IMG/VR virus record: IMGVR_UViG_3300049846_001015 | Coordinates: 1 to 52,647 of that record | DNA from: a virus | Lineage: Duplodnaviria > Caudoviricetes | DNA: 52,647 nt | Strand: one strand, 5' to 3' | Shown: positions 1 through 52,647 of the stretch, in pieces | How positions within the stretch are numbered: position 1 is the stretch's first letter | Layout of the letters: each line of letters starts with the position of its first letter | Program-made: the position numbers and the translations under genes | The notes under the pieces: model-generated | The model's input: only the letters and a program-made list of their open reading frames with translations | What the model was told of the DNA's origin: nothing | The model's database searches: none

Positions 1-2
1 GA

Positions 3-209
3 CTAACGGAGGGATGGGGGGATTTCCCAGCTAGGGTAGAAAAACGCCCATCTCCTGTCCCCAATGCTGGCTCTTTTCCGTATGAAAGCTTCCGTCTTAT
101 CCGGTTCTGAGAAGATAAGCTGAGTGTGCAGGCCAGGGCGGTCAACGTAATCCTGGAAGAAGGCGACGGCAAGATTTGGAGGCAATTTGTAGGCTGTCGG
201 GAGTCGCAT
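3..209 (-). CDS. small hypothetical protein
   Basis: 68-aa ORF with ATG start, on the same strand as all neighbours; no recognisable motif. Confidence 0.4.
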   Translation of the reverse strand: MRLPTAYKLPPNLAVAFFQDYVDRPGLHTQLIFSEPDKTEAFIRKRASIGDRRWAFFYPSWEIPPSLR

Positions 210-273
210 AAACCCATTTCACTGTGAAAAAATTGAAACGAAAAACCTCAAAAACGTGGGGAAAACGCGATTT

Positions 274-426
274 CTAACCGGCGTCGGTTATTCCTATACC
301 TATCTCGGCTTGCATCCAAATTTCATCCGGCCAAACCGGGCAAGCCAAATGAGTTCTGGATATTGTCGATGAATACGTTGGGAATCTGACTTCCGTTTCC
401 GGCGTGACGTGATTGGGAACCTTCAT
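274..426 (-). CDS. micro-ORF, 50 aa (MKVPNHVTPE...)
   Basis: Manual translation; ATGA overlap with the stop of 423..608. Confidence 0.35.
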   Translation of the reverse strand: MKVPNHVTPETEVRFPTYSSTISRTHLACPVWPDEIWMQAEIGIGITDAG

Positions 427-608
427 CTCAAATCGTTCCTTGGGTTATGGAACCGGGGAAACCGGGATCTCCAAGGATAGTCTTTTCCCTGAGCCCGGTC
501 ATAAAGGACCAACCCTTGGCACCCCACTTGAACAACCATAGCCTCCACTCCGAAGAACCGCGTTTTGAGACAATTGGGGATTTCGAAGCTTTGAAGTCTT
601 AATTTCAT
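423..608 (-). CDS. small hypothetical protein, 61 aa
   Basis: TAATG-coupled to the upstream micro-ORF and ATGA-coupled to the downstream one. Confidence 0.4.
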   Translation of the reverse strand: MKLRLQSFEIPNCLKTRFFGVEAMVVQVGCQGLVLYDRAQGKDYPWRSRFPRFHNPRNDLR

Positions 609-739
609 TAGTAGATTCGGCTCCTACGTTGAAATAAGAAAACCTTGGGGAAGCGGTAATTCGCTGAGAACCGAGGAGAGACCCTGGCGGTCAGAATATC
701 AAACTCGTTTATGGGGAAAGAGCGGTCTTTAAGTCTCAT
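608..739 (-). CDS. micro-ORF, 43 aa (MRLKDRSFP...)
   Basis: Manual translation; stop overlaps the next start (TAATG). Confidence 0.35.
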   Translation of the reverse strand: MRLKDRSFPINEFDILTARVSPRFSANYRFPKVFLFQRRSRIY

Positions 740-893
740 TTCCGTACAACCAGTCTCTCGGGTGGAATTTTAGGGAGGGGGGTTCCGCCCTAAAGAAGTA
801 ACACAACTGAACGCATCGGATACAGATAAACTCTGGTTTGGAAATCCCCGCCCGCATTTTTGCTATTTTCGGTCGGAACCCCGGCATCCTCAT
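729..893 (-). CDS. micro-ORF, 54 aa (MRMPGFRPK...)
   Basis: Manual translation; ATGA overlap with the stop of 890..1318, GGAG upstream. Confidence 0.35.
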   Translation of the reverse strand: MRMPGFRPKIAKMRAGISKPEFICIRCVQLCYFFRAEPPSLKFHPRDWLYGNET

Positions 894-1318
894 TGTTCTC
901 CTCCAGCAAGTTTCTCCTGGAGAAGCGAGATGTAGGTAGCGACGATTTCCTGGAATTCCTGCTTAACCTCGTTGGGACCATCGCAGATGAACTCAGCGAA
1001 ATTCTCGTTTAGCTGATAGGCGAAAACCAGAGAACTTCTCCAGAGAAACCGGACGAATGGGCGTTCTGGAACCGGCTTAGTCTGAACGATTCCCGTAGCC
1101 CCCCGAGACTTGAACATCTCGACAAGGGCTTCGACATAGAGCATCGGAACTTCCACGGAAACTCCCTCTTTGTGTAGGTAGTGGATGGCGGCGGTGGTGA
1201 TGAGATCACAGATTTTCGTCGGAGAAATCATCCCCCGAATTTCCGATTCCTTCCGATACTGCTCCCATAGCCAATCCGGCATCCAAACTGACCGTTTCCT
1301 CGCCCCCATTTGGCGCAT
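890..1318 (-). CDS. hypothetical protein with ribbon-helix-helix-like N-terminus
   Basis: GAGGA upstream of ATG 1318; RKRSVWMPDWLWEQYRKES..ICDLITTAAIHYL resembles the RHH pattern. Confidence 0.5.
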   Translation of the reverse strand: MRQMGARKRSVWMPDWLWEQYRKESEIRGMISPTKICDLITTAAIHYLHKEGVSVEVPMLYVEALVEMFKSRGATGIVQTKPVPERPFVRFLWRSSLVFAYQLNENFAEFICDGPNEVKQEFQEIVATYISLLQEKLAGGEQ

Positions 1319-2036
1319 CGCTTGTATCCTCAATAACAGCCAATTTGACTCCAAACATACGCTCGATTCGGGAGATCCACTCCTTCAAGGAAATCACCCT
1401 GGAAGCTTCTTTCAGATCGTTCCCGCAAACGAAATCCGCGCAGATGTACTCCAACTGCAATCCCGGAATCTCCGAGCCCGTAGCCTCCTTGGCAATCGTC
1501 ATGGCTTGATCGCAGACTTCGGTTTGCAGGGGGGTCAGGGGAACGGAGAATTTCTTTTGCCGCTCTTTGGTCTCCGGTGTTCCCCGGAGTTCCTTCACCC
1601 ACTGGGTAATCTCTTTCTGAGTCATCCCACGGGCTTTCTCCAGGTAATCGGCGGCGTTCTCCCGGTTGATTACCGGAACCAAGGCCCGCAGATGGAACCA
1701 CGGAACGTCGGCTATATCCTCCGGTTGATAACCGAGGTTGACAACGTAGGTCTCGTAAACCCCGATCAGAGCGGCGCTGGTAGACTTGCCGTATCCGAAT
1801 TCCGAATGAATGTACTCGTCGAAGGACGCAAATCCAGATCCGTCGGCCTTGGAGAGTTCTCGCCAGTATTCCTCTTTTCGAATCTCAAACCACGCTGTAG
1901 CCAGCATGATTTTAGCCTTGTCGCCCATGCCCTTAATGGCTTTGGCGAAATCGAGCACGGCGCGGGGGCGGGCCTCGGCTGAAACTTGAGTCGGGTAGGC
2001 AATCGAAATTTCGTTAATCATCGCTTGATTCTCCAA
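1206..2036 (-). CDS. hypothetical protein, probably DNA-binding, helical
   Basis: 276-aa ORF; FASFDEYIHSEFGYGKSTSAALI is HTH-like. Confidence 0.65.
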   Translation of the reverse strand: MENQAMINEISIAYPTQVSAEARPRAVLDFAKAIKGMGDKAKIMLATAWFEIRKEEYWRELSKADGSGFASFDEYIHSEFGYGKSTSAALIGVYETYVVNLGYQPEDIADVPWFHLRALVPVINRENAADYLEKARGMTQKEITQWVKELRGTPETKERQKKFSVPLTPLQTEVCDQAMTIAKEATGSEIPGLQLEYICADFVCGNDLKEASRVISLKEWISRIERMFGVKLAVIEDTSDAPNGGEETVSLDAGLAMGAVSEGIGNSGDDFSDENL

Positions 2037-2180
2037 AAAAGACGGTGTGAATAGTGTGAGGGACAGGCTACAGTTCCTAGACCGCGAAATTGAATAGCGG
2101 TTAGATATTGAACTGCGTAGGCAGGAAGACAGACAGGAAGATCGAGGAACTTGAGCGGAATAGGATCAATCGGCTCGTTT

Positions 2181-2546
2181 TTATCGAGAACCACGCAATT
2201 TCTCCAGGATCTCTATTACGAAGTCGGGGCGGTCTTGAACGGTGAAAGCGGGAAAGTATAGCCCTCTCCAGCCTAAGAGTACGAGGGCATTGTGCTTTTG
2301 CCAATCTCGGATAGCGCCTTTCCCTGAATGCCCGTAACCGTGTCCTTGAACTTCTATGAAAATCTTGTCGGGGAAACTGAAATCAAGTCGCCAGTCCTTG
2401 TAGCCGGATTTGGCTAGTCGATCTCGCAATCCCGGACCAGAACCGACCATCTCTGCAAAAACACGGTGCTGCGGAGTGAATAATATATTACGCTCGTTAA
2501 GAGCGGAAGCAAGGGATTCTTCGGCGGTTTTTTTCGTTTTTTTCAT
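2181..2546 (-). CDS. Vsr/DUF559-like endonuclease
   Basis: WRLDFSFP..IFIEVQG..H...RDWQKHNAL.LLGWR motif. Confidence 0.75.
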   Translation of the reverse strand: MKKTKKTAEESLASALNERNILFTPQHRVFAEMVGSGPGLRDRLAKSGYKDWRLDFSFPDKIFIEVQGHGYGHSGKGAIRDWQKHNALVLLGWRGLYFPAFTVQDRPDFVIEILEKLRGSR

Positions 2547-2728
2547 GCTGGAGGGAACAAGCCTTGGCTATACCAAACGTTGTCGAGGATAGGATTACCG
2601 ATGGCGCGGGATATTGCTCCGTAAGGTCCAATGCCGAACCACGCAAATATTACGGCATCAAATTCCGAGAGACCCGAGAACGAATTGAGATCCTGAACTT
2701 CGAAATCCAGATGCTTTACTCTAGACAT
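2543..2728 (-). CDS. FAGYxEFD micro-protein array member 15
   Basis: Core SFSGLSEFDAVIFAW. Confidence 0.7.
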   Translation of the reverse strand: MSRVKHLDFEVQDLNSFSGLSEFDAVIFAWFGIGPYGAISRAIGNPILDNVWYSQGLFPPA

Positions 2729-2879
2729 ACTTAGTCCTCAGTAAAAAGGACAGCAAAGGTGGGAGTCGGGCCGCCGCAGGGTATACCAGAAACGGAACGA
2801 TGAAATCGTCGCATTCGCAATATCCGGCAAAAAATCGGATAGGAGTAGAGATGGAGAATTCGGGAAGATCAAGACGCAT
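2721..2879 (-). CDS. array member 14
   Basis: Manual translation; core FFAGYCECDDFIVPF. Confidence 0.7.
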   Translation of the reverse strand: MRLDLPEFSISTPIRFFAGYCECDDFIVPFLVYPAAARLPPLLSFLLRTKYV

Positions 2880-3024
2880 AGTATTTTGCCAAAATGCCCA
2901 CGAAAGAAACCCACTGAGCTCCGGGTGAAATCATAAATGGGACAATAAACGAGTCGTATTGGGAATATCCGGCGAAGCGGCGTTTTTCTATCCTAGCGTA
3001 TAAGCTAGGCGATTCAATTCTCAA
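2869..3024 (-). CDS. array member 13 (TTG start uncertain)
   Basis: Manual translation; core RFAGYSQYDSFIVPF. Confidence 0.65.
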   Translation of the reverse strand: MRIESPSLYARIEKRRFAGYSQYDSFIVPFMISPGAQWVSFVGILAKYYAS

Positions 3025-3208
3025 AGGTTACCTCCGAAAACTTGCTTCTCAAAGCGTAGGGGCATCCGTCCGAATGGAAGAACGCCGCGAAAATCACCCC
3101 GTCCATCTGATCGTACCCTTTCAAAGAAGCCCGAAGAGAACCTAGCCAATTTTTAGCTAGTCCGTGACACTTAAACCAATATCTGGTGCTTGGGTTTCCT
3201 ATTACCAT
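3014..3208 (-). CDS. array member 12
   Basis: Core SLKGYDQMDGVIFAA. Confidence 0.7.
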   Translation of the reverse strand: MVIGNPSTRYWFKCHGLAKNWLGSLRASLKGYDQMDGVIFAAFFHSDGCPYALRSKFSEVTFEN

Positions 3209-3357
3209 ACGTCAAGATTGATAGCTCTGGGTAATCCGTTGAAGTCAAAGAACGCAACCGCGAGAACCCGGTCGAATGCGTGGTGCCCCGCGAATTTCGT
3301 CACGAATTCATCCGTGCCCCATAGCGGAATTAGGGGGAGCCGAGAGTTTATCACCAT
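3202..3357 (-). CDS. array member 11
   Basis: Manual translation; core KFAGHHAFDRVLAVA. Confidence 0.7.
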   Translation of the reverse strand: MVINSRLPLIPLWGTDEFVTKFAGHHAFDRVLAVAFFDFNGLPRAINLDVW

Positions 3358-3360
3358 TTT

Positions 3361-3552
3361 TCACCGTTGATACATGAGATACCGCCCCACCGGACCAATA
3401 GTTGTGAACATGCAAGAAAAGATCCCGGAAGATAAGGGGGATTGGTTAAACGGAGCTATAACAGTATCGAATTCTCTATAACCTGCGAAATTTTGACCGA
3501 TCAAAGCCCACTCCCCCCAACCGGGGCCGATGTTAGTAGTTTGAAGTATCAT
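3361..3552 (-). CDS. array member 10
   Basis: Core NFAGYREFDTVIAPF. Confidence 0.75.
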   Translation of the reverse strand: MILQTTNIGPGWGEWALIGQNFAGYREFDTVIAPFNQSPLSSGIFSCMFTTIGPVGRYLMYQR

Positions 3553-3706
3553 AGATAAATCTGGTACTCCTGGCTTTTAGATCAAGTGGTTCGTAAGGGC
3601 TTGTGAGGACTGGATCAAACTCGTAGTCGCCCGCGAAAACACCATAAAAGCTGCGGGGGAAGAAGCGGTTTCGAATAATTTCCAAAGGTGAAACTGGGAG
3701 TTTCAT
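3533..3706 (-). CDS. array member 9
   Basis: Manual translation; core VFAGDYEFDPVLTSP. Confidence 0.7.
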   Translation of the reverse strand: MKLPVSPLEIIRNRFFPRSFYGVFAGDYEFDPVLTSPYEPLDLKARSTRFIYDTSNY

Positions 3707-3720
3707 GTTCAACTCGCAAG

Positions 3721-3915
3721 TTAATCTCGGTCAAACCAAAAGCAGTTATCCGGGACGCCGGGAAACGCGGACAGTAGATTATTGGGGATGTGCATAACAT
3801 GAGGTTGCCGGAGGAAGTTCACGATAATTTCGTCTAGATCCGCGAAACCCGCAAACATTGCGCAGTTAATCACGCACTTTTCGATAACTCGAAATCTTTG
3901 CCTCGGAAGATTCAT
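3721..3915 (-). CDS. array member 8
   Basis: Core MFAGFADLDEIIVNF. Confidence 0.7.
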   Translation of the reverse strand: MNLPRQRFRVIEKCVINCAMFAGFADLDEIIVNFLRQPHVMHIPNNLLSAFPGVPDNCFWFDRD

Positions 3916-4073
3916 GCTTCCCCCATAATCGCTTTTTCTATCATAAACGAAGGCATAGCCGCAACTGGACGATGAAATCGAAATGGAATGATAAACGAAT
4001 CACACTGAGCGTACCCGGCAAAAAAGTCGAGAGCGAGGAAATCATCCTCAGCCAACGGACACGGGAGGATCAT
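3912..4073 (-). CDS. array member 7
   Basis: Manual translation; core FFAGYAQCDSFIIPF; AAGGAG RBS; ATGA overlaps at both ends. Confidence 0.75.
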   Translation of the reverse strand: MILPCPLAEDDFLALDFFAGYAQCDSFIIPFRFHRPVAAMPSFMIEKAIMGEA

Positions 4074-4204
4074 GTTATCTCCTTAAAAATGCAACTACCG
4101 GCGCAGTCCGCCCAAATAACGCGGTCGAAATCGTAATACCCTACGAGAAGAAAAAACAAGTCCAGATTCAATTCCGTCGGTAAATCTTGGGATTCGACTT
4201 TCAC
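4070..4204 (-). CDS. array member 6
   Basis: Manual translation from GTG; core LLVGYYDFDRVIWAD. Confidence 0.65.
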   Translation of the reverse strand: MKVESQDLPTELNLDLFFLLVGYYDFDRVIWADCAGSCIFKEIT

Positions 4205-4209
4205 TCAGG

Positions 4210-4380
4210 CTACTCCGCATAATAATTTGGCTTGAGGCCGAACCACCAAGCGGCCTCGGCCCTTGCTCCTACGAAGGGGATCATAACCCAATCGAACTCA
4301 GCGAATCCGGCGAAGTTCTTGAAAGCGAGTACCGCAGCGTAGGCAGAGCAGGGGGTTTCCATCAACGGGAGAGCAGCCAT
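4210..4380 (-). CDS. array member 5
   Basis: Manual translation; core NFAGFAEFDWVMIPF. Confidence 0.7.
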   Translation of the reverse strand: MAALPLMETPCSAYAAVLAFKNFAGFAEFDWVMIPFVGARAEAAWWFGLKPNYYAE

Positions 4381-4538
4381 ATTTTTCCTTCGAATAGGAA
4401 ACTAACACAGGTATCAATGTCGGTGGGAGAGATCCCGTTAGGAATGTACGCGGCAAAAATAACGGAATCGAATTCTTGCCGCCCCTTGAACTTGCCATAA
4501 TACGGCACAATAGCAAACTTGTCTCGTCTAAGAATCAC
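4362..4538 (-). CDS. array member 4
   Basis: Manual translation from GTG; core KFKGRQEFDSVIFAA. Confidence 0.7.
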   Translation of the reverse strand: MILRRDKFAIVPYYGKFKGRQEFDSVIFAAYIPNGISPTDIDTCVSFLFEGKIWLLSR

Positions 4539-4734
4539 TCCCGGCCTCCGGAAACTCAGGGGGAGAGAAGATCAAGTCCAAATTTCGCAGAGGGTCCGCG
4601 CCTACAATCATCCTTCCCCTCCCCAGTCCACAGAAAAATGACGCAAAAATCACCGAGTCACAATCAAGATACCCAGCGAACTTGGTGTATCCCGCGTAAG
4701 GGGGGCGGGCGGCGTTATAAGCTGGTAACAGCAT
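4528..4734 (-). CDS. array member 3
   Basis: AGGAG RBS before ATG 4734; core KFAGYLDCDSVIFAS. Confidence 0.75.
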   Translation of the reverse strand: MLLPAYNAARPPYAGYTKFAGYLDCDSVIFASFFCGLGRGRMIVGADPLRNLDLIFSPPEFPEAGSDS

Positions 4735-4757
4735 GATCTCTCCTAATTTCTGCGTTG

Positions 4758-4952
4758 TCAATCCCAAAGATCATAGTCGATGAATCGACTCGGAAGCGCT
4801 ATCGGGTCGCCGTGTCGATAAGGAGAGGCTATTGCGTAGTCGAACTCAAAATTCCCCGCGAACCTAAAGAAGTCCTTAAAAATCTCCCTCATTTGTAGAA
4901 CGCTCCCCGGAACCGTGGATCTCCGTTTCGAAAATTCAGGTTCTAGAAGCAT
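4758..4952 (-). CDS. array member 2
   Basis: Core RFAGNFEFDYAIASP. Confidence 0.7.
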   Translation of the reverse strand: MLLEPEFSKRRSTVPGSVLQMREIFKDFFRFAGNFEFDYAIASPYRHGDPIALPSRFIDYDLWD

Positions 4953-5128
4953 AATCTCCCACCGAAAGTAAAGTTTCGGGAGAACCCTGTCCTCGACACT
5001 CGGATTCGAGCCTCGGGGTCGTCATACAAAAACGGAATTATCGCCTCGTCGAACTCCGTGTACCCGACGAAATTCGCGATGGCGTTAATCTTGCCGCCGC
5101 CGTATTCAATGTTGCTAACGACTCTCAT
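4943..5128 (-). CDS. array member 1
   Basis: GGAG RBS before ATG 5128; core NFVGYTEFDEAIIPF. Confidence 0.75.
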   Translation of the reverse strand: MRVVSNIEYGGGKINAIANFVGYTEFDEAIIPFLYDDPEARIRVSRTGFSRNFTFGGRLCF

Positions 5129-5146
5129 AAATACTCCGAGAGACAC

Positions 5147-5181
5147 AAAAAACCCCGGCCAAGTAGGGGTCTTGGCCGGGG
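5147..5181 (-). terminator. Rho-independent terminator
   Basis: 11-bp perfect stem CCCCGGCCAAG/CTTGGCCGGGG followed by a T6 run on the minus strand, downstream of 5221..5691. Confidence 0.8.
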
Positions 5182-5220
5182 GAGAGACTGCCGAAGTCCT
5201 AAGGACTACCGGCTTCCGGG

Positions 5221-5691
5221 CTAGTCGCGAGCACGCCGTTCGGCCTGTTCCTCGGCGTCCCAGTTTCGTTGGATCACAACCGCGCAGGTCATCTCGCCCT
5301 TGTAGACGTGATTCCCGTGCTCCGGGTGGGTCAACTCGGCTTGGCCGTTGGCGGTTTGGAACACCGGCCCGATGTAAGTCGGGTTGATATTCGCGCCGTT
5401 GGCTTGCCGGATCAACTCGACCACGCTGTCCGGGTCGCAGTCGTAGATGTTCCCGGTGCTCAGGACGTGGCGGGAACCCTGAGTGTCCCCTTCCGCCACT
5501 TGCCGGTTGGCCCGGACTTTCGCCTTCGCAGGCAAGCGGGGGATACGAACGACGATCACGTCGCCTTGATCCACAGCTTCCCCGATGCCCAACTGAGCCT
5601 CGGTGAACTCCACCGGCGCGTCGTTGTGCATCTTTTCGTGGTCTCCCGTAACTCGCGGGATGATCCGTTCTTTCGTCACTTCTTGAAGCAT
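5221..5691 (-). CDS. conserved QGD/H-x-E-H protein (typical DUF6745 neighbour)
   Basis: QGDV...AEGDTQGSRH...LTHPEHG motifs; GGAGG RBS. Confidence 0.7.
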   Translation of the reverse strand: MLQEVTKERIIPRVTGDHEKMHNDAPVEFTEAQLGIGEAVDQGDVIVVRIPRLPAKAKVRANRQVAEGDTQGSRHVLSTGNIYDCDPDSVVELIRQANGANINPTYIGPVFQTANGQAELTHPEHGNHVYKGEMTCAVVIQRNWDAEEQAERRARD

Positions 5692-5765
5692 TCTAGCCTC
5701 CAGTACAAAAATCGAGAGCAATTAGAACGGTTTACTCTCCCACACCGTATTCGAAAAAGCCTTCC

Positions 5766-6830
5766 CTAGCTACGATGGATGGTGAAACGGTCGAGACCGT
5801 GACTCATCCAATCTTGTGCCGCCTGACAACTGTTGATTGTCATGGGCACTCCTAACGCATAGCGACGACCAGTGGAGGGATCGCTACAACAAAAGCGGCG
5901 GGTATCGGAATTCCGCATCTTGTACAGCACTTCCTCTTGGGCGTCCCGGTCATTGGTGCGGGAGTCAACGACTTCCGCGCCAGATTCCCGAAGATATCGT
6001 TCCCAACCGAACCGCTCGATCCGAATCCGACGGCGTTCTTCGTCCCGCTCCCGTTCAATCTGCTCGATTGTCTGAGTCTCGGGACGCATCACAATCTGCT
6101 CGTCCACCTCAACGCCGTGGATGGAGTAGAACTTGTGACCGTCGGCGTATGCCATCGCGGGACCGTCCTCGCAATGCAAACGGTAGTTGTCCGAACCGGG
6201 GGTCTTTTCGATCTTCCGCGTGGTGGCCCGTTCGCAGAAAATCACGAATTCCGTGTCGTCGAACCGGGGACCGCCGTTCAAGCAGAGACGCTCGTAAGCG
6301 TCGTACTTCTCCGGCTCGTTCGGCTGAACTCCCTTGATATCCCGGAGGAAGCTCATGTAGCAGCAATGGAATCCCCACTCGCTGCCACCGTTGTACCAAT
6401 CCGGCCACCGCTGGCGGCACTTTTCCGCGTCGGAGTCGATCTTGTAGCCCGACTTCGGGAAAGTTTCCTTAATGAAATTGTTGGCCCATTCCAAGCCAGC
6501 TTTCCACGCCTTGTCCGGCGAGCAATCCCGGATATGCTCCAGCAAGCCGGGGGCGATGTTGGGGCATTCCCCGAATCGCCCGTCCTTGCCGAACTTCTCG
6601 TACATTGCCACGCTAATCGCGGTGACCACGATCCCGATCATCGCCGAAGGGGCGTAGAGGATCACTTCCGGACCGTCGTATCCGGCAGCTTTGTGGTAGT
6701 CGCGAATGGCTTTCGCGCACTCTTCCTTGTTGATCGGCTCGGTGGAAAGGATCACGTCGATCCACTTTTGGTTCCACCCCGGGAGAATGTCACGTTCTTC
6801 TTCCGGCGTAATTCGAATCTCGTCGCTCAT
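5766..6830 (-). CDS. DUF6745-like protein
   Basis: RLHCEDGPAMAYADG..YSIHGV..EERRRIRIERFGWERY..DPSTGRRYALGVP; AGGAG RBS. Confidence 0.75.
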   Translation of the reverse strand: MSDEIRITPEEERDILPGWNQKWIDVILSTEPINKEECAKAIRDYHKAAGYDGPEVILYAPSAMIGIVVTAISVAMYEKFGKDGRFGECPNIAPGLLEHIRDCSPDKAWKAGLEWANNFIKETFPKSGYKIDSDAEKCRQRWPDWYNGGSEWGFHCCYMSFLRDIKGVQPNEPEKYDAYERLCLNGGPRFDDTEFVIFCERATTRKIEKTPGSDNYRLHCEDGPAMAYADGHKFYSIHGVEVDEQIVMRPETQTIEQIERERDEERRRIRIERFGWERYLRESGAEVVDSRTNDRDAQEEVLYKMRNSDTRRFCCSDPSTGRRYALGVPMTINSCQAAQDWMSHGLDRFTIHRS

Positions 6831-6938
6831 TGTCTCTCCTGATCTTAATAGGGACTCTTAATGTTTCCCGGTACACCACAAGGATAGTCAATCAAATCGT
6901 AAAGGCAAGGAAAAAACCAAAAAAATCTCAAAAATCGC

Positions 6939-7691
6939 TTATTCGCAGGGGAAAACAACGAATTTCCGTTCCGGCTGCGCTTCGATTTGCTTGGCAACCC
7001 AAGCCTCAAAATCGCCGTCGAAGCTACCGGGGAACGTGCGATTTCGGATATGTCCCCAGCAATCCCGAGCGATGGATTTAGCGGTTTCCCACAGAGATTC
7101 CTCTCCGTGGTAGAAAAGAGTCCGGAAAGAGAAATCATCCCTATTGACGAGAATGAAGCAGGTTTCTTCCTTCTCAAGCAATTTCTGATAGACTGTTGCT
7201 TGCATACGATAGTCCACTGGGAGGGAATCCGGATGTTGCCACTCTTTGTAGTAGAATGAGTTGCAGACCTTGATTTCACCGTGGACTATGCCGTCAATCC
7301 CGAACTCTTGACCATGCAACAAACCATCGACTTTGCCCGAAAACCCAAAGTTCTGACAGAAAACTCGGGGTTCCTCCAATTGGGTTAGAACCTTTGAGCC
7401 GAATAGATGTTCCTGGATAATTCGGTGGACTACATTCCCAGTCTCTCCGTAAAGCCGCGATCTCCAGTTCTCCTTACGATGGCCCGGACTCCAATAGTCG
7501 ATGATCCAGGTGGGGATATTGATTTTGCCGAGGCCGGAAACCCACAAGCTCTTGATCGGCCAGGGATCTCCCTCTCGGTCGAAAGAATCCAGCTTGCGCT
7601 CGAGCGCCGCCGCCGTAATCTTTGAGCGAACCCTCTTCGGTTTTTCCTGCGAAGGGAGACCGCTACTGAACAGTTTTTCGAAGTTCATCAA
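6939..7691 (-). CDS. PD-(D/E)xK exonuclease (Cas4/RecB-like)
   Basis: G..VH..IQE, SGKVDG, EIK and Q..VY motifs. Confidence 0.75.
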   Translation of the reverse strand: MMNFEKLFSSGLPSQEKPKRVRSKITAAALERKLDSFDREGDPWPIKSLWVSGLGKINIPTWIIDYWSPGHRKENWRSRLYGETGNVVHRIIQEHLFGSKVLTQLEEPRVFCQNFGFSGKVDGLLHGQEFGIDGIVHGEIKVCNSFYYKEWQHPDSLPVDYRMQATVYQKLLEKEETCFILVNRDDFSFRTLFYHGEESLWETAKSIARDCWGHIRNRTFPGSFDGDFEAWVAKQIEAQPERKFVVFPCE

Positions 7692-8010
7692 AAACTCCTA
7701 ATGGTATTAGCACCCAAGTTTTCGGAGTGCCGAACTTCATAGAATGGAAAGTCACCGAGAAAGCGGGGTCTTTGTTCGTTTCCCTAGCCTCTTTCGTAAT
7801 CTTCCTCAGATCTGACTGTGCGATTCGGTAAGTCAGATGCTCGGTTTCTTTGGACTCCAAAAGAAAATCAGGGAGAACTACGTCTCCCTTACGATTATCC
7901 AAAGCCCCGCTGTTGGGGGTAGGAATTCCCCCAAGATTTTTCGCCAGTTCCTTCTCCGTCTTTGCCGCGCGTTCCTTGGGAGTTTTCTTGCTGCCTAGTT
8001 GTCCTCGCAT
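7663..8010 (-). CDS. Holliday junction resolvase-like PD-(D/E)xK nuclease
   Basis: EKELAK..GG..TPNSGA...KGDV....LLESK. Confidence 0.7.
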   Translation of the reverse strand: MRGQLGSKKTPKERAAKTEKELAKNLGGIPTPNSGALDNRKGDVVLPDFLLESKETEHLTYRIAQSDLRKITKEARETNKDPAFSVTFHSMKFGTPKTWVLIPLGVFDELRKTVQ

Positions 8011-8315
8011 TATAGTGGCCCTGTATCTTCTGTCGAACCTCTCTTTTTTCCCAAAAGCCGGTAGACCGTTTTTTCAAGCAAATCAATCAAGAAAATGAGA
8101 AGTAACGCGGGACCAAGAAATAGTCCTCCGAGCCGCAAAAAATGTCCCAAAGCATAGCCAAAGAGAAGATAGATGTCTAGCGGATTTCCCATACCCCGGA
8201 AGTCGAGCCCGACCCATCCGGAATAGAACCCGAGAAATATCCCAGAAAACCATCCGACTGCCGCCATACCGGAGATAGCCAGAAAGATTATGAGGACATC
8301 GAGAAGTCGCTTCAT
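8010..8315 (-). CDS. membrane protein
   Basis: Two long hydrophobic segments. Confidence 0.6.
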   Translation of the reverse strand: MKRLLDVLIIFLAISGMAAVGWFSGIFLGFYSGWVGLDFRGMGNPLDIYLLFGYALGHFLRLGGLFLGPALLLIFLIDLLEKTVYRLLGKKRGSTEDTGPL

Positions 8316-8488
8316 TCGGAGTCCCTCGAACTGTCAAATTTGACGGCGCAAACATCCGGCTTCTCACTCAATCGAACGGCATACAGAGTCCCATAGCCGT
8401 ATTGAGTAGAAAATCGGTTATCGCGGATAAATTCTCGGCATTGTTCGAGAGTTCCGCGCATCAGAGTCTTATCTTCTTTCGTCATCAT
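8312..8488 (-). CDS. small hypothetical protein
   Basis: Fills the gap between neighbours; ATGA overlap with the next gene. Confidence 0.45.
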   Translation of the reverse strand: MMTKEDKTLMRGTLEQCREFIRDNRFSTQYGYGTLYAVRLSEKPDVCAVKFDSSRDSE

Positions 8489-8717
8489 CTTCTTTTTCTC
8501 CATGAATTTCCAAAAATCGCTCGATTTTCTCAATCTGCTTGATACATTCTCGGTGAAAATCGAGTTCGTCAATAACATCGAAAACTCGAAAAACAAGCAA
8601 GAACATAAGGCAAATTCCGATTGCCCATTTCTCTGGTCCTCCCCCGCAATAGTTCAAAATACCTGCGTAGAGGATCAACAAGGCGTCGGGAGCTATCTCA
8701 CTGAGAACAGCTTTCAC
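8469..8717 (-). CDS. small membrane protein
   Basis: GTG start overlapping the previous stop; two hydrophobic segments. Confidence 0.55.
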   Translation of the reverse strand: MKAVLSEIAPDALLILYAGILNYCGGGPEKWAIGICLMFLLVFRVFDVIDELDFHRECIKQIEKIERFLEIHGEKEDDDERR

Positions 8718-9001
8718 AGAATGTCCTCCCGGATTCCCAGAATTTCTTTCTCTTCGGGGGAAAGCTTGGCGAGAGCGGAAGCCTTGAGCATCTTTTCTCG
8801 CCTCGCCTCTTCTCTCTCCCGCTCTCTTTGCAGGTCGTCGGCTTGGTGGACCTCCCACCACTCCCTAGCCCATTTGGGGATTTCCTCCCCCTTGGAAATC
8901 AGGTCTTTACAACGGTCACAAGCCAATCGGGACATCGCGGCGTTAAACCGCTTGTCCCGCTCTACTTGCTGCCAACTCGGTCCGCCATCCATACAAGGCA
9001 T
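8714..9001 (-). CDS. hypothetical protein (MPCMDGG...)
   Basis: GGAG RBS immediately after the tRNA; WW..HQ..D..R and ALAKLS.EEK..LG patterns. Confidence 0.65.
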   Translation of the reverse strand: MPCMDGGPSWQQVERDKRFNAAMSRLACDRCKDLISKGEEIPKWAREWWEVHQADDLQREREREEARREKMLKASALAKLSPEEKEILGIREDIL

Positions 9002-9019
9002 AGTTATTCTCCAGAAAGG

Positions 9020-9093
9020 TAAGCCGGGCGGGATTCGAACCCGCAACCGACGGATTAGAAATCCGTTGCTCGATCCAATTAAGCTACCGGCTC
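9020..9093 (-). tRNA. tRNA-Arg(UCU)
   Basis: Cloverleaf: GAGCCGG/CCGGCTT acceptor, GCTT/GAGC D-stem, ACGGA-TTTCTAA-TCCGT anticodon arm, GCGGG-TTCGAAT-CCCGC T-arm; CCA not encoded. Confidence 0.92.
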
Positions 9094-9340
9094 ATTCAAA
9101 ATTCCGACGGCGCTTCAATCGTTTCTTGCGGTATTCCACGGACATTCCCAAAAGTCCGGCCAACAAGAAACAGACTCCCGCTACGGATAAAACGACCAAG
9201 AAGAACGCGGGGCCAATCCACAAAGGGCAGAGAACCCAAATCCAAGGCCAGTCAATGTACCCGGTGAGTTTCAGGGTGATAAAGACAATCCCCAAAAGAC
9301 CCCAAAAGCCAATTCCCTCGTAAGACCGCGATTCACTCAT
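9092..9340 (-). CDS. small membrane protein
   Basis: LLGIVFITLKLTGYIDWPWIWVLCPLW, a common phage transmembrane family. Confidence 0.7.
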   Translation of the reverse strand: MSESRSYEGIGFWGLLGIVFITLKLTGYIDWPWIWVLCPLWIGPAFFLVVLSVAGVCFLLAGLLGMSVEYRKKRLKRRRNFE

Positions 9341-9581
9341 TTTTCAGCCCCTCCCGAATGGACTTCTCGAAATCCTCACACTGAGCCAGCAAATCCCCGA
9401 GTTCTTGTCTGTCGTTTATCGACCACCCGGAGGGCGATTTCAAAACAATAAAAGGTTCCTCCCCCGGAAGTTGGTACTCAAACTCCACAAAGAGAGATTC
9501 CACGTCCTCTGTGGTCCCCAGTGTATTGCCCTCTTGAGTAAACTCAAAAGAGCACTTAGCTATGTTTATTTCTCGACTCAT
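9333..9581 (-). CDS. hypothetical protein
   Basis: 82-aa ORF overlapping both neighbours. Confidence 0.6.
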   Translation of the reverse strand: MSREINIAKCSFEFTQEGNTLGTTEDVESLFVEFEYQLPGEEPFIVLKSPSGWSINDRQELGDLLAQCEDFEKSIREGLKNE

Positions 9582-9798
9582 AGAGATCCAAAAGCTCCCG
9601 TTGTTTCTGAACGACCCGCGTAGCTAGATCAATAGTATTACAATTGAGCCAAGCGAACAAGGCTAAAAGCGAGATATTTACAAAACAAAATAGTTGAGTG
9701 ACCCAAGGAACGGGGGAAAGGGGGACCGCCCAACAGGTGAACAAACCTGCGCCGCCCACTAATAGAATAGCCACTTTCTGGAAATCCGTATCGCTCAT
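9556..9798 (-). CDS. two-TM membrane protein (paralogue of 10322..10510)
   Basis: FQKVAILL...PW..Q..C...I.LLA.FA. Confidence 0.65.
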   Translation of the reverse strand: MSDTDFQKVAILLVGGAGLFTCWAVPLSPVPWVTQLFCFVNISLLALFAWLNCNTIDLATRVVQKQRELLDLYESRNKHS

Positions 9799-10223
9799 GC
9801 TTTTTCCCCTTTAAGGTTTTTCTCTACCCAATTCCGCATCCATCTCCAGCGCTTAAATCCGGCGTCCGGGTCGTCATGCCGCCAAACAGCCTCGTCGTTT
9901 TCGTACATGATTTCCCTAGCTAGGCATTCGGCGATTCCAGCGATATTCGCAACTACCTCGGACTCGTCAGGGTCGATTTTGGCTATCTGCTCAGGCGACA
10001 TACCTCTAGCAACCAGAACGGAACCAATCGCGCAAACTTCCCCCTCCTCTGTTCGGAGGGACTCAGGGGCCAAATACTTATCCGGCATCGCGTCCAAAAC
10101 TGCCGCCATTTCTTTCAAAAAAGCTTGGCCTCGTTTGCCGCGAATAGCGGATTTCACCATACCCCGCCAACGACCGGCAGCCAAATTATCGTCTAAATCG
10201 TCGCAATACCCGTGTCTGCTCAT
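9795..10223 (-). CDS. conserved phage hypothetical protein
   Basis: MSRHGYCDD..WRG.V.SAIRGKRGQAFL..LDAMP; GAGGA RBS before ATG 10223. Confidence 0.7.
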   Translation of the reverse strand: MSRHGYCDDLDDNLAAGRWRGMVKSAIRGKRGQAFLKEMAAVLDAMPDKYLAPESLRTEEGEVCAIGSVLVARGMSPEQIAKIDPDESEVVANIAGIAECLAREIMYENDEAVWRHDDPDAGFKRWRWMRNWVEKNLKGEKA

Positions 10224-10321
10224 GTCGTCCTCTAGTAAACAAACCTTTCCCCCACCGCCCGCTGGTAAAGCTGGGTTGACTAGTCCATCTTCCCGAAACG
10301 TATTTCGGGAACATCCGTACA

Positions 10322-10510
10322 CTACTTTCGCATCGCTTTGTCAAAGCTGTTTAGGCAATCCAACGCAAATACCGCGAGCAAAGCGATATGAGCAATGCAC
10401 GCGGTCTGGCATAACCACGGCTTTGGGGCGACATCGACCAACAGGCATTGGAAAATCGCCATCGCCGCAGCGAGCAAGATCGCAACTTTCTGATACGCAG
10501 TTCCTATCAC
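10322..10510 (-). CDS. two-TM membrane protein (paralogue of 9556..9798)
   Basis: YQKVAILL...PW..Q..C...I.LLA.FA. Confidence 0.65.
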   Translation of the reverse strand: MIGTAYQKVAILLAAAMAIFQCLLVDVAPKPWLCQTACIAHIALLAVFALDCLNSFDKAMRK

Positions 10511-11025
10511 CCCCCCACCTCCGCCGCAAGTTCGCAGCCGGGCTTACAGCCGTTATGTTTCAACGCCCCACAGAACCGGCAGCAATAAAAATCAGATGCT
10601 ATGACTTTTTTCCACTGGGCTTCTCGCAGCAACCTCAACCTCCTCTCGCTCTGTTCCATCACGCGGGCGAGTTCGGCCTCCGCCTTATCCGCTCGCTCGC
10701 ACTCGGCAGCGTAGGCGTCAATCTGCCCCTGCCCATAGCCGGTCTTGCGGAGCATTTCATTGAGTCGGGCGATTTCATCTTCGAGTGACTCAACATTCGC
10801 TGCAATACACTCGCAGTCTTTGCAGTACATTCCACACTCAGGGCACTTATGAACCTGTGCCCGCAGTTCGGCGAGTTCGGATTCGAGAGCGGCGATACGC
10901 GGATCAAACACAGACCACCCTTGCAGGTTAGAGCAAGTCCCGCACTTTTCACATTTCAGCCGGTCGTGTTTGCACTCCACAAAACTGCGGAGACCCTCGA
11001 CCAGTTCATTTTCAGCGTCCATCAT
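10507..11025 (-). CDS. hypothetical protein with CxxC motifs and coiled coil
   Basis: Several CxxC pairs separated by heptad-like segments. Confidence 0.6.
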   Translation of the reverse strand: MMDAENELVEGLRSFVECKHDRLKCEKCGTCSNLQGWSVFDPRIAALESELAELRAQVHKCPECGMYCKDCECIAANVESLEDEIARLNEMLRKTGYGQGQIDAYAAECERADKAEAELARVMEQSERRLRLLREAQWKKVIASDFYCCRFCGALKHNGCKPGCELAAEVGG

Positions 11026-11294
11026 TCCTCCAGCAGCTTGGCGAGTTGTCTAATGCACCCTAACAACGCTCGGCGTTTTTCGTCCGTAATGTCGGTTTGC
11101 CAATCCGACAAAGCACCCTTCCATTCCGCCACCAACTCCCTCACCGGCTCCAGGGCGGCTTTGCGTCCGGCATCAAATGCGTGCATCGACAACTCTTTGC
11201 GTTTGTAAAACCACGGCACGCTGCTTGAGTCGGGGTCGATATAACAACCGGTACTATCCCACCACTCCTCGAACCGCTCACGAAGTTTGCTCAT
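11022..11294 (-). CDS. hypothetical protein (MSKLRERFE family, copy 1)
   Basis: Shares N-terminal, middle and C-terminal blocks with 11644..11880. Confidence 0.65.
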   Translation of the reverse strand: MSKLRERFEEWWDSTGCYIDPDSSSVPWFYKRKELSMHAFDAGRKAALEPVRELVAEWKGALSDWQTDITDEKRRALLGCIRQLAKLLEE

Positions 11295-11503
11295 TGGACG
11301 TTCCCCTTTATTACATTAACTGCGGCCTGCCAGCCGAGAATAAACGCGAGTTCTTCATCATCGGTCATCTTGACCCATCCGAGCCTCGCCCTGGCTTCTC
11401 GCCGCTGATCATCTGTCGGAATGCGGATAGCACTCAGTTCTGCCTTGAGCCTTCTAATCTGGTCTTTGCTGTTTTTGTTCGACGACTGATAAGCGTCCAT
11501 CAT
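11291..11503 (-). CDS. hypothetical protein
   Basis: GGAGG RBS; ATGA overlaps. Confidence 0.55.
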   Translation of the reverse strand: MMDAYQSSNKNSKDQIRRLKAELSAIRIPTDDQRREARARLGWVKMTDDEELAFILGWQAAVNVIKGNVQ

Positions 11504-11643
11504 TCCTCCAGCAGCTTGTTAGCCACTTGTAAGTTGTTCAAGCACCGCCTCGGCGGGTGTTTGGTTTAGATCGTAGTTTTGCCTGTAAGCCTCGCAATCA
11601 ATTGATCGAAGGCTATCTTCGCTTCCGTCGGTTTTTCGCATCA

Positions 11644-11880
11644 TCATTCCTCCAGCAGCTTGGCGAGTTCGTCGGCACGCTCCCAATCCTGAGGGTTGCC
11701 GGACAAGTTCCACCGCCCTATCAACTCCCTCACCGGCTCCAGGGCGGCTTGGTAGGCTTCCCAATCACATTGCGTTTCTGGGTCGGCATAATATCTCTCA
11801 TTGGGAGCCCAGCGTCCCAAATTAGGATTCGCCCACTGGTCTTTCATCCACGCCTCGAACCGCTCACGAAGTTTGCTCAT
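11644..11880 (-). CDS. hypothetical protein (MSKLRERFE family, copy 2)
   Basis: Paralogue of 11022..11294. Confidence 0.65.
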   Translation of the reverse strand: MSKLRERFEAWMKDQWANPNLGRWAPNERYYADPETQCDWEAYQAALEPVRELIGRWNLSGNPQDWERADELAKLLEE

Positions 11881-12070
11881 CTTCGCACTTCCGTGGTTGA
11901 ACCAATTGAATCAACTTACCGCCACATTCTCTGTCATGTGCCTCTCGCCATTCTGGCGTTGCTTGCGTCGGCGTCCCCCAGGCTAGCCCGTGGTGCAACG
12001 CAAATCCCTGCCAGTTGCATTTATATCTCAGCGAGCAGCACCACACGCCAGGATGGTAAAATTCACTCAC
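11864..12070 (-). CDS. small Cys/His-containing protein
   Basis: GTGA-coupled ORF. Confidence 0.5.
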   Translation of the reverse strand: MSEFYHPGVWCCSLRYKCNWQGFALHHGLAWGTPTQATPEWREAHDRECGGKLIQLVQPRKCEDEQTS

Positions 12071-12639
12071 TCCCCACCCCCTGCGAGCTTGCGGGCGAGT
12101 GCTTCCATAGCTTTAAGAGCCTTGCCGAACTGCTCGTCCGCGTTCTTGTCCGAAACAAGTTTACTGGCTAATTCCACGACAACTTTTCTCGCCTCGCCGT
12201 ACTCCCTCAGCACACGCTCCGCTTCGGATTCGGGGCGGGAGTTCCAGTGTCGTTCGGCTTCTTTTGCTCCATGCGAAGACGCGACGCGAACCCCGCACCC
12301 ACGGCATTCGACCAAATGCAAATCGTCGCCGTCGTCCCCTAATCGCCGCGGATCGTCTCCACAAAACGGGCACGGCTTCAACTCACTGATCTTCGCTTCG
12401 TCGGGTTGTGATTTGCGAACCATCAACCGCACCTCTGCTTTGCTGTATAGGCACAATGCACACACGTTCATGCCGTGGCGGCTCGCGGCTGAACTGCTGC
12501 CGCACGATTCGCACACCGCTTCGTCGGGCACTCGGGCATTGACCAACCGCCCGCAAATAACACACGGTTCATCAACCGAATGAATGTAATTGCAGCATTG
12601 CCACGTCGTCGGCCCGCCGTCGTCTTTACTTTCGGTCAT
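12067..12639 (-). CDS. Lar-like restriction alleviation zinc-ribbon protein
   Basis: LKPCPFCG....VECRGCG.....EAERHWNSR. Confidence 0.7.
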   Translation of the reverse strand: MTESKDDGGPTTWQCCNYIHSVDEPCVICGRLVNARVPDEAVCESCGSSSAASRHGMNVCALCLYSKAEVRLMVRKSQPDEAKISELKPCPFCGDDPRRLGDDGDDLHLVECRGCGVRVASSHGAKEAERHWNSRPESEAERVLREYGEARKVVVELASKLVSDKNADEQFGKALKAMEALARKLAGGGE

Positions 12640-13007
12640 TGGTCGTCAGTCCTCATAAACTGATTCGCGTATTCGACACGCAACCGCTCAAACATGCCGT
12701 CGTGGTCTTGCGGATCGTTTTTCCATCGTGGAATCCAATATTCATCCGCCCACAACGACGAACCATCATGCCAGCACGGCCCGCCGACAAGCCAGCAGTC
12801 TTTGTGCGTCGGGGCGTCGTGTGAATCGCCGTATGGCTTGCGTCGGTGAATCTCGAATCCGCCGTGCGGACGCCGCTGTGAATCCTCCTTAGGCTCAGTA
12901 ATATGCAGATGCAAGCCACCTGCCGCACCGACAACCGACCAAATATGGCACTTGTCGCCAAAGCGAATCGTCAATTCGTATTTCACTTGCAATTTAGGTT
13001 GGCTCAT
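12636..13007 (-). CDS. hypothetical protein
   Basis: GGFEIHRR...CWLVGGPCWHDGSSL; ATGA-coupled. Confidence 0.6.
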   Translation of the reverse strand: MSQPKLQVKYELTIRFGDKCHIWSVVGAAGGLHLHITEPKEDSQRRPHGGFEIHRRKPYGDSHDAPTHKDCWLVGGPCWHDGSSLWADEYWIPRWKNDPQDHDGMFERLRVEYANQFMRTDDQ

Positions 13008-13447
13008 TCTTCCCCCTCCCAATCGACCAGCACTTGACCTTGAGCGTCCAGGCGGACGCGGCAGTAGTTATAAGATGTCGGATACGAGTTTGGCCTTACT
13101 ACTGCAAATGTAGAAGTCCAATCGCTTAAAGCGGCCAACAATGTAGCCGGAAGCCATTCATCACTTCTATTATCCCTCACCTCGCACCGTGGCCGCAGTC
13201 GTGCCATTTCGTCGTTCGGATTCTCGCACCACGTCCAGGTCGGGCGGCGGATGATTACGGGGTAGCAGCACTGTGTTTTTGATACGGTAACCCTTGACAG
13301 CCCCTGCCCAGTTTCGTTCACGATACACTCGCCGAAATTAGCTTGGCGAAAGGCGACACGTTCAATTTCACAAAACGCATCTCGAATCTCTTTCAAAAGT
13401 TCAGGCGTCCCCCACAGCGGGCCGATGAAAACCAATTTCTCGCTCAT
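13004..13447 (-). CDS. hypothetical protein
   Basis: 147-aa coupled ORF. Confidence 0.6.
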   Translation of the reverse strand: MSEKLVFIGPLWGTPELLKEIRDAFCEIERVAFRQANFGECIVNETGQGLSRVTVSKTQCCYPVIIRRPTWTWCENPNDEMARLRPRCEVRDNRSDEWLPATLLAALSDWTSTFAVVRPNSYPTSYNYCRVRLDAQGQVLVDWEGEE

Positions 13448-13860
13448 TGCTCTCTCCTTTTTATCTCTTCTCTAATCAAATCCACCACGGTTCCAGTGAT
13501 TCCCTTTCTCTCGGAATACGCCAGAGCGTTACGGAGATGAGGGAGCGTCATGTCTTTGGGTCGAAGTTTTTCCCCCGACGCCGTAACCCAGTAACACTCA
13601 TTTTTCCGAACAAGGGATTGAGCTAGTCGCCTTCGGGAGATTTTTTCAAAGGCCAGTTCGCAAGCCAAAAGCTCCCGCTCAAGAGCAAAGTAATCAGAAA
13701 TCTCAAGCTCCGGAGCTTCCGGGGGAATTTCCCCGGTGGTTTCGTCGAGGATTCCGCGTTCCATTGCCTCATCCCAGGTTATTTGTCCTGAGACGAAGCT
13801 GTGCAAATCGTTTTCTTCTTGCAGAGCGCGGTCGATTGCGTCATCAGCGAATTCGCCCAC
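13444..13860 (-). CDS. hypothetical protein
   Basis: GGAGG RBS before GTG 13860; W.T..G.....DM...HL.N motif. Confidence 0.6.
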   Translation of the reverse strand: MGEFADDAIDRALQEENDLHSFVSGQITWDEAMERGILDETTGEIPPEAPELEISDYFALERELLACELAFEKISRRRLAQSLVRKNECYWVTASGEKLRPKDMTLPHLRNALAYSERKGITGTVVDLIREEIKRREQ

Positions 13861-14170
13861 TTGCCGCCTCCGATACGCGAGATTCATGCTGCCACTGGTC
13901 GAAATCCACCTCGTTCATACCCTCGGTGCCGTCGAGTTTCAGAACTTTGGCTCGTACCGCCCACTCGAATCGCCCCTTCCAATCGAACCGTCCAAAGATC
14001 CTTGTGATTTTGCCCTTTTTTCCTCTAAAGGAATGGGAAGCGAGGGTCGCGATATCCCCCACCTTGAAGGGGCAGATAGCTTCTGCTTCCGCCTGTACCA
14101 ACAAATTCCGCTCCTCTTTCAAGCGGTCGATTTCGGCGTCGAGTTCTTTGATTCGCTCCAGATTGCTCAT
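13844..14170 (-). CDS. hypothetical protein (coiled coil plus SH3/KOW-like)
   Basis: CPFKVGD...GKKGKITRI. Confidence 0.6.
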   Translation of the reverse strand: MSNLERIKELDAEIDRLKEERNLLVQAEAEAICPFKVGDIATLASHSFRGKKGKITRIFGRFDWKGRFEWAVRAKVLKLDGTEGMNEVDFDQWQHESRVSEAASGRIR

Positions 14171-14172
14171 CC

Positions 14173-14571
14173 TTATTCTCCTTTGATTCCCGCTTCGTCA
14201 AGAACATCCAAAATCTTCGAAACCACGCTGGGAGGGAGATTTCGCAGTCGAAAGCTCTTCGACTGAAAGAGCCGGCTTTGCAACTCGAAGAAGTTATCCC
14301 CCTCCAGCATCTTTTGTCGATAGTTTTCCTCGGAGGGATAGATATCGAATCCCACTTGATTCATTCGAGCGTTAAGCCCTTCGGCGTGATGACTCTCCCC
14401 ATTGGTCAGGAGAAAAGCGTGATCCATCCAACCAAGCTTAAAGTAACCGTATTTCCTTCCGACAGCGGAGATCTCGACATACCGAGGATTTCCCCCAAAC
14501 CGGCGTTGGGGAGCCATGTAAACTTTGTCGCCGACTTTCAGATTTTTGAACATAGCTCCCTTTCGGGTCAA
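14173..14571 (-). CDS. hypothetical beta-barrel protein
   Basis: LKVGDKVY....ISAVGRKY. Confidence 0.6.
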   Translation of the reverse strand: MTRKGAMFKNLKVGDKVYMAPQRRFGGNPRYVEISAVGRKYGYFKLGWMDHAFLLTNGESHHAEGLNARMNQVGFDIYPSEENYRQKMLEGDNFFELQSRLFQSKSFRLRNLPPSVVSKILDVLDEAGIKGE

Positions 14572-14891
14572 TTTGACCAGTCCACTTTTTTGTACGCGGA
14601 GTTCCGATGGTGATTCACACGCCCCTCATCTCGGTCAAAGGTTTTTACGAAGGTATGCTTCGCTTCTCCCCGTTTTTTGCGGGGCTGCCATTCCTCTAAG
14701 CACGTCCAGACGTTTCCAAGGCAGGCGTCGATAGCAACCCAGGCAACGTCTTTTATCTTGAACGATCTTTTCAGGTAGCGAGCGCACTTTTCAGCTTTCG
14801 AGTAGGAGTCCGTTTCGACATGGACCCAATAGTTGTGTTTTGTAACCAGTTGCACTCGAAATTCCATCTCAACTCCCACAAAAACATTCAA
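14568..14891 (-). CDS. hypothetical protein (start uncertain)
   Basis: First ORF after the predicted promoter. Confidence 0.55.
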   Translation of the reverse strand: MNVFVGVEMEFRVQLVTKHNYWVHVETDSYSKAEKCARYLKRSFKIKDVAWVAIDACLGNVWTCLEEWQPRKKRGEAKHTFVKTFDRDEGRVNHHRNSAYKKVDWSN

Positions 14892-14897
14892 CGACGA

Positions 14898-14925
14898 ATG
14901 ATACTCTTAATGTATTAAGAGTCAA
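14898..14925 (-). promoter_or_regulatory. sigma70-like promoter overlapped by a palindromic operator
   Basis: TTGACT-16 nt-TATCAT; perfect 9-bp-arm palindrome ACTCTTAAT-nn-ATTAAGAGT at 14903-14922. Confidence 0.6.
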
Positions 14926-14940
14926 GAGAGAATCCGAAAT

Positions 14941-15165
14941 TTACTCGCCATCTTCTCCGGTTCCGTCGCAATTAGGGCAAATTCCCTTACCGCTGCATTC
15001 CTGGCAATTTCCAGTTCCGTGACAAAAAACGCAATGGGGAACCTTCTCTAAGACGGGTTCCGCCAATTGTCTCAAAGTCAGAAGATTTTTACGTTCGGCG
15101 GAGCGGGGCTTGGACTTTTCCAACATCTTATCGAGAGTTTCGAAGAACAATTTTTTCGTGGTCAT
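14941..15165 (-). CDS. small protein with DnaJ-type CxxCxGxG zinc finger
   Basis: CVFCHGTG, CQECSGKG, CPNCDGTG. Confidence 0.65.
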   Translation of the reverse strand: MTTKKLFFETLDKMLEKSKPRSAERKNLLTLRQLAEPVLEKVPHCVFCHGTGNCQECSGKGICPNCDGTGEDGE

Positions 15166-15365
15166 TTTACGTCCTTTCTTTGTGGTTTTCGTCGAGACTG
15201 GTCATCGCGTGAAGATTCGATAGCTCGCCCTTGCCGGGCGGCGCGGGATCTGGCTCTTTCGCGACTCTCCGGATCTCCAGCATCATAAGTGTAACAAGTT
15301 CCCTCCGGACCCCAGCGGAAGCCCCGCCGTCCGCCCGAACTACAGGGTTGTACTGGCATCTGCAT
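15162..15365 (-). CDS. small basic phage protein
   Basis: MPV..C...G..GFRWG..GTCYTY...A..QGRAI. Confidence 0.6.
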   Translation of the reverse strand: MQMPVQPCSSGGRRGFRWGPEGTCYTYDAGDPESRERARSRAARQGRAIESSRDDQSRRKPQRKDVK

Positions 15366-15723
15366 TCTCCAGGATAGGTTCCAGGTAAGGAGGAGAGTAG
15401 GTCGGGGGTTTGATCCATTTTCCCCCCTCGTCCCGGTGCCCTCCGACTTTGCTCATGTTCGAACGATGGATTTCATCGAAAATCTGGTCGGTTGGCAAGC
15501 CGCAGCTTACCGCCGTCCCGAGAACGACGTACATCAAATCCCCGAGGGCGTCCGCCACTTCCACGATATCGTGGTTGTCGAAAGCTTCTTGAAGTTCTTC
15601 AAGCTCCTCCTTGATAAGCCGAACGCGGAGTTGCACCGTTTGAGAATCCGGAATTCCGGGTCGTTCCCGGACAACCAGCCCGAAAGTCTCATGGAATTCC
15701 TTAACCATTTCTTGTTCGCGCAT
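15340..15723 (-). CDS. MazG-like/PRA-PH nucleoside triphosphate pyrophosphohydrolase
   Basis: VKEFHETFG..LIKEELEEL..EVADALGDLMYV..EIHRSNMSK. Confidence 0.85.
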   Translation of the reverse strand: MREQEMVKEFHETFGLVVRERPGIPDSQTVQLRVRLIKEELEELQEAFDNHDIVEVADALGDLMYVVLGTAVSCGLPTDQIFDEIHRSNMSKVGGHRDEGGKWIKPPTYSPPYLEPILENADASTTL

Positions 15724-16255
15724 CGAATACTCCTAAAAACTTGCCTTTTGAGTGTTCTGGGATGAGAGTTTCCGGCTGGGGGAAGTTGAACGGCTCCTTA
15801 GTAAGATCCAAAGCCCTGTATCCGGCAGACGGCTTATCCATCCGTTTCGAGTTGTCCGCTCCCGGATAAGTGGTGGAAATGAACCAGTCGCACCGAGTTT
15901 TCCGCAAAACTTGCAGAATCATCTCGTTTGGAAGATGGATAAAGACATCTCTTGCAACGACGATCTCTGCGGTAAATTGACGCACATCCAGAATGTTAGA
16001 CTCGGTGCAATCATAAGCTTCCCATGAAGGATGGGATTTGATATCAAAACCTCGATATTGCGCACCGGATTGAAAGAGGGCATGGCGGGCAAAGTTCAGA
16101 TCTCCACAGCCCAATTCGATTATGACAGAGGGATTCTTCTCTTTGAGAATAGCGGGAAGTCGGGCAATAACTTCCTGCATATTGCAAACTTTCGACCCGG
16201 CCCCGCAGCGAGTTTCGTCCCCACCCCCGAACCAATCAGTCGGAAACTTTTCCAT
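15701..16255 (-). CDS. class I SAM-dependent methyltransferase
   Basis: CGAGS, IELGCGD, Y.GFDI and RDVFIHL motifs. Confidence 0.8.
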   Translation of the reverse strand: MEKFPTDWFGGGDETRCGAGSKVCNMQEVIARLPAILKEKNPSVIIELGCGDLNFARHALFQSGAQYRGFDIKSHPSWEAYDCTESNILDVRQFTAEIVVARDVFIHLPNEMILQVLRKTRCDWFISTTYPGADNSKRMDKPSAGYRALDLTKEPFNFPQPETLIPEHSKGKFLGVFDARTRNG

Positions 16256-16946
16256 GTTTTTCCTTCAACTTCTTGAAAATCACGCCTTTCGGATGCCGAT
16301 TAGACCCCCTAATCGGGGATCTCTTACGGTAGATGTAGATGGGATCTTGGATATTCGCGATTTCGCTCGACGATAGGACTTTCAAGAGCGGGAACATCAA
16401 AGCCACGTCGGTACACACTCTCAGCCACTTGTTGTCCAATACAAAGTGAGATTCCTTGAGATGCGGCAACAGAGAAGTATGGAAAGTTCGGAGAGGGGGA
16501 GCTTTGAAGTTCTTATCTTCCAGAAAGGAATTGTCGTCTATTTGCTCAGGAGTGTACCATCGAGGATGCCCGCCTCCGATTCCCTTATGACGCGCCCACC
16601 CTCCCAGTGTCATTTTGAATCCCTGTTCATAGTAAGGAGCTACGATGGAAAAGGCATCTCTCCTCAGATAATCGTCGAGATCCAGTTGAACGGCAACGCC
16701 GGGTCCGGAAATTTCTTGAATCAAATCCCAGCGAGACTTAGCCGCGCCTAGATTGGCTTTTGTCCGGGAAGCATGAATTCGGGGATCTTCTTTAGCCAAT
16801 CTCTCAAGTTTCCCAAACGTGGCGTCGGAAGATCCGTCATCCCGGACAAAGGCTTCCCATTCCTCTGTCTGGGAGTACAAAGAACTGTACCAGTCATCGA
16901 CGAATTTCTCACAGTTTAACCCGCAAGAAATTACGAAGAATTTCAT
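16236..16946 (-). CDS. glycosyltransferase family 2
   Basis: SLYSQT...DDGSSD...N.G...LDLDD. Confidence 0.85.
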   Translation of the reverse strand: MKFFVISCGLNCEKFVDDWYSSLYSQTEEWEAFVRDDGSSDATFGKLERLAKEDPRIHASRTKANLGAAKSRWDLIQEISGPGVAVQLDLDDYLRRDAFSIVAPYYEQGFKMTLGGWARHKGIGGGHPRWYTPEQIDDNSFLEDKNFKAPPLRTFHTSLLPHLKESHFVLDNKWLRVCTDVALMFPLLKVLSSSEIANIQDPIYIYRKRSPIRGSNRHPKGVIFKKLKEKHGKVSD

Positions 16947-17605
16947 CGAAAGTCCTCTAGGTTAAGAGAGATTCGGTGACCCATCGGCTTCTTAGTGAAG
17001 ATGTTGGAGTCGTGGATTACCTGGAGACCGCCGATTTTTGGTATCCTAATCTGCTTAGAGAACAGCTTACAAATTGCGGCGTGAGAGGCTGAATAGCAAT
17101 GCCGCTGCCGAGTAGAATGAATCACCGAAACAAACTGGGAATTGTTCAGGGGCCGAAGGACTTTGCGGAATTCTCCAGTCTGGATATCTATCTGCGCGGT
17201 ATCCCAATCAACCAAAACTGGATGGGGCTTCTTAACGAAATCCGCTTTTCTCCGGAGACCTGTCCAAGTTTCGTAGAGAGTTTTCACGAAATCCCGACAA
17301 AGCATATCGTCACTGTCCATCCGGGTAGTGATCGAACCCTCAGGAAATTCGTAATCCTGGATGGGACTGAAAGAGACTTCGGCAAATTCTTTCAGATACC
17401 GAAGGATTTCCAGGGAGGTGTCTTTGTGGCAAGCAAAAACGGCGATAAAATCCTTGCGGGTTTGTTTCTCCAGAGAGGGTCTCATGTACTCTCGAACAAG
17501 GGAGAGTCGGCGGTTTACCCATTCCTCGTTCAACCAGAGCGCCTTAGCGGCCTGAACCCTATCCGTTGGGATAGAGTTGAAACGAGTTAGGATGTAATGC
17601 GACAC
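16943..17605 (-). CDS. GT-A fold glycosyltransferase (putative rhamnosyltransferase-like)
   Basis: HYILTRFN...W..RRL....PSL.KQT..DF...TTRMDSDD. Confidence 0.75.
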   Translation of the reverse strand: MSHYILTRFNSIPTDRVQAAKALWLNEEWVNRRLSLVREYMRPSLEKQTRKDFIAVFACHKDTSLEILRYLKEFAEVSFSPIQDYEFPEGSITTRMDSDDMLCRDFVKTLYETWTGLRRKADFVKKPHPVLVDWDTAQIDIQTGEFRKVLRPLNNSQFVSVIHSTRQRHCYSASHAAICKLFSKQIRIPKIGGLQVIHDSNIFTKKPMGHRISLNLEDFR

Positions 17606-17880
17606 TAGATTTTCTCTAACTCGAAAACATGCCGAACGAAGTGAGAAATTTGGACCGTTCCGAGAAACTTTCGAATGTGGTAGTTTTGTTGAGGCACCGG
17701 ATTTCCCGTCCCCAAAACCTCGAAAACTCGGAGATCGCTGGGAACCGCCTCGGAATCAACCATAGCCCAAAGTACCAACTTCCCCCGCTGTTCTCCGACG
17801 CTGAGAATTTGAGCGCCGGGGGGAAAATGAATTGTCTGAACGTCGGTTACTTCTAGTTCGTACTTCCAAATCTTCGTCAT
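17605..17880 (-). CDS. conserved small phage protein
   Basis: KIWKYEL....P.GAQILSV..Q.....LWA.VD...GTG...FLGTVQ...HVFE. Confidence 0.7.
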   Translation of the reverse strand: MTKIWKYELEVTDVQTIHFPPGAQILSVGEQRGKLVLWAMVDSEAVPSDLRVFEVLGTGNPVPQQNYHIRKFLGTVQISHFVRHVFELEKI

Positions 17881-17881
17881 C

Positions 17882-18292
17882 CTATCCCTTTCGATAGTAC
17901 CGTTTTTCCTCGACGGGTTGATTGGCCTCTTCGTTGATTCGCTTTTTCATGGAATGCCGGAGAGAGTTGAAAAAGACGATCATCTTAGAGCGGAACGCGA
18001 TTCCCTCAGCCGGGAGGTTATTGTCGTGGCCGATTCGGATTTCGTTCTCCAAATCCCAGAGAACTTTGTTGATAGCCAGGATGGAGAGGGTGTTTTTATC
18101 GAGCGGGAAATTGACCGCCTCCCCCTGTTCCAGTTCGATGTTTCGAATGACGTTGATTGAAAGCCGGTCCCAAAACTCGCCCTGAGTGACCTCCCGAGCG
18201 GCCCGGATCAACTTGGGCTCTTGTTGCGCAGCTTCTTCGGGAATCGGCGGAAGCTCGGCTTGATCGGACGTGACCGTTACTTTGTTAGACAT
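17882..18292 (-). CDS. DUF6165-like protein
   Basis: GE.WDRLSI...INK.LWDLENEIR...N..R...K..IN....EEK.Y. Confidence 0.6.
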   Translation of the reverse strand: MSNKVTVTSDQAELPPIPEEAAQQEPKLIRAAREVTQGEFWDRLSINVIRNIELEQGEAVNFPLDKNTLSILAINKVLWDLENEIRIGHDNNLPAEGIAFRSKMIVFFNSLRHSMKKRINEEANQPVEEKRYYRKG

Positions 18293-18545
18293 GCACTTCT
18301 CCTGCGGCACAGATCCGCGTAATGGTATTGAGATTGATTGTCCGGTAGGCGGCTTTCTCCATATCGAAAACCGTGACCAAATCGTAGTCAGCCGGGTTGT
18401 AAGCCATGCCCACACCCTTCACCCCCTTCTTAACCTGTCGGCGGCAAAGCATTCGTCGCTCAGTTCCGTCCTTCTTTGTGAAGGTGACGCAGAAAACTCG
18501 CCCACCTTGGGCCGAGATCAACTTCTTGGCTTCTTCTTTATCCAT
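18285..18545 (-). CDS. SH3-fold (WYL_2/DUF2693-like) protein
   Basis: FCVTFTKKDGTERRM...VFDMEKAAYRTINL. Confidence 0.7.
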   Translation of the reverse strand: MDKEEAKKLISAQGGRVFCVTFTKKDGTERRMLCRRQVKKGVKGVGMAYNPADYDLVTVFDMEKAAYRTINLNTITRICAAGEVHV

Positions 18546-18693
18546 CTTGAATCTCCAAATCTTCTCCTCGGCGGACTGCGGAAAGAACTCGAACAAGCGA
18601 TAGAGCTAGCTCCTGAGAGAGTGACTCCGCTTCCGAGGAGTTCACCAAAACTTCCAAGAGTTGCACCAAATTTTTCCTAGGGACTTTAGCCAT
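18538..18693 (-). CDS. micro-ORF, 51 aa (MAKVPRKNL...)
   Basis: Manual translation; fills the gap; AGGA RBS. Confidence 0.45.
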   Translation of the reverse strand: MAKVPRKNLVQLLEVLVNSSEAESLSQELALSLVRVLSAVRRGEDLEIQDG

Positions 18694-18708
18694 AATCCTT
18701 CCGTCCTG

Positions 18709-18996
18709 TTACCGAGAAAATTTCGGAAGGGCGAAAGAAACCTTTAGTTTTTCCAGCTTCGCCAGACTCTTTTTGAGAGACCGGATCTTAGCCAGTCTCC
18801 GCTTCTCCACGTCGGCGAGTGCTTCGGATTCGGTCAAAAAGAAATCTTTGCCGATCCGATGGTACTGGTCGAAACAACCGGGGAGACGGATAACAACGAA
18901 AGTGCTATCTGACGGAGTGGGAGTGTACTCCAACGCCTCGATTAGCCCTTTAGTTAAAGAGTATCTTGTCCGATAACCGATTTTGGGTTCGCCCAT
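18709..18996 (-). CDS. hypothetical protein
   Basis: TRYSLTKG...EALADVEKRR.AKI.SL.K.L.KLE; GGAGG RBS. Confidence 0.65.
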   Translation of the reverse strand: MGEPKIGYRTRYSLTKGLIEALEYTPTPSDSTFVVIRLPGCFDQYHRIGKDFFLTESEALADVEKRRLAKIRSLKKSLAKLEKLKVSFALPKFSR

Positions 18997-19037
18997 AAAT
19001 CCTCCAGTGACTCATCTTATTCCCCACCCTCGGAGAA

Positions 19038-19319
19038 TCAAGTGGCTCCGTTGAACTTTCGCATCAATTTTTCAACGTCTTGCCATTCCGCACGATCATT
19101 GAAGATCCAAACCGGCCCCTCGAAATTGAAGAGGCTTTTGATTAAGAGCTTCATTCGAACAATCTCGAACCAGAAATGCTCGTAGTCGAAACTGCTCTTG
19201 CGCAGGGCCGAGTAAATGTCCCACCGAACCGCTTTTTCGGAACTCGGCGGGACAATTTTTCCGTCCTTGTCTCGGGCGGAAGCGCCGCGAGTCCACGTCT
19301 TTTCATTCAGTCTTAGCAT
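19038..19319 (-). CDS. hypothetical protein (DUF6197-like)
   Basis: WTRGA.ARDKDG......AVRW....AL...FND. Confidence 0.55.
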   Translation of the reverse strand: MLRLNEKTWTRGASARDKDGKIVPPSSEKAVRWDIYSALRKSSFDYEHFWFEIVRMKLLIKSLFNFEGPVWIFNDRAEWQDVEKLMRKFNGAT

Positions 19320-20379
19320 TCTTCATCACCTCGGCTACTTTCTTCCAGACTCCGGCCAAATAGGCAGGGTCGTTGTAAAGTTTGTCCTTGAAATCACCTT
19401 GAACACGAAACGATTCGTCACCAAACTTCCATCCGGAATCGTCCTTAAAGAGAAGCCCGCTATCTCGGGCGTCCTTAAACACGGAACCGGCGTTATCGAC
19501 TTCTCCTTGACGGAGCTTGTCTGTATCAATGATCGCCATCTCAAACGTGAAATTACGCTTGGGCGGCGCAGTTTTGTTCTTCTGCGTGATGCCCTTGAAA
19601 GTCGCCATGCCGTAGGACTTTTCGGCGTCACTCTCCACCTTAGCCGGGCTCATCCGGAGAATGGTGGAAGAGTACATCAACTGCGCTTTTCCTCCGGGAA
19701 TTACGTTGGGATCTCCATACATTACCCCGATTTTCTCCCGCAGTTGGTTGATCGCAATGAGGGTGGGAATTTTCCAAGGAGTGTCCTTCAATTTCGACTC
19801 AATCGAAATCCGGGTGCTCGTCCATCGCCGGTAGCCGTCGTTGAGAATTCGAGCGCGGTCTCCCATGTAAGAGTCCGACGCTGATTGCTCCAAGACCTTC
19901 AAACTAGCGGTGCTCTCCAAGCTGTCGATAATGATTAACCCGAACTCGCCGGAGAGTAGGGCGTTATTAACGACATCCACCATAGCATGTCCGTCCGACA
20001 AGCCGACGATCTCATTCCCCGGCCTTTCTATGTCAAATCCATGCTTCTCTGCCCATACCGAATCCATAGAGAATTCTTGGTCACAGATCAAAACAGGCAT
20101 CGGATTGGAATACGATAAGTCCAATTCTCCGGTGTCCCAATTGATCTTGTTAGCTTCTGCGGCAGATTTCAAAACAATTGTACTTTTCCCAGTTGATTCA
20201 TACCCCACAATGAGATGGAATTTGCCGGTTGCCCACCCGCCCCCGGTAGCTCGGTCGAGCGCGTAAATACCCGTTGAAAGTCTCCCGGGAGTAGACGCCC
20301 CGAAGCTAACTTTGTCTCCGAAAGCTTTTTTGACAGATTCTCGCCAGTTCCCAACTTCGTCAGTTTGATCTTTTACCAT
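19303..20379 (-). CDS. recA: RecA/UvsX-like recombinase
   Basis: STGIYALD.A.GGG, Walker A GYESTGKS, IIIDS, INQLREKIGVMYGDP..PGG, KNK.APP. Confidence 0.9.
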   Translation of the reverse strand: MVKDQTDEVGNWRESVKKAFGDKVSFGASTPGRLSTGIYALDRATGGGWATGKFHLIVGYESTGKSTIVLKSAAEANKINWDTGELDLSYSNPMPVLICDQEFSMDSVWAEKHGFDIERPGNEIVGLSDGHAMVDVVNNALLSGEFGLIIIDSLESTASLKVLEQSASDSYMGDRARILNDGYRRWTSTRISIESKLKDTPWKIPTLIAINQLREKIGVMYGDPNVIPGGKAQLMYSSTILRMSPAKVESDAEKSYGMATFKGITQKNKTAPPKRNFTFEMAIIDTDKLRQGEVDNAGSVFKDARDSGLLFKDDSGWKFGDESFRVQGDFKDKLYNDPAYLAGVWKKVAEVMKNAKTE

Positions 20380-20836
20380 GATTATTCCTAATAGGAGTAG
20401 TTAGTGCTTTTTGAAAATCCCAGCCAGCTTTTATTCGACGCCAAAACGATTTATACGGAATCCCAGCTTCCAATGCCCACTGTTTTAGATTTTGACTTCT
20501 TCCTTCAAACTCGACTAGGACATTCGTAACCCTGTTGTTCTGTTGTTCTTTTTGAGTCGCCCAACGGCAATTTTCTGGGAAGTATCCAAGATTTCGGTCT
20601 ATCCGATCAATTGTATGCTTTTGCGTGGGTTTGACTCCCATGTCTGAAAAGAAATTCTCAAAAGAGTTAGACCATCGCTCGCATACGGTTATCCCTCTAC
20701 CTCCGTAAAGATGATATCGGTTGTTCTTGGGATTGTTACACCGCTCCCGCATTTTTACCCAAGATTTCCACTCCGAGGTATACCGCATTCCGTGTTTATA
20801 ATTCATTAAGGGAATCTCGCCATTCGGTAAGATCAC
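20360..20836 (-). CDS. HNH-type endonuclease (homing-endonuclease-like)
   Basis: MRERC.NP....Y..YGGRGITVCERW..F.NF..DMG...TIDRID...GY.PENCRWAT.KEQ.NN. Confidence 0.85.
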   Translation of the reverse strand: MILPNGEIPLMNYKHGMRYTSEWKSWVKMRERCNNPKNNRYHLYGGRGITVCERWSNSFENFFSDMGVKPTQKHTIDRIDRNLGYFPENCRWATQKEQQNNRVTNVLVEFEGRSQNLKQWALEAGIPYKSFWRRIKAGWDFQKALTTPIRNNHGKRSN

Positions 20837-21747
20837 GCTTTTCTGACATCGGCTTTCTCCAATCGTTTTTCAATCAACTTGACATAATCGGGGTTTAATT
20901 CAATCCCCACGGCATTTCTGTTGTTTTGTAAGGCTACTTGGATCGTAGTCCCGCTTCCGACAAAAGGATCGAGAACTGTCCCATTCTCGGGGCATCCGGC
21001 TAAAATGCAAGGCAGAATAAGCTCGGGAGGGAAAGTGGCAAAGTGTGCCCCCTTGAAGGGTTTAGACGTAACCGTCCAAACGGATCTCTTATTTCTCTTG
21101 CCGTCGCCGGGAATTCCTGCCCGCCCCCCATCGTTCCTATCCCCATTAGCCCCAGACTTCTCGGCTAAACTCCCGTTAAATTTTCCAGGCGTTCCTGCTG
21201 GCTCGGAAATCGCGTCCTTGTCAAAGTAGTACCTCGGACCCTTCGACAGCAAAAAAATGTACTCGTGCGCCTTCGTACACCTATCTCGCACACTTTCTGG
21301 CATCGGGCTCGGCTTGTTCCAGATAATGTCCTGGCGGAGATACCACCCATCGGATTGCAGGGCGAACGCAACTCGCCAGGGAATGCCGATTAAGTCTTTC
21401 GGTTTGAGGCCAGGGACATTAGCGCCAGATCGTGAAATTCCACGATGCCGAGCAAGATCGGCCTGCTTTCCACCGCCAGAGTGACCACCGTTTCTACCTG
21501 CGTTGTAACTATCCCCCAAATTCAGCCACAAAGTCCCGTCATCCCGCAATACCCGCCGAACACTCCTAAATACCTCCACCAACTTCCCAACATACTCGTC
21601 AGGAGTCTCCTCAAGACCGATCTGTCCCGTAACCCCATAGTCTCGCAATCCAAAGTACGGCGGACTCGTCACACAACAATGTACGGAGTTATCAGGCAGT
21701 TCTTTAATTTTCTCAAGAACATCGCCGACGAGAACTTGGTATCCCAC
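20833..21747 (-). CDS. DNA methyltransferase, N4C/N6A beta class
   Basis: TSPPY, HFATFP and VLDPFVGSGTT motifs; GTG start overlapping the previous TAG. Confidence 0.92.
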   Translation of the reverse strand: MGYQVLVGDVLEKIKELPDNSVHCCVTSPPYFGLRDYGVTGQIGLEETPDEYVGKLVEVFRSVRRVLRDDGTLWLNLGDSYNAGRNGGHSGGGKQADLARHRGISRSGANVPGLKPKDLIGIPWRVAFALQSDGWYLRQDIIWNKPSPMPESVRDRCTKAHEYIFLLSKGPRYYFDKDAISEPAGTPGKFNGSLAEKSGANGDRNDGGRAGIPGDGKRNKRSVWTVTSKPFKGAHFATFPPELILPCILAGCPENGTVLDPFVGSGTTIQVALQNNRNAVGIELNPDYVKLIEKRLEKADVRKA

Positions 21748-22316
21748 TAGTCCCTCAGTTTCATATCTTCGGTTTTTCGAACAGTCCAACAGCTTCCCCT
21801 TTTCTTCACTACGCCTTTGGGGAAACTCCCGTCAACAGCTTTTACTACATCCGGCCAGCCGGTCCCGTAGTCGTGACCGGCCATCCATCCCCCGGGTTTG
21901 ACCTTCGGGAACCACGCTCGGATATCCGCTCTAACGGCGTTGAGCGTGTGCTCCATGTCGATGAACATCACGTCAATGCTATTATCCGCAAAATCGGGGG
22001 CGGCTTCCAGAGAAGTTTTTCGAATTGGCGTGAATTTCCGCTCTCCCATGTTCTCAAGGAACATAGCGTAAACGTCATTCGTAACAGCCAGCTTGTGGAA
22101 AGTTTCAAGCTCGTTCACCGAACCCTTCCAGGTATCTACGATGAAAATTTGTGCGTTGGGCCGGATCTCCGCAGCTTTATCGCATAGATAAGAACTGCTT
22201 TTCCCTAACCAAGCGCCGCCCTCCACAAAAACACCGTTTTCCGGCATCTCTTGTAGAAGGAAATCAAACACTTGCGGGTAGTCAAACCAACCGCCGATTT
22301 GTGAAGTCGGTTTCAT
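21747..22316 (-). CDS. class I SAM-dependent methyltransferase (Methyltransf_24-like)
   Basis: VEGGAWLGKSS, VDTW.GS, FIDMEH and VKPGG..AGHDY motifs. Confidence 0.85.
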   Translation of the reverse strand: MKPTSQIGGWFDYPQVFDFLLQEMPENGVFVEGGAWLGKSSSYLCDKAAEIRPNAQIFIVDTWKGSVNELETFHKLAVTNDVYAMFLENMGERKFTPIRKTSLEAAPDFADNSIDVMFIDMEHTLNAVRADIRAWFPKVKPGGWMAGHDYGTGWPDVVKAVDGSFPKGVVKKRGSCWTVRKTEDMKLRD

Positions 22317-22678
22317 TTCACACTCGCAAAAATCTGAGGATATTTCTCGGAGAGAAACTTGTAAAAACTCTCGCAGTCCTTCTCCATGCGGGCCTCGGCA
22401 GTAGCCGCGCAGAACTTCATTGCATTCTCCATCTCTTGTGGATCGAGATAGCAAGGTACGGAAACGAAACAGCCTATCTTCAAACTGTTGTAATTTCCTA
22501 AATTTTTCGTAACTGCGCGATCCGCCGAAACAGTAGCCGTGGGAACGCCCTCCATATTCGGCAGAGAGATCTTCTCCACTGTTTCTACGTCCTGAATAAT
22601 AGTCCCCGAGGACGAGAATACTCGGCTAACCGAGATAACAGACTGGCGACTTTCAACAGATTTACAGCACTTACTCAT
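22313..22678 (-). CDS. hypothetical protein
   Basis: T.NLGNYNS.KI...VSVPC motif; ATGA overlaps. Confidence 0.65.
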   Translation of the reverse strand: MSKCCKSVESRQSVISVSRVFSSSGTIIQDVETVEKISLPNMEGVPTATVSADRAVTKNLGNYNSLKIGCFVSVPCYLDPQEMENAMKFCAATAEARMEKDCESFYKFLSEKYPQIFASVK

Positions 22679-23175
22679 AGCGAAAACTCCTTCAATCGAG
22701 TGTCCATCAAATATTCCAGGTATTCGTAATCGTCGTCCTCCCCTCCATAGGAGCCATTGGTATACGCCCAATGGAGAATTACGTCCTGGATCAAACTTTT
22801 CCGCACTCCCTTTAACCAATCGTCCCGCTTAACTTCTTTGGGGACAACTCCCGCAATAACAAGCGTGTCGAGGGATGACATATAAAGAGAGTGCTCCGGT
22901 TGTCCTTCCTTGATTTTTTCGTCCGATTCCTCGTCAATTTCTTCCTCGTCCATGTCCAGGACAATTCCCGTAACGTGATCGCCGGGTACGATGATCGCGA
23001 GAAGATACTCGTTCTGCAATCCCAGAATCTTGATAGCATCGTCCAAAGTGGAAACCACAAGCCGGGGGATCTCAGGGTCTACCAGAGCCTCCGGAAGCTT
23101 GCTGCGGACGATTTTGATTGTGTAGTTCTTACGATGGATTACCATCTCAGATTCGCTGGAAACCGAGTCGGACAT
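22675..23175 (-). CDS. acidic hypothetical protein
   Basis: Fills the gap between helicase and the next gene. Confidence 0.55.
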   Translation of the reverse strand: MSDSVSSESEMVIHRKNYTIKIVRSKLPEALVDPEIPRLVVSTLDDAIKILGLQNEYLLAIIVPGDHVTGIVLDMDEEEIDEESDEKIKEGQPEHSLYMSSLDTLVIAGVVPKEVKRDDWLKGVRKSLIQDVILHWAYTNGSYGGEDDDYEYLEYLMDTRLKEFSL

Positions 23176-24436
23176 AATGATTCTCCCGTTTGCGGTATAA
23201 CGCGGCGCAGTAAAAACTGCCCGCGATAATTGGATCAATCACAAGAGCGAAATCCTTGCCAGGATACGCTCGCCCCACTCTCCCGACGATTTGCTCGGGG
23301 TCCGTGCAGGGCGTGGCGAGAATCACGGTGTCGAGTCGGGGAATATCAGACCCTTCTCCGATTTTCCCCGCCGTGGCAAGAATAACTTTCGCTTCGGAAG
23401 CCCGTTCCAAATCTTGTTGGGATACCTTCTTTCCCTTCCACGTTCCTACATAAATTCCCGGAGTAACCCCCCTGAGTCGCAAAAGAGAGTCGAGTCTCTC
23501 AAGTTGTTCAAGCCGGTGGGAAACGACTAGAATATTCCGGGTGGCGATTCCCCCCAAAACGGTCTCTACGAGCCAATTGTTGTACCCCTCATTCCGAGCG
23601 ATGGCGGTCAAGCAACGAACGTGGTTGATCTCTCCCCGAAACATGAAATCTCGGTCGGTGAGGGTTGTTTGGAGAGAAATAGGTTGGTACTGGAATTGAA
23701 CGTCGTTCTTCTGCCCCTCGCAGATCTTATCTGAGATATGGAATTCCCACATCTTCTCCATGCCGTCTTTTCGACGCCAAGTGGCGGATACCGCAAGTCG
23801 GTATCGAGCGGGAAGTTTGGAAATCACCCGAACGAAAGTGTCGCAGGGCATTCGGTGCCCCTCATCGCATATTACAAATCCGAAGTACCGCCAGAAACTC
23901 TCGGGGAGCCGGTCCATTCTGGCGTTGAGCGTTTGCACCGTGGCTATGGTAACTTCATGCTCGTAATCCAGCCGATCTTCCTGAACATGCCCCGCCTCTA
24001 ATCCGAAGAAAGTTCTGGCTGTGGCTTTCCACTGGTCAATCAGATCTTCTTTGTTTACCAAGACCAGAGTAGAAGTCTGTAGCCTGGAAGCTACAGATAG
24101 CGAAACAACTGTCTTTCCAAAACCTGGAGGTGCCGCGATGAGACAGCCGCCGTTCGCAAGTACATTCCTACAAGAGCATTCCACAACTTCCTGTTGGTTG
24201 TATCTCCAGGTGAGTCGGGGAACCGGCCAATCCACTCTGGGACAGAGAGTGGAATCAAGTCCTGTAAAACCTCGTTGCTTAGCCCATGCTCTCGGAAGTC
24301 CAATCTTGCCATCTTTATTCACCCAAGCATCGCGTACAAGAAGTCCTGTGTGAACGACGGCGGATAGCCGTAATTCATTAAACACGGAATCGGGCAACTT
24401 CTGAGTTGTCCACAGCATTGAATCAATTTCGTTCAT
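23147..24436 (-). CDS. superfamily 2 helicase
   Basis: APPGFGKT, DEGH, SAT, GEGSDIP and Q.VGRVGR motifs. Confidence 0.9.
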   Translation of the reverse strand: MNEIDSMLWTTQKLPDSVFNELRLSAVVHTGLLVRDAWVNKDGKIGLPRAWAKQRGFTGLDSTLCPRVDWPVPRLTWRYNQQEVVECSCRNVLANGGCLIAAPPGFGKTVVSLSVASRLQTSTLVLVNKEDLIDQWKATARTFFGLEAGHVQEDRLDYEHEVTIATVQTLNARMDRLPESFWRYFGFVICDEGHRMPCDTFVRVISKLPARYRLAVSATWRRKDGMEKMWEFHISDKICEGQKNDVQFQYQPISLQTTLTDRDFMFRGEINHVRCLTAIARNEGYNNWLVETVLGGIATRNILVVSHRLEQLERLDSLLRLRGVTPGIYVGTWKGKKVSQQDLERASEAKVILATAGKIGEGSDIPRLDTVILATPCTDPEQIVGRVGRAYPGKDFALVIDPIIAGSFYCAALYRKRENHYVRLGFQRI

Positions 24437-24876
24437 TAAGCCACTCGGCCTTTAGAAGCTAAGAAATCGGCGCGGTCGTTATAGGAGTTGCCGGAGTGTC
24501 CGCGAATCCAGGAAACCTTAAACCGCTCTACTTGTTCCAGGAGAGACTCAATGTGCTGCCAAAGATCCGAATTCGCAACGGGTTTCCCGCTGGAAGTTTT
24601 CCAGTCGTTCCTAGCCCACATCGCCGCCCACTCCACCATGCCTTGCTGGCAATACTGAGAGTCGGTCACGATTTCAAAGTAGGGAAGTTTTTCCCCTATT
24701 GAATATTCGATAGCTCTAATTATAGCTTGAAGTTCACAGCGATTGTTAGTAGTTCCGGTAAGTCTACCGTGTTTTTCGAAAATAACTTTGTCATTCTCGA
24801 CAACGACAAACGCCCAACCGCCACGGCGAGACTTGGGAGAAAAAGCCCCATCCGTGTAAATCTTGGTATGACTCAC
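24436..24876 (-). CDS. rnhA: ribonuclease HI
   Basis: IYTDGA, TTNNRCEL.A, TDSQY, VAN.DLW, W.RGHSG..YNDRAD.LA. Confidence 0.95.
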   Translation of the reverse strand: MSHTKIYTDGAFSPKSRRGGWAFVVVENDKVIFEKHGRLTGTTNNRCELQAIIRAIEYSIGEKLPYFEIVTDSQYCQQGMVEWAAMWARNDWKTSSGKPVANSDLWQHIESLLEQVERFKVSWIRGHSGNSYNDRADFLASKGRVA

Positions 24877-26759
24877 TTAGCCTCACCCCACTTGGAAACA
24901 ACTTTGATTTCAGCGCGAATCGGAATACCTAAGTCGATTGAATTTTCCATCGCTTCTCGTTTGATCTCAATCGTTTGGTCAATAAGGTCATTAGGGACTT
25001 CCGTAACAAGTTCGTCGTGAACCATGTTAATCAGCTTGACCCGGCCCCACAGCCCTGCCTCTCTGAGAAGCTTCCGGTATCTGACCATGCAAAGTTGCAC
25101 CAGATGCACCGTGGATGCTTGGACCGGGAAATTGATAAGTTGTTTCAGGGAATGAGTTTGGAATTGCTTAATTTCATTCTTCGGGATTCTTCGTCGGCGT
25201 CCGAACAAGTCTCGGATTTCGCCGGTAGTTAGGAGTGTCCGGCGCATCGAACGATGCCACGCGGCAAGGGTTTTACGCCCCCGCATAATACGGTTGATAA
25301 CCTCCTCGCACTCGTCCAGGCTCAAACGGGGGTGAAGTTCCTTCAAACGGATAGCCGACCCCGCGTATAGGACAAGAAAATTGATTTCCTTCCCATCTGC
25401 CCGAGTCATTCCAAGTTCTTTCGGGAGGTAGTCGAGAACTTGGGAGTGCAAATCGAGACCATGCCAAAACGCGGGATTCCCTTTCTTCCAAGCCCGCTCA
25501 TCCTCCTCTACCCCGCACTTAGGGCAAGAATGCTGGATAGCGGAGTTCTCTCCGGAGGCTCCACAGATGGTGCATTTCCAGCAAGTGTACGCTTTCAGTA
25601 AGTCCGGCTCTTGGGAAATCAAGCCGCCAATTCTCAACTCAATTTGAGAATAGTCGGCCACTATCAAACTATGACCCACGGGGGGAACAAAAGCGTCCCG
25701 AATTCGCAGTCCATCGAAGGATTCCCGAAGCTTCTTGTCGTGTACGATATTACCGCCGAGACTCGTCGGCATGTTCTGTAAGTTCGGACCGCTAGATCGG
25801 AGCCGACCCGTCTTGCTAGTAAGCCAGAAACTCGCATGGATTCTTCCGTCCTTGTTTTCTTTTGTCTGAGTAGTGCAGGGCTCTAGGTAGGTGGAAATCA
25901 TCTTGTCGCAAGTTCGGTATGCAACGATTTTCTCGCATACCGCGTATTTCTTGGCAAGATGAACCATCGCGGCGGCGTCCACCGACCACCGTTTACCGCT
26001 CTTTGTTTTGGCGATGCCCGACGTGGAATACCCAAGTTCTCCGAAAAGGCGGTTGGCTATCTGGTCCCCAGAGTTCAAATCCAAACGACCAATCTTCTCA
26101 TGGACCTCCCTCTCCAATTTTTCACGCAGAAGGACGAATTTGGCGTAAAGATCGCGGCATTCGTCCAAGCTCCAGCTTACCCCGAAACCTTCCAGATCCG
26201 TGAAACAGATTAGGGAGGGCATAAGGATCTTGGTATAGATATTCCAAAACCCTTCGGCTTGTAGCTGGGGTTTGAACATCGCGTAAAGCCGAAGTTCCGC
26301 TATAACGTCATTGAGAGCATATTGACGAAAGCGGGGAGAGTCCAATCCTTCGGAAGAGGCTTCCTTGAAGTCCTCCATCTCCATCCCCAGTAGTCTCGGC
26401 GCGAGTTTCTTCAAGCCAAGACCGCTCTCGTCAACATTCTCATCCAAGAGATTAGCCGCCACCATCGTACAGCGGATTTCCGGGTCCGGCCACTGAATTC
26501 CGGATTCCCTTAAACAGTGGAGATCGTACTGCGCGTGGTGGGCGACTATCTCTAGGTCGGGGATGAAAGTCGAGTTGACAATTTCCTTAATTCTGCCCAA
26601 ATCCGTGACATATTCGCTATGAATCCCCTCAGCCGTGAAGGTAGCGAATCCGCATCCGTGCAGGACAAATCCCTTTTTAGTCCAGTGGGTGCCGGGATCG
26701 TGTTCCACGTCGAAACACAGCACCTTGGACTTATGGGCCAACTCGACGATATCCCCCAT
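24873..26759 (-). CDS. polA: DNA polymerase family A (3'-5' exonuclease plus polymerase)
   Basis: FDVE and YALND exonuclease motifs, TGRLRSSGPNLQN, ADYSQIELR, K.INF..LY, NFPVQ, VHDEL. Confidence 0.95.
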   Translation of the reverse strand: MGDIVELAHKSKVLCFDVEHDPGTHWTKKGFVLHGCGFATFTAEGIHSEYVTDLGRIKEIVNSTFIPDLEIVAHHAQYDLHCLRESGIQWPDPEIRCTMVAANLLDENVDESGLGLKKLAPRLLGMEMEDFKEASSEGLDSPRFRQYALNDVIAELRLYAMFKPQLQAEGFWNIYTKILMPSLICFTDLEGFGVSWSLDECRDLYAKFVLLREKLEREVHEKIGRLDLNSGDQIANRLFGELGYSTSGIAKTKSGKRWSVDAAAMVHLAKKYAVCEKIVAYRTCDKMISTYLEPCTTQTKENKDGRIHASFWLTSKTGRLRSSGPNLQNMPTSLGGNIVHDKKLRESFDGLRIRDAFVPPVGHSLIVADYSQIELRIGGLISQEPDLLKAYTCWKCTICGASGENSAIQHSCPKCGVEEDERAWKKGNPAFWHGLDLHSQVLDYLPKELGMTRADGKEINFLVLYAGSAIRLKELHPRLSLDECEEVINRIMRGRKTLAAWHRSMRRTLLTTGEIRDLFGRRRRIPKNEIKQFQTHSLKQLINFPVQASTVHLVQLCMVRYRKLLREAGLWGRVKLINMVHDELVTEVPNDLIDQTIEIKREAMENSIDLGIPIRAEIKVVSKWGEAK

Positions 26760-26760
26760 A

Positions 26761-27453
26761 CTACTTCACCTTATCCCAGGCTACTTGAGTATTTTGCGCC
26801 GGGGCCGCTTCCAGATCCGCCGCGATCTGAGCAATTTCGGCCTCGTCCACAACCAACAAAGACAACAATTCGTCCGGGGTGAACGGTTTGTTGTGCTCCT
26901 TGTACTCGGCGGACTCAAGATCGACCCGCTTGAGGAAATCCATTGTATCGCCGGTCGATGGGGGCTTCATGCCCTTTGTTTCCTCCCCGCGACTTACGCG
27001 GAAAAGGCATCCTCGGAAATCCGTCTCGTACTCCTCGCGGAGAAGCGCCCGTTTAGGGAGAATGACTTTCTCCAAAACATAAGGAGAGGCGGGAAAGACC
27101 TTCCGAGTCATTGGAACCTCGGTGCCGTCCTGCCGCTTGTACGGTCGGAGATCGAGAATGGAGAAGTAGTAGTAGACTTCCGCCTTGAGCTTCTTGTTGC
27201 CGGTCCGCTTGTGGACTTCGCAAATGGGACAAGTCTTGCCTGCGGGCGCTGAGCAGGGCACGTTTACCGTATGCTCGCGGACGCCCCAGATCCGATGGAT
27301 TCGGATGTTCGTAACATCGCCGCCGTCATTGAGAAAGACGACTTTGGCGCTTTCGCCGTACTTGAGAGAGAAGTTGAAGATCTTGCTGGAATCAAAAGTG
27401 TTGCGGGGTTCCGGTTTGTAATTATCCAGAGAGCCGCTTTGGAACCAAGTCAT
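26761..27453 (-). CDS. single-stranded DNA-binding protein (gp32-like, zinc-binding)
   Basis: H...C......CPICE, position in the replication module, acidic C-terminal region. Confidence 0.65.
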   Translation of the reverse strand: MTWFQSGSLDNYKPEPRNTFDSSKIFNFSLKYGESAKVVFLNDGGDVTNIRIHRIWGVREHTVNVPCSAPAGKTCPICEVHKRTGNKKLKAEVYYYFSILDLRPYKRQDGTEVPMTRKVFPASPYVLEKVILPKRALLREEYETDFRGCLFRVSRGEETKGMKPPSTGDTMDFLKRVDLESAEYKEHNKPFTPDELLSLLVVDEAEIAQIAADLEAAPAQNTQVAWDKVK

Positions 27454-27455
27454 AG

Positions 27456-28331
27456 TTACCTCGAAAAGATAGAGTAGAAAGTATCCCTGTTCATTGCCCC
27501 GACATCGAGATTTTCGTCAGGCCAAACGGCGCGGGTAAGTCCGTAATCGGAATCCTCCAAAAGACGCTGAACTGTTTCAAATCCTTTTCTGCCTGCTGGA
27601 TCTTGGTCGAACCAGCAATGAATCCTTTTCCCGGTATCCGCAATCAAAATAGCTTGATCTCTTGTAAGGTTTGCAGTCCATGTGCAGCAAACGTCGAATC
27701 CAAGATCTCTAGCCCACTGATAGCAATTGAGGAGATCGGTAAATCCTTCAACGAGGGCAAGTTTGCCTCTAGTCGGCGAGAATTTCTGGATTCCCCCAAC
27801 GGTTCGGCCAGTAGGAAAGTTGAAGTAATTATGGTGCCGACGACCTTCAATGCCCCTGCCGACGCATCCAACGAGGTTTCCGGAAGGTTCGTAGACAGGA
27901 AAGACAATCGCCCTCCGGGAAGTGTCAAATCGTAATGAGAAGTGCTCAATACACCCCAAATCGAATCCACGACCTGCCAGATAAGCCTTTCCGCTGTCGG
28001 GTATATCAGAGAAAACCGAGAGCAGTCCGGGGTCCAGGGCTTGCAAAGGCTCATTTTCTTTTTCTCGCATGCTCAACGACAAGTTTAGTAACTCAGGATC
28101 TTCACGCTCACTGGGAGTCAAGCCAAGAAGACTGTGTAAGGACTCTTTCCGTCCGCATGAGTAACACTTGCCATAATTTATGTCCGGCCAAACTGCAAAA
28201 GAGGGGTTCCGATCCGTCCCCCCAGAATGACTCTGCTTGGCGTATGGGCATGAGATTAAGTATCCTTTTCCGGCTTTTTTCCACCGCCAGCCCAACCGTT
28301 CGAAGGCGGCTTCAACTTGCTCGGGGTTCAA
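27456..28331 (-). CDS. DNA primase (zinc finger plus TOPRIM)
   Basis: CPY...H..DRNPSF...CYSC; LVEGFTD; FDQD.AG. Confidence 0.9.
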   Translation of the reverse strand: MNPEQVEAAFERLGWRWKKAGKGYLISCPYAKQSHSGGTDRNPSFAVWPDINYGKCYSCGRKESLHSLLGLTPSEREDPELLNLSLSMREKENEPLQALDPGLLSVFSDIPDSGKAYLAGRGFDLGCIEHFSLRFDTSRRAIVFPVYEPSGNLVGCVGRGIEGRRHHNYFNFPTGRTVGGIQKFSPTRGKLALVEGFTDLLNCYQWARDLGFDVCCTWTANLTRDQAILIADTGKRIHCWFDQDPAGRKGFETVQRLLEDSDYGLTRAVWPDENLDVGAMNRDTFYSIFSR

Positions 28332-28383
28332 TTTATCTTACCTCTTTTGGGGGGAGTCAATCAACAGAGAAAATTCGATTTTC

Positions 28384-29625
28384 TCAAAATTCGATCTCAA
28401 TTTCTCCCGCATCCTCGGGGATCTCGTCGAAGCTCATATACTCCCGGTCGGAGCGGATATAGAACTCGGTTTTCTTGTCCGCCGTATCTCCCGAGTCTCG
28501 CATCTTTAACACAATGATTTTTGTGCGGTTGAGCATCAAATCGTCCTCATCCTGCATTAACGCAATCGAAGTGGCGGGGTCAATAATCCACTCCTTACCG
28601 TATCGAGCGCTGTAACCGAGTTCCCGACTCCCCGTAGCGCGGGTGGGAGGATTTAGCTGAGAAGAGACCAGCCACGGAAGATTGGTGTGCGCCGCTGCGG
28701 AATGTAGAGAGTCGATGACTTTCTTCGTCTCCGCATGACCCCCCTCAGTAGAGGAATCGGAAAGCTTATACCCCCCGTCCACTACGACGAAACTGGGATT
28801 TTCCACCGCCACGACTTGAAGAATATCGGCCACGGAATCAATTTGCTGCCGACCATAGAGAAGAATGTCCCCGGGCTTGTCTTTCTCGGCTTGCATTTGC
28901 TCCCGCCACGTTCGCTCGGCTCGGAAATCCGCGCGTCCCGTTCTAATATCATTAAACGGAATCTTGTAAGCCAAAGCGTCGAGCCGCCGCTCGAAAGACT
29001 CTACAGAGTTCTCCATAGTCACCAGAATGACCTTCTCGCCCTTATTCATGGCGTGGTGAGCCAAAACGCAGCAAGCCCACGACTTTCCGGTATTAGTAGG
29101 AGCCAAGAGGGAGTTGAACGTGCCATTTTCCCATCGGAAGAACAGAGCTTCGAGAGAGGGCCAGGGAATACTAACCCCCTGAACCCCTACCGTCTTACGA
29201 TGCTCATATTCTTTGAATCGGCGGTCCCCGTCTTGCCGGAAAGATCGCCGGTCTTTGACCTGAATTTCGGGGAGATTCCGCAGTTCGGCCAACGCCCCAG
29301 TTGTGTTGCCGTTTTGAAGATGGGAAATCGCATCTTGCAATTTCTCTTTGATCCGCTTCCCGAGAATGGAATCGCGGATATTATCAAGAGCGAAGGCTTT
29401 CGTGCCAACGTCGGGAAGGGAAATTCCCGTCATCTCCGAAACAATAGCCGGAGTGGGGAAGTCCTTGTGCTTGGCTTCGTAGCTCTTGATCCAAAGATAG
29501 ACCACTTCGCTGTCGCCAAAAAAATCGACTCCTCGGATTCCGTTATCGGAGAGGAGTGACCAATCTTTTTCTAGCAACAGTAGGTGGAGGAATCTTAGGC
29601 CAGCCGAATCACGCTTTAAGCTCAC
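28384..29625 (-). CDS. dnaB: DnaB-like replicative helicase
   Basis: APTNTGKS, V..MEN, VVVDG, SQLN and K.RD motifs. Confidence 0.85.
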   Translation of the reverse strand: MSLKRDSAGLRFLHLLLLEKDWSLLSDNGIRGVDFFGDSEVVYLWIKSYEAKHKDFPTPAIVSEMTGISLPDVGTKAFALDNIRDSILGKRIKEKLQDAISHLQNGNTTGALAELRNLPEIQVKDRRSFRQDGDRRFKEYEHRKTVGVQGVSIPWPSLEALFFRWENGTFNSLLAPTNTGKSWACCVLAHHAMNKGEKVILVTMENSVESFERRLDALAYKIPFNDIRTGRADFRAERTWREQMQAEKDKPGDILLYGRQQIDSVADILQVVAVENPSFVVVDGGYKLSDSSTEGGHAETKKVIDSLHSAAAHTNLPWLVSSQLNPPTRATGSRELGYSARYGKEWIIDPATSIALMQDEDDLMLNRTKIIVLKMRDSGDTADKKTEFYIRSDREYMSFDEIPEDAGEIEIEF

Positions 29626-30190
29626 TTCTAAAATCCCTGTGGTTTATCAATAATTTCGTAAATCCTTCGTTCAGCAAACTCGCTATCGCGGGGGAGTTAG
29701 CCCGCAGAGTCCCCGCATCTTCGTTGGTCGTGATTATCGTCGAGAGACGATTATCAATTCGGCGGCGAATTAAGAACTCTACTGTAGTTTCGATAAAATC
29801 CGACTTCCTGGCCCCGGCGCTGCGGATTATCAAATCGTCGAGAACCAAAAGAGGGACTTGCTGCGCTCGCTGCCACATCGACAAGTTCTCTGAGAACATA
29901 TAGTCGTCCTCTCGGATCTTGTAGTCTGTCAGCATCTCGCAGGAAACCCACAACCCTAAAATGGACTTCGAGAGGGCGGCTTTCATTACGATTGCGGCGC
30001 TACCCGACTTCCCGTAGCCAAATCGCCCAAACAGCAGGAGGTTTTTACCGTCCTCCACGTTCGCTTTGACGTTTACCGCCCACTCCCGCAAACCATCTTT
30101 GTATGGCGCGGCGTCAGGAATCTCAGAGAGTTTACACTCCCAATGATTTCTCGGCAAACGAATATGGTTTAGCAGACTTTCGAGGTTCAC
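29609..30190 (-). CDS. DnaC/IstB-like helicase loader ATPase
   Basis: LLLFGRFGYGKS, LLVLDDL, TIITTN. Confidence 0.85.
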   Translation of the reverse strand: MNLESLLNHIRLPRNHWECKLSEIPDAAPYKDGLREWAVNVKANVEDGKNLLLFGRFGYGKSGSAAIVMKAALSKSILGLWVSCEMLTDYKIREDDYMFSENLSMWQRAQQVPLLVLDDLIIRSAGARKSDFIETTVEFLIRRRIDNRLSTIITTNEDAGTLRANSPAIASLLNEGFTKLLINHRDFRSELKA

Positions 30191-30537
30191 TTAGTCCTCA
30201 AGCTGTCAAAAAAATCAGGTCTGAGATAGGCTTCGTACAATCGAGTTAGCCGGGTTATCATCTCGGGGGGCCAGCCAGTGGCGTCGAGAGCTTTCCGAAA
30301 TTTCTCTGGGGTGAAGCTGTCTTTCCGCAAGTAAAACAAGTTCCACCAGAGGGGAGTCAAACTGTCGGAAATGAATCCGCAATCTTCAATCAATCCCAAG
30401 TTATGGAGACTTTGGAGAATACCACAAATGTAGAAAAAGTCAGTGTATGCCGGGCTCTCGGCCATTTTAGCCAGAGCGGCCACCTGCGGATATTTGTGGT
30501 TCTCCGGTACAATAAACTCAAGGCGTCTCACTTCCAT
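30187..30537 (-). CDS. hypothetical protein
   Basis: 116-aa coupled ORF. Confidence 0.6.
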   Translation of the reverse strand: MEVRRLEFIVPENHKYPQVAALAKMAESPAYTDFFYICGILQSLHNLGLIEDCGFISDSLTPLWWNLFYLRKDSFTPEKFRKALDATGWPPEMITRLTRLYEAYLRPDFFDSLRTK

Positions 30538-31088
30538 TCTTGGTACTCGCGGTCGCCTCGGTGGGACGCGGCGAGCTTCGCCTTTTGACTTTCATTGTAT
30601 TCATCGGCGAGTCGCTTGAAAACCTTTGCCGTAACGAACTGGCGTAAGTTCACGTTAGTTTTGTTGGCCTCGGCTAATTTCATTATGAAATCATCCGAGT
30701 AATGGGACTGGAGTTTCTGGAGGGGGAACTGGAGACTCGAATACTCCTCCCGATTGAGGGGATCGAAAATATCCGCTAGAGCGTAGATACTGAGTCCAAC
30801 AAATCGCCGCCCCGTTCCCTGTTGCAAAACCTTGGGAGTTTCCGGCTTTCTTCGATACAAAGGCCAGTTGTTCTCCTCAAAGACGATCTTCACTTCGTCG
30901 CTCACCCGTTCGTACTTGAGCAACTGCGATTCGGCGCATTCGGTCAAGTAGTTGAAATCCACTTCGGCGGCGCGAACGTAAAGATGAGGTTGATTCTTGC
31001 CTTCAAGTTCCCATCTGGAAAGGAGTTGAACGAAAGGCCAGATATCGTCGCCGTGGGTCCGAATCAAAAGAGCAAGATCTCGGTTCAT
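30528..31088 (-). CDS. hypothetical protein, possibly replication initiator-related
   Basis: Upstream of the loader; function inferred from position only. Confidence 0.55.
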   Translation of the reverse strand: MNRDLALLIRTHGDDIWPFVQLLSRWELEGKNQPHLYVRAAEVDFNYLTECAESQLLKYERVSDEVKIVFEENNWPLYRRKPETPKVLQQGTGRRFVGLSIYALADIFDPLNREEYSSLQFPLQKLQSHYSDDFIMKLAEANKTNVNLRQFVTAKVFKRLADEYNESQKAKLAASHRGDREYQEWK

Positions 31089-33055
31089 GCAATCAAAGTC
31101 CTCGTCAATTTTATGTTCGAAATCCTGTACGAACTATTAACTCCGCCTGGGACGTTCCAGGTAAAAGAATCGTTGGCGAAAGCCGGATTGAATGCGTAAG
31201 AAGCCGATCCTGTCCCTGAAAGCGTATCGCTGCCAGTGGGGTAGGTAAATTCAAGCACATTCATTCCCTCTTCCATGTCGTAGTCGAAGCTGACAGTATA
31301 ACTTCCCCCGATAGCCATTCCCACTTTATTAAGTGTGAAGTAGGAATCAGTCCCGTCCTCAGTCGTGTATAGCCACCCGATATCATTCTCAAGACCAGCC
31401 CCACCTTCAAGACCCAAAGCGGAAACAAGAGCGGGAATCAGCGAAGAATTCCCGTCACCGGCGCAGTAGGTATCAAACAAATTACCGGAGGTGTAGGTAG
31501 TTCCGCCGAGACAGCCGACATCCCACACGACCAGCTTTTGAGTAGCTTTGGGACCGTCGGAATCGTAATCAATCGTCATGCTGGCGATGATTCCCTTTAC
31601 CTCTCGGATTCCGCATTCAACAGTCTCGGGAAGCTCGAAAACTACCATCTGATTGAGACGGAGGCAGGGAAGATATGCTACTTCGATATTCCAAGCGTGG
31701 CTTTCCATGCTGAGTTCTTGGAACCGCCGAATAGCCAGATTGAACAAGTGTTCCCTATGGACGATGTACTTGTTTTCATGGTCCTCCTGGGCAATTCCAC
31801 AGGAAGATACGGCGTTGATCTGGGCTACGGCGTCAATCTGCGTGGGAGACCCTTGATCTTCCTGAAAGTCGGTAGAAGTTTGATCTTGCGCCGGCCCCCC
31901 GAAGCTGGAGTAGGTGGGCGGAAATCCTTTGTTCACGAAAGACTGAAAGGTGCTAAAGACGACATTCGAAGTTTTCGTTCTTCGAGATTTGTCTTGGGGC
32001 TGGGACTTCGTACTGGCTTCGGATTCGTCCTCTTTGTGCTGACCGTAAAGTAGAATCTTACCAGTGGTGGTTTGGTCGTCAAACCACGTTCCGTCCTGCT
32101 TAACAACTTTCACAGCGACGTTGCCGTCTTGAATTCTCTCGACTTCCTGGACCTCGGTAACGTCAGATGACCAAATTCCATTCTTAATGTCGGACTCATT
32201 AGCCGCTAGGTTATCAAGATTGACCTTCATCGTGGGAGTCGGGATTCCACTCCGCTGACACATCGAGAAGAATCCGGGGCGACTAGCGTAGCCCCCGGAA
32301 TTAGCAGCGTTTCTAGCGTCGGTGAAAGGTTTTAACCCGCAGTCATATTTAGATAGTTCGGCCCCACGAAACCTAACGATTGAAGTACGGGTGGGAGTTC
32401 TTTCAGCTTTTTCCGCGCTGACAATCCAATCCCGAGAAATATAGACTTCGGGAGAGTTGGAGTCGTCCTTCCAAGGCTCAACTGTAAGAACCCCGCCGAC
32501 TTGAACGAACAAATGAGAGTACCCGGCTTGAGCGACTAGTCGCATTTCTTCGTATAGGGAACTTCCCTCAACCGGACCCATAACTACGTTAGGGGTTACC
32601 GGGGAGAAGCTTCTAATGGTATTGGGAATTCCCGCGTAGTAGTCCGCAATCGTCTCAAGTACGGTATTTACTTGAGTGAGGTTGAACCGCTGCGTACTGA
32701 TTGGCTTTTGCGCCAAATGCGTGAAGAAGGAAGAAACCGTCCCGGAAATTTCCGAGACGGGTTCAATCTTCTCCTGCGAAGCCGTCATAACCCCATTGAC
32801 CCACTTCGTAGTCGGCGCTACGGAAAAACAACTCTCATACCCCTCCGGAAGTTCTTCGCAGCAAGGATAGGCCACGGTTGCATCGAGAACAACCGAAACG
32901 GGTCGGCAAAGACCTTCGCAGGTCAATTCGTACTGACAGTTGTTATTAGCGAATTCAACAGTCGCATTAAACCCGCCGTTTAGGACGTAAGTAGCGCTGA
33001 AACGGAGGAGCGCTTGAGAGTCGCTCGGATTAGTGATTTGACAGGCTTCGGCCAT
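31085..33055 (-). CDS. putative tail tip/baseplate hub-like structural protein
   Basis: ~656-aa beta-rich ORF; ENKYI...LAIR...YLPCLRLNQMV...GII resembles phage hub C-termini; start taken at ATG 33055. Confidence 0.55.
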   Translation of the reverse strand: MAEACQITNPSDSQALLRFSATYVLNGGFNATVEFANNNCQYELTCEGLCRPVSVVLDATVAYPCCEELPEGYESCFSVAPTTKWVNGVMTASQEKIEPVSEISGTVSSFFTHLAQKPISTQRFNLTQVNTVLETIADYYAGIPNTIRSFSPVTPNVVMGPVEGSSLYEEMRLVAQAGYSHLFVQVGGVLTVEPWKDDSNSPEVYISRDWIVSAEKAERTPTRTSIVRFRGAELSKYDCGLKPFTDARNAANSGGYASRPGFFSMCQRSGIPTPTMKVNLDNLAANESDIKNGIWSSDVTEVQEVERIQDGNVAVKVVKQDGTWFDDQTTTGKILLYGQHKEDESEASTKSQPQDKSRRTKTSNVVFSTFQSFVNKGFPPTYSSFGGPAQDQTSTDFQEDQGSPTQIDAVAQINAVSSCGIAQEDHENKYIVHREHLFNLAIRRFQELSMESHAWNIEVAYLPCLRLNQMVVFELPETVECGIREVKGIIASMTIDYDSDGPKATQKLVVWDVGCLGGTTYTSGNLFDTYCAGDGNSSLIPALVSALGLEGGAGLENDIGWLYTTEDGTDSYFTLNKVGMAIGGSYTVSFDYDMEEGMNVLEFTYPTGSDTLSGTGSASYAFNPAFANDSFTWNVPGGVNSSYRISNIKLTRTLIA

Positions 33056-33086
33056 CGCTGTTACCCAAAAGGGGCGCGGAACGAAT

Positions 33087-34736
33087 CTACATCTTGAGAA
33101 GGGCTTCGGGAGTATCCTCACCGATAGTCCAAATTTCGTAATCGAAAAATGGCAGCTTATTCTTCACGATCAATTCGAGATCCGTTCTTCGCTTATGGCT
33201 TCGGGCGAAAACAGCCCTCATCTGTTCGGCTGGGAATCTATCCTGACCCCAGATAAACCGATCCTGCAACCTAGCGACAATCCACTTATAGTCGGAGAAT
33301 CGGTTAAAGATATGAGGCTCGGCGTGAGCAAATGAATCTTGCTCGTCAGTGAAAACCAACATATCCGCAGGAGGCCAGGGATCGAAAATATCTTTCACCT
33401 TAACGTAGGCGTCTTTCTTTTCAGAAGAAGTCGGCTTGTCACTTTGCCCGACGATTGAAACACCGAACTGTACCGCCCAATCAATTGTCTCTCCGTCGTA
33501 ACTGCCCAACTCGAACACAGAGGCTTGCGTAAGAGAAGCAATTCGGGCAACTGACTGCTTCGACCCCCGGAGAGTATGCTGCCTGCGATAACCATATCGG
33601 TGTTTCCCCCAAAAGTCGATTCCCAGATCTTGTTCAAATACCTCTTCCCAAGAGTCGATCAATTGGGATACGGAAAACCGCTCTAGCCGGGAGTCATCAT
33701 ACTTGACCGAGGCAATGGTAGCGGAAGCTTCAACAAATCTTTTGATATCCGGAACCTTCCAAGTCGTCCCCACAGAATATCTAGTGGTAGCTGGGGGAAT
33801 CAAACCCGGATAATCTTCCCCAACAATTTCTGACATAGTTGTGTGGTCGGTAAGTAATTGCGGTAGCCCCGCCGCCATACACTCGGCCACGGTCAGACCC
33901 CAGCCCTCACCGTGAGAGGTATCAATACGCCAATCTGACATATTGATAATCTCGTTCAAGTCCTCAACGGGGAGATGCTTGTTCCAGTCAAATCCCGAGA
34001 ATACTACGTTATCCTCGATCCCATATACTTTCGCCATTTTGCGGAGATTGAATCCGCCGCGAGTTTCTTCCACGTCGGCTTTCGTGTGCGCGAGAAACTG
34101 AATCTCCGGGATGGTCTCTTTCATCCTCGCAACGTAGTCGAACGCGAGATCCCATCCCTTGTGCCAGAAATTTCTGTTGATATTCAGAACCAACGGGGCG
34201 TCGGGAAAAATAGGAACTCGCCAAAGCTTCGACCACTTCTTCCGGAGGGAACTTTTCGAAACATCCAACTTCCTAAACGCGGGATTAACCGCATGATGGA
34301 TAACTCGGTCGCTTTCTGCCCGAGTCCACAACTTCTGAGAAAAGTAGGACAGGTGAATCACCGCGCCCGGAGCAACTCCCCACCAGAGATTCAGCATATC
34401 CTCTGGGACTGTTGATCCTTCGTAGGGAAACCAGTAGTAAATCGGAATATTCGCCGGGGCTACTTTCAGATCCATCCAGCCGTTGATTCTTTGGGCGGAA
34501 TCGAAGAAAATAGCTACGTTAGGCCGGATCTCGGAAAGTACACGGTCAATCCCCGCCGCGTCGTAGGCTTCCGTGCGAATTTCTTCCCAAGGGAAAGCGT
34601 TTTCAGCTACGCCATACGGCTCGCAGACGACAACAACTTCGTGCCCCCGGTCGTGAAATCCTTGAGCTAGGAGTTGAGTTTGCTGCCCGAACCCTGTACC
34701 CCGGTTGGGGGAATTGCTGATAATCGCGATCTTCAC
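33087..34736 (-). CDS. glycosyltransferase family 4 (GT-B) with extra C-terminal domain
   Basis: MKIAIISNSP..GTGFGQQ, NRN.WHKG.D, TSHGEGWGL..AECMAAGLP. Confidence 0.88.
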   Translation of the reverse strand: MKIAIISNSPNRGTGFGQQTQLLAQGFHDRGHEVVVVCEPYGVAENAFPWEEIRTEAYDAAGIDRVLSEIRPNVAIFFDSAQRINGWMDLKVAPANIPIYYWFPYEGSTVPEDMLNLWWGVAPGAVIHLSYFSQKLWTRAESDRVIHHAVNPAFRKLDVSKSSLRKKWSKLWRVPIFPDAPLVLNINRNFWHKGWDLAFDYVARMKETIPEIQFLAHTKADVEETRGGFNLRKMAKVYGIEDNVVFSGFDWNKHLPVEDLNEIINMSDWRIDTSHGEGWGLTVAECMAAGLPQLLTDHTTMSEIVGEDYPGLIPPATTRYSVGTTWKVPDIKRFVEASATIASVKYDDSRLERFSVSQLIDSWEEVFEQDLGIDFWGKHRYGYRRQHTLRGSKQSVARIASLTQASVFELGSYDGETIDWAVQFGVSIVGQSDKPTSSEKKDAYVKVKDIFDPWPPADMLVFTDEQDSFAHAEPHIFNRFSDYKWIVARLQDRFIWGQDRFPAEQMRAVFARSHKRRTDLELIVKNKLPFFDYEIWTIGEDTPEALLKM

Positions 34737-34981
34737 TTCTTTCTCCTATTCGCTATCCAATCCCCGACGGACTCAAAGTATTCTCCACGACCCTCTAAGG
34801 CAGCCAGTCGGCCAGCCATTTTCTGCTTATCGAATTCCGAGAAACAAGTATTGCAGAGACCGTGAAAATTCCACCCCTTGGGAACCCAAGTATCTCCGCA
34901 ACAGCGGCATACGGCGGGCTCGCGGGGTTTTTCCATGTCTCGGTAGAGATTGGAAAGAAATTCGGTTAGAGCATCACTCAT
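34733..34981 (-). CDS. small zinc-finger protein
   Basis: CRCCG...LCNTCF. Confidence 0.55.
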   Translation of the reverse strand: MSDALTEFLSNLYRDMEKPREPAVCRCCGDTWVPKGWNFHGLCNTCFSEFDKQKMAGRLAALEGRGEYFESVGDWIANRRKK

Positions 34982-35019
34982 AGCTTTATGGGCTTTCCGA
35001 AAAACTTGTCGTATCATAA

Positions 35020-35086
35020 AGGCAAGTGCGGGAATCGAACCCGCCTTACGCATCTTGAAACTGCGATGTCTCCCAGAGCACCTGCC
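35020..35086 (-). tRNA. tRNA-like gene with UCA anticodon (putative tRNA-Cys-derived opal decoder), shortened D-arm
   Basis: GGCAGGT/ACTTGCC acceptor with U discriminator; CGCAG-TTTCAAG-ATGCG anticodon arm with a G.A closing mismatch; 4-nt variable loop; GCGGG-TTCGATT-CCCGC T-arm. Confidence 0.7.
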
Positions 35087-35092
35087 CGTAGC

Positions 35093-35416
35093 TTAGGACT
35101 GGATTCCAAGCCAAGCGTGAACGTCCTCGAAATCGGCCCGATAGAAACGGTTGATTTTGTTGAGAAGCGTTTTGCAGTCAGGGAGAACTTTCGCGGTCTT
35201 TTCGACTTCCTTGTAGGGAATACCGCGAATGAAAGCCAGAGCCAATTGAGCCATCCGAGATTCGTTCCTGAGACGGTAAATCCGGTGCCACTCAAGTTGG
35301 TTGCGATAATCCGGCGCGGCTTTCTTGGATTCTTTCCGGATTATCTTTGACTCCGCGCTGAGAGATTTGACATTGACGCGGAGACGGTGGATAGCGAAGG
35401 TTTTTTCGAGAAACAT
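35093..35416 (-). CDS. conserved basic phage protein
   Basis: L.V.VKSL.AES.IIR.E....L..HR...R.E.R.AQLA.AF.RG.PY..VE; TAAGGAG RBS. Confidence 0.7.
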   Translation of the reverse strand: MFLEKTFAIHRLRVNVKSLSAESKIIRKESKKAAPDYRNQLEWHRIYRLRNESRMAQLALAFIRGIPYKEVEKTAKVLPDCKTLLNKINRFYRADFEDVHAWLGIQS

Positions 35417-35434
35417 GGTAAATGACTCCTTAAT

Positions 35435-35488
35435 GGTATTGAAATGGAAACGCCGCCCATCTCTCGGCGGACCCCGGCATTCAGTACC
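35435..35488 (-). promoter_or_regulatory. structured RNA leader or hairpin
   Basis: Outer pairing GGTACTGAATG/CATTTCAATACC enclosing a CCGCC/GGCGG stem, ending just 5' of the RBS. Confidence 0.4.
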
Positions 35489-35496
35489 CTCTCAAT

Positions 35497-35718
35497 TTAC
35501 CATCGCCCATCGGGACACTCCTCGGATTTCAGTTGAATTTTCTCGGCGAGAAAACACCCGCAAAGGCCGCACACGCTTCCCGCGCGGAATTCACAAGTCG
35601 AGCAAATATTGTGGGCCTCTACTTGAGCCCCGTAATCCCTTGTGGATTTACCCCAGGCTCGGGCTTGCGCTCGGACGCATTTGAAAGCGCCGACAAACAA
35701 TCCAATGATGAAATTCAT
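35497..35718 (-). CDS. DUF6171-like Cys-rich protein
   Basis: ICSTC....VCGLCGCFL..K......CP.GRW. Confidence 0.7.
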   Translation of the reverse strand: MNFIIGLFVGAFKCVRAQARAWGKSTRDYGAQVEAHNICSTCEFRAGSVCGLCGCFLAEKIQLKSEECPDGRW

Positions 35719-35942
35719 TTCTTCGGCTCGCATTTAGTACAAACTTGGCAACAGACCTCCGGACCCTTCGTTCGAGCCAGAGTGCATTTTCCGTGGACTT
35801 CGCAGTTGTAGATCGGAATCCCCGGACACTTCGAACAGGAACTTGTTCGTTTAGTGCCGCATTGCTTGCCGCGATGGGTGCAACTTCGGATCTGTTGTAG
35901 GGTAAACCCGTTGGCGTAAGTCCGAGCCGCCCCGGTTTTCAT
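35715..35942 (-). CDS. small Cys-rich protein (paralogue B)
   Basis: ANGFT..C.HRGK...C..C..HG.C...C..C; ATG four nt after the paralogue A stop. Confidence 0.7.
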   Translation of the reverse strand: MKTGAARTYANGFTLQQIRSCTHRGKQCGTKRTSSCSKCPGIPIYNCEVHGKCTLARTKGPEVCCQVCTKCEPKK

Positions 35943-35946
35943 CAGA

Positions 35947-36186
35947 TTATTGTTCTTGGCGTTTTTCATAGTTAGTACAAGTGGCACAGGGCTGCTGTTT
36001 CTGGGTTGAAGTATACTTTTTTATCGCACACAGACCGTGTACGGCGCATTCAAATACGACTCCTTTACCCCGTCAGCCGCCCCCGACTTTATCTCCTGTG
36101 GGTTTACCGCGATGAACACACAACTCTAACTCGGCCTCTGTGAATCCGTTGGCGAGTTTTACGTTTTTGCCCTTCTTGCAACTCAT
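35947..36186 (-). CDS. small Cys-rich protein (paralogue A) with in-frame TGA at 36073-36075 (Cys or Sec recoding candidate)
   Basis: MSCKKGKNVKLANGFTEAELELCVHRGKPTGDKVGGG*RGKGVVFECAVHGLCAIKKYTSTQKQQPCATCTNYEKRQEQ; similarity to paralogue B on both sides of the TGA. Confidence 0.75.
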
Positions 36187-36204
36187 AGGACACCGAAAGG
36201 ACTG

Positions 36205-37500
36205 CTAACGAGGTTCGAACTTCTTGATCTTTCCGTCGTCCTCGAATTGATCCAGAGTTACTTGGTCGAATCGGTCTCGACGGAATTGCTCTGGACGCAT
36301 GTGGATTCCCCGCTCTCCCAAATAGAGACCCCGATTTACGGTAGGAGCAAGTCGGACGAATCCCGCATCGTCGAAACCGATCCAGGTAGCCCCATCTTGA
36401 CCAGACGGAATTGAGGCGTGTAATATCCGACGGTGTTCAATGGAATTGGCATCTGGAATAAATCCGCCCTGGAATGTCTTGAAGTTGGATTGGGCTTTCG
36501 GCTTAAACCACTCCATAATGGTTCGGTGAGGACGGCGAGAATACTCCACGTTGAGGAATAAGTTCTGGTACTCCAGAACGAATCCTCGGATGGAGTCCCA
36601 AGTTGATTTCGGCATCAGGTAGCCCCACCAATTTGTGTAGGTGGCGTAAACTTGCCGTTGTAGCGGGATCTTCTGGTCTTTCGGCAAAAGGCACTTAGAC
36701 CATCCCTGAACAGCGCCGATATTCGTGTAGTTCTTCTGACCCCACTTGAGAAGGTTTTCACAGAACTGGAGATAGTTGTCGGAGGGAACCATGTCATCTT
36801 CGAAGATGAAAACACGGTCGTACCCCATGTTCTGGAAAAGCTGTTCTCGGGCGTCGATTAGAGTTCGCCCGCAGCCCAAATTCATCCGGTGTTTTACGAC
36901 GTTGAATCCGTCGAGGTCCGAAGCAATTTCGTCTCGTATTCGTGATTCATGCGATGCCAGTGGACGATCCAGGAAAGCGAAACAATCATATTCTGACAGC
37001 GTTTTGTTTTTACGAAGGGCTCCGAGGGTACGAGAGAAGTAGTCCCTTCGATTACACCCGATAATGGCGATAGCCGCATCTTTTTTCTTCTCGAACATGG
37101 AGGAAATATTGTAGGCGTGGGCCTCGAAAGCCATCTTCCCGGTTACTCGCTCGCGCATTAGCAACTCGGGACGTTTCGCGGCGTCCGCTGGCTTTTTCTC
37201 CATGATCTTCGACCATTCGTGGGGGTTCTTCAAAGGGCGAATCGTGGTCACCCCCTTACGAACGTCACGCCCTTCCCATTTCTGGGAATGCCAGTAAAGC
37301 TTGCAGAGAACATTACCGGATTGGCTGAGAATCAATCGGGGAGTTCCCAATTCCGAGATCAACTCCCAAGTGGAGAATTCGGGGTCTTCAAACTTGCCAT
37401 CGGGTTTGAAACGAATCCGGCGATTGCTGGAGTTGGGACTCGTTACAGCAAACTCCTCTTGACTCACAAAGAGATCATAGATCTCATAGTTTTCAGCCAT
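36205..37500 (-). CDS. GT-A fold glycosyltransferase with N-terminal extension
   Basis: AIAIIGCNR.DY..RTL..L, FLD, NLGCG and FIFEDD motifs. Confidence 0.8.
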   Translation of the reverse strand: MAENYEIYDLFVSQEEFAVTSPNSSNRRIRFKPDGKFEDPEFSTWELISELGTPRLILSQSGNVLCKLYWHSQKWEGRDVRKGVTTIRPLKNPHEWSKIMEKKPADAAKRPELLMRERVTGKMAFEAHAYNISSMFEKKKDAAIAIIGCNRRDYFSRTLGALRKNKTLSEYDCFAFLDRPLASHESRIRDEIASDLDGFNVVKHRMNLGCGRTLIDAREQLFQNMGYDRVFIFEDDMVPSDNYLQFCENLLKWGQKNYTNIGAVQGWSKCLLPKDQKIPLQRQVYATYTNWWGYLMPKSTWDSIRGFVLEYQNLFLNVEYSRRPHRTIMEWFKPKAQSNFKTFQGGFIPDANSIEHRRILHASIPSGQDGATWIGFDDAGFVRLAPTVNRGLYLGERGIHMRPEQFRRDRFDQVTLDQFEDDGKIKKFEPR

Positions 37501-37858
37501 TCTCTTCTCCGTCTACGTCACTTGCTGCCTCGGCCAAAAGAGGACCACCGGGCTTGTAATTCTCGCCCACAAACTTAGCAAAGTGAGCACCGTTGATTTG
37601 GATCTGCCGTTGCAGCAACTTGGCGCGCTCCAAGCCGTTTTCGTGAATGTCATTGGGGAGCCGAAATCGGACTCGGATCAAGTCCGAGGGACCAAGGACT
37701 TCGCCTTTGTCCCCGGTTAGAGCGGAATGTTGAACCTCGTCGATATGGACGACCTCGTAAACCTCATCGTCATCTTTGAGTGAATCGGGGATGGCCGGGA
37801 TCTGAACCCCATCCATAGTAACCGTTCGGCGAATCAAGTCCATTTCGTATCTAGCCAT
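37493..37858 (-). CDS. hypothetical protein
   Basis: AGGAG RBS before ATG 37858. Confidence 0.6.
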   Translation of the reverse strand: MARYEMDLIRRTVTMDGVQIPAIPDSLKDDDEVYEVVHIDEVQHSALTGDKGEVLGPSDLIRVRFRLPNDIHENGLERAKLLQRQIQINGAHFAKFVGENYKPGGPLLAEAASDVDGEENG

Positions 37859-38114
37859 TCGTTCTCCTAACATCCTTCAATCGGGGAGTGAATTTTGCTT
37901 GCCGTTCGTCGGTAAACCGGCCAAATCCGAGACGGTCATGTTCATAGGGAACATACCCGTAGATTCCGCCTTTTGTGTCCTTCTTATCCAGAATATCGGC
38001 CTCCATTACGATTCCCACCGCTTTCGGCTTATCCGGTGGGTAGAAAGCGGAGTATTCCCCGGAAAGCATGTTAGGTACAAGGCGACAGCGGATATGGCGG
38101 AGTTCTTTTTTCAT
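37851..38114 (-). CDS. hypothetical protein
   Basis: 87-aa ORF downstream of a promoter-like element. Confidence 0.55.
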   Translation of the reverse strand: MKKELRHIRCRLVPNMLSGEYSAFYPPDKPKAVGIVMEADILDKKDTKGGIYGYVPYEHDRLGFGRFTDERQAKFTPRLKDVRRTNG

Positions 38115-38119
38115 GGTTG

Positions 38120-38147
38120 ATTATTGTCAGATTCTAGATAGAGTCAA
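38120..38147 (-). promoter_or_regulatory. possible sigma70-like promoter (near-leaderless)
   Basis: TTGACT-16 nt-AATAAT, 5 nt before the ATG; same TTGACTCT start and spacing as the 14.9 kb promoter. Confidence 0.4.
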
Positions 38148-38151
38148 GCGA

Positions 38152-38856
38152 TTACGCGGCGTTTTTTGCGATTTCCAGGTAATTTTCCTTCCAGCCGGGA
38201 GAAATCTCGAATTCTCCTTTGGCTATTGGGGCTTCCCCCAAAATCCGGTAGTGCTCGTTCATGTCCGGATGGCCGGAAAGATGGGCCGAGCCGGTGTTCC
38301 ATCGGTAAATGTAGAAGATTTTGTCCCGAGGAAGGAGTTCTCCTCTCCGGGGAAATCCTAGTTTCCACAATTCCTTGTTGAAAGCCTGATCTTCCGCGCC
38401 GGAAACCACTACCGGATACCGAAAGAAGTTCAAAACTTCCTTACGCCAGATAGAAAAGACGTGCGTGTTACCCGGATACTGAGTCTCGGAAAACTCTGTT
38501 CGGGGATAATACCAGTGGTTCTCCGCTCGCCACTCATACGAATCTCTCATCTTCTCAACAGACATCGAAATCCGCCAAGGAAAAGAGATGTCGTCGTCAT
38601 CCCATCGGCAAAAAGCGTCGGCCTGAGAGTCTCCTATCATGTACCGAAGCTTCTCCCCGAGGGTGGGGAACCGGAATGGGAGATTAACTACGCGAACTTT
38701 CGGGTGGTCAAACTTCAAGATCTGCCCCGGAGTATCGTTGCAAATCAAGAGTTCTAGGTTCTCGTAATCCTGCCGGAGAAAGGATTCAACAGCTTCCCCG
38801 AGAATCCATAATATATTAGCCCGGTTGAACGTCGGACAGAGACAAACTACTTTCAT
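38152..38856 (-). CDS. glycosyltransferase family 2
   Basis: VVCLCPTFNR...EAVESFLRQDY.N.ELLI.ND...WDDDD. Confidence 0.88.
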   Translation of the reverse strand: MKVVCLCPTFNRANILWILGEAVESFLRQDYENLELLICNDTPGQILKFDHPKVRVVNLPFRFPTLGEKLRYMIGDSQADAFCRWDDDDISFPWRISMSVEKMRDSYEWRAENHWYYPRTEFSETQYPGNTHVFSIWRKEVLNFFRYPVVVSGAEDQAFNKELWKLGFPRRGELLPRDKIFYIYRWNTGSAHLSGHPDMNEHYRILGEAPIAKGEFEISPGWKENYLEIAKNAA

Positions 38857-38956
38857 TCTTCAAATCCTTGCATGAATTGCAAGAACACGGCGAACCTTTT
38901 GAGGGCTCGCCGGTTCTCTCGCAGACTTTGAACAGATAGCACCCCAGCGAAATCAA
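38816..38956 (-). CDS. possible micro Cys-rich protein (distant paralogue of A and B)
   Basis: GCYLFKVC...CSCNSCKD resembles ECAVHGLC...CATCTN; fills the gap. Confidence 0.35.
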   Translation of the reverse strand: MISLGCYLFKVCERTGEPSKGSPCSCNSCKDLKNESSLSLSDVQPG

Positions 38957-38972
38957 TGCTCGCCAGTGGGCG

Positions 38973-40898
38973 CTAGCTGACTTTCTCTTTCTCCCTCGCA
39001 CGGCGGATAGCCTCTTTCACCAATCCTGGAATCGGGTCTGTCGGATTCAGCTTCCACGCCAAGCCGGTCTTAACCGAGAGTGCGGCGGCTTTGATCTTTT
39101 CGGACCAACTCCAACGGTCCTGTCCGGCTTTAATCTGCTTAACGATTCGCTCGAATTGTTGCTCGCAGCCGTCACAGCCGAGTTTATCCATTTCCTCAGC
39201 TTTGGCCTTGCAATCGCATCCGGGCTTTTCCGCTACCCCAATTTCCTTGAGCATGTTGGTCAACTCGGTGCCCGGTCCTTTCCCTGGAGGGAAAATATTG
39301 ACCGGAGATGCGGGGCGGTCCACTTCCTGCAAACCAATAACAGTAATCCCCCACTTATGCTCGGCGTGGTAGGCGACGAACGCTTTGGGATTTTGATTGA
39401 GATACCACTTGATTCCTTCGAAAAGACCGGGAGAATTTCCACCCTCTCCGACGTTGCCGTTTGAACCAGTTCCGCGAATAACGATAAACCGTCGGACTTG
39501 GCCTCCATGCAAACTGAGTTCTGCTTTAAGCCGCTCTCCGCTATGAACGGTATCCAAATACAGAAGATCCGTCTCGTCGATAATTGGGACCGAAAGGCTA
39601 TCTGTATCCGCGTAGATTTCGACCGACCCTTGGGGGAGGGCTTCAATCACTTTCCGGAGAACCAGATCCGGCTCTTTCGTATAGCTCACCAATTTTAGCG
39701 GCTTGCCCGCTGCGAAGGCAATAGTAGATTCTCGCTTCTTGGTGAATTCGGTGACTCGATTACATTTCGAAGCGAACTCGCGGAGAGTGTCGAAATGTTC
39801 GTCGAGATCCCGCTTACCTGCTTTGCCCCACTCAAACAAAGCTGCGATATCTGTAAGTTGAGGGGGCGGCTGGCTTCCCTGCAAATTACGCAGTTGAAGC
39901 GCCGATGCCGGTCGGAAATGCTTGATCGGATTATCCAACAAGTATTCCCACTGGTCTTTGGGGAGCTTGAACCCGCTGTGGATTTGGCGGAGTTTATCGG
40001 GAGACCGGCGAATCAACTCCAAACTAACCGAATGGACTTCAACCAAATGCTTTGGCAAGTCCTCATCCGAGATGTCTTGATTTACGAAGTGGTCGTAAAT
40101 ATCGTCTAGCGGTAATCCTAGTTCTTGGTGCCCGAGGACGTAATTCCGAACCTTATCGTACAGGAGTGCCGGATACTTATTCCCCCCGACTCGGCCAAAA
40201 CGATGAATCCATCGCAAAAAGGGAAGGCAGAGAGCCCGCCCCCCGGCCTGCCTGAACTTCTCATGGATGTAGAGTTCCTCCCCGCCAAATCCTCGGAAAT
40301 AAGGATTGAACCCTACCCATGATTTCTTGAGACACGCAAAAACTCCCAGACCTTGGCCGGGAATCTCGAAAGGAGGATTTTGCGCGTCGGCGGCTCGGTT
40401 GTCGCAGCCCCACGTTCCCCACATGGCCGAACGCCATACGGGATCGAATTGAGTTTCGAAACTGTTTGTGGGAAGCACTTTCCGTAGATCGGCGACAAGC
40501 GCTACGTCGTCATAGACCAAAGGACCGCTGACGATATCCTTCGAATCCGGGTAAACTTCGAAGTAAGCGCGGAGAAGGTCAATCACTCCGACGGGAAACA
40601 TGACGTGGCAATCCATTACCAAAACCAAGTCCCCGGTAGCTTCCCTAAAGATCCGCTCCCGAGGTTGGGTGGTCCCGGTACTTTCCGGCATCGGAATATA
40701 GCGGACGGTGACAGAATTTTGCGCCCGCATCCATTTCCCAAGGAAACTCCGGAGATGTTTGCTGTGTTCACTTCCGGGAGAGTTATCGACTACGATAATT
40801 TCGCAGTCTTTCAGATTTTGGTGGAGCGCCAAGCTCTCAAGGGTGAAGTATACCCCGTCAAAATCTTCGTAATGAGCCATTCCAATTGTAAGTTTCAT
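38973..40898 (-). CDS. GT2 glycosyltransferase fused to methyltransferase-like and Cys-containing C-terminal domains
   Basis: IIVVDNS, LVMDCH, FRGFGGEE; DLLYLDTVH; C-terminal GPGTEL...CDC.....MD..GC.GC. Confidence 0.82.
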   Translation of the reverse strand: MKLTIGMAHYEDFDGVYFTLESLALHQNLKDCEIIVVDNSPGSEHSKHLRSFLGKWMRAQNSVTVRYIPMPESTGTTQPRERIFREATGDLVLVMDCHVMFPVGVIDLLRAYFEVYPDSKDIVSGPLVYDDVALVADLRKVLPTNSFETQFDPVWRSAMWGTWGCDNRAADAQNPPFEIPGQGLGVFACLKKSWVGFNPYFRGFGGEELYIHEKFRQAGGRALCLPFLRWIHRFGRVGGNKYPALLYDKVRNYVLGHQELGLPLDDIYDHFVNQDISDEDLPKHLVEVHSVSLELIRRSPDKLRQIHSGFKLPKDQWEYLLDNPIKHFRPASALQLRNLQGSQPPPQLTDIAALFEWGKAGKRDLDEHFDTLREFASKCNRVTEFTKKRESTIAFAAGKPLKLVSYTKEPDLVLRKVIEALPQGSVEIYADTDSLSVPIIDETDLLYLDTVHSGERLKAELSLHGGQVRRFIVIRGTGSNGNVGEGGNSPGLFEGIKWYLNQNPKAFVAYHAEHKWGITVIGLQEVDRPASPVNIFPPGKGPGTELTNMLKEIGVAEKPGCDCKAKAEEMDKLGCDGCEQQFERIVKQIKAGQDRWSWSEKIKAAALSVKTGLAWKLNPTDPIPGLVKEAIRRAREKEKVS

Positions 40899-40911
40899 TT
40901 CAATTCCTTAT

Positions 40912-43900
40912 CTAAACAGGCGTGCAGGGGAAAACCCCTTGAACAGTGGACGTGGTGGGACAATTGCATCCAGGTAAACAACTATAATCAATCCGGGTAT
41001 ACACTTCCCGAACCGAAATTTCTCCATCGAACGACGCCGGCTCAACACCATACTCGCAAGTCCCGCAAGCCGGGGTCGTAGTTGTGGTCGTCGTAGTTGT
41101 GGTGGTTGTGGTGGGGCAATTAACCGTCCCGCAGTTTTCTCCCTCATATCCAGGATAGGAGACGCAACCGTCAGCCTCGCATTGACACTTGCGGAGGAAA
41201 TAGCAATCTCCGTAAGAACCGAGACCGTCAATCCCGTCACAGCAGCAGAGAGTGATCTCACACTCGCTCGTATCCGTACAATCCTCCCCCTCAAACCAAC
41301 AGGCGGGGAGTGGGCATTCCGACTCTAGAGTAACCGCGCAAGATCCGTCGCCAAAACAACATCTTCCTGTAGGCGGGTAGCATTCAGCGCAATCGGTCAA
41401 ATCACAACGCCAAACACCCCCATTAAGTTCACAAGCAAACTCGGTAACATTCTCAGTACACCCATCTTGCGGATAATTACAGCAAACACAAGAAGGAGGT
41501 GGAGTAGTTGACGTAGTTGTGGTAGTGGTAGTTGGCGGTTGAGACCCGCAAGCTGTCCAAGTAGTCGGGTTAGTGCAGAAATCCAGTGTGGGGGCAGATC
41601 CCGGCTCTGCGCAAGGGCATTCAGGATCGCAGGGGTTAGTCTCGATATTCCAAAATCCGGTGCCGGAATTCCAAACCCACTTGCAAAGATCGTTACAGGG
41701 AGCCTTTGTGGTTGACGTACAGTAGTTCTCGCAAGGATCGTAGTCAGTTCCCGGCAAGCAGGGCATCGAAACGACGCGGCATACGTCAGGATCTTCCGTC
41801 CAAGTAGGTTCGAGACACTGACACGCCTCAGCTTGACCGTTGTATTCGCATCCTCCCAACGGGAACCAACAGTTCAAAATTCCATGCCAGCACCAAGAGC
41901 AGGACGACCGACACGGAGGATCTGGTTGTCCTGTGGTGGTGGTCGTTCCGGAGCAGGATGTAGTCTCTGTTACGCAAGTGCAGTTATCCTCCGGAGTGTA
42001 GTCCGGTTCGGGACATTGGCAGCAATCGGTATTGCATTGGCTCTCAAGATCTGGCCTAGCTTCTCCATCCAGATCCTCTGAGCCAAAACAGTCGCAACCA
42101 ACCCGCCATTGTCCGGCGCAGGAGAATGCTGAGTAGTCAAACTCGGGGTCGTATTTACGCCACATGCTCGCGGCCCAAACCCAATGGCAGGTTCCGGAGC
42201 AAGTAACTTCTTCGCAAGGATTTGTGCAGGGAGGACATTCTCGACCGCAGTAATCAACTTGGCGACTTTGTGGACCACACGCAGTCATCACGCATTCGCC
42301 GTCGTTTGTTCCGCATTCAAACGGCTTCATGCAGACACACGTTGACGGAGGGAGTGTCGTCGTGGTAGTAGGCGGGCAAGGTTCGGCCTTGACAATCTCC
42401 TGACACTCTCTCCCCTCAAGAGAAACTTGGAGTTCCGTCAGGTAATTAAACTCGGCTTGGAAGCGATTGCAAGTCCAAGACCCGCGATCCATAGTATTTA
42501 CTTGGTCGCTTGTAAAATTCTCGTAATAGAGAATGAACGTGTCGCCCTCGAACTGTCCCCAAATTTCTAAGAATACTTGGAGTTCCCCTTCAACAAGAAC
42601 GAAAGGATCAGTAGACCAAACGTGTCCCCCGTCAATTACGCGGTGGGTAAGTTCAATTGGGACGTTAAGAAATAGCTCATCCTCGTAAAAAAGCGTAGCC
42701 GTCCCTGTCATTTTTTTGGGGAGACAGTAACACTCTGGAACAACGTCATCCGGAAGATCGACGAGAACGCAACCCAACCCGCAAGCGCGAAAACAAGTCT
42801 CGGGCGTCGGTTCGATAGTTGTCGTAGTGGTCGTTGTCCTCCAATTTTCGGAACAAGCGTTGATCGTCTCGACCCAAACTGTTTCAAGCTCGTCCCAAAC
42901 AAAGAGGCAATACCCGTAGCATTCATTGAAATACGGGTCAAGCGGTTCTTCTGGATCGGAATTGCCATCCCTACTGAACCCGAGATTCAGCATGGCTTCG
43001 ATATCGAGAGACAGCCTTCCCATCTCGTCTTTGTGGAGACCGCACCCAAGAGGGATGTTTATCCGAGCTTCTAATGCGTAGACTTCCGTGTTAGCCCGAA
43101 GAATAGAATCTCGCTCGGCGCAGGCGCACTCGAAATCCGAACCGGGACAATCGTTGCCGACGCAGAAGTAAAAGAGAGTTTCCCCTACCGGATAGTCGGT
43201 GGAGTATGCTACCGGGCAAGCTTCGAAATATCCATCGAAGTTAATGCTCTCGCAGTTAGTGCAACCCGCAGCGGACAAACTTACGCGAATCGTAACGTCA
43301 TCCAACTCGATATCCGCGTATCCCTCAAAAGGGTTACACTGGAAAGCTAAAAGCGATACGCTTCCAGACGGCCCGAGTAGAACCGCGTAATCCAAACTGG
43401 CCGAGACAGGATCATACTCAAAAGTGATCTGAACGGGGCCGGATGGGATAATGAAATTAAAGGGATAGATCCAAGCCCCGGAGGAATAGTTGAATTCCGC
43501 GTCGAGGACCGCGAGGGTGTCCTCTGTTAGATTGTCTGTGATTGTGATTTCGGCAGCGATGTCACTCGGAGTGCATCCACAAGGTCCGAGCGTCGGGACG
43601 CAACCGCCGCAATTCTCGGACTCGGCGTGGAAATGCCAAGATTTGCCTAGGCACTCTAAAGAGGCTTGGGTTTCTCCGTAGCAACCGAAGATATAGCCCA
43701 TCGCTGCCCCGGTGAGCTTCCACTCGGTTTCGAGATCCTCGTCCTCTCGTAAAAACCCTCCGGTATTTCCGTAAGGGGAGGAAAGATAGAACCTTACCGG
43801 GGGAACTACGCATTCGCAGCAAGGGGTTTGAATTCCCGGGCAGCAATAGTCGTTCTCTACCGGGACTTTGAAAACCGGCCCACAGGCTACGACGAAGTTA

Positions 43901-44817
43901 GCGTAATAGACATTGGGATCTAACCGGCATCCGACTTCGTAAAGACCCCCGTAAGCCACGTCGTAGAAATCGTTGGGAACGGAGAGCATTTTGCAACCGC
44001 CCAACTGCGCCCACGGTTTGTCCGACATACGGACATCGCAATCCATGAACACCTGCTTGAAAGCGGTGCATTGGAATTCGTTGCCCTGGATTACATCGTA
44101 GAAAGTAACCGTGACCTTAACCTGGAAAACTTGCGAGTGATTACCGCAAGTTCGGACGGTCGCTTTCATCCCCTGGAGGAACGTGTCCTCAATCTTGGCC
44201 TCGTCGGGACCGCCGTTGGGATCGGTCATCACGTCCCAATCAATCTTTAGCATGTTGAGGATAGTTCTATCGAACTGGTCCTTACACGCAAACGACATCT
44301 CCAACCAGTAGGTGGACATATCGCAGCAGCCAATGAAGTCGTTCCCCTTAACATTCAATTGAATGTCAAAGGCATTACATTGATTTGTTTCTGAGGGTTG
44401 GCCGCAATCGTACTTGAATTGGCGAATTGCGGATTTCGCGGAGACGCCTCCCGTGGTCAGGTTGGCAGCCTGAACTCTCCAGTAGACGGACTCGCCCACC
44501 CGCATATCGTCGTCACGGATAATTTCGTAAACCGTGGTGGGAGCGGGTACGATAGCTTCTCGGAGAGTCGGACCCCGGAAATCTTGAGAGTTAGCCCACT
44601 GAACAAGATAGGTATCCGCCCCGTTTACTGGATACCACTGGAGAAAGATACTGGAGCCTACTCCAGTTTCGCCTTCCAAGCAAATTACTGCGCCGTCTCT
44701 AGGATAGAGGAGACGGGGAGGCTCTAAGAGAATGTCCGTTCGCCAAGTCGCCTCAGGGAAGGCCACCGACGGGGAAAGAGTTTGGTGCGGGTTGCAAAGA
44801 CCGTAGTACATCAACAA
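40912..44817 (-). CDS. giant Cys-rich, poly-Thr tail-associated protein with N-terminal FnIII-like domain
   Basis: P.LLYP.DG...LQW.PV.GA..Y.VQ...YWRVQA; five Thr tracts; lies directly after the distal tail-like gene. Confidence 0.7.
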   Translation of the reverse strand: MLMYYGLCNPHQTLSPSVAFPEATWRTDILLEPPRLLYPRDGAVICLEGETGVGSSIFLQWYPVNGADTYLVQWANSQDFRGPTLREAIVPAPTTVYEIIRDDDMRVGESVYWRVQAANLTTGGVSAKSAIRQFKYDCGQPSETNQCNAFDIQLNVKGNDFIGCCDMSTYWLEMSFACKDQFDRTILNMLKIDWDVMTDPNGGPDEAKIEDTFLQGMKATVRTCGNHSQVFQVKVTVTFYDVIQGNEFQCTAFKQVFMDCDVRMSDKPWAQLGGCKMLSVPNDFYDVAYGGLYEVGCRLDPNVYYANFVVACGPVFKVPVENDYCCPGIQTPCCECVVPPVRFYLSSPYGNTGGFLREDEDLETEWKLTGAAMGYIFGCYGETQASLECLGKSWHFHAESENCGGCVPTLGPCGCTPSDIAAEITITDNLTEDTLAVLDAEFNYSSGAWIYPFNFIIPSGPVQITFEYDPVSASLDYAVLLGPSGSVSLLAFQCNPFEGYADIELDDVTIRVSLSAAGCTNCESINFDGYFEACPVAYSTDYPVGETLFYFCVGNDCPGSDFECACAERDSILRANTEVYALEARINIPLGCGLHKDEMGRLSLDIEAMLNLGFSRDGNSDPEEPLDPYFNECYGYCLFVWDELETVWVETINACSENWRTTTTTTTIEPTPETCFRACGLGCVLVDLPDDVVPECYCLPKKMTGTATLFYEDELFLNVPIELTHRVIDGGHVWSTDPFVLVEGELQVFLEIWGQFEGDTFILYYENFTSDQVNTMDRGSWTCNRFQAEFNYLTELQVSLEGRECQEIVKAEPCPPTTTTTLPPSTCVCMKPFECGTNDGECVMTACGPQSRQVDYCGRECPPCTNPCEEVTCSGTCHWVWAASMWRKYDPEFDYSAFSCAGQWRVGCDCFGSEDLDGEARPDLESQCNTDCCQCPEPDYTPEDNCTCVTETTSCSGTTTTTGQPDPPCRSSCSWCWHGILNCWFPLGGCEYNGQAEACQCLEPTWTEDPDVCRVVSMPCLPGTDYDPCENYCTSTTKAPCNDLCKWVWNSGTGFWNIETNPCDPECPCAEPGSAPTLDFCTNPTTWTACGSQPPTTTTTTTSTTPPPSCVCCNYPQDGCTENVTEFACELNGGVWRCDLTDCAECYPPTGRCCFGDGSCAVTLESECPLPACWFEGEDCTDTSECEITLCCCDGIDGLGSYGDCYFLRKCQCEADGCVSYPGYEGENCGTVNCPTTTTTTTTTTTTTPACGTCEYGVEPASFDGEISVREVYTRIDYSCLPGCNCPTTSTVQGVFPCTPV

Positions 44818-45185
44818 CTCACTTCGTAATCGTCATTCACGCAGACTACGCGGAAACTCCCTGCAAGAGAAAAAACGGTGCCTCGAATCGTTGGAGGTTC
44901 GAATGTCCAAAATTCTACGGTCAGGTTTTCTCCCCAGTATCCGGTAAAGACCATTGTACCAGATTGCTTGTATTTATTGTACAAAAACTGGAAGGTGTCT
45001 TTATCAGCAGCAGCGATAGTCCAACTAAACGTGTCCTCGCCGTGAATGAACTCGGGTTGAAGGGTCTGAGTAACAACTCCCCCAGTCGTTTTGAGAATTG
45101 CGGTTCTCTTGCGGGGGATATAGGGTTGGTAAGAAAAAGACAGGGGCAAATTCTCGGAGGCAAGAGTTGCGATAGGGAAACTCAT
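44811..45185 (-). CDS. distal tail (Dit)-like protein
   Basis: 124-aa beta-rich ORF immediately after the tape measure gene. Confidence 0.55.
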   Translation of the reverse strand: MSFPIATLASENLPLSFSYQPYIPRKRTAILKTTGGVVTQTLQPEFIHGEDTFSWTIAAADKDTFQFLYNKYKQSGTMVFTGYWGENLTVEFWTFEPPTIRGTVFSLAGSFRVVCVNDDYEVSC

Positions 45186-48100
45186 ACAGAGAAACCTCCG
45201 GAATTCAGAGCGTCTCGGATCGTTCTGCGAAGCAAGTCTAAATCTGCGCCATTATTGTTCACATTGATTTGGACAGTTCGGTTATCCGCCAGAGGGGTGC
45301 CGTTGGGATTGGCCGAATTGGGGAGAGTGAAGGGATTCGGAATTCCCGGCAGATTGCCGTCAAGATTGAATCCGTTGGAGACAAAACCTTTCAGCCGAGC
45401 AATCTGCTTGATCCACTCAAGCAAGAAAGCGTCTACCCACATCGCAGGAGAAGCGGCGAAAAGGGTCTGAATATTATTAAGAGCCGTCTCGATCTCCGGG
45501 GTCATCGTGTTTTTGATCTTGTCCGGGATGGTATTGGGGTCGAACCCGGTCCCCCCAACGTCAATCCCAGCAGTTTTTTGCCGCCGCTGAAAGAACGCAT
45601 CCATCAAAAGAAATTCTTGCTTCTTCCGCCGAATGAGATTATCAATGCTCGCAGTATCTTCCCCCGCAGCAGCCAATTTACGGCGGCGTCTATCCAATGC
45701 CTCAAGCATTTCGGCGGCGCGGAAAGTCCTACGTTGGGAGTTGTAAACTGCGTCCTCCCGTTTTTGCTCGATGGCCGCGATCATCGACATGAAGTAGGCG
45801 AGTTCTCGGGCGTTCTGAGCTTGGCCCGCAAGCGACTTGAGAATATCCATCTCAATATCGTCGCGTTCTTTGGCCTGCTCTTTCTGAGTTTTCCACTTCT
45901 TTTCAAGCTCTTTGCGTTCCTTCTCCGCAGCTTTCTTGTCCTCGTCGGACCAAGTTTTCTTTTGAGCCTCAATTTCCAACTGGAGTTCTTCCTCTTTCAG
46001 CCGGATGAACTCTTTTTGACGAGCGAGAATTTGAGCGTCTTGCGCCGGGTCTCCGGTTAGTTGGAAAAGGTCGTTGGCCTCACTTTGGATGGCCGCTTGC
46101 CCAACCTTTTTCTTCATCTTCTCGTACTCAGCGACGTTGCGTTCTCGCTCCGCACGTTCCAACTGGAGACCGTCAATGGTCTCAGCTTGTTTCTCGTTGG
46201 CCTCGTCGATCAATTTGTTTTGATCTTCGGTGGCTTTTTGAGCGATTCGGGCGCGGAGAGCCCCAATAGCAGTAGCTTTTGTCATATCATTTTCAGCGAT
46301 TGCTACCGCCATAGCCGACTTGAGATACTCATCCTGGGCATCGGTAGCCTCTCGAATGGCGTCGATTTTCTCTCGGAGAGTTTCGGCATTTCTCTTGAGA
46401 CCCTTCTCGATATCTTCGAGGGTCATTCCATAGGATTCCTCGACTGCTTTCAATTTCTCAAGCTCGGTTCGGGCAGCTTCTTGCTGATTTAGGAAATCCT
46501 TAAAAGCGGCGGTAGCCGCCTCAATATTTCCTCCCGCCTCCGCCAAGAAATCGCGGTCTCCAACGGCCCCTTGCATTGGAGAGAGAAGTTTGAGTCTGGC
46601 TTCGAGAAGTTCTCGCTCTTTCAAAAGTAGCGAGATTCGATCTTGAATGTTTTGACGTTCCTCCGCAGGGGCGGAGATGAAGTCCTCATTGGCCTTCATT
46701 ATTTGGTCATTAACCGAGATGAGGGCTTCTTGGTCCTTTTTTACCTTCTCTGCAAGATTAGCGTTCCCGCCGAGGAGCGCGTCCCTAACCGTTTTGAAAC
46801 TCTGGGACGTTTTGCTCGCATCCTTCATGGACTCTACAAGCTTATTGTTAGCCTCTTGCAGTTTCTCGATTTCCTTGTTGAGATCATTGTATTCGGCTTT
46901 TTTCTCCGCCAAATCCTTAAACCCGAAGTCTCCGGCGAGTAAGCCGAAACTCAAATTGTATCCGATGCGTTTCCACGCGGGCATGGCGCTAGCGTCGATC
47001 TGCTCTCCGAGTTTCGCCGCCTTGTCATTCAACTCGAAAATCTTTTCCTGATTAGCTCTGAATTGCGCGCGAATTTCGTCAACCGCTGAGGTGCCCCCCG
47101 CGAGACCACTCTCAGATCCGGTAAGTCTCTTCAACTCTTCGAAGTCTTTAGCGGTAAGGTTGGTCCCCTTCTGCATCAACTCGATTGCTTGCCGAGAATT
47201 ATCAGTTTGTTGATTTTGGCGTTTAATCAGAAGTTCTGTGTTTCTGATAAGCGCCAAAATCTCGGCATTCAACTCACGATAGGCGTCGGACGCCTCGTAT
47301 GCGGCTCTTGCCGACTCCATAATCCAGTTACCGAGTTGCAATCCGATAAGAATTCCAACAGCGGCGGCAGTCCCCGCAATGGTCCCAATCATAGCGGTCT
47401 TGAAAAGGAGCGCCGCAATTCGAACGCGGGTCATCGCAGCCTGCAAAGCAATGGATTGGGCGGTGGCCGCCGCCATTGTTTGTTGCAGGATGGCGAATTG
47501 CGCCTGGGCGCTGGAAATCGCCACCCCCAGAGAGTAAAACCCCGCAGCGAACGCGACGATTTTCCCCATAACCAGCAAGACGGCCCCAGCGGGGACCACG
47601 ATGCTTATAAGAATCTCAGCCATCCTAGCCAGACTGGCGACTAACGCCGGGTTCTCTTTTACCCAAGCGCGAATAGAATCGACAATGCTGATAAGCCCTT
47701 GAACCATCTCTCTGATACGGGGCTTCAAAACTTCAAAAACTTCCACCAGCAAAGATTGGAAGTTTGACTTTAATTTTTCGGCGTCTCCCGCAAGAGTATC
47801 CAGTCGGATCTGCCGCACGGCGTCGGCAACGCCGGAAGCCTGTTGATTCAACTTTAGAATCCGATCAAAAGCTTCCGACCCGCCTTGGATCAAATTGATA
47901 AAAGACCTAGCGGCCCGCTCATCAAAAATCTCAGCGATATTCAGAAAATCTTCGTTAGAAATTTTCTGAATTCGCTCAAATTCTGCAACGATATCCGAAA
48001 GAGAATTCTTAGTTAGGTCGATACGGGAGTACGACGAGCCCACTTTTTCTAAAGCTTCGCCGAACTTATCTGCCTCCTCCCTAATCTGATTGAACGCTCT

Positions 48101-48901
48101 GGAAAGACCCGTTCCAGCTAGGGTTCCCCGGATACCCCGATCTCCTAGAATCCCCGCCGCGGCCGCCGCTTCTTCCAAAGTAACACCGAGGGCGCTCGCC
48201 GTTGGAGCGAGAATCTTCATCGTCTCGGCTAGAGACTCAAGCGTGGTATTCGAGTTGGTAAATGTCTGCGTGAGGATATCCCCGACGCGGGCGAAGTTGT
48301 CGGCTTCCAAGCCGAAAGACCGCGAGATGTTGGCTACGATCTCTGCGGTTCTTTGTAAATCGGTCCCGGAAGCAGAGGCCAGATTCACTACCGTAGGGAG
48401 AGCTTGCTTTAATTCATTAGCAGAAAACCCCGCCAACGCCAGAGCTTGTGCCGCCTGCGCCACCTGAGTAGCACTAAACTCCGAAATTTCGCCCAAATAG
48501 ATGAACTGCTCGGCGAGTTCCGCCACGATCATAGATGTCGTGACACTATCTTCTCGGAGCCCGCCAATCACGGAGCGGACATCTGCTACGGCTTGCTCAA
48601 ATTTCGCGCCCTCAATAATAATTGGAGCAAACCCAGCGGCGACCGCAGCACCGAATCCAAGAGCCTGTCTGCCCGCGTCCCGTAGGGCGAACGACAAGTG
48701 CCGCATGTTGCGGAGAGTAGTGCGGGAAGCTTCTGCGGCGATCTGGAGAGCGTCCCCGGCTTTCGTCATGTTGCCAGAAAAACCTTGCAGTCCGTTTCCG
48801 AAATTCTGCAAGGCATTCTTGAGATCGGCGAGATCCTTCATCCCATGTACGGTTGCGCGTACATGGACTACAGCTTCACCGAGATTTTTTTGAGTTGTCA
48901 T
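45182..48901 (-). CDS. tail tape measure protein (TP901 family core)
   Basis: FEQAVADV..FSATQVAQA...LALAGF...NLA.A...NT.LE.LAE.MK..AP.A..G..GT.AGT.L; coiled coils. Confidence 0.95.
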   Translation of the reverse strand: MTTQKNLGEAVVHVRATVHGMKDLADLKNALQNFGNGLQGFSGNMTKAGDALQIAAEASRTTLRNMRHLSFALRDAGRQALGFGAAVAAGFAPIIIEGAKFEQAVADVRSVIGGLREDSVTTSMIVAELAEQFIYLGEISEFSATQVAQAAQALALAGFSANELKQALPTVVNLASASGTDLQRTAEIVANISRSFGLEADNFARVGDILTQTFTNSNTTLESLAETMKILAPTASALGVTLEEAAAAAGILGDRGIRGTLAGTGLSRAFNQIREEADKFGEALEKVGSSYSRIDLTKNSLSDIVAEFERIQKISNEDFLNIAEIFDERAARSFINLIQGGSEAFDRILKLNQQASGVADAVRQIRLDTLAGDAEKLKSNFQSLLVEVFEVLKPRIREMVQGLISIVDSIRAWVKENPALVASLARMAEILISIVVPAGAVLLVMGKIVAFAAGFYSLGVAISSAQAQFAILQQTMAAATAQSIALQAAMTRVRIAALLFKTAMIGTIAGTAAAVGILIGLQLGNWIMESARAAYEASDAYRELNAEILALIRNTELLIKRQNQQTDNSRQAIELMQKGTNLTAKDFEELKRLTGSESGLAGGTSAVDEIRAQFRANQEKIFELNDKAAKLGEQIDASAMPAWKRIGYNLSFGLLAGDFGFKDLAEKKAEYNDLNKEIEKLQEANNKLVESMKDASKTSQSFKTVRDALLGGNANLAEKVKKDQEALISVNDQIMKANEDFISAPAEERQNIQDRISLLLKERELLEARLKLLSPMQGAVGDRDFLAEAGGNIEAATAAFKDFLNQQEAARTELEKLKAVEESYGMTLEDIEKGLKRNAETLREKIDAIREATDAQDEYLKSAMAVAIAENDMTKATAIGALRARIAQKATEDQNKLIDEANEKQAETIDGLQLERAERERNVAEYEKMKKKVGQAAIQSEANDLFQLTGDPAQDAQILARQKEFIRLKEEELQLEIEAQKKTWSDEDKKAAEKERKELEKKWKTQKEQAKERDDIEMDILKSLAGQAQNARELAYFMSMIAAIEQKREDAVYNSQRRTFRAAEMLEALDRRRRKLAAAGEDTASIDNLIRRKKQEFLLMDAFFQRRQKTAGIDVGGTGFDPNTIPDKIKNTMTPEIETALNNIQTLFAASPAMWVDAFLLEWIKQIARLKGFVSNGFNLDGNLPGIPNPFTLPNSANPNGTPLADNRTVQINVNNNGADLDLLRRTIRDALNSGGFSV

Positions 48902-48914
48902 AGCCGCTTTCAGC

Positions 48915-49187
48915 CTATTTACCCAACCAGCTTCGGAAATCCTCAGCTTTTGCGTGATGCGCTACGCGAACTGACTGGGCCAAGTCGCGCACCCGCTCTC
49001 TTCTCAATTTGACAGCTTCTTGAAAGAGAACTCTCAATTGAGTTAGGGTATGAGATCCCGCCTCCGCGACGGACAATCCCGTTTGAATACAGAAGTTGCT
49101 TAGGAACGAGACGAAAGTTACCCTTTCGGGTTCTTCGCCTCCGTGAAAGCGGGCAGAATCTTCTGTAGACCCATCTCTCGAAAAACC
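48915..49187 (-). CDS. tail assembly chaperone GT extension (-1 frame, no own start)
   Basis: -1 frame reads ...SRDGSTEDSARFHGGEEPERVTFVSFLSNFCIQTGLSVAEAGSHTLTQLRVLFQEAVKLRRERVRDLAQSVRVAHHAKAEDFRSWLGK*; G GTT TTT at 49187-49181. Confidence 0.65.
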   Translation of the reverse strand, partial: GFSRDGSTEDSARFHGGEEPERVTFVSFLSNFCIQTGLSVAEAGSHTLTQLRVLFQEAVKLRRERVRDLAQSVRVAHHAKAEDFRSWLGK

Positions 49188-49555
49188 GAGAAGATCTCCG
49201 CGAAGTCATTAACTTTGTTAATGGCGGAAATCAATTTGAATCCGTCTGTCGCGGGGAGATTCAGGAAATAATCCGGATCTTTCCCCGTGGACGCCGCAAA
49301 GACTTCGTGAAGAACACCGTGGGTTTTTTCGTCCCCGGTCAAAGCCGTTAGAAAGTGCGCGTCCGGCTCGCTGCCCATACCCGCCAAAGCATTAGACGCT
49401 TTGGCTAAAACAGCGACCAAGGAATTGAAGGATAGTTCTCGAACGGAGACAGTCTCTCCGTTTTTGAACACCACGTCAACTCCAAGATTCAAGAACTTCT
49501 CAGTAGAGACTTCTTTCTCTTTCTTAGGAGCGTCAGCCCCTTTCGATTTCGACAT
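49118..49555 (-). CDS. tail assembly chaperone G
   Basis: Located between the tail tube and tape measure genes; GAGGA RBS. Confidence 0.7.
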   Translation of the reverse strand: MSKSKGADAPKKEKEVSTEKFLNLGVDVVFKNGETVSVRELSFNSLVAVLAKASNALAGMGSEPDAHFLTALTGDEKTHGVLHEVFAASTGKDPDYFLNLPATDGFKLISAINKVNDFAEIFSVFREMGLQKILPAFTEAKNPKG

Positions 49556-49566
49556 TTGCTTTCCTC

Positions 49567-49848
49567 TTATCGGATGGTTTTTGCTTTTCGAAGGTGGTCG
49601 CGGAGATTGTTCAAACACTGGTCGTAGTGACGAGGTTCGACAACAGCCTCTTGGTTGTTGTACTTGAACATGACGCTGTTAAACGTCTGCTCGTCAGTTT
49701 CCAAGTCGAGAACAAACTCGAACACCCCACTCCGGTCAGAGTGAGGTTGCAACTTATCGAGGCGGGCCGGGAAATACTTCTGAGCCCACAAAAAACCGGC
49801 TTCTTGTAAATCCCTTGTCGGGTATCGCATAGTATCTATCCTTGTCAC
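49567..49848 (-). CDS. DUF5659-like small protein
   Basis: Y.TRDL..A.FL......F.F......F....VEP..Y......LRD. Confidence 0.55.
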   Translation of the reverse strand: MTRIDTMRYPTRDLQEAGFLWAQKYFPARLDKLQPHSDRSGVFEFVLDLETDEQTFNSVMFKYNNQEAVVEPRHYDQCLNNLRDHLRKAKTIR

Positions 49849-49858
49849 GGGGTTTGGG

Positions 49859-50209
49859 TTACAGCGGGAGCGTGACCGTAATCACAACATCGTCGCTGTC
49901 GGCGGTCGTAGTCGCCGCATGGGTGATGTCGAACGACATGCTGAGCGTGTCAAAGACATACTCAATCTCTTGATAACCGCAGGCGCAATCGCAACCCGTG
50001 GTATTGGCGGTCAAGTCGTTGGCGACTTCCGAGTTCGTTGCATTCGCGAGAAACTGGGCCAGCGCGTTCAACAGAACTTGCTTAATCAGTCGGCACGAAG
50101 TCAACGCATTGCAGTCGTCATCGACCGTGAAAGTCAAGGTGTCAACGGTCCGATTGACCACGACATCGAAACTCTCAATGAAGCACTCTTTACGAGAGCA
50201 GCTAGGCAT
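49859..50209 (-). CDS. Cys-containing tail-region protein
   Basis: 116-aa ORF with GGAG RBS inside the tail operon. Confidence 0.6.
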   Translation of the reverse strand: MPSCSRKECFIESFDVVVNRTVDTLTFTVDDDCNALTSCRLIKQVLLNALAQFLANATNSEVANDLTANTTGCDCACGYQEIEYVFDTLSMSFDITHAATTTADSDDVVITVTLPL

Positions 50210-50233
50210 TGTAAAAACTCCAAAAAGAAAGGG

Positions 50234-50755
50234 TTAGGCGCACGCAACGGAACTCTGATAAGAGCATCCGTCGTAAATACAACCAAAGAACCCGGTGTCG
50301 GGATCTTTGAAGATTTCGAACTCAATCGGCAGTTGCACCGCTTGATCTCGAAACATTTGGTATTCCACGGTCGTTTGCACGTTGACGGCACGATCAAAAA
50401 CAAAGGTTCGACAACCGCAACCCGGACCCGGCCCCTTCACGGCAAGCTCATGCTCGTTAATAAAGCAAGAACTATTATACCCGAGGCACAGGGTAGTTGC
50501 GTTAGATTTATTAGCGTTCGGATACCCGAAAGCCAACAAGAGGTTGTCGAGCGTCACTTCCATGAGAGTCGCGGCCACGAAGAACTTTTCGAGACTGCGA
50601 AACTTGGAAACGATCCCAATGAACTGATCCGCGATGTTTTCAACATACTCGGATTCCTGACGGATGGTGACCCCGCCAGTCGTGAAACCCAAATCGCTAC
50701 CGTCAACGCAAAGCGTAGCCGCGCCGACGATAATGTTTTCAGGATTTCCAGCCAT
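50234..50755 (-). CDS. major tail (tube) protein
   Basis: NIIVGAA....G.DLGFT.GGV......DQ.....L.EVTLDNL..A; position in the tail module. Confidence 0.8.
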   Translation of the reverse strand: MAGNPENIIVGAATLCVDGSDLGFTTGGVTIRQESEYVENIADQFIGIVSKFRSLEKFFVAATLMEVTLDNLLLAFGYPNANKSNATTLCLGYNSSCFINEHELAVKGPGPGCGCRTFVFDRAVNVQTTVEYQMFRDQAVQLPIEFEIFKDPDTGFFGCIYDGCSYQSSVACA

Positions 50756-50757
50756 TT

Positions 50758-51330
50758 TTAGACCTCATTAGGGTAACAGAAGAATCCATAATAGTCATCG
50801 ACTAAGTACGGACATTCCGCATCGACTTCGAATTCAGCTTCCTCACCACAAACTTTATCCGACCAGACAAAGGCAGCTTGGACTAGAATTCGAAAAGAAT
50901 CTGTGTCCTGTTCCAACATCGGGGCAATAATAGTCCTGAATCTGTACTCGGTTGAGACGTTTCTAATGAAATTATCAGAAACGTCGTAGAACCATCGCGT
51001 CTCCTCTCCAGGAGGGATAATCGTGAGCAAGTCGATTATCCGGTCAGCGATCATGGAGGTTTTCAACTGGTCACAAGAAATGCAATGGAACCCGACAAGG
51101 CTATCGCGCATTCTCGTAACGCCGTTGTTCTCCCCCAAGGGACCGCTGGCGATGATCTGTATGCCAACGAACGGGTAACGTCCGTGGCTTTTTGGATACC
51201 ATTCCGCAATCCGCGTTTCGGCTTCCTGCCTCTCGGTATCCGAACCCTCTTTCAGCAAGTCAACCAAGACCGAATCGGTCAAAAGGGCTGATCTAATTGC
51301 GTCGAGAAGATTTGTGTCGCCGTATGCCAT
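50758..51330 (-). CDS. tail terminator/completion protein
   Basis: AIRSALL.D..L..LL...YPFV...IADRI.DLL; position. Confidence 0.65.
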   Translation of the reverse strand: MAYGDTNLLDAIRSALLTDSVLVDLLKEGSDTERQEAETRIAEWYPKSHGRYPFVGIQIIASGPLGENNGVTRMRDSLVGFHCISCDQLKTSMIADRIIDLLTIIPPGEETRWFYDVSDNFIRNVSTEYRFRTIIAPMLEQDTDSFRILVQAAFVWSDKVCGEEAEFEVDAECPYLVDDYYGFFCYPNEV

Positions 51331-51331
51331 G

Positions 51332-51874
51332 TTATTTCAAGAACACCTGACCGAATCGGGCCATGACGCTATTGGCGTAACGACGAATATTTCCAAAAAA
51401 CTTAGGGACGAGGATCGGGTAGTCCTTTTGACCATAATCCCGCAATCCCTGAATGATCCCCTGAGAGATTCTCAGCAAAGTTCCGGTATCCCACCCGACA
51501 ACGGGACCGTACTTTTTCCAAACCCACTGGCGAATCGTTCTCGCGTCCGGCTCAAAAGGGGGGTGACCTTCTTCCAGGTTGACCCCGTAAGGAACATAAT
51601 ACCCCATCTGCACCGTAAGTTGGTCCCCCTTATCCTCAATGATCCCGGCTTTTATGCTCCGATAGAGATAACCTTTGTAAACGTGGTCTCCATTCGGGCG
51701 GGGATGGGCTAGTGGATCTGTGGCTTTGGACAGTTCCTTCTTGATTTTCTGGATAGTTCCGTCCAAGGGCTCGACGAAAATGTAGTTTTTCTTCTTTTCA
51801 AACCGCTCAATTCGGGTACGAATTGCGTTTGCGACCTTCTTAAACCCGGCAAAGTGGTAAGTTCCGCGAATCAC
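51332..51874 (-). CDS. HK97 gp10-like neck protein
   Basis: GYLYRSI....V....PYG..LEEGH.P; position. Confidence 0.65.
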   Translation of the reverse strand: MIRGTYHFAGFKKVANAIRTRIERFEKKKNYIFVEPLDGTIQKIKKELSKATDPLAHPRPNGDHVYKGYLYRSIKAGIIEDKGDQLTVQMGYYVPYGVNLEEGHPPFEPDARTIRQWVWKKYGPVVGWDTGTLLRISQGIIQGLRDYGQKDYPILVPKFFGNIRRYANSVMARFGQVFLK

Positions 51875-52536
51875 AGCTTGGGTGTCCCGTCTGACTCGTC
51901 AAGTTCGGCTTGAACAGTCGTGTAAGAGTAGCGGGAATAGTCGTCCAACTGGTTCTTAATCATCAAAATGCGGTAATCTACGGGCGGACCCGTGAACCGC
52001 AAGAAACTAAACCCAACCGGCCAATCTGCACACGGAATTTTTCCGGCAACTTCTTCGTCAGCGCCGTCGTAAAACAAAGTAAAACTCCCGTCCAAGGGAG
52101 TTACCGACGTTTCCAAGTTGTCGCTAACGTAAGCGGCGGACTGGGTACTCCATTTCAGGAGCAACGGCCCCTCGGGAGTATTGATCCAGATATGAGGACC
52201 AAATCCCATTGGGACATCCGGGGGAGCGTAGACGTTCGGATCTACCCCCCAAGGAACTCGAACAAAATCATTCCGCAGAATCCGAGTCGGAATCGACTGA
52301 AATCCAAGAATGAATCTCCGCACCCTCGCCGCATCTATCCCCTGAATCTTCGGCGTCTCCCAATTCTCCGCAAAGAACCGAAGCTCCGAGGACCGACCCA
52401 TCACTTTCTCGTACAAGAGTGTGACTTCGCACTCTTTCCCGATCCGCCCCTTCTGTACCTTGTCCGTTTTGCGAATTATCTGGAATGGGTGGACTAGGTT
52501 GAGGGGCCGGATTCGGGAGTTGGGGACGATTGACAT
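51871..52536 (-). CDS. putative head closure/head-tail joining protein
   Basis: Position upstream of the neck gene; beta-rich. Confidence 0.45.
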   Translation of the reverse strand: MSIVPNSRIRPLNLVHPFQIIRKTDKVQKGRIGKECEVTLLYEKVMGRSSELRFFAENWETPKIQGIDAARVRRFILGFQSIPTRILRNDFVRVPWGVDPNVYAPPDVPMGFGPHIWINTPEGPLLLKWSTQSAAYVSDNLETSVTPLDGSFTLFYDGADEEVAGKIPCADWPVGFSFLRFTGPPVDYRILMIKNQLDDYSRYSYTTVQAELDESDGTPKL

Positions 52537-52647
52537 AGATTAGCTCCGTTCCGTCAGTGTAAAACTTCTCGACTTTGAACCCGTCTTTGGGATCAATAAT
52601 CTGAGGACCGAAGAACCGATAACCCCCAGCGGTGGATTGCAGTTCTT

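Follow-up and report, generated by a model that had tools for sequence, protein, structure and literature searches.

The window, the whole 52,647-nt stretch of DNA that was analysed, comes from a tailed-phage record from fresh water that is about 51% complete. On its minus strand, at 5128..2543, lie fifteen mini-genes in tandem, each encoding 44–68 amino acids (Table 1). A sequence-only reading had claimed an array of 15 ORFs here, and all of them were recovered on the minus strand at the positions it gave, with three starts corrected to 5128, 4734 and 3706. In mini-gene 3 the listed ORF of 79 aa begins at a TTG further upstream, and mini-gene 5 has an alternative start, an ATG at 4380, which would give 56 aa. 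Stop and start regions mostly overlap, as had been noticed: 10 of the 14 junctions overlap by 1–20 nt, and the remaining four are gaps of 3–23 nt.

Table 1. The mini-gene array and the elements at its two ends, in 5' to 3' order on the minus strand; lengths are those with corrected starts.
Feature	Coordinates	Strand	Length	Core	Remarks
Intrinsic-terminator-like hairpin	5153..5181	-			11-bp stem, 9 G-C pairs, T-run; strong
Mini-gene 1	4943..5128	-	61 aa	FVGYTEFDEAI	ATG start, GGAG upstream
Mini-gene 2	4758..4952	-	64 aa	FAGNFEFDYAI	10-nt overlap with gene 1
Mini-gene 3	4528..4734	-	68 aa	FAGYLDCDSVI	ATG behind AGGAGA
Mini-gene 4	4362..4538	-	58 aa	FKGRQEFDSVI	GTG start
Mini-gene 5	4210..4362	-	50 aa	FAGFAEFDWVM	
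Mini-gene 6	4070..4204	-	44 aa	LVGYYDFDRVI	GTG start
Mini-gene 7	3912..4073	-	53 aa	FAGYAQCDSFI	Overlap with gene 6 is ATGA
Mini-gene 8	3721..3915	-	64 aa	FAGFADLDEII	Overlap with gene 7 is ATGA
Mini-gene 9	3533..3706	-	57 aa	FAGDYEFDPVL	
Mini-gene 10	3361..3552	-	63 aa	FAGYREFDTVI	Nearest to consensus
Mini-gene 11	3202..3357	-	51 aa	FAGHHAFDRVL	
Mini-gene 12	3014..3208	-	64 aa	LKGYDQMDGVI	
Mini-gene 13	2869..3024	-	51 aa	FAGYSQYDSFI	TTG start behind GGAGG
Mini-gene 14	2721..2879	-	52 aa	FAGYCECDDFI	
Mini-gene 15	2543..2728	-	61 aa	FSGLSEFDAVI	TGA overlaps ATG of next gene
Vsr-like nuclease gene	2181..2546	-	121 aa		ATGA coupling to mini-gene 15; fold from low-confidence model

The hairpin closes an upstream 166-aa gene and stands 25 nt ahead of mini-gene 1. 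A promoter-like site at 4761-4733 was rejected; it overlaps the start codon of mini-gene 3, and the number of such sites equals that in shuffles. The array sits behind replication and recombination genes and is distant from the tail genes. On the basis of its tape measure gene the phage is siphovirus-like, and it has other counter-restriction genes, for a Lar-like protein, a DNA methylase and several glycosyltransferases. The 121-aa gene that follows the array has no sequence match in Pfam or the PDB. Its structural model, of low confidence (pLDDT 51.9), was aligned by VIA-align to the catalytic domain of I-Bth0305I (Z 8.9), a Neisseria endonuclease-like protein (7.9) and Vsr (7.2) as the top three, and Foldseek also placed the I-Bth0305I entry first (E 0.028). 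The best structural matches of the model are in this way free-standing Vsr-like or EDxHD homing endonucleases, as described in the available part of the source (PMC3239194); the 121-aa neighbor differs from these in having no intron and no DNA-binding extension.

The copies share a core of 11 residues with the consensus FAGYxEFDxVI, which begins 16–30 residues from the N-terminus (zero-based offsets) and leaves a variable stretch of 14–39 residues on its C-terminal side. All 15 cores quoted in the earlier reading are correct. Their common pattern is [FL]xGxxxxDxx[ILM], and the G and the D, said to be invariant, are constant in 15 of 15 copies. The expression [FL][AVKS]G....D..[ILM] has 15 matches in the six-frame translation of the array and none in the other 50,043 nt; in the comparison with shuffles that the earlier reading had asked for, 200 shuffled arrays gave a mean of 0.07 matches and a maximum of 1. 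Pairwise identity among the copies is 14–32%, with mini-gene 6 the most divergent member, and 37 of 105 paralog pairs score over the best of 300 shuffled controls. The flanks had been called unalignable, which is only partly so: an M-x-[LIV] element with a Pro nearby recurs at the N-terminus, and a basic-aromatic patch recurs close to the C-terminus. Six of the 15 members contain a D-x-x-I-x-P-F stretch, internal rather than terminal, which may resemble the C-terminal docking tips of bacterial SSB or FtsZ. At the DNA level the absence of long repeats was confirmed, the best family being five copies of 45 nt with 62–73% identity to the reference copy. No long repeats of the array were found elsewhere, 15 of 15 matches lying within the array itself. 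Duplication of whole blocks is not claimed, because a similarity peak at lag 7, with p=0.03 alone, has p=0.16 once all the lags tried are allowed for.

Several observations indicate that the ORFs are coding. All 15 frames are open, each with a start codon, and an SD 4-mer is found ahead of 9 of the 15 starts (background 0.14, p=5.5e-5). The proposal that conservation is at the protein level agrees with the codon entropy of the core, 9.35, 7.49 and 17.0 at positions 1, 2 and 3. The natural SNP set consists of 28 SNPs inside CDSs, among 40 differences listed out of 216. Seventeen of these 28 fall on the third position of the codon (binomial p=0.0027); 17 are synonymous and 11 are not, where random change would be expected to give a synonymous fraction of 0.17–0.33. 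In a variant haplotype of gene 11, insertions of +1, +2 and +3 nt (6 nt in total) within 9 nt keep the frame, and in a variant of gene 3 the frame is restored by -1/+1 indels. ARAGORN found two genes in the window, none of them inside the array. At the gathering score the sole Rfam match in the window is a tRNA at 9020-9093, again outside the array, and at E<=1 over 2100-5400 there is one match of 20.6 bits, over the terminator, and none in the array. The region is one predicted polycistronic unit, made up of 15 paralogous mini-genes with translational coupling, and the pattern of variants shows that purifying selection keeps the mini-genes as proteins.

The variants come from two metagenomes, X1 and X2, in which the flanks are near-identical to the window and parts of the array are up to ~10% different; this comparison rests on 28 of 74 contig pieces and on 40 listed of 216 differences. 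In X1, two long contigs covering 1-2828 and 4757-8604 have nine differences in total, seven of which fall within 2543-5146, the ORF span given earlier; three of those seven (5141, 5143 and 5146) lie just upstream of the corrected start of gene 1 at 5128. Both gene 15 and the nuclease gene are within the conserved part of the X1 contig. The part from 2828 to 4757 is covered in X1 by short contigs only, with 0, 0, 31 (plus 6 gap letters), 7 and 22 differences in 232–404 nt. In X2, two listed pieces of the array have 11 and 47 differences and six listed flank pieces have none. The array is the divergent, mosaic spot of otherwise nearly identical phage genomes. A constant core with variable arms had been suggested, and the mini-genes, which are real coding paralogs, bear this out: when a second, near-identical haplotype is compared with the window, the core differs at 3 of 66 residues, all at free x positions, compared to 40 of 278 outside the core (Fisher p=0.036). 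In one haplotype gene 8 has a premature stop two codons short of its end and another gene is shortened. Since the listed SNPs point to purifying and not to positive selection, the divergence represents old alleles or recombination and no arms race is demonstrable. The array was also considered as the target of a diversity-generating retroelement and rejected: changes in X1 run in all directions and are not adenine-specific (A>G 34, G>A 29, C>T 32, T>C 29), and no reverse transcriptase with a template repeat was found in the window, where the sole RT-like Pfam match is an RNase H protein.

The family had not been recognized from the letters alone, and its profile likewise matches no characterized family. 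Pfam gave no match for any of the 15 members at E<=1, PHROGs v4 matched one of 15 with an E of only 0.74, PADLOC-DB matched none of 15, and a profile search of the PDB gave a single match with E=1.3. When the profile of the 15 was run against 1.84 billion protein representatives there were 11 matches at E<=0.001, seven of which are the window's own proteins, while three come from one near-identical contig of 2599 bases. The eleventh is taken as chance; it is a protein of 972 aa in which a GYDVDF-like stretch is repeated. In word-indexed searches, 10 of 57 candidates and 9 of 24 were matches, and every one of them belongs to the phage of the window or to the 2599-base contig. The string FAGYxEFD was found at 17 loci in viral contigs, and the wider 11-residue pattern at 47 loci among metagenome contigs and at 30 among genome contigs. 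Among these 94 motif loci there is no second array; the profile scan never matched a locus more than once, most matches being within larger ORFs or start-less frames, and no synteny with the window was found. A core-like pattern at the C-terminus of several phage family-6 glycosyltransferases was dismissed as coincidence because the similarity ends at the pattern. The 166-aa protein and a neighboring one of 276 aa have no relatives in viral contigs. The nuclease profile found one locus, at 42% identity, which has no array in its mere 580 nt of upstream sequence, and a metagenome scan with the ortholog P0006 found nothing. A limited full-text search of the literature on phage tandem paralog arrays and gene accordions found no comparable array of phage mini-genes. 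By these searches the mini-protein family is an orphan. Since it has no relative outside this phage lineage, function cannot be transferred from known proteins.

Structural modeling gave no confident fold. AlphaFold2 of gene 10, with 21 alignment rows, reached a pLDDT of 49.8 and a pTM of 0.19, and an Atlas model (pLDDT 0.38) gave feature matches of at most 0.79, which is noise level. No partner could be predicted from a modeled complex of the nuclease with mini-protein 15. It may be that the mini-proteins are disordered, or that their role is a different one. They are not membrane proteins, the highest 19-residue hydropathy being 1.54.

No part of phage genomes is less well understood than the proteins of fewer than 70 aa, a size that many known anti-defense proteins have. 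The shared core and the variation between strains suggest a putative kit of small host-directed proteins, and the explanation that we prefer, with a probability of about 0.4, is that the array encodes a diversified host-interaction or counter-defense family. Such a family would go back to repeated tandem duplications, after which the copies would have diverged deeply. Its products would be accessory proteins for interaction with the host, with inhibitors or decoys in the conflict of phage and host the likeliest kind; the core would supply a common fold or docking element and the arms would direct each copy to a target of its own, or to its own variant of a single polymorphic target. Because different hosts would favor different sets, old alleles of the block would be retained, or exchanged by recombination. 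The earlier reading had likewise proposed anti-defense inhibitors, adaptors or decoys with a docking motif. The other counter-restriction genes of the phage fit such a role. Counted against it are the lack of a confident fold and of relatives outside this phage lineage, the purifying stamp of the listed SNPs, and the strong terminator right upstream of the block, which bears on how, when and how much it is transcribed.

A precedent for the duplication step is the segmental amplification of tifA, a counter-defense gene, in evolved T4, where, according to the part of the report available, a small accessory phage gene was likewise multiplied in tandem by recombination (bioRxiv 10.1101/2022.04.14.488369). 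The T4 copies described there are recent, identical and act by dosage, whereas the mini-genes have diverged to 14–32% identity, an indication that the duplications are old and the roles separate. A further proposal, against which we would bet, is that the array is a library of mini-inhibitors, carried by the phage and variable between strains, with a single docking core as its base. It would be a viral counterpart of bacterial polyimmunity loci, in which each copy would neutralize a different variant of a polymorphic host defense or toxin, and phages otherwise identical would trade whole blocks, perhaps aided by the adjacent homing-type nuclease. Fifteen clearly real and clearly related mini-genes form the fast-changing part of this genome, and they offer a natural experiment in which a single scaffold comes in fifteen versions and one water body has at least two sets of alleles. 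Should the members bind host proteins, they would show how one small fold is spread over many targets and be a source of compact binders. If they are inert, they would be a clean case of duplicated mini-genes persisting in a size-limited genome.

A reading in which the array is largely neutral filler made of tandem-duplicated short ORFs under weak constraint, with copies lacking distinct functions and perhaps hitch-hiking by a selfish homing-type nuclease gene, is unlikely. The restriction of the family to one phage lineage, the failure of AlphaFold2 to find a fold, the early stop in gene 8 and the other shortened gene, the terminator upstream and the likeness of the next gene's model to a homing endonuclease catalytic domain (VIA Z 8.9) would all suit it. 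Neutral ORFs, however, would not be expected to have 15 of 15 open frames with starts and mostly with SD words, to hold G and D constant among copies so divergent, or to vary chiefly at synonymous sites with indels that stay in frame.

Quite unlikely, too, is a phage version of a homogeneous polyimmunity locus, encoding immunity-type inhibitors of nucleases or toxins, possibly of the Vsr-like nuclease downstream. In the available part of their description, the bacterial loci, SUKH arrays for example, resemble the present one in being tandem, same-strand, packed sets of distant paralogs, with very short intergenic distances and probably one message, uninterrupted by toxin or other genes and variable between close strains (PMC3482391). 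The coupling of gene 15 to a gene whose low-confidence model has a nuclease fold, and the place of both in the conserved part of the X1 contig, fit this as well. The array differs from the loci described there in being phage-borne rather than bacterial-chromosomal, and its products of 44–68 aa belong to no known immunity family and have no cognate toxin system in view. No member falls in any Pfam family, those of immunity proteins in Pfam included, and the scan of 53 window proteins turned up no gene for a polymorphic toxin. Also to be weighed against it, typical immunity proteins are larger than 44–68 aa.

The odds are poorer for small proteins packaged in the virion and injected, in the manner of the T-even internal proteins, with a conserved targeting sequence and a variable cargo against host defenses. 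The ip loci, which act in counter-defense, likewise encode diverse small phage proteins sharing a short conserved element, a constant tag with a variable remainder, and differ between related phages, in the part of the source available (PMC3012670), and the array too varies between strains. The ip element described there is an N-terminal tag, in contrast to the core, which is internal, beginning as it does 16–30 residues from the N-terminus; all 15 mini-proteins are recognizable paralogs, and the siphovirus-like phage has its array near genes for replication and recombination, at a distance from those of the tail. No capsid targeting sequence or prohead-protease site was found in the mini-proteins, whose N-termini share only M-x-[LIV] and the nearby Pro, and this half of the genome has no prohead protease or head gene.

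There is very little to recommend a library of RiPP-like precursors, with the core as recognition sequence and the variable C-terminal arm as the substrate of a modifying enzyme. An internal motif followed by a variable C-terminal part of 14–39 residues in many tandem copies would suit it, and with about half of the genome outside the record the enzyme could lie beyond the window. The 53 window proteins scanned, however, contain no radical-SAM, YcaO, lanthipeptide-synthetase, RRE or leader-peptidase domain in Pfam, and the mini-proteins have no conserved cleavage motif of the double-glycine type; their arms lack a regular Cys/Ser/Thr pattern, with 0–3 Cys per mini-protein and none in 5 of 15. 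Finally, a repeated RNA or protein-binding DNA element with incidental ORFs can be set aside, for although weak direct DNA repeats of 24–45 nt (60–73% identical) and an AT skew raised over 2–5 kb would agree with it, ARAGORN and Rfam, the latter even at E<=1, leave the array blank, its starts, SD words and overlaps of stop and start follow a regular pattern, and the third codon positions of the minus-strand frames carry the variation, both among the copies and among the natural variants.

The fifteen paralogous mini-genes on the minus strand form a translationally coupled operon of mini-proteins under purifying selection, and the array is the divergent spot of the phage genome. All fifteen open reading frames described in the sequence-only reading are present. 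With starts assigned to start codons lying behind ribosome-binding words, the mini-genes, numbered in the direction of transcription, span 5128 to 2543 and encode products of 44-68 aa. Ten of the 14 junctions overlap, by 1-20 nt, and at the remaining four the genes are 3-23 nt apart. AGGA, GGAG or GAGG is found at -18 to -4 before 9/15 starts (p=5.5e-5), compared with a background of 0.14 over all array positions and 0.10 before 107 other ATG/GTG/TTG triplets. Gene 15 ends in a stop codon that overlaps the start ATG of the next gene, which encodes a 121-aa protein (2181-2546, minus strand). At the other end, 25 nt ahead of gene 1, there is a terminator-like hairpin (5181-5153, minus strand; 11-bp stem, 9 G-C pairs, T-run). 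A promoter scan after the hairpin gave no convincing promoter, and the block would thus be reached by read-through or from a promoter type outside the scan's coverage.

The genes are real and the motif that unites them is well above chance. The pattern [FL][AVKS]G....D..[ILM] occurs 15 times in the array, compared with a mean of 0.07 in 200 shuffles, and is absent from all six translated frames of the remaining 50,043 nt. A profile built from the 15 members found exactly 15 places in the record, all of them the mini-genes. The glycine and aspartate said to be invariant are present in all 15 copies of the 11-residue core (consensus FAGYxEFDxVI). The arms on either side had been called unalignable; they are in fact weakly alignable, since two features recur outside the core, an N-terminal M-x-[LIV] with a proline nearby and, close to the C-terminus, a basic-aromatic patch, and 37/105 paralog pairs outscore all of 300 shuffled comparisons. 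The similarity groups are loose. One consists of genes 1, 5, 7, 10, 13 and 14, which share D-x-x-I-x-P-F and to which gene 8 is closest, a second of genes 3, 4, 11, 12 and 15, and a third of genes 2 and 9, with gene 6 alone. A faint signal of duplication of a seven-gene block lost significance after correction for the lags tried (p=0.16).

Conservation had been placed at the protein level, in the absence of long DNA repeats, and both points were borne out. The repeats are short and weak, the best being 45 nt with 62-73% identity to the reference copy. At positions 1, 2 and 3 of the 11 core codons, entropy sums to 9.35, 7.49 and 17.0, and the core glycine is encoded by GGG, GGA, GGT and GGC and the aspartate by GAC and GAT, which indicates that the copies are held together as proteins. 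Natural variation, from contigs of four public runs compared with the window, gave the same answer. In a sample of 40 of the 216 differences, 28 are inside predicted genes; 17/28 are at codon position 3 (binomial p=0.0027) and 17/28 are synonymous, where 17-33% is expected of random changes. The variant haplotype carries insertions of 1, 2 and 3 nt inside nine bases of gene 11, and a -1/+1 pair in gene 3; the frame is restored in both genes.

The array stretch was represented by 0.80 of sampled words in a freshwater sediment run and 0.36 in a freshwater run. The contig comparison gives a partial picture of variation, from 28 of 74 contig pieces. In the sediment run, two long contigs span 1-2828 and 4757-8604 with 4 and 5 differences, 7/9 of which (2759, 2769, 5085, 5096, 5141, 5143 and 5146) are in the span 2543-5146 originally assigned to the open reading frames; of these, 5141, 5143 and 5146 fall shortly before the corrected gene 1 start. 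The flanks thus have two differences in ~6,000 bases. The array between these contigs is covered by short contigs only. At 3271-3587, one contig is identical to the window (depth 12.5) and another differs by 31 letters plus 6 gap letters (depth 10.9); summed, the two depths come close to the flank depth of 21-22. Other array pieces from this run have 0/232, 7/404 and 22/219 differences. Among the freshwater pieces listed, two from the array have 11/625 and 47/571 differences, and six from the flanks have none.

When translated, the variant letters yield the proteins of a near-identical 2599-base metagenome contig: gene 9 has R18H and Y21C, for example, and gene 8 has F61I and ends two codons early. 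The variants are therefore orthologous alleles rather than cross-mapped paralogs. Adenine-specific mutagenesis was rejected as their source because changes occur in all four transition directions. In six ortholog pairs, 43/344 residues differ: 3/66 in the core, all at free x positions, and 40/278 outside it (Fisher p=0.036), which supports the earlier view of a constant core with variable arms. The variation is read as a mosaic of old alleles, carried by genomes that are very young and nearly identical, a pattern expected of loci kept polymorphic or exchanged by recombination.

The array would have arisen by repeated tandem duplication with long divergence afterwards. The core would act as a fold or docking element common to all copies, the arms would provide specificity surfaces, and the mini-proteins would help the phage to deal with its host. 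Tentatively, with a probability of about 0.4, they are inhibitors or decoys in phage-host conflict, a reading favored by the size class of the proteins, the strain variability, and the other counter-restriction genes of the phage, namely those for a Lar-like protein, a methylase and glycosyltransferases. An anti-defense reading of the array is reasonable, but unproven. That the array is filler under weak constraint, lying next to a selfish nuclease gene, is unlikely. Functions outside the readings considered here take up the remaining probability.

In layout, the array is nearest to bacterial homogeneous polyimmunity loci, described as tandem, tightly packed, same-strand paralogs that vary between strains (PMC3482391). 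The mini-proteins, however, match no immunity family, and a phage locus of this type, possibly tied to the adjacent nuclease, is improbable. In logic, the nearest are the T-even phage internal-protein loci, in which diverse defense proteins are described as having only a conserved targeting sequence in common (PMC3012670). The conserved element of the mini-proteins is internal, and packaged internal proteins with a targeting element are quite improbable. Lacking an immunity-family match and having an internal conserved element, the array appears to belong to neither system. Amplification of tifA in evolved T4 indicates that phages can multiply a small counter-defense gene in tandem; those copies are young and identical (bioRxiv 10.1101/2022.04.14.488369), whereas the mini-genes are only 14-32% identical. 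The array is rated a phage accessory multigene locus.

The mini-proteins are rich in phenylalanine (10.5% vs. 4.3% in ten large phage proteins) and proline (6.9% vs. 4.6%). Twelve of the 15 have a pI of 4.1-6.1, and genes 4, 12 and 13 encode basic ones (pI 8.7-9.6). A membrane-spanning stretch is absent from all 15, the highest 19-residue hydropathy being 1.54. AlphaFold2, given an alignment of all paralogs and orthologs, produced no confident fold (pLDDT 49.8); the Atlas's own model of a mini-protein was no better, and its neighbors were at noise level. That these are a library of precursor peptides is very unlikely. A non-coding repeat is scarcely credible; ARAGORN found no RNA genes in the array, and Rfam none even at E<=1.

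The family, which the sequence-only reading did not recognize, is a new orphan, so far confined to one phage lineage. Pfam and PADLOC matched 0/15 members, PHROG one at E=0.74, and a PDB profile search with the family gave one match at E=1.3. A search of 1.84 billion representative proteins with the family profile reached no characterized family: of 11 matches at E<=0.001, seven were the window's own and three came from the 2599-base contig. The remaining match (972 aa, 37.8 bits) is regarded as a fortuitous resemblance in a short motif; this secreted-looking protein has four C-terminal repeats, each with a G-Y-D-V-D-F stretch. Word-indexed searches of 5.8 billion clusters added proteins from the same 2599-base contig only. 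Back-translated motif scans gave 17 viral, 47 metagenome and 30 genome contig loci, none with more than one profile match or sharing other genes with the window. Since small open reading frames are often uncalled and the scans require an exact match, diverged arrays could still exist. At the C-terminus of some phage proteins resembling family-6 glycosyltransferases there is a conserved stretch with FAG[YF]CEFDP[VK]IVH, which matches the core; the similarity stops at the searched pattern.

The 121-aa protein had been called a Vsr-like nuclease, which is plausible, but not secure. Two aligners agree on the same top group, although the AlphaFold2 model is poor (pLDDT 51.9, pTM 0.48): VIA-align placed the I-Bth0305I homing endonuclease catalytic domain first (Z 8.9, rmsd 3.2, 91 aligned), followed by a Neisseria endonuclease-like protein (Z 7.9) and Vsr (Z 7.2), and Foldseek placed 3r3p first (E 0.028). 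There is no Pfam or PDB sequence match, and the sole sequence-family match is a PHROG of unknown function. Three further contigs encode homologs with 61-69% identity; the longest of these contigs (27,590 bases) carries the one at 61%.

The window is an entire linear IMG/VR virus record of 52,647 bases, with completeness estimated by CheckV at ~51%, and nearly all its long open reading frames are on the minus strand. Its gene content, including a tape measure protein, is that of a siphovirus-like tailed phage. In the direction of transcription, the tape measure and glycosyltransferase genes are listed first, then those for a DnaB-like helicase, primase, family A DNA polymerase, RNase H, SNF2-type helicase, DNA methylase and RecA-like protein. 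The array is at the far end of the replication and recombination block. The Lar-like domain and the methylase and methyltransferase-domain proteins look like a counter-restriction toolkit; a MazG-like protein is also encoded. Of a supposed pair of DUF6745 proteins, one was confirmed and the second was absent among 53 proteins scanned.

Coordinates of features in the window and of core-bearing glycosyltransferase-like proteins on other contigs
Feature	Position	Strand	Evidence
Tape measure protein	45182-48901	-	
Glycosyltransferases, at least five (GT2 x3, GT1, rhamnosyl-transferase-like)	16236-17605, 33087-34736, 38152-40898	-	
Lar-like restriction-alleviation domain, N6/N4 DNA methylase, two more methyltransferase-domain proteins	12067-12639, 20833-21789, 21747-22454, 15701-16255	-	
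Cas4-like exonuclease	6939-7691	-	
DUF6745 protein	5766-6830	-	Pfam, E=3.3e-18
166-aa protein	5221-5721	-	
tRNA-Arg(TCT) gene	9018-9093	-	Rfam 67.9 bits, ARAGORN
tRNA, 69 nt, anticodon TCA, labelled SeC	35019-35087	-	ARAGORN
Family-6 glycosyltransferase-like proteins with core-like end (motif-scan loci)	L016:1746-2474, L021:4709-5446, L039:3378-4106, L055:823-1188		

The SeC-labelled tRNA, which scores 25.2 bits with the Rfam tRNA-Sec model vs. a gathering score of 47 and is not reported by the general Rfam tRNA model, is within a ~1-kb stretch without a long minus-strand open reading frame and may be degenerate or suppressor-like. Translation table 11 gives good readings of the long genes, with no indication of TGA recoding. 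Two of the glycosyltransferase-domain proteins are fused to long uncharacterized regions; the target of these enzymes may be DNA, the virion or the host surface. An 80-aa open reading frame (9556-9798, minus strand) weakly resembles the Csm6 HEPN domain, with E=4.4e-4 and 20.4 bits, short of the cut-off of 27. In the family A DNA polymerase (24873-26759, minus strand), residues 394-420 give a weak rubredoxin-like match, below the cut-off (E=5.7e-4), between two polymerase-domain stretches.

Follow-up and report, generated by a model that had tools for sequence, protein, structure and literature searches.

To our knowledge, stop codon recoding in phages operates genome-wide, with TGA read as Trp or TAG as Gln, and in low-GC phages. 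In phage Q-beta, translation across one leaky UGA in the coat/A1 gene yields mostly a short product and, in minor quantity, a long one. Bacterial selenoprotein genes are classically recognized by the interchange of TGA and Cys codons with homology on both flanks. Bacterial tRNA-Sec is about 90 to 100 nt long and has a long variable arm, a 6-bp D stem, and discriminator G; an 8-bp acceptor stem decides between SelB and EF-Tu. Phage TGA suppressor tRNAs exist, one of them in a standard-code phage, and the authors who reported them expect noncanonical suppressor tRNAs to be missed (bioRxiv 10.1101/2021.08.26.457843). Two further papers propose that tRNAReC inserts Cys at UGA in a Cys/Sec position and define it by a UCA or GCA anticodon, U73, and a length of at least 80 nt (PMC13582414), and assign CysRS identity to the GCA anticodon plus U73 (PMC8762117).

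Here we analyzed a 52,647-nucleotide stretch of Caudoviricetes DNA (IMG/VR record IMGVR_UViG_3300049846_001015; the window), a partial genome with no head genes. A preliminary description of its sequence had reported a UCA-anticodon tRNA-like gene close to a Cys-rich open reading frame (ORF) split by TGA. Both were recovered: ARAGORN called the RNA at 35019-35087 on the minus strand, and the single TGA lies at 36075-36073. The features of the locus, all on the minus strand, are as follows.

36205-37500, minus strand: 431-aa putative glycosyltransferase gene, upstream of ORF B
35948-36186, minus strand: ORF B, small six-Cys protein gene (79 aa with read-through, 37 aa without)
36073-36075, minus strand: in-frame TGA of ORF B at invariant Cys column C38, context GGC TGA CGG GGT
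36025-36043, minus strand: 7-bp hairpin with apical loop GGUCU, a candidate recoding or SECIS-like signal that begins 32 nt downstream from the U of the UGA
35715-35966, minus strand: ORF A, the tandem paralog; its codon in the TGA column is TGY (Cys)
35497-35733, minus strand: 78-aa Cys-rich DUF6171-like gene (Pfam E = 7.7e-5, below the cut-off; phrog_13558, E = 1.1e-9)
35093-35416, minus strand: 107-aa ORF immediately upstream of the tRNA-like gene
35019-35087, minus strand: tRNA-like gene, 69 nt, noncanonical, anticodon UCA (ARAGORN)
34733-34981, minus strand: 82-aa Cys-rich ORF downstream of the tRNA-like gene (weak CPCC-like match, E = 0.038, below the cut-off)
33087-34736, minus strand: 549-aa GT4 glycosyltransferase gene, downstream of the module

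ORF B reads MSCKK...VGGG*RGKGVVFEC...KRQEQ*, with the TGA as its single interruption. That this TGA aligns to Cys in the tandem paralog, as first described, was borne out by BLASTP: ORF B and ORF A are identical at 21 of 56 positions (E = 3e-10), the alignment crosses the TGA, and its partner in ORF A is a Cys. ORF A also has a homolog that is 73% identical (P0001). The wider family, found with HMMER, has the pattern C-x-HRG ... C ... C-x-V-H-G-x-C ... C-x2-C (every one of these Cys columns is present, and the similarity is significant); it comprises 108 proteins at E ≤ 1e-3, six of them at E ≤ 1e-10, and has no Pfam or PHROG match. Columns C23, C38, and C70 are invariant, and C47, C53, and C67 are Cys in at least 90% of members. 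The column occupied by the TGA is Cys in all 31 other rows of a 32-row alignment and again in a 16-row alignment. ORF B retains all four invariant or near-invariant Cys residues downstream of the TGA, together with the CAVHGxC motif. The six conserved Cys residues look like metal ligands and not a redox pair. An AlphaFold2 model of ORF B reached a pLDDT of 85; a Foldseek search of the model against the PDB returned nothing at E ≤ 0.001, and VIA-align reached a Z score of only 2.3, with a zinc-binding protein. Inspection of the sequence 3' of the TGA revealed no in-frame ATG, GTG, or TTG, so production of the conserved C-terminal half of ORF B needs read-through.

The letters at 36073 and at the anticodon (35056-35058), which the preliminary description had marked for checking, were compared with Logan contigs. 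A 382-nt contig from another study (X2) covers 35987-36368 with 0 differences from the window, TGA included; the contig of the probable source run (depth 17.8) and that of the other study (depth 4.4) have identical letters. Two 151-nt contigs (X2, X3) span 34926-35082, most of the tRNA-like gene, with no change over its part at 35019-35082. An assembly or sequencing error at 36073 is therefore extremely improbable.

A second phage (L001), only distantly related, carries the same interruption. Its homologous gene has an in-frame TGA at the same Cys column, followed by CGG GG as in ORF B, and the frame stays open for 47 codons past it; the product is on record solely as a 35-aa fragment, from three contigs. 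In L001, a homolog of the 431-aa glycosyltransferase precedes the TGA gene and a homolog of the 549-aa GT4 glycosyltransferase is also present; these flanking enzymes are 22% and 26% identical to those of the window. The DUF6171-like gene is syntenic with L001:6155-6448, and the 107-aa ORF, the tRNA-like gene, and the 82-aa ORF are absent from the syntenic locus. Six distinct homologous genes were available as DNA (ORF A and ORF B of the window, L001, L004, L008, which is the same as L009, and L010); two have TGA at C38, and none has any other in-frame stop.

That a phage so distantly related also has TGA in this column favors a selected recoding site over a singleton nonsense mutation, and the downstream decay that the preliminary description had named as a sign of the latter was not seen. 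ORF B could still be a pseudogene recently lost through a TGY-to-TGA change, redundant with ORF A, the L001 TGA being coincidental and the tRNA-like gene a decaying relic with UCA by accident. The intact paralog adjoining ORF B and the poor tRNA scores fit such a loss, as does the scarcity of TGA forms, with just two in a family of over 100 proteins. In the family tree, 13 of 19 inner branches are open; this polytomy does not separate a single origin of the TGA from two or show whether the two forms are related, which likewise leaves room for a loss. However, two far-apart phages would then have acquired a stop at the same codon and in the same context with no further defect. The frames stay open for 41 and 47 codons past the stops, with chances of about 0.14 and 0.10 by simple arithmetic, every downstream Cys column is retained, and a UCA anticodon beside the TGA gene would be a further coincidence. 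We consider the loss of ORF B unlikely.

TGA remains in use as a stop across the window, as had been noted from its many ATGA overlaps. It is the commonest stop, ending 38 of 76 crude gene calls (16 of the 38 in 4-base overlaps with the next start) and 25 of the 51 ORFs of at least 100 aa. Coding density is 0.82 under code 11 versus 0.86 with TGA as sense, and ORFs of 1301, 1239, 678, 641, and 628 aa are intact under code 11. Because TGA is still the commonest stop, there is no global reassignment of this codon. The window shares with code 4 phages, in which TGA encodes Trp (bioRxiv 10.1101/2021.08.26.457843), a phage-borne UCA tRNA and a host presumably reading TGA as a stop. It lacks their many in-frame TGAs, gain in coding density, and rarity of TGA as a stop; one in-frame TGA was found here, aligned to Cys and not Trp, the GC content is 51% and not low, and the tRNA is noncanonical. 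Codon-score scans of the window, in which antisense frames scored equal to sense frames, singled out no other TGA-interrupted gene, so the client codon of the tRNA would be single.

A single UGA could also be read without any dedicated tRNA. UGA followed by C is the leakiest stop context, and C directly follows both candidate TGAs, in ORF B and in L001, although ordinary TGA stops in the window avoid it (C follows 3 of 38 TGA stops versus 13 of 38 TAA and TAG stops). Host near-cognate tRNAs, for Trp and perhaps Cys, might then read a few percent of UGA-C codons, so that the short product predominates over the long one and the tRNA-like gene is uninvolved; the absence of a tRNA from the L001 record and the poor structure of the tRNA-like gene agree with this. 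Nevertheless, a Trp in place of the invariant Cys would probably disrupt a metal site, and plain leakage leaves unexplained a UCA anticodon on one of only two tRNAs in the window, 1 kb away. The proposed arrangement is like Q-beta coat/A1 in having one leaky UGA; it differs in that the stop interrupts a conserved domain, where it replaces a ligand-type Cys, and does not mark a domain border, and in the UCA tRNA gene near it. Leakage through host tRNAs alone is, in our estimation, a rather improbable explanation.

ARAGORN called only the UCA tRNA-like gene and a tRNA-Arg in the window. With default settings, the program returned 1 match, all tRNA types counted, when run on 200 shuffled copies of the window with dinucleotides preserved (10.5 Mb) and 0 in the 47.7-kb record that contains L001 (G001), so the tRNA(UCA) call is far above chance. 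The gene lies on the coding strand in intergenic DNA, within the 109 nt that separate the 107-aa ORF (35093-35416) from the 82-aa ORF, whose likely ATG is at 34981; an alternative ATG at 35053 would give the latter a longer reading that overlaps the tRNA. The anticodon, tca, occupies tRNA positions 30-32 (window 35058-35056). The ARAGORN fold has the acceptor, anticodon, and T arms of a cloverleaf and an anticodon loop of 7 nt in which position 33 is U and position 37 a purine. Its acceptor stem is 8 bp long, including two G.U pairs, followed by a linker of 1 to 2 nt; the D arm is vestigial, with only two or three pairs; the anticodon stem has 4 bp and a G.A mismatch (positions 31-39); the variable loop is 4 nt; and the T arm is a perfect 5 bp. 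The discriminator is U (T in the gene), and no CCA is encoded. A discriminator T also occurred in 8 of 30 ARAGORN tRNAs in a crude parse, Thr and Ser tRNAs included, and is no specific marker of Cys.

Other tools were less receptive to the call. The gene did not reach the gathering score of the Rfam tRNA model (RF00005, 29 bits), for which the tRNA-Arg (9020-9093, 67.9 bits) was the sole match among the window's tRNAs; a permissive Rfam scan over the gene scored the T arm alone, as a 17-nt tmRNA piece (14.3 bits). The cloverleaf has a folding energy of -20.7 to -21.6 kcal/mol versus a minimum free energy (MFE) of -27.4 kcal/mol, a gap of about 6 to 7 kcal/mol, compared with 3.6 for the tRNA-Arg. 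Promoter and terminator scans gave results at chance level. None of the sequencing runs listed for the sequence was an RNA run, which counts neither for nor against expression. A pattern scan of viral_contigs for relatives returned two matches, both tRNA-Glu, and a 24-mer scan of GTDB returned one, within a fabH-like gene, which we took as chance. A single-sequence covariance model (R1) found no relative in 283 kb from related phages (G001-G004). Because no homolog was found in these scans, the gene has no covariation support. What R1 did return was tRNAs of the usual type and, in G003, a single odd tRNA-like RNA.

The 8-bp acceptor stem, 5-bp T stem, and UCA anticodon are as in bacterial tRNA-Sec, whereas the 69-nt length, 4-nt variable loop, vestigial D arm, and discriminator T are not; the gene cannot be a tRNA-Sec. 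The likeness to tRNAReC/SelC*, as these are defined in PMC13582414, extends to the UCA anticodon, the discriminator U, and an acceptor helix lengthened as in tRNA-Sec; at 69 nt and with its 4-nt variable loop, the RNA is shorter than the 80 nt given there, and it differs further in being phage encoded.

Host selenocysteine insertion would dispense with the phage tRNA as decoder: the UGA would be a Sec codon read by a presumed host SelB with a SECIS-like hairpin, ORF B would be a phage selenoprotein, and the tRNA-like gene would be unrelated or a tRNAReC-like, SelB-dependent Cys carrier. ORF B has what selenoprotein genes show, namely, a TGA at a conserved Cys, homology on both sides, paralogs and orthologs in which Cys replaces the TGA, and a hairpin downstream. 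L001 keeps its TGA without any phage tRNA, and a long imperfect hairpin follows both UGAs; in the window it begins 6 nt past the UGA, with the GGUCU hairpin nested in it. The 8 + 5 stacked pairs of the tRNA-like gene are those of tRNA-Sec, and tRNAReC, which inserts Cys at UGA codons accompanied by a SECIS (PMC13582414), offers a precedent. Against this, the hairpins of the window and of L001 differ from each other in both sequence and position, and their z-scores are only -2.08 (window, 101-nt stretch) and -0.91 (L001). The GGUCU loop lies about 40 nt past the UGA, and the corresponding distance in E. coli fdhF is about 20 nt. Rfam had no match in this stretch, no SECIS is conserved, and the family, having no Pfam match, is not a known selenoprotein family. 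Without a long variable arm, the tRNA is unusable by SerRS, and hence by the Sec pathway, under the established tRNA-Ser/tRNA-Sec identity rules. The six Cys residues are ligand-like, and no partner Cys stands beside the TGA in ORF B. Sec insertion by the host thus appears quite unlikely.

We tentatively favor programmed UGA read-through of ORF B, decoded by the phage tRNA and probably as Cys, an account that we hold to be possible but a little short of probable. The TGA looks like deliberate, site-specific recoding and not a broken gene, because it occupies an invariant Cys position, a distant phage has the same TGA, and a UCA tRNA-like gene is nearby. ORF B would be an active gene in which read-through of the one UGA is intended, and the likeliest decoder in this phage would be the structurally reduced UCA tRNA, 1 kb downstream on the same strand. 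Cys would be the most plausible residue inserted, because the RNA has discriminator U and retains C35 and A36 of the Cys anticodon. As TGA is the phage's main stop, decoding would have to be weak or context-dependent, the C after the UGA and the downstream hairpin being the candidate context. The phage would then make a 37-aa product and, in limited quantity, the 79-aa six-Cys protein. On this account the tRNA(UCA) would be expressed, charged, and used, and read-through may have a regulatory role, perhaps as a conditional switch.

The recoding module envisaged in the preliminary description is thus supported in part, by the conserved Cys column, the recurrence of the TGA, the agreement between contigs, and the standard code; the UCA tRNA is its putative decoder, and Cys the residue that we propose. 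If it suppressed UGA efficiently, this tRNA would act on the phage's 38 TGA stops too, which counts against it as decoder. The Rfam failure, the aberrant fold, the lack of relatives, and the TGA-bearing L001 record without a tRNA (47.7 kb, about 45% complete, 0 ARAGORN matches) likewise speak against this RNA as the decoder. G003, the sole complete relative with the Cys form, has no UCA tRNA called, and co-occurrence of TGA and tRNA can be compared in just two TGA forms and one complete Cys form, too few to amount to a test. Searches for further relatives returned little: in viral_contigs, neither the 431-aa glycosyltransferase nor ORF B retrieved a relative when used as a single-protein query, and the L001 gene retrieved itself alone; GenBank phages gave no match by megablast (30000-40000) or by tblastn with ORF B; a metagenome family scan led back solely to the sources of P0004 and P0005, which have the Cys form; and a search for short proteins of 30 to 39 aa, in which three candidates were scored, yielded the L001 fragment alone.

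New here are the placement of the TGA in a Cys column that is invariant, its recurrence there in the distant L001, contig support from another study, and the standing of TGA as the commonest stop. In contrast to genome-wide recoding, TGA is maintained at just one codon, that of an invariant Cys, in two standard-code phages that are far apart, one of them with a highly unusual UCA tRNA beside it. A bolder version, to which we give little credence, is that a miniature Sec-shaped (8 + 5) UCA/U73 tRNA delivers Cys, or the host delivers Sec, to one selected UGA at a metal-ligand Cys of a small virion/glycosylation-module protein. If true, it would be a phage-encoded, site-specific UGA-to-Cys/Sec pair amid UGA as the main stop and the first phage counterpart of tRNAReC/selenoprotein logic. 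If the pair works, private site-specific suppression, or hijacking of the Sec route, would set the dose of one phage protein; gene callers would systematically cut such genes, as with the 35-aa L001 fragment; and the phage would provide a natural, very small opal-decoding tRNA scaffold.

The small six-cysteine gene ORF B carries a well-supported recoding site at its single in-frame TGA (36075-36073), and a tRNA-like gene with anticodon UCA, tRNA(tca), lies about 1 kb away on the same strand.

Features of the module and the second tRNA gene of the window
36186-35948, minus strand: ORF B, MSCKK...KVGGG, TGA, RGKGVVFECAVHGLC...KRQEQ, TAA; 79 aa if read through
35966-35715: ORF A, tandem paralogue of ORF B; the alignment crosses the ORF B stop
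35019-35087, minus strand: tRNA(tca), 69 nt, called by ARAGORN; anticodon at 35058-35056
9018-9093: tRNA-Arg(tct), called by ARAGORN; the other of two tRNAs in the window

The preliminary description of an ORF split by one TGA that aligns to Cys in its tandem paralogue, near a UCA-anticodon tRNA gene, was borne out by the alignment of ORF A with ORF B (21/56 identical, E 3e-10; Cys opposite the TGA) and by the ARAGORN call. There is no in-frame ATG, GTG, or TTG 3' of the TGA in the ORF B sequence, and the conserved C-terminal half can therefore arise only by read-through. An assembly error at 36073 had been raised as a possibility; it is ruled out, and the TGA is real. Contigs from the probable source run (depth 17.8) match the window exactly, another study supplied a 382-nt contig that spans 35987-36368 with 0 differences from it, and contigs of a sample from this second study span 34926-35082 with the tRNA part unchanged. 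The contigs of both studies represent one strain; they exclude assembly error and say nothing on evolution.

An exhaustive HMMER search with a profile of A and B returned 108 proteins at E ≤ 1e-3, 6 of them at E ≤ 1e-10. In a 32-row alignment (30 of the 108 matches plus A and B), C23, C38, and C70 are invariant, and G27, C47, C53, and C67 are conserved in at least 90%; the ORF B TGA occupies C38, one of the three invariant columns. No Pfam or PHROG model was found for the family, and the AlphaFold2 model of ORF B (pLDDT 85.2) had no convincing match to a solved fold. Since six conserved Cys and two His fall within about 50 residues, the composition suggests a small metal-binding domain.

One syntenic relative, L001, emerged from a degenerate-pattern scan of IMG/VR; its contig of 47.7 kb has the gene order glycosyltransferase, small gene, DUF6171-like gene, GT4, and the flanking glycosyltransferases are only 22% and 26% identical to those of the window. 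Its small gene reads MTDKKMPNGFTEQEVTSCVYRGELSGYRSKKGYCG, TGA, RGATANKVPLNLC...ICGTCNDCKPS, the truncated 35-aa product being recorded from three contigs, and CGG GG directly follows the TGA in both genes. Six distinct homologues were read as DNA (A and B of the window, L001, L004, L008 [= L009], and L010); C38 is TGA in two and Cys in four, and none has any other in-frame stop. A singleton nonsense mutation with downstream decay, one of the outcomes that would have undone the original proposal, fits poorly, as the family alignment places the L001 TGA in C38 too and shows each of the four downstream Cys columns preserved in L001. A tree of 22 family members was unresolved; common descent of the two TGAs would mean that the codon, and an open frame behind it, have persisted through a very long divergence, and separate origins would mean that one codon was changed to TGA on two occasions, so that either way a recent random knockout of these genes is unlikely. 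By our own arithmetic, with the retained Cys uncounted, the chance of the open frames staying so is about 0.14 (41 codons) and 0.10 (47 codons). Summed over all readings that involve read-through, we consider it quite probable that the TGA is functional.

The code of the window is standard, in agreement with the earlier view that TGA is still a stop and not globally reassigned: 38 of the 76 crude gene calls terminate in TGA, 16 of these with a 4-base stop/start overlap with the next gene; ORFs of 1301, 1239, 678, 641, and 628 aa are uninterrupted under table 11; and coding density rises only from 0.82 to 0.86 when TGA is read as sense. TGA is also an ordinary stop in G001, the record carrying L001 (9/44 ORFs of at least 100 aa; density 0.92 under code 11). 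Codon-score scans of the window for further genes interrupted by TGA did not discriminate, antisense frames scoring as high as sense frames. UGA-C is a leaky context. The base after the stop is C at 3/38 ordinary TGA stops in the window versus 13/38 TAA and TAG stops, and it is C at both recoded TGAs; this rarity fits a leaky context that is avoided at true stops and exploited at the recoding site.

The tRNA(tca) gene fills the space between two ORFs on the coding strand; its T arm (GCGGG-TTCGATT-CCCGC) is perfect, and it has U33 and A37. ARAGORN at default gave 1 hit on 200 dinucleotide shuffles of the window. It does not reach the Rfam tRNA threshold, the T arm alone scoring. The acceptor stem of the drawn fold is 8 bp long, a length unique among the 30 ARAGORN tRNAs parsed, and includes two G.U pairs; the linker measures 1-2 nt, the D arm 2-3 pairs, and the variable loop 4 nt, and the anticodon loop is closed by a G.A mismatch. 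The cloverleaf lies at -20.7 to -21.6 kcal/mol versus a minimum of -27.4, compared with -25.3 versus -28.9 for the tRNA-Arg. No homologue was found in viral contigs, GTDB genomes, or the relatives' records, and there is thus no covariation support. The 24-base 3' half occurs once in GTDB species genomes (L014:4347-4370), within a fabH-like gene of a Desulfobulbus MAG; this is not a tRNA and was taken as chance. A 107-aa ORF, tRNA(tca), and an 82-aa ORF sit between the DUF6171-like gene and GT4, which abut in L001; compared with that locus, tRNA(tca) is thus part of an insertion. The 107-aa ORF is separated from the DUF6171-like gene by a GC hairpin and T tract resembling a terminator (35453-35470, minus strand), because of which tRNA(tca) and ORF B may be transcribed separately; the number of such sites in the scan is at chance level.

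ORF B has the gene-side signature of a selenoprotein, a TGA aligned to Cys within sequence conserved on either side of it, and a long imperfect hairpin follows the UGA here and in L001. The window hairpin has a 7-bp stem and a GGUCU loop (36043-36025); the two have no sequence in common, z-scores of -2.08 and -0.91 are modest, and the hairpin stretch has no Rfam match. A tRNA-Sec is excluded by the absent long variable arm, the discriminator U, and the 69-nt length. The 8 + 5 helix, UCA anticodon, and U73 recall tRNAReC, which inserts Cys at UGA codons accompanied by a SECIS (PMC13582414); tRNA(tca) is too short for the length criterion of that paper.

As for the amino acid carried, tRNA(tca) has a discriminator U and retains C35 and A36 of the Cys anticodon; GCA and U73 are the CysRS identity elements (PMC8762117). 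The single phage tRNA-Cys parsed likewise combines discriminator T with a short variable loop. Cys is our best guess for the predicted residue, and only a guess, since in a crude parse discriminator T occurs in 8/30 ARAGORN tRNAs, including Thr, Ser, and others. Trp charging is described as the norm for UCA suppressors of recoded phages (bioRxiv 10.1101/2021.08.26.457843); in a column of invariant Cys, Trp would be unusual.

TGA form and tRNA content were compared in four relatives' records (G001 to G004), with one TGA-form record, itself incomplete. ARAGORN found no tRNA in G001 (TGA form, about 45% complete), and none was found in G002 or G004; the complete 105.6-kb Cys-form record, G003, has tRNA-Thr, tRNA-Glu, and two odd tRNA-like RNAs, with no UCA anticodon seen among them. 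One, of 68 nt (G003:23983-24048; L020:4082-4149, minus strand), has an 8-bp acceptor stem, normal D arm, 4-nt variable loop, perfect T arm, and an anticodon arm cut to 4 bp and a 4-nt loop (CCUC-AAUU-GAGG); it scores 46.4 bits as an Rfam tRNA, was overlooked by ARAGORN, and is a second Sec-shaped acceptor helix of this phage group. Adjoining it are a weak YrlA (Y RNA-like) match (L017:1646-1784, minus strand; 23.5 bits, E 0.02, below gathering score) and a weak tRNA-like match (L020:4466-4549, minus strand; 17.2 bits), both at about 24.1-24.5 kb of G003, components that, weak as the matches are, form with it a cluster of tRNA-like elements.

The 52,647 bp (50.9% GC, no terminal repeat) make up the whole record of this phage, with 73/76 crude gene calls on the minus strand. 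Genes include a tape-measure protein, DNA polymerase, DnaB-like and other helicases, DNA methyltransferase, UvsX-like recombinase, primase-like protein, and several glycosyltransferases; as no head genes were seen, the complete genome, siphovirus-like, is probably about twice the length of the window. Glycosyltransferase genes (GT2 ×3, GT4, and a GNT-I-like gene) are unusually dense at 16236-16946, 33087-34736, 36205-37500, 38152-38856, and 38973-40898, alternating with genes for small Cys-rich proteins of three types (A/B family, DUF6171-like, and CPCC-like) and adjoining tail genes. At 2700-5146 (minus strand), which holds no ORF of at least 90 aa under code 11, about 10 short tandem ORF pieces with the motif F-A-G-Y-x-x-F-D-x-x-I-x-P-F look like a small paralogous gene family or repeated element.

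We infer the full pair, the TGA site with tRNA(tca) as its decoder, tentatively and with slightly less than even confidence, through a link that is plausible; such a pair would be akin to known kinds, namely phage suppressor tRNAs and UGA-at-Cys recoding of the Sec/ReC type.

Follow-up and report, generated by a model that had tools for sequence, protein, structure and literature searches.

An in-frame UGA at a conserved cysteine position of a hidden phage gene, together with a nearby predicted UCA tRNA, looks like single-site stop-codon recoding

Classical nonsense suppression pairs a mutation in the anticodon of a tRNA with a nonsense codon. In phages, recoding of stop codons has been described on the scale of whole genomes: according to the available text of Borges et al. 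(10.1101/2021.08.26.457843), recoded phages carry many in-frame stops, most of all in genes for lysis and late functions, and seldom end genes with the reassigned codon; Trp is the amino acid assigned to the TGA suppressors so far published for phages. In bacteria, tRNAReC (selC*; Vargas-Rodriguez et al. 2018, via PMC13582414) is Sec-shaped, at least 80 nt long and works with SelB and a SECIS element; its signature is given there as a UCA or GCA anticodon together with a discriminator U. For tRNA-Sec itself, the excerpted source (PMC5330540) lists a length of 90–101 nt, a very long variable arm, a D stem of 6 bp with a 4-nt loop, an essential G73, and an acceptor plus T helix of 13 bp, divided as 8/5 in bacteria. 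The identity set of CysRS consists of U73 together with the anticodon (PMC8762117, in the part available). A search of a limited literature collection without supplements returned no earlier report of a phage UGA-to-Cys suppressor.

The locus described here consists of a phage gene with one in-frame TGA (gene A) and a predicted tRNA with the anticodon UCA, and it looks like recoding of a single stop codon rather than selenocysteine insertion or a dead gene. As in the recoded phages of Borges et al., a tRNA of the phage's own pairs with the stop, a gene carries that stop in frame and charging by host synthetases is presumed; unlike in those phages, a single gene with an in-frame stop was found in 52.6 kb and TGA ends 31 of 64 ORFs, and the column concerned demands Cys, whereas the available text of that study has TAG-to-Gln and TGA-to-Trp only (10.1101/2021.08.26.457843). 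The UCA anticodon and the discriminator U are shared with tRNAReC, as would be the reading of UGA as Cys where homologues have Cys; a length of 69 nt, a variable loop in place of a long variable arm, the location in a phage and the lack of a detected SECIS-like fold set the present tRNA apart from it as it is described in the accessible source (PMC13582414). With bacterial tRNA-Sec (selC, RF01852) the tRNA has in common the UCA anticodon, a possible 8/5 helix and the label SeC given by ARAGORN, and it differs in length, variable arm, D stem, discriminator and Rfam score (25.2 bits, with the gathering score at 47). As in classical nonsense suppression, the one-base changes TGT/TGA in the gene and GCA/UCA in the tRNA are complementary and would restore the original amino acid; unlike a laboratory mutant, this pair would seem to have been fixed in nature and conserved between two diverged phages. 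In kind, the gene A/tRNA pair is a variant of the suppressor-tRNA recoding known from phages, and in function it is an analogue of tRNAReC; it falls outside the definition of either.

The window, i.e., the whole stretch of DNA analysed, is an IMG/VR record: a viral contig, linear and 52,647 bases long, which CheckV estimates to be about 51% complete and in which no terminal repeat of 10–599 nt was found. The sequencing runs that contain this DNA are labelled as freshwater sediment or freshwater metagenomes, and no RNA data are among the runs listed for it. The minus strand carries nearly all genes. Pfam matches were obtained for a tape-measure protein, DNA polymerase A, a RecA-like protein, a DnaB-like helicase, an SNF2-type helicase, a primase-like protein, several glycosyltransferases, an N6/N4 methylase and two other methyltransferases; among the 37 window proteins scanned in Pfam, no aminoacyl-tRNA synthetase, elongation or release factor, Sec-pathway enzyme or integrase was found. 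Searches of 50,697 phage records by blastn and tblastn found no DNA relatives of the locus, and neither did locus searches in viral contigs (with gene A, with the alignment of its protein family and with the 431-aa ORF upstream of it) or searches of metagenome and genome contigs with the family alignment. The PolA gene led to one distant relative (L001, 39% identity), in which neither a gene of the Cys-rich family nor a tRNA was present. A scan for promoters and terminators gave no informative signal.

Gene A (35947..36186, minus strand; ATG at 36186, TAA at 35949..35947) comprises 79 codons plus the terminal TAA and encodes a stand-alone member of an unnamed family of small Cys-rich proteins. 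Its TGA (36073..36075, minus strand) is codon 38, the tenth codon after HRGK, and is directly preceded by three Gly codons; the context is GGC TGA CGG, i.e., UGA followed by C. The 37 codons before it are followed by 41 open codons past it (35950..36072, minus strand), in which C47, H50, C53, C67 and C70 are kept. Direct reading of these 41 codons showed no in-frame ATG, GTG or TTG, so the second half of A can be made by read-through only. The paralogous gene B (35715..35942, minus strand; 75 aa, terminated by TGA) has its ATG at 35942, 4 nt after the TAA of A; its start may lie nine codons earlier, at ATG 35969, as judged from the resemblance of the extended N terminus to that of P0002, the one close homologue of B (76% identical). 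When the TGA of A was translated as C, BLASTP aligned A with B at 37.7 bits (E 3e-10, 21/56 identical), with the TGA opposite Cys36 of B, for which the codon is TGT. A Logan contig from run X2, which belongs to a study other than that of the possible source run X1, covers positions 35987–36300 at a depth of 4.4 with 0 differences, TGA included; the codon is therefore not an assembly error. Direct reading of the sequence confirmed every coordinate and feature that a preliminary description of this DNA had given for A and B. Its claims that the TGA aligns with a Cys of the paralogue and that conserved coding continues from there to the TAA in front of B likewise held in the comparison with B and with the family (below). 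The Cys column and the conserved coding downstream argue for recoding rather than a recent pseudogene.

Neither A nor B gave a Pfam or PHROGs match, and a protein homologue search with A alone as the query found nothing. A profile of A, B and P0002 retrieved 96 proteins (E≤0.001) among 1.84 billion representatives; neither Pfam nor PDB contains a match to the family, and a search for shorter members with an alignment, which covered 30–33 aa only, found nothing. Eighty-four of the 96 proteins were aligned, the very long and low-complexity ones being left out, and the counts that follow refer to the 83 members besides A. The family motif reads C-x-HRG ... (C)xxC ... [FY]xCxxHGxC ... CxxC. The column of the TGA (column 38 in A numbering) is Cys in 81 of the 83 members, with F and P once each. 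Cys is found throughout at columns 23 and 70 (83/83 each), almost throughout at columns 47 and 67 (82/83 each), and in 78 members at column 53; column 50 is His in 66/83, and column 35, at which A has no Cys, is Cys in 65/83. This Cys/His pattern suggests two metal sites. A family HMM was built from 24 sequences, with A and P0051 (see below) excluded. It scored the whole of A at 62.6 bits, residues 1–37 at 24.9 bits and residues 39–79 at 32.5 bits; when the 41 residues after the TGA were shuffled with their composition preserved, none of 1000 shuffles reached 32.5 bits and the maximum was 13.1 bits. Family members turned up at four IMG/VR loci, two of which (L031 and L033) were flagged for a stop inside the match. 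Both were rejected as further recoded members: Cys is present at the column and both stops are terminal. For L032 and L034 the search reported no stop inside the match.

Two tRNAs were predicted in the window with ARAGORN. One, Arg(UCU) at 9018–9093, is the sole tRNA that passes the gathering score of Rfam RF00005, where its match spans 9020–9093. The other (35087..35019, minus strand) is a non-canonical tRNA of 69 nt with the anticodon UCA, labelled tRNA-SeC by the program; it lies about 1 kb downstream of the TGA of A on the same strand and fits exactly into a gap of 77 nt between the stop of a 107-aa ORF (35093) and the next ATG (35017). Its anticodon (TCA, 35056..35058, minus strand), which reads UGA, is central in the 7-nt loop TTTCAAG. 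The T arm is canonical, the variable loop has 4 nt and the D arm about 9 nt with a stem of 2–3 bp; a G.A pair closes the anticodon stem, and CCA is not encoded. The tRNA stays below the gathering scores of RF00005 and RF01852 and has no Rfam match at gathering; its best match within the clan, in a search of 301 nt, is the tRNA-Sec score given above (E 0.0055). The cloverleaf has a folding energy of −20.7 kcal/mol, 6.7 kcal/mol above the MFE fold. With its atypical structure and its scores below gathering, the tRNA could be decayed. As controls, 150 dinucleotide shuffles and the reversed window (7.9 Mb) were submitted to ARAGORN; a single tRNA was called, for Gly, and none with UCA.

The UCA tRNA was folded by ARAGORN with an acceptor stem of 8 bp and a T stem of 5 bp. 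In an alignment with the tRNA-Cys of Phaeobacter phage MD18 the layout past the T stem is the same, namely seven acceptor bases and then U, and a 7/5 fold with one extra 5′ G facing U73 appears to be an equally good reading. The discriminator is U in both registers. A first pattern search for homologues of the tRNA returned 25 viral loci, which were discarded because each was a tRNA-Glu(UUC) read one base out of register. A stricter pattern returned 10 loci each from metagenome and viral sequences and 2 from genomes, with no UCA tRNA among them; no homologue having been found, there is no support from covariation. A comparison of the tRNA with 290 phage tRNAs by nearest-neighbour scoring was dropped, because the way in which the loci had been chosen biased it.

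The inserted residue would probably be Cys, to judge from the near-invariant Cys column, the combination of U73 and anticodon, a match to tRNA-Cys and the mirrored base changes: TGT (the codon in B) to TGA and GCA to UCA are each a single-base change, and they match. U73, C35 and A36 of the UCA tRNA fit the CysRS identity set as given in the available part of PMC8762117. Over the 25 nt made up of the T arm, the 3′ acceptor strand and the discriminator, 24 positions are identical with those in two genes annotated as tRNA-Cys, one in Phaeobacter phage MD18 and one in phage DSS3_MAL1. Among the 50,697 phage records these gave the best matches (E 7e-3), which hints at a Cys ancestry without proving it. 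Discriminators were surveyed by a crude parse of 286 phage tRNAs (4 of 290, with fewer than six acceptor pairs, were skipped), in which U73 was found in 7/7 Cys, 16/19 Gly, 14/17 Thr and 5/10 Trp tRNAs. U73 is therefore not exclusive to Cys.

That gene A is a functional recoded gene, by whichever mechanism, is considered likely. For the particular mechanism in which its conserved UGA is read through by a phage-encoded, probably Cys-accepting opal suppressor tRNA, we would put the chances at about even. We infer that read-through occurs, that this tRNA is its agent and that Cys is the residue. Gene A would then be a working gene, the full 79-residue product of which needs one UGA to be read through, most likely by the UCA tRNA at 35087..35019. 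The tRNA would probably be charged with cysteine by the host CysRS, and the cysteine at codon 38 would restore a near-invariant Cys ligand of a probably metal-binding domain. Without the UCA tRNA, only a stub of 37 residues would be made.

The use of TGA elsewhere in the window limits how strong such a suppressor could be. TGA is the commonest terminator of the minus-strand ORFs of at least 80 aa (31/64). The median extension to the back-up stop is 17 codons behind TGA, as compared with 9 behind TAA and 25 behind TAG, so back-up stops are not in excess behind TGA. Were suppression efficient, one would expect TGA stops to be selected against or back-up stops to be selected for, and neither is seen; with TGA as a main stop and no such excess, efficient suppression would therefore be costly. 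In a scan of codon usage on the coding strand, the TGA of A was the best-scoring in-frame TGA and the sole convincing one. Genome-wide reassignment of TGA was ruled out on these two grounds for the half of the genome that the window represents; more recoded genes may lie in the missing half or so. Genuine TGA stops are followed by C in 3/31 cases as against 11/33 for TAA and TAG together (Fisher p 0.033). As genuine TGA stops thus avoid a following C and the TGA of A has one, suppression may be weak and context-dependent. A bolder proposal, which we regard as doubtful though possible, is that of a private code extension at a single site, maintained by a virus of bacteria: a minimal UCA tRNA derived from tRNA-Cys would translate one UGA as Cys, and UGA would still be the main stop. 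The protein concerned would be a small metal-binding one in a glycosyltransferase module, and its full-length synthesis would be gated by expression of the tRNA. Such an extension might be specific to the UGA-C context, or the tRNA might be delivered by a route other than EF-Tu, given the possible 8/5 helix.

It is unlikely that A is instead a pseudogene or the source of a truncated product, the TGA being a true stop, the product a 37-residue stub or nothing, the downstream homology a remnant and the tRNA unrelated or non-functional. In favour of this reading, one TGT-to-TGA change is enough, TGA is the commonest genuine stop, the UCA tRNA is structurally weak, and the first Cys of the CxxC knuckle (column 35) is missing from A. 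The age of the stop speaks against it. The only orthologue found, P0051, is a 37-aa protein that is 65% identical to the first 37 residues of A and has the same end point; both known genes of the A lineage stop at this codon, P0051 being known here from its protein sequence alone. The preliminary description had named the lack of a homologue with TGA at this place, combined with relaxed selection downstream, as the sign of a recent pseudogene; instead, the sole orthologue ends at the same codon, and because that stop is shared with a protein of only 65% identity, it is old. P0051 and P0002 have one occurrence each, both in Logan assemblies and both on a 3898-base contig, presumably the same one. 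The flanking parts of the two phages differ in 24–35% of amino acid positions. Neutral decay was simulated with 500 copies by substitutions only, starting from the present sequence of A: after 0.2 substitutions per site, 166/500 copies were open and 17/500 kept at least 25 bits; after 0.3 substitutions per site, 119/500 were open and 1/500 kept at least 25 bits. As an unselected remnant should have decayed at such divergence, the second half of A, with its 41 open codons, conserved Cys and His residues and 32.5 bits, appears to be under selection. The missing knuckle Cys, for its part, might be replaced: Cys3, which is common to A and P0051 and absent from B and P0002, might stand in for the Cys35 ligand. 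Leaky termination at UGA-C by a near-cognate host tRNA (Trp or Cys), with no involvement of the phage tRNA, is improbable. The sequence context of A and the avoidance of a following C by genuine TGA stops are in its favour, and UGAC is reportedly, after Poole, Brown and Tate in 1995, the weakest termination signal in E. coli. On this account, however, the nearby UCA tRNA would be left as a coincidence, one call having been made in 151 ARAGORN controls, and UGA read-through in bacteria mostly inserts Trp, which would leave the Cys ligand unrestored. A weaker termination at UGA_C is also described in the accessible text of PMC9841425, in a eukaryotic setting.

If the phage tRNA is the agent, it could still suppress UGA with Trp or Gly (code 25) and yield a variant protein without the Cys ligand, which we consider quite improbable. 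Three Gly codons do precede the TGA; the column is Cys in nearly all other members, however, and the best matches of the 3′ half of the tRNA are annotated tRNA-Cys genes. Bacterial TrpRS prefers G73, and the acceptor end of tRNA-Gly has C2:G71 and G3:C70, as compared with G1:C72, G2:C71, C3:G70 and U73 at that of the UCA tRNA in the 7/5 register. Precedent points the other way: in the available text of Borges et al., TAG-to-Gln and TGA-to-Trp are the only changes in code-differing phages and TGA suppressors are tryptophanylated in E. coli (10.1101/2021.08.26.457843), and bacterial tRNA-Gly likewise has U73 (PMC8762117, in part). Recoding dependent on SelB and a SECIS element, whether insertion of Sec by host machinery or of Cys via SelB on a tRNAReC-like tRNA, is very unlikely. 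It would account for an in-frame UGA at the Cys of homologues with conserved coding downstream, a feature of bacterial selenoprotein genes, and a targeted mechanism would let TGA stay the main stop; the 8/5 fold of ARAGORN equals the helix length of bacterial tRNA-Sec (PMC5330540, as far as available), and the UCA anticodon with U73 equals the recognition signature of tRNAReC (PMC13582414, likewise). Nevertheless, the RNA following the UGA folds no better than 200 shuffles of it (z −0.77 for 40 nt, −0.15 for 50 nt and −0.36 for 60 nt; −0.97 in another fold test), and no Sec genes are among the 37 proteins scanned. With 69 nt, a 4-nt variable loop, a D stem of 2–3 bp and U73, the tRNA departs from the length, variable arm, D stem and G73 listed for tRNA-Sec (PMC5330540, in part), and it is shorter than the at least 80 nt by which the available source defines tRNAReC (PMC13582414). 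The eighth acceptor pair may be a mere extra 5′ G opposite U73, and position 38 would seem to resemble a structural metal ligand, not a redox CxxU site. Selenocysteine at the UGA of A is thus unlikely. The preliminary description had offered selenocysteine or Cys recoding: the hidden gene is real and its TGA does stand at a conserved Cys column, whereas the selenocysteine half was not borne out by the features of the tRNA, the fold tests or the Pfam scan, in which neither a Sec-pathway nor a translation factor was seen. A UCA tRNA encoded by the phage is a more direct route to Cys recoding than SECIS and SelB.

Should read-through by the UCA tRNA with Cys be true, no phage would have been described with a UGA-to-Cys suppressor before, and Cys would be added to the amino acids that phages assign to stops. 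Phage recoding as covered by the available text of Borges et al. is genome-wide and tied to depletion of the reassigned stop (10.1101/2021.08.26.457843); reading of a single UGA codon as Cys would differ from it, and suppressor tRNAs could serve as gene-specific switches instead of changing the code. A natural opal suppressor of such small size would also be of interest for genetic-code engineering. Cases of this kind are systematically hidden by gene callers and by "tRNA-SeC" labels; for the present gene, databases contain only stubs of 37 aa.

Genes A and B sit between glycosyltransferase-like genes. Directly upstream of A lies a 431-aa ORF (36205..37500, minus strand) that is weakly glycosyltransferase-like (GNT-I; Pfam E 0.0072, below cut-off), and a GT4-type glycosyltransferase of 549 aa (33087..34736, minus strand; Glycos_transf_1, E 4.2e-14) is found downstream of the tRNA. 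A further Cys-rich ORF of 78 aa (35497..35733, minus strand) is weakly DUF6171-like (Pfam E 7.7e-5, below cut-off) and matches phrog_13558 (E 1.1e-9). The surroundings of A and B agree with the glycosyltransferase links of other family members: the family domain is fused to a heptosyltransferase domain in one protein (P0020) and to a mannosyltransferase and a methyltransferase in another (P0074), and at one IMG/VR locus (L030) a GT2 gene comes after the family member. The family is likely to provide an accessory metal-binding module of phage glycosylation enzymes.

The small Cys-rich domain of A (the gene carrying the in-frame TGA) and of its paralogue B was also found in larger proteins. In P0020 it is fused N-terminally to a Glyco_transf_9 domain (E 5e-11), and P0074 combines an N-terminal domain of this type with Mannosyl_trans3 and a methyltransferase in one protein. 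At the IMG/VR locus L030 (3467-6516), a 492-aa ORF starts with the same type of domain, and a GT2 gene comes next. These two fusions, together with the GT2 neighbour, point to a role of the domain in glycosyltransferase modules. Sugar-modifying genes are unusually numerous in the phage itself, within 33087-40898 and 16236-17605: a GT4 (33087-34736), a weak GNT-I-like ORF (36205-37500), two GT2 genes (38973-40898 and 16236-16946), and a rhamnosyl-transferase-like ORF (16943-17605). Methyltransferases are encoded at 21747-22454 and 15701-16255.

The sequence context of the TGA was compared with that of the minus-strand stops of the window. C follows 3 of the 31 genuine TGA stops, versus 11 of 33 TAA and TAG stops combined (Fisher p 0.033); the base following the in-frame TGA of A is C.

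Nine codons immediately upstream of B and in its frame (35943-35969) are similar to the N-terminus of P0002, a B homologue. On this sequence similarity, B may alternatively start at the ATG at 35969, in which case the last 8 codons of A would be overlapped by B. A, B, and a 78-aa Cys-rich ORF (35733..35497, minus strand; weak DUF6171, phrog_13558) may form a single transcription unit, apart from the predicted UCA-anticodon tRNA. A terminator-like hairpin (35453-35470, minus strand) lies directly past the 78-aa ORF and ahead of the ribosome-binding site of a 107-aa ORF, which is a strong one (AAGGAG); the scan returned 8 terminator-like sites, versus 4.0 ± 2.2 in shuffled sequences. Further small Cys-rich ORFs are grouped around the tRNA (34733-35733): besides the 78-aa ORF, a 94-aa ORF (35017..34733, minus strand) displays a CxCC...CxxC pattern.

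The linear record (1-52647) was estimated by CheckV to be 51% complete. No terminase match was obtained in the window with Terminase_6N, and neither portal nor capsid was recognised among the scanned ORFs. The window probably lacks the head and lysis modules, and further in-frame TGAs could be located in these modules.

Among the further matches of the tRNA pattern is an element that recurs in L036, L038, L040, L041, and L043; it contains a motif resembling a T arm, and no tRNA was called on it by ARAGORN. Several of the metagenome records carrying copies are gut assemblies. The metagenome copies were aligned, and the viral loci L045-L054, which the pattern matched too and which were scanned for tRNAs only, were assumed to resemble the same element. 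In the window, DNA polymerase A (24873-26759) contains a rubredoxin-like insert at residues 394-420 (RUBY_RBDX, E 5.7e-4).
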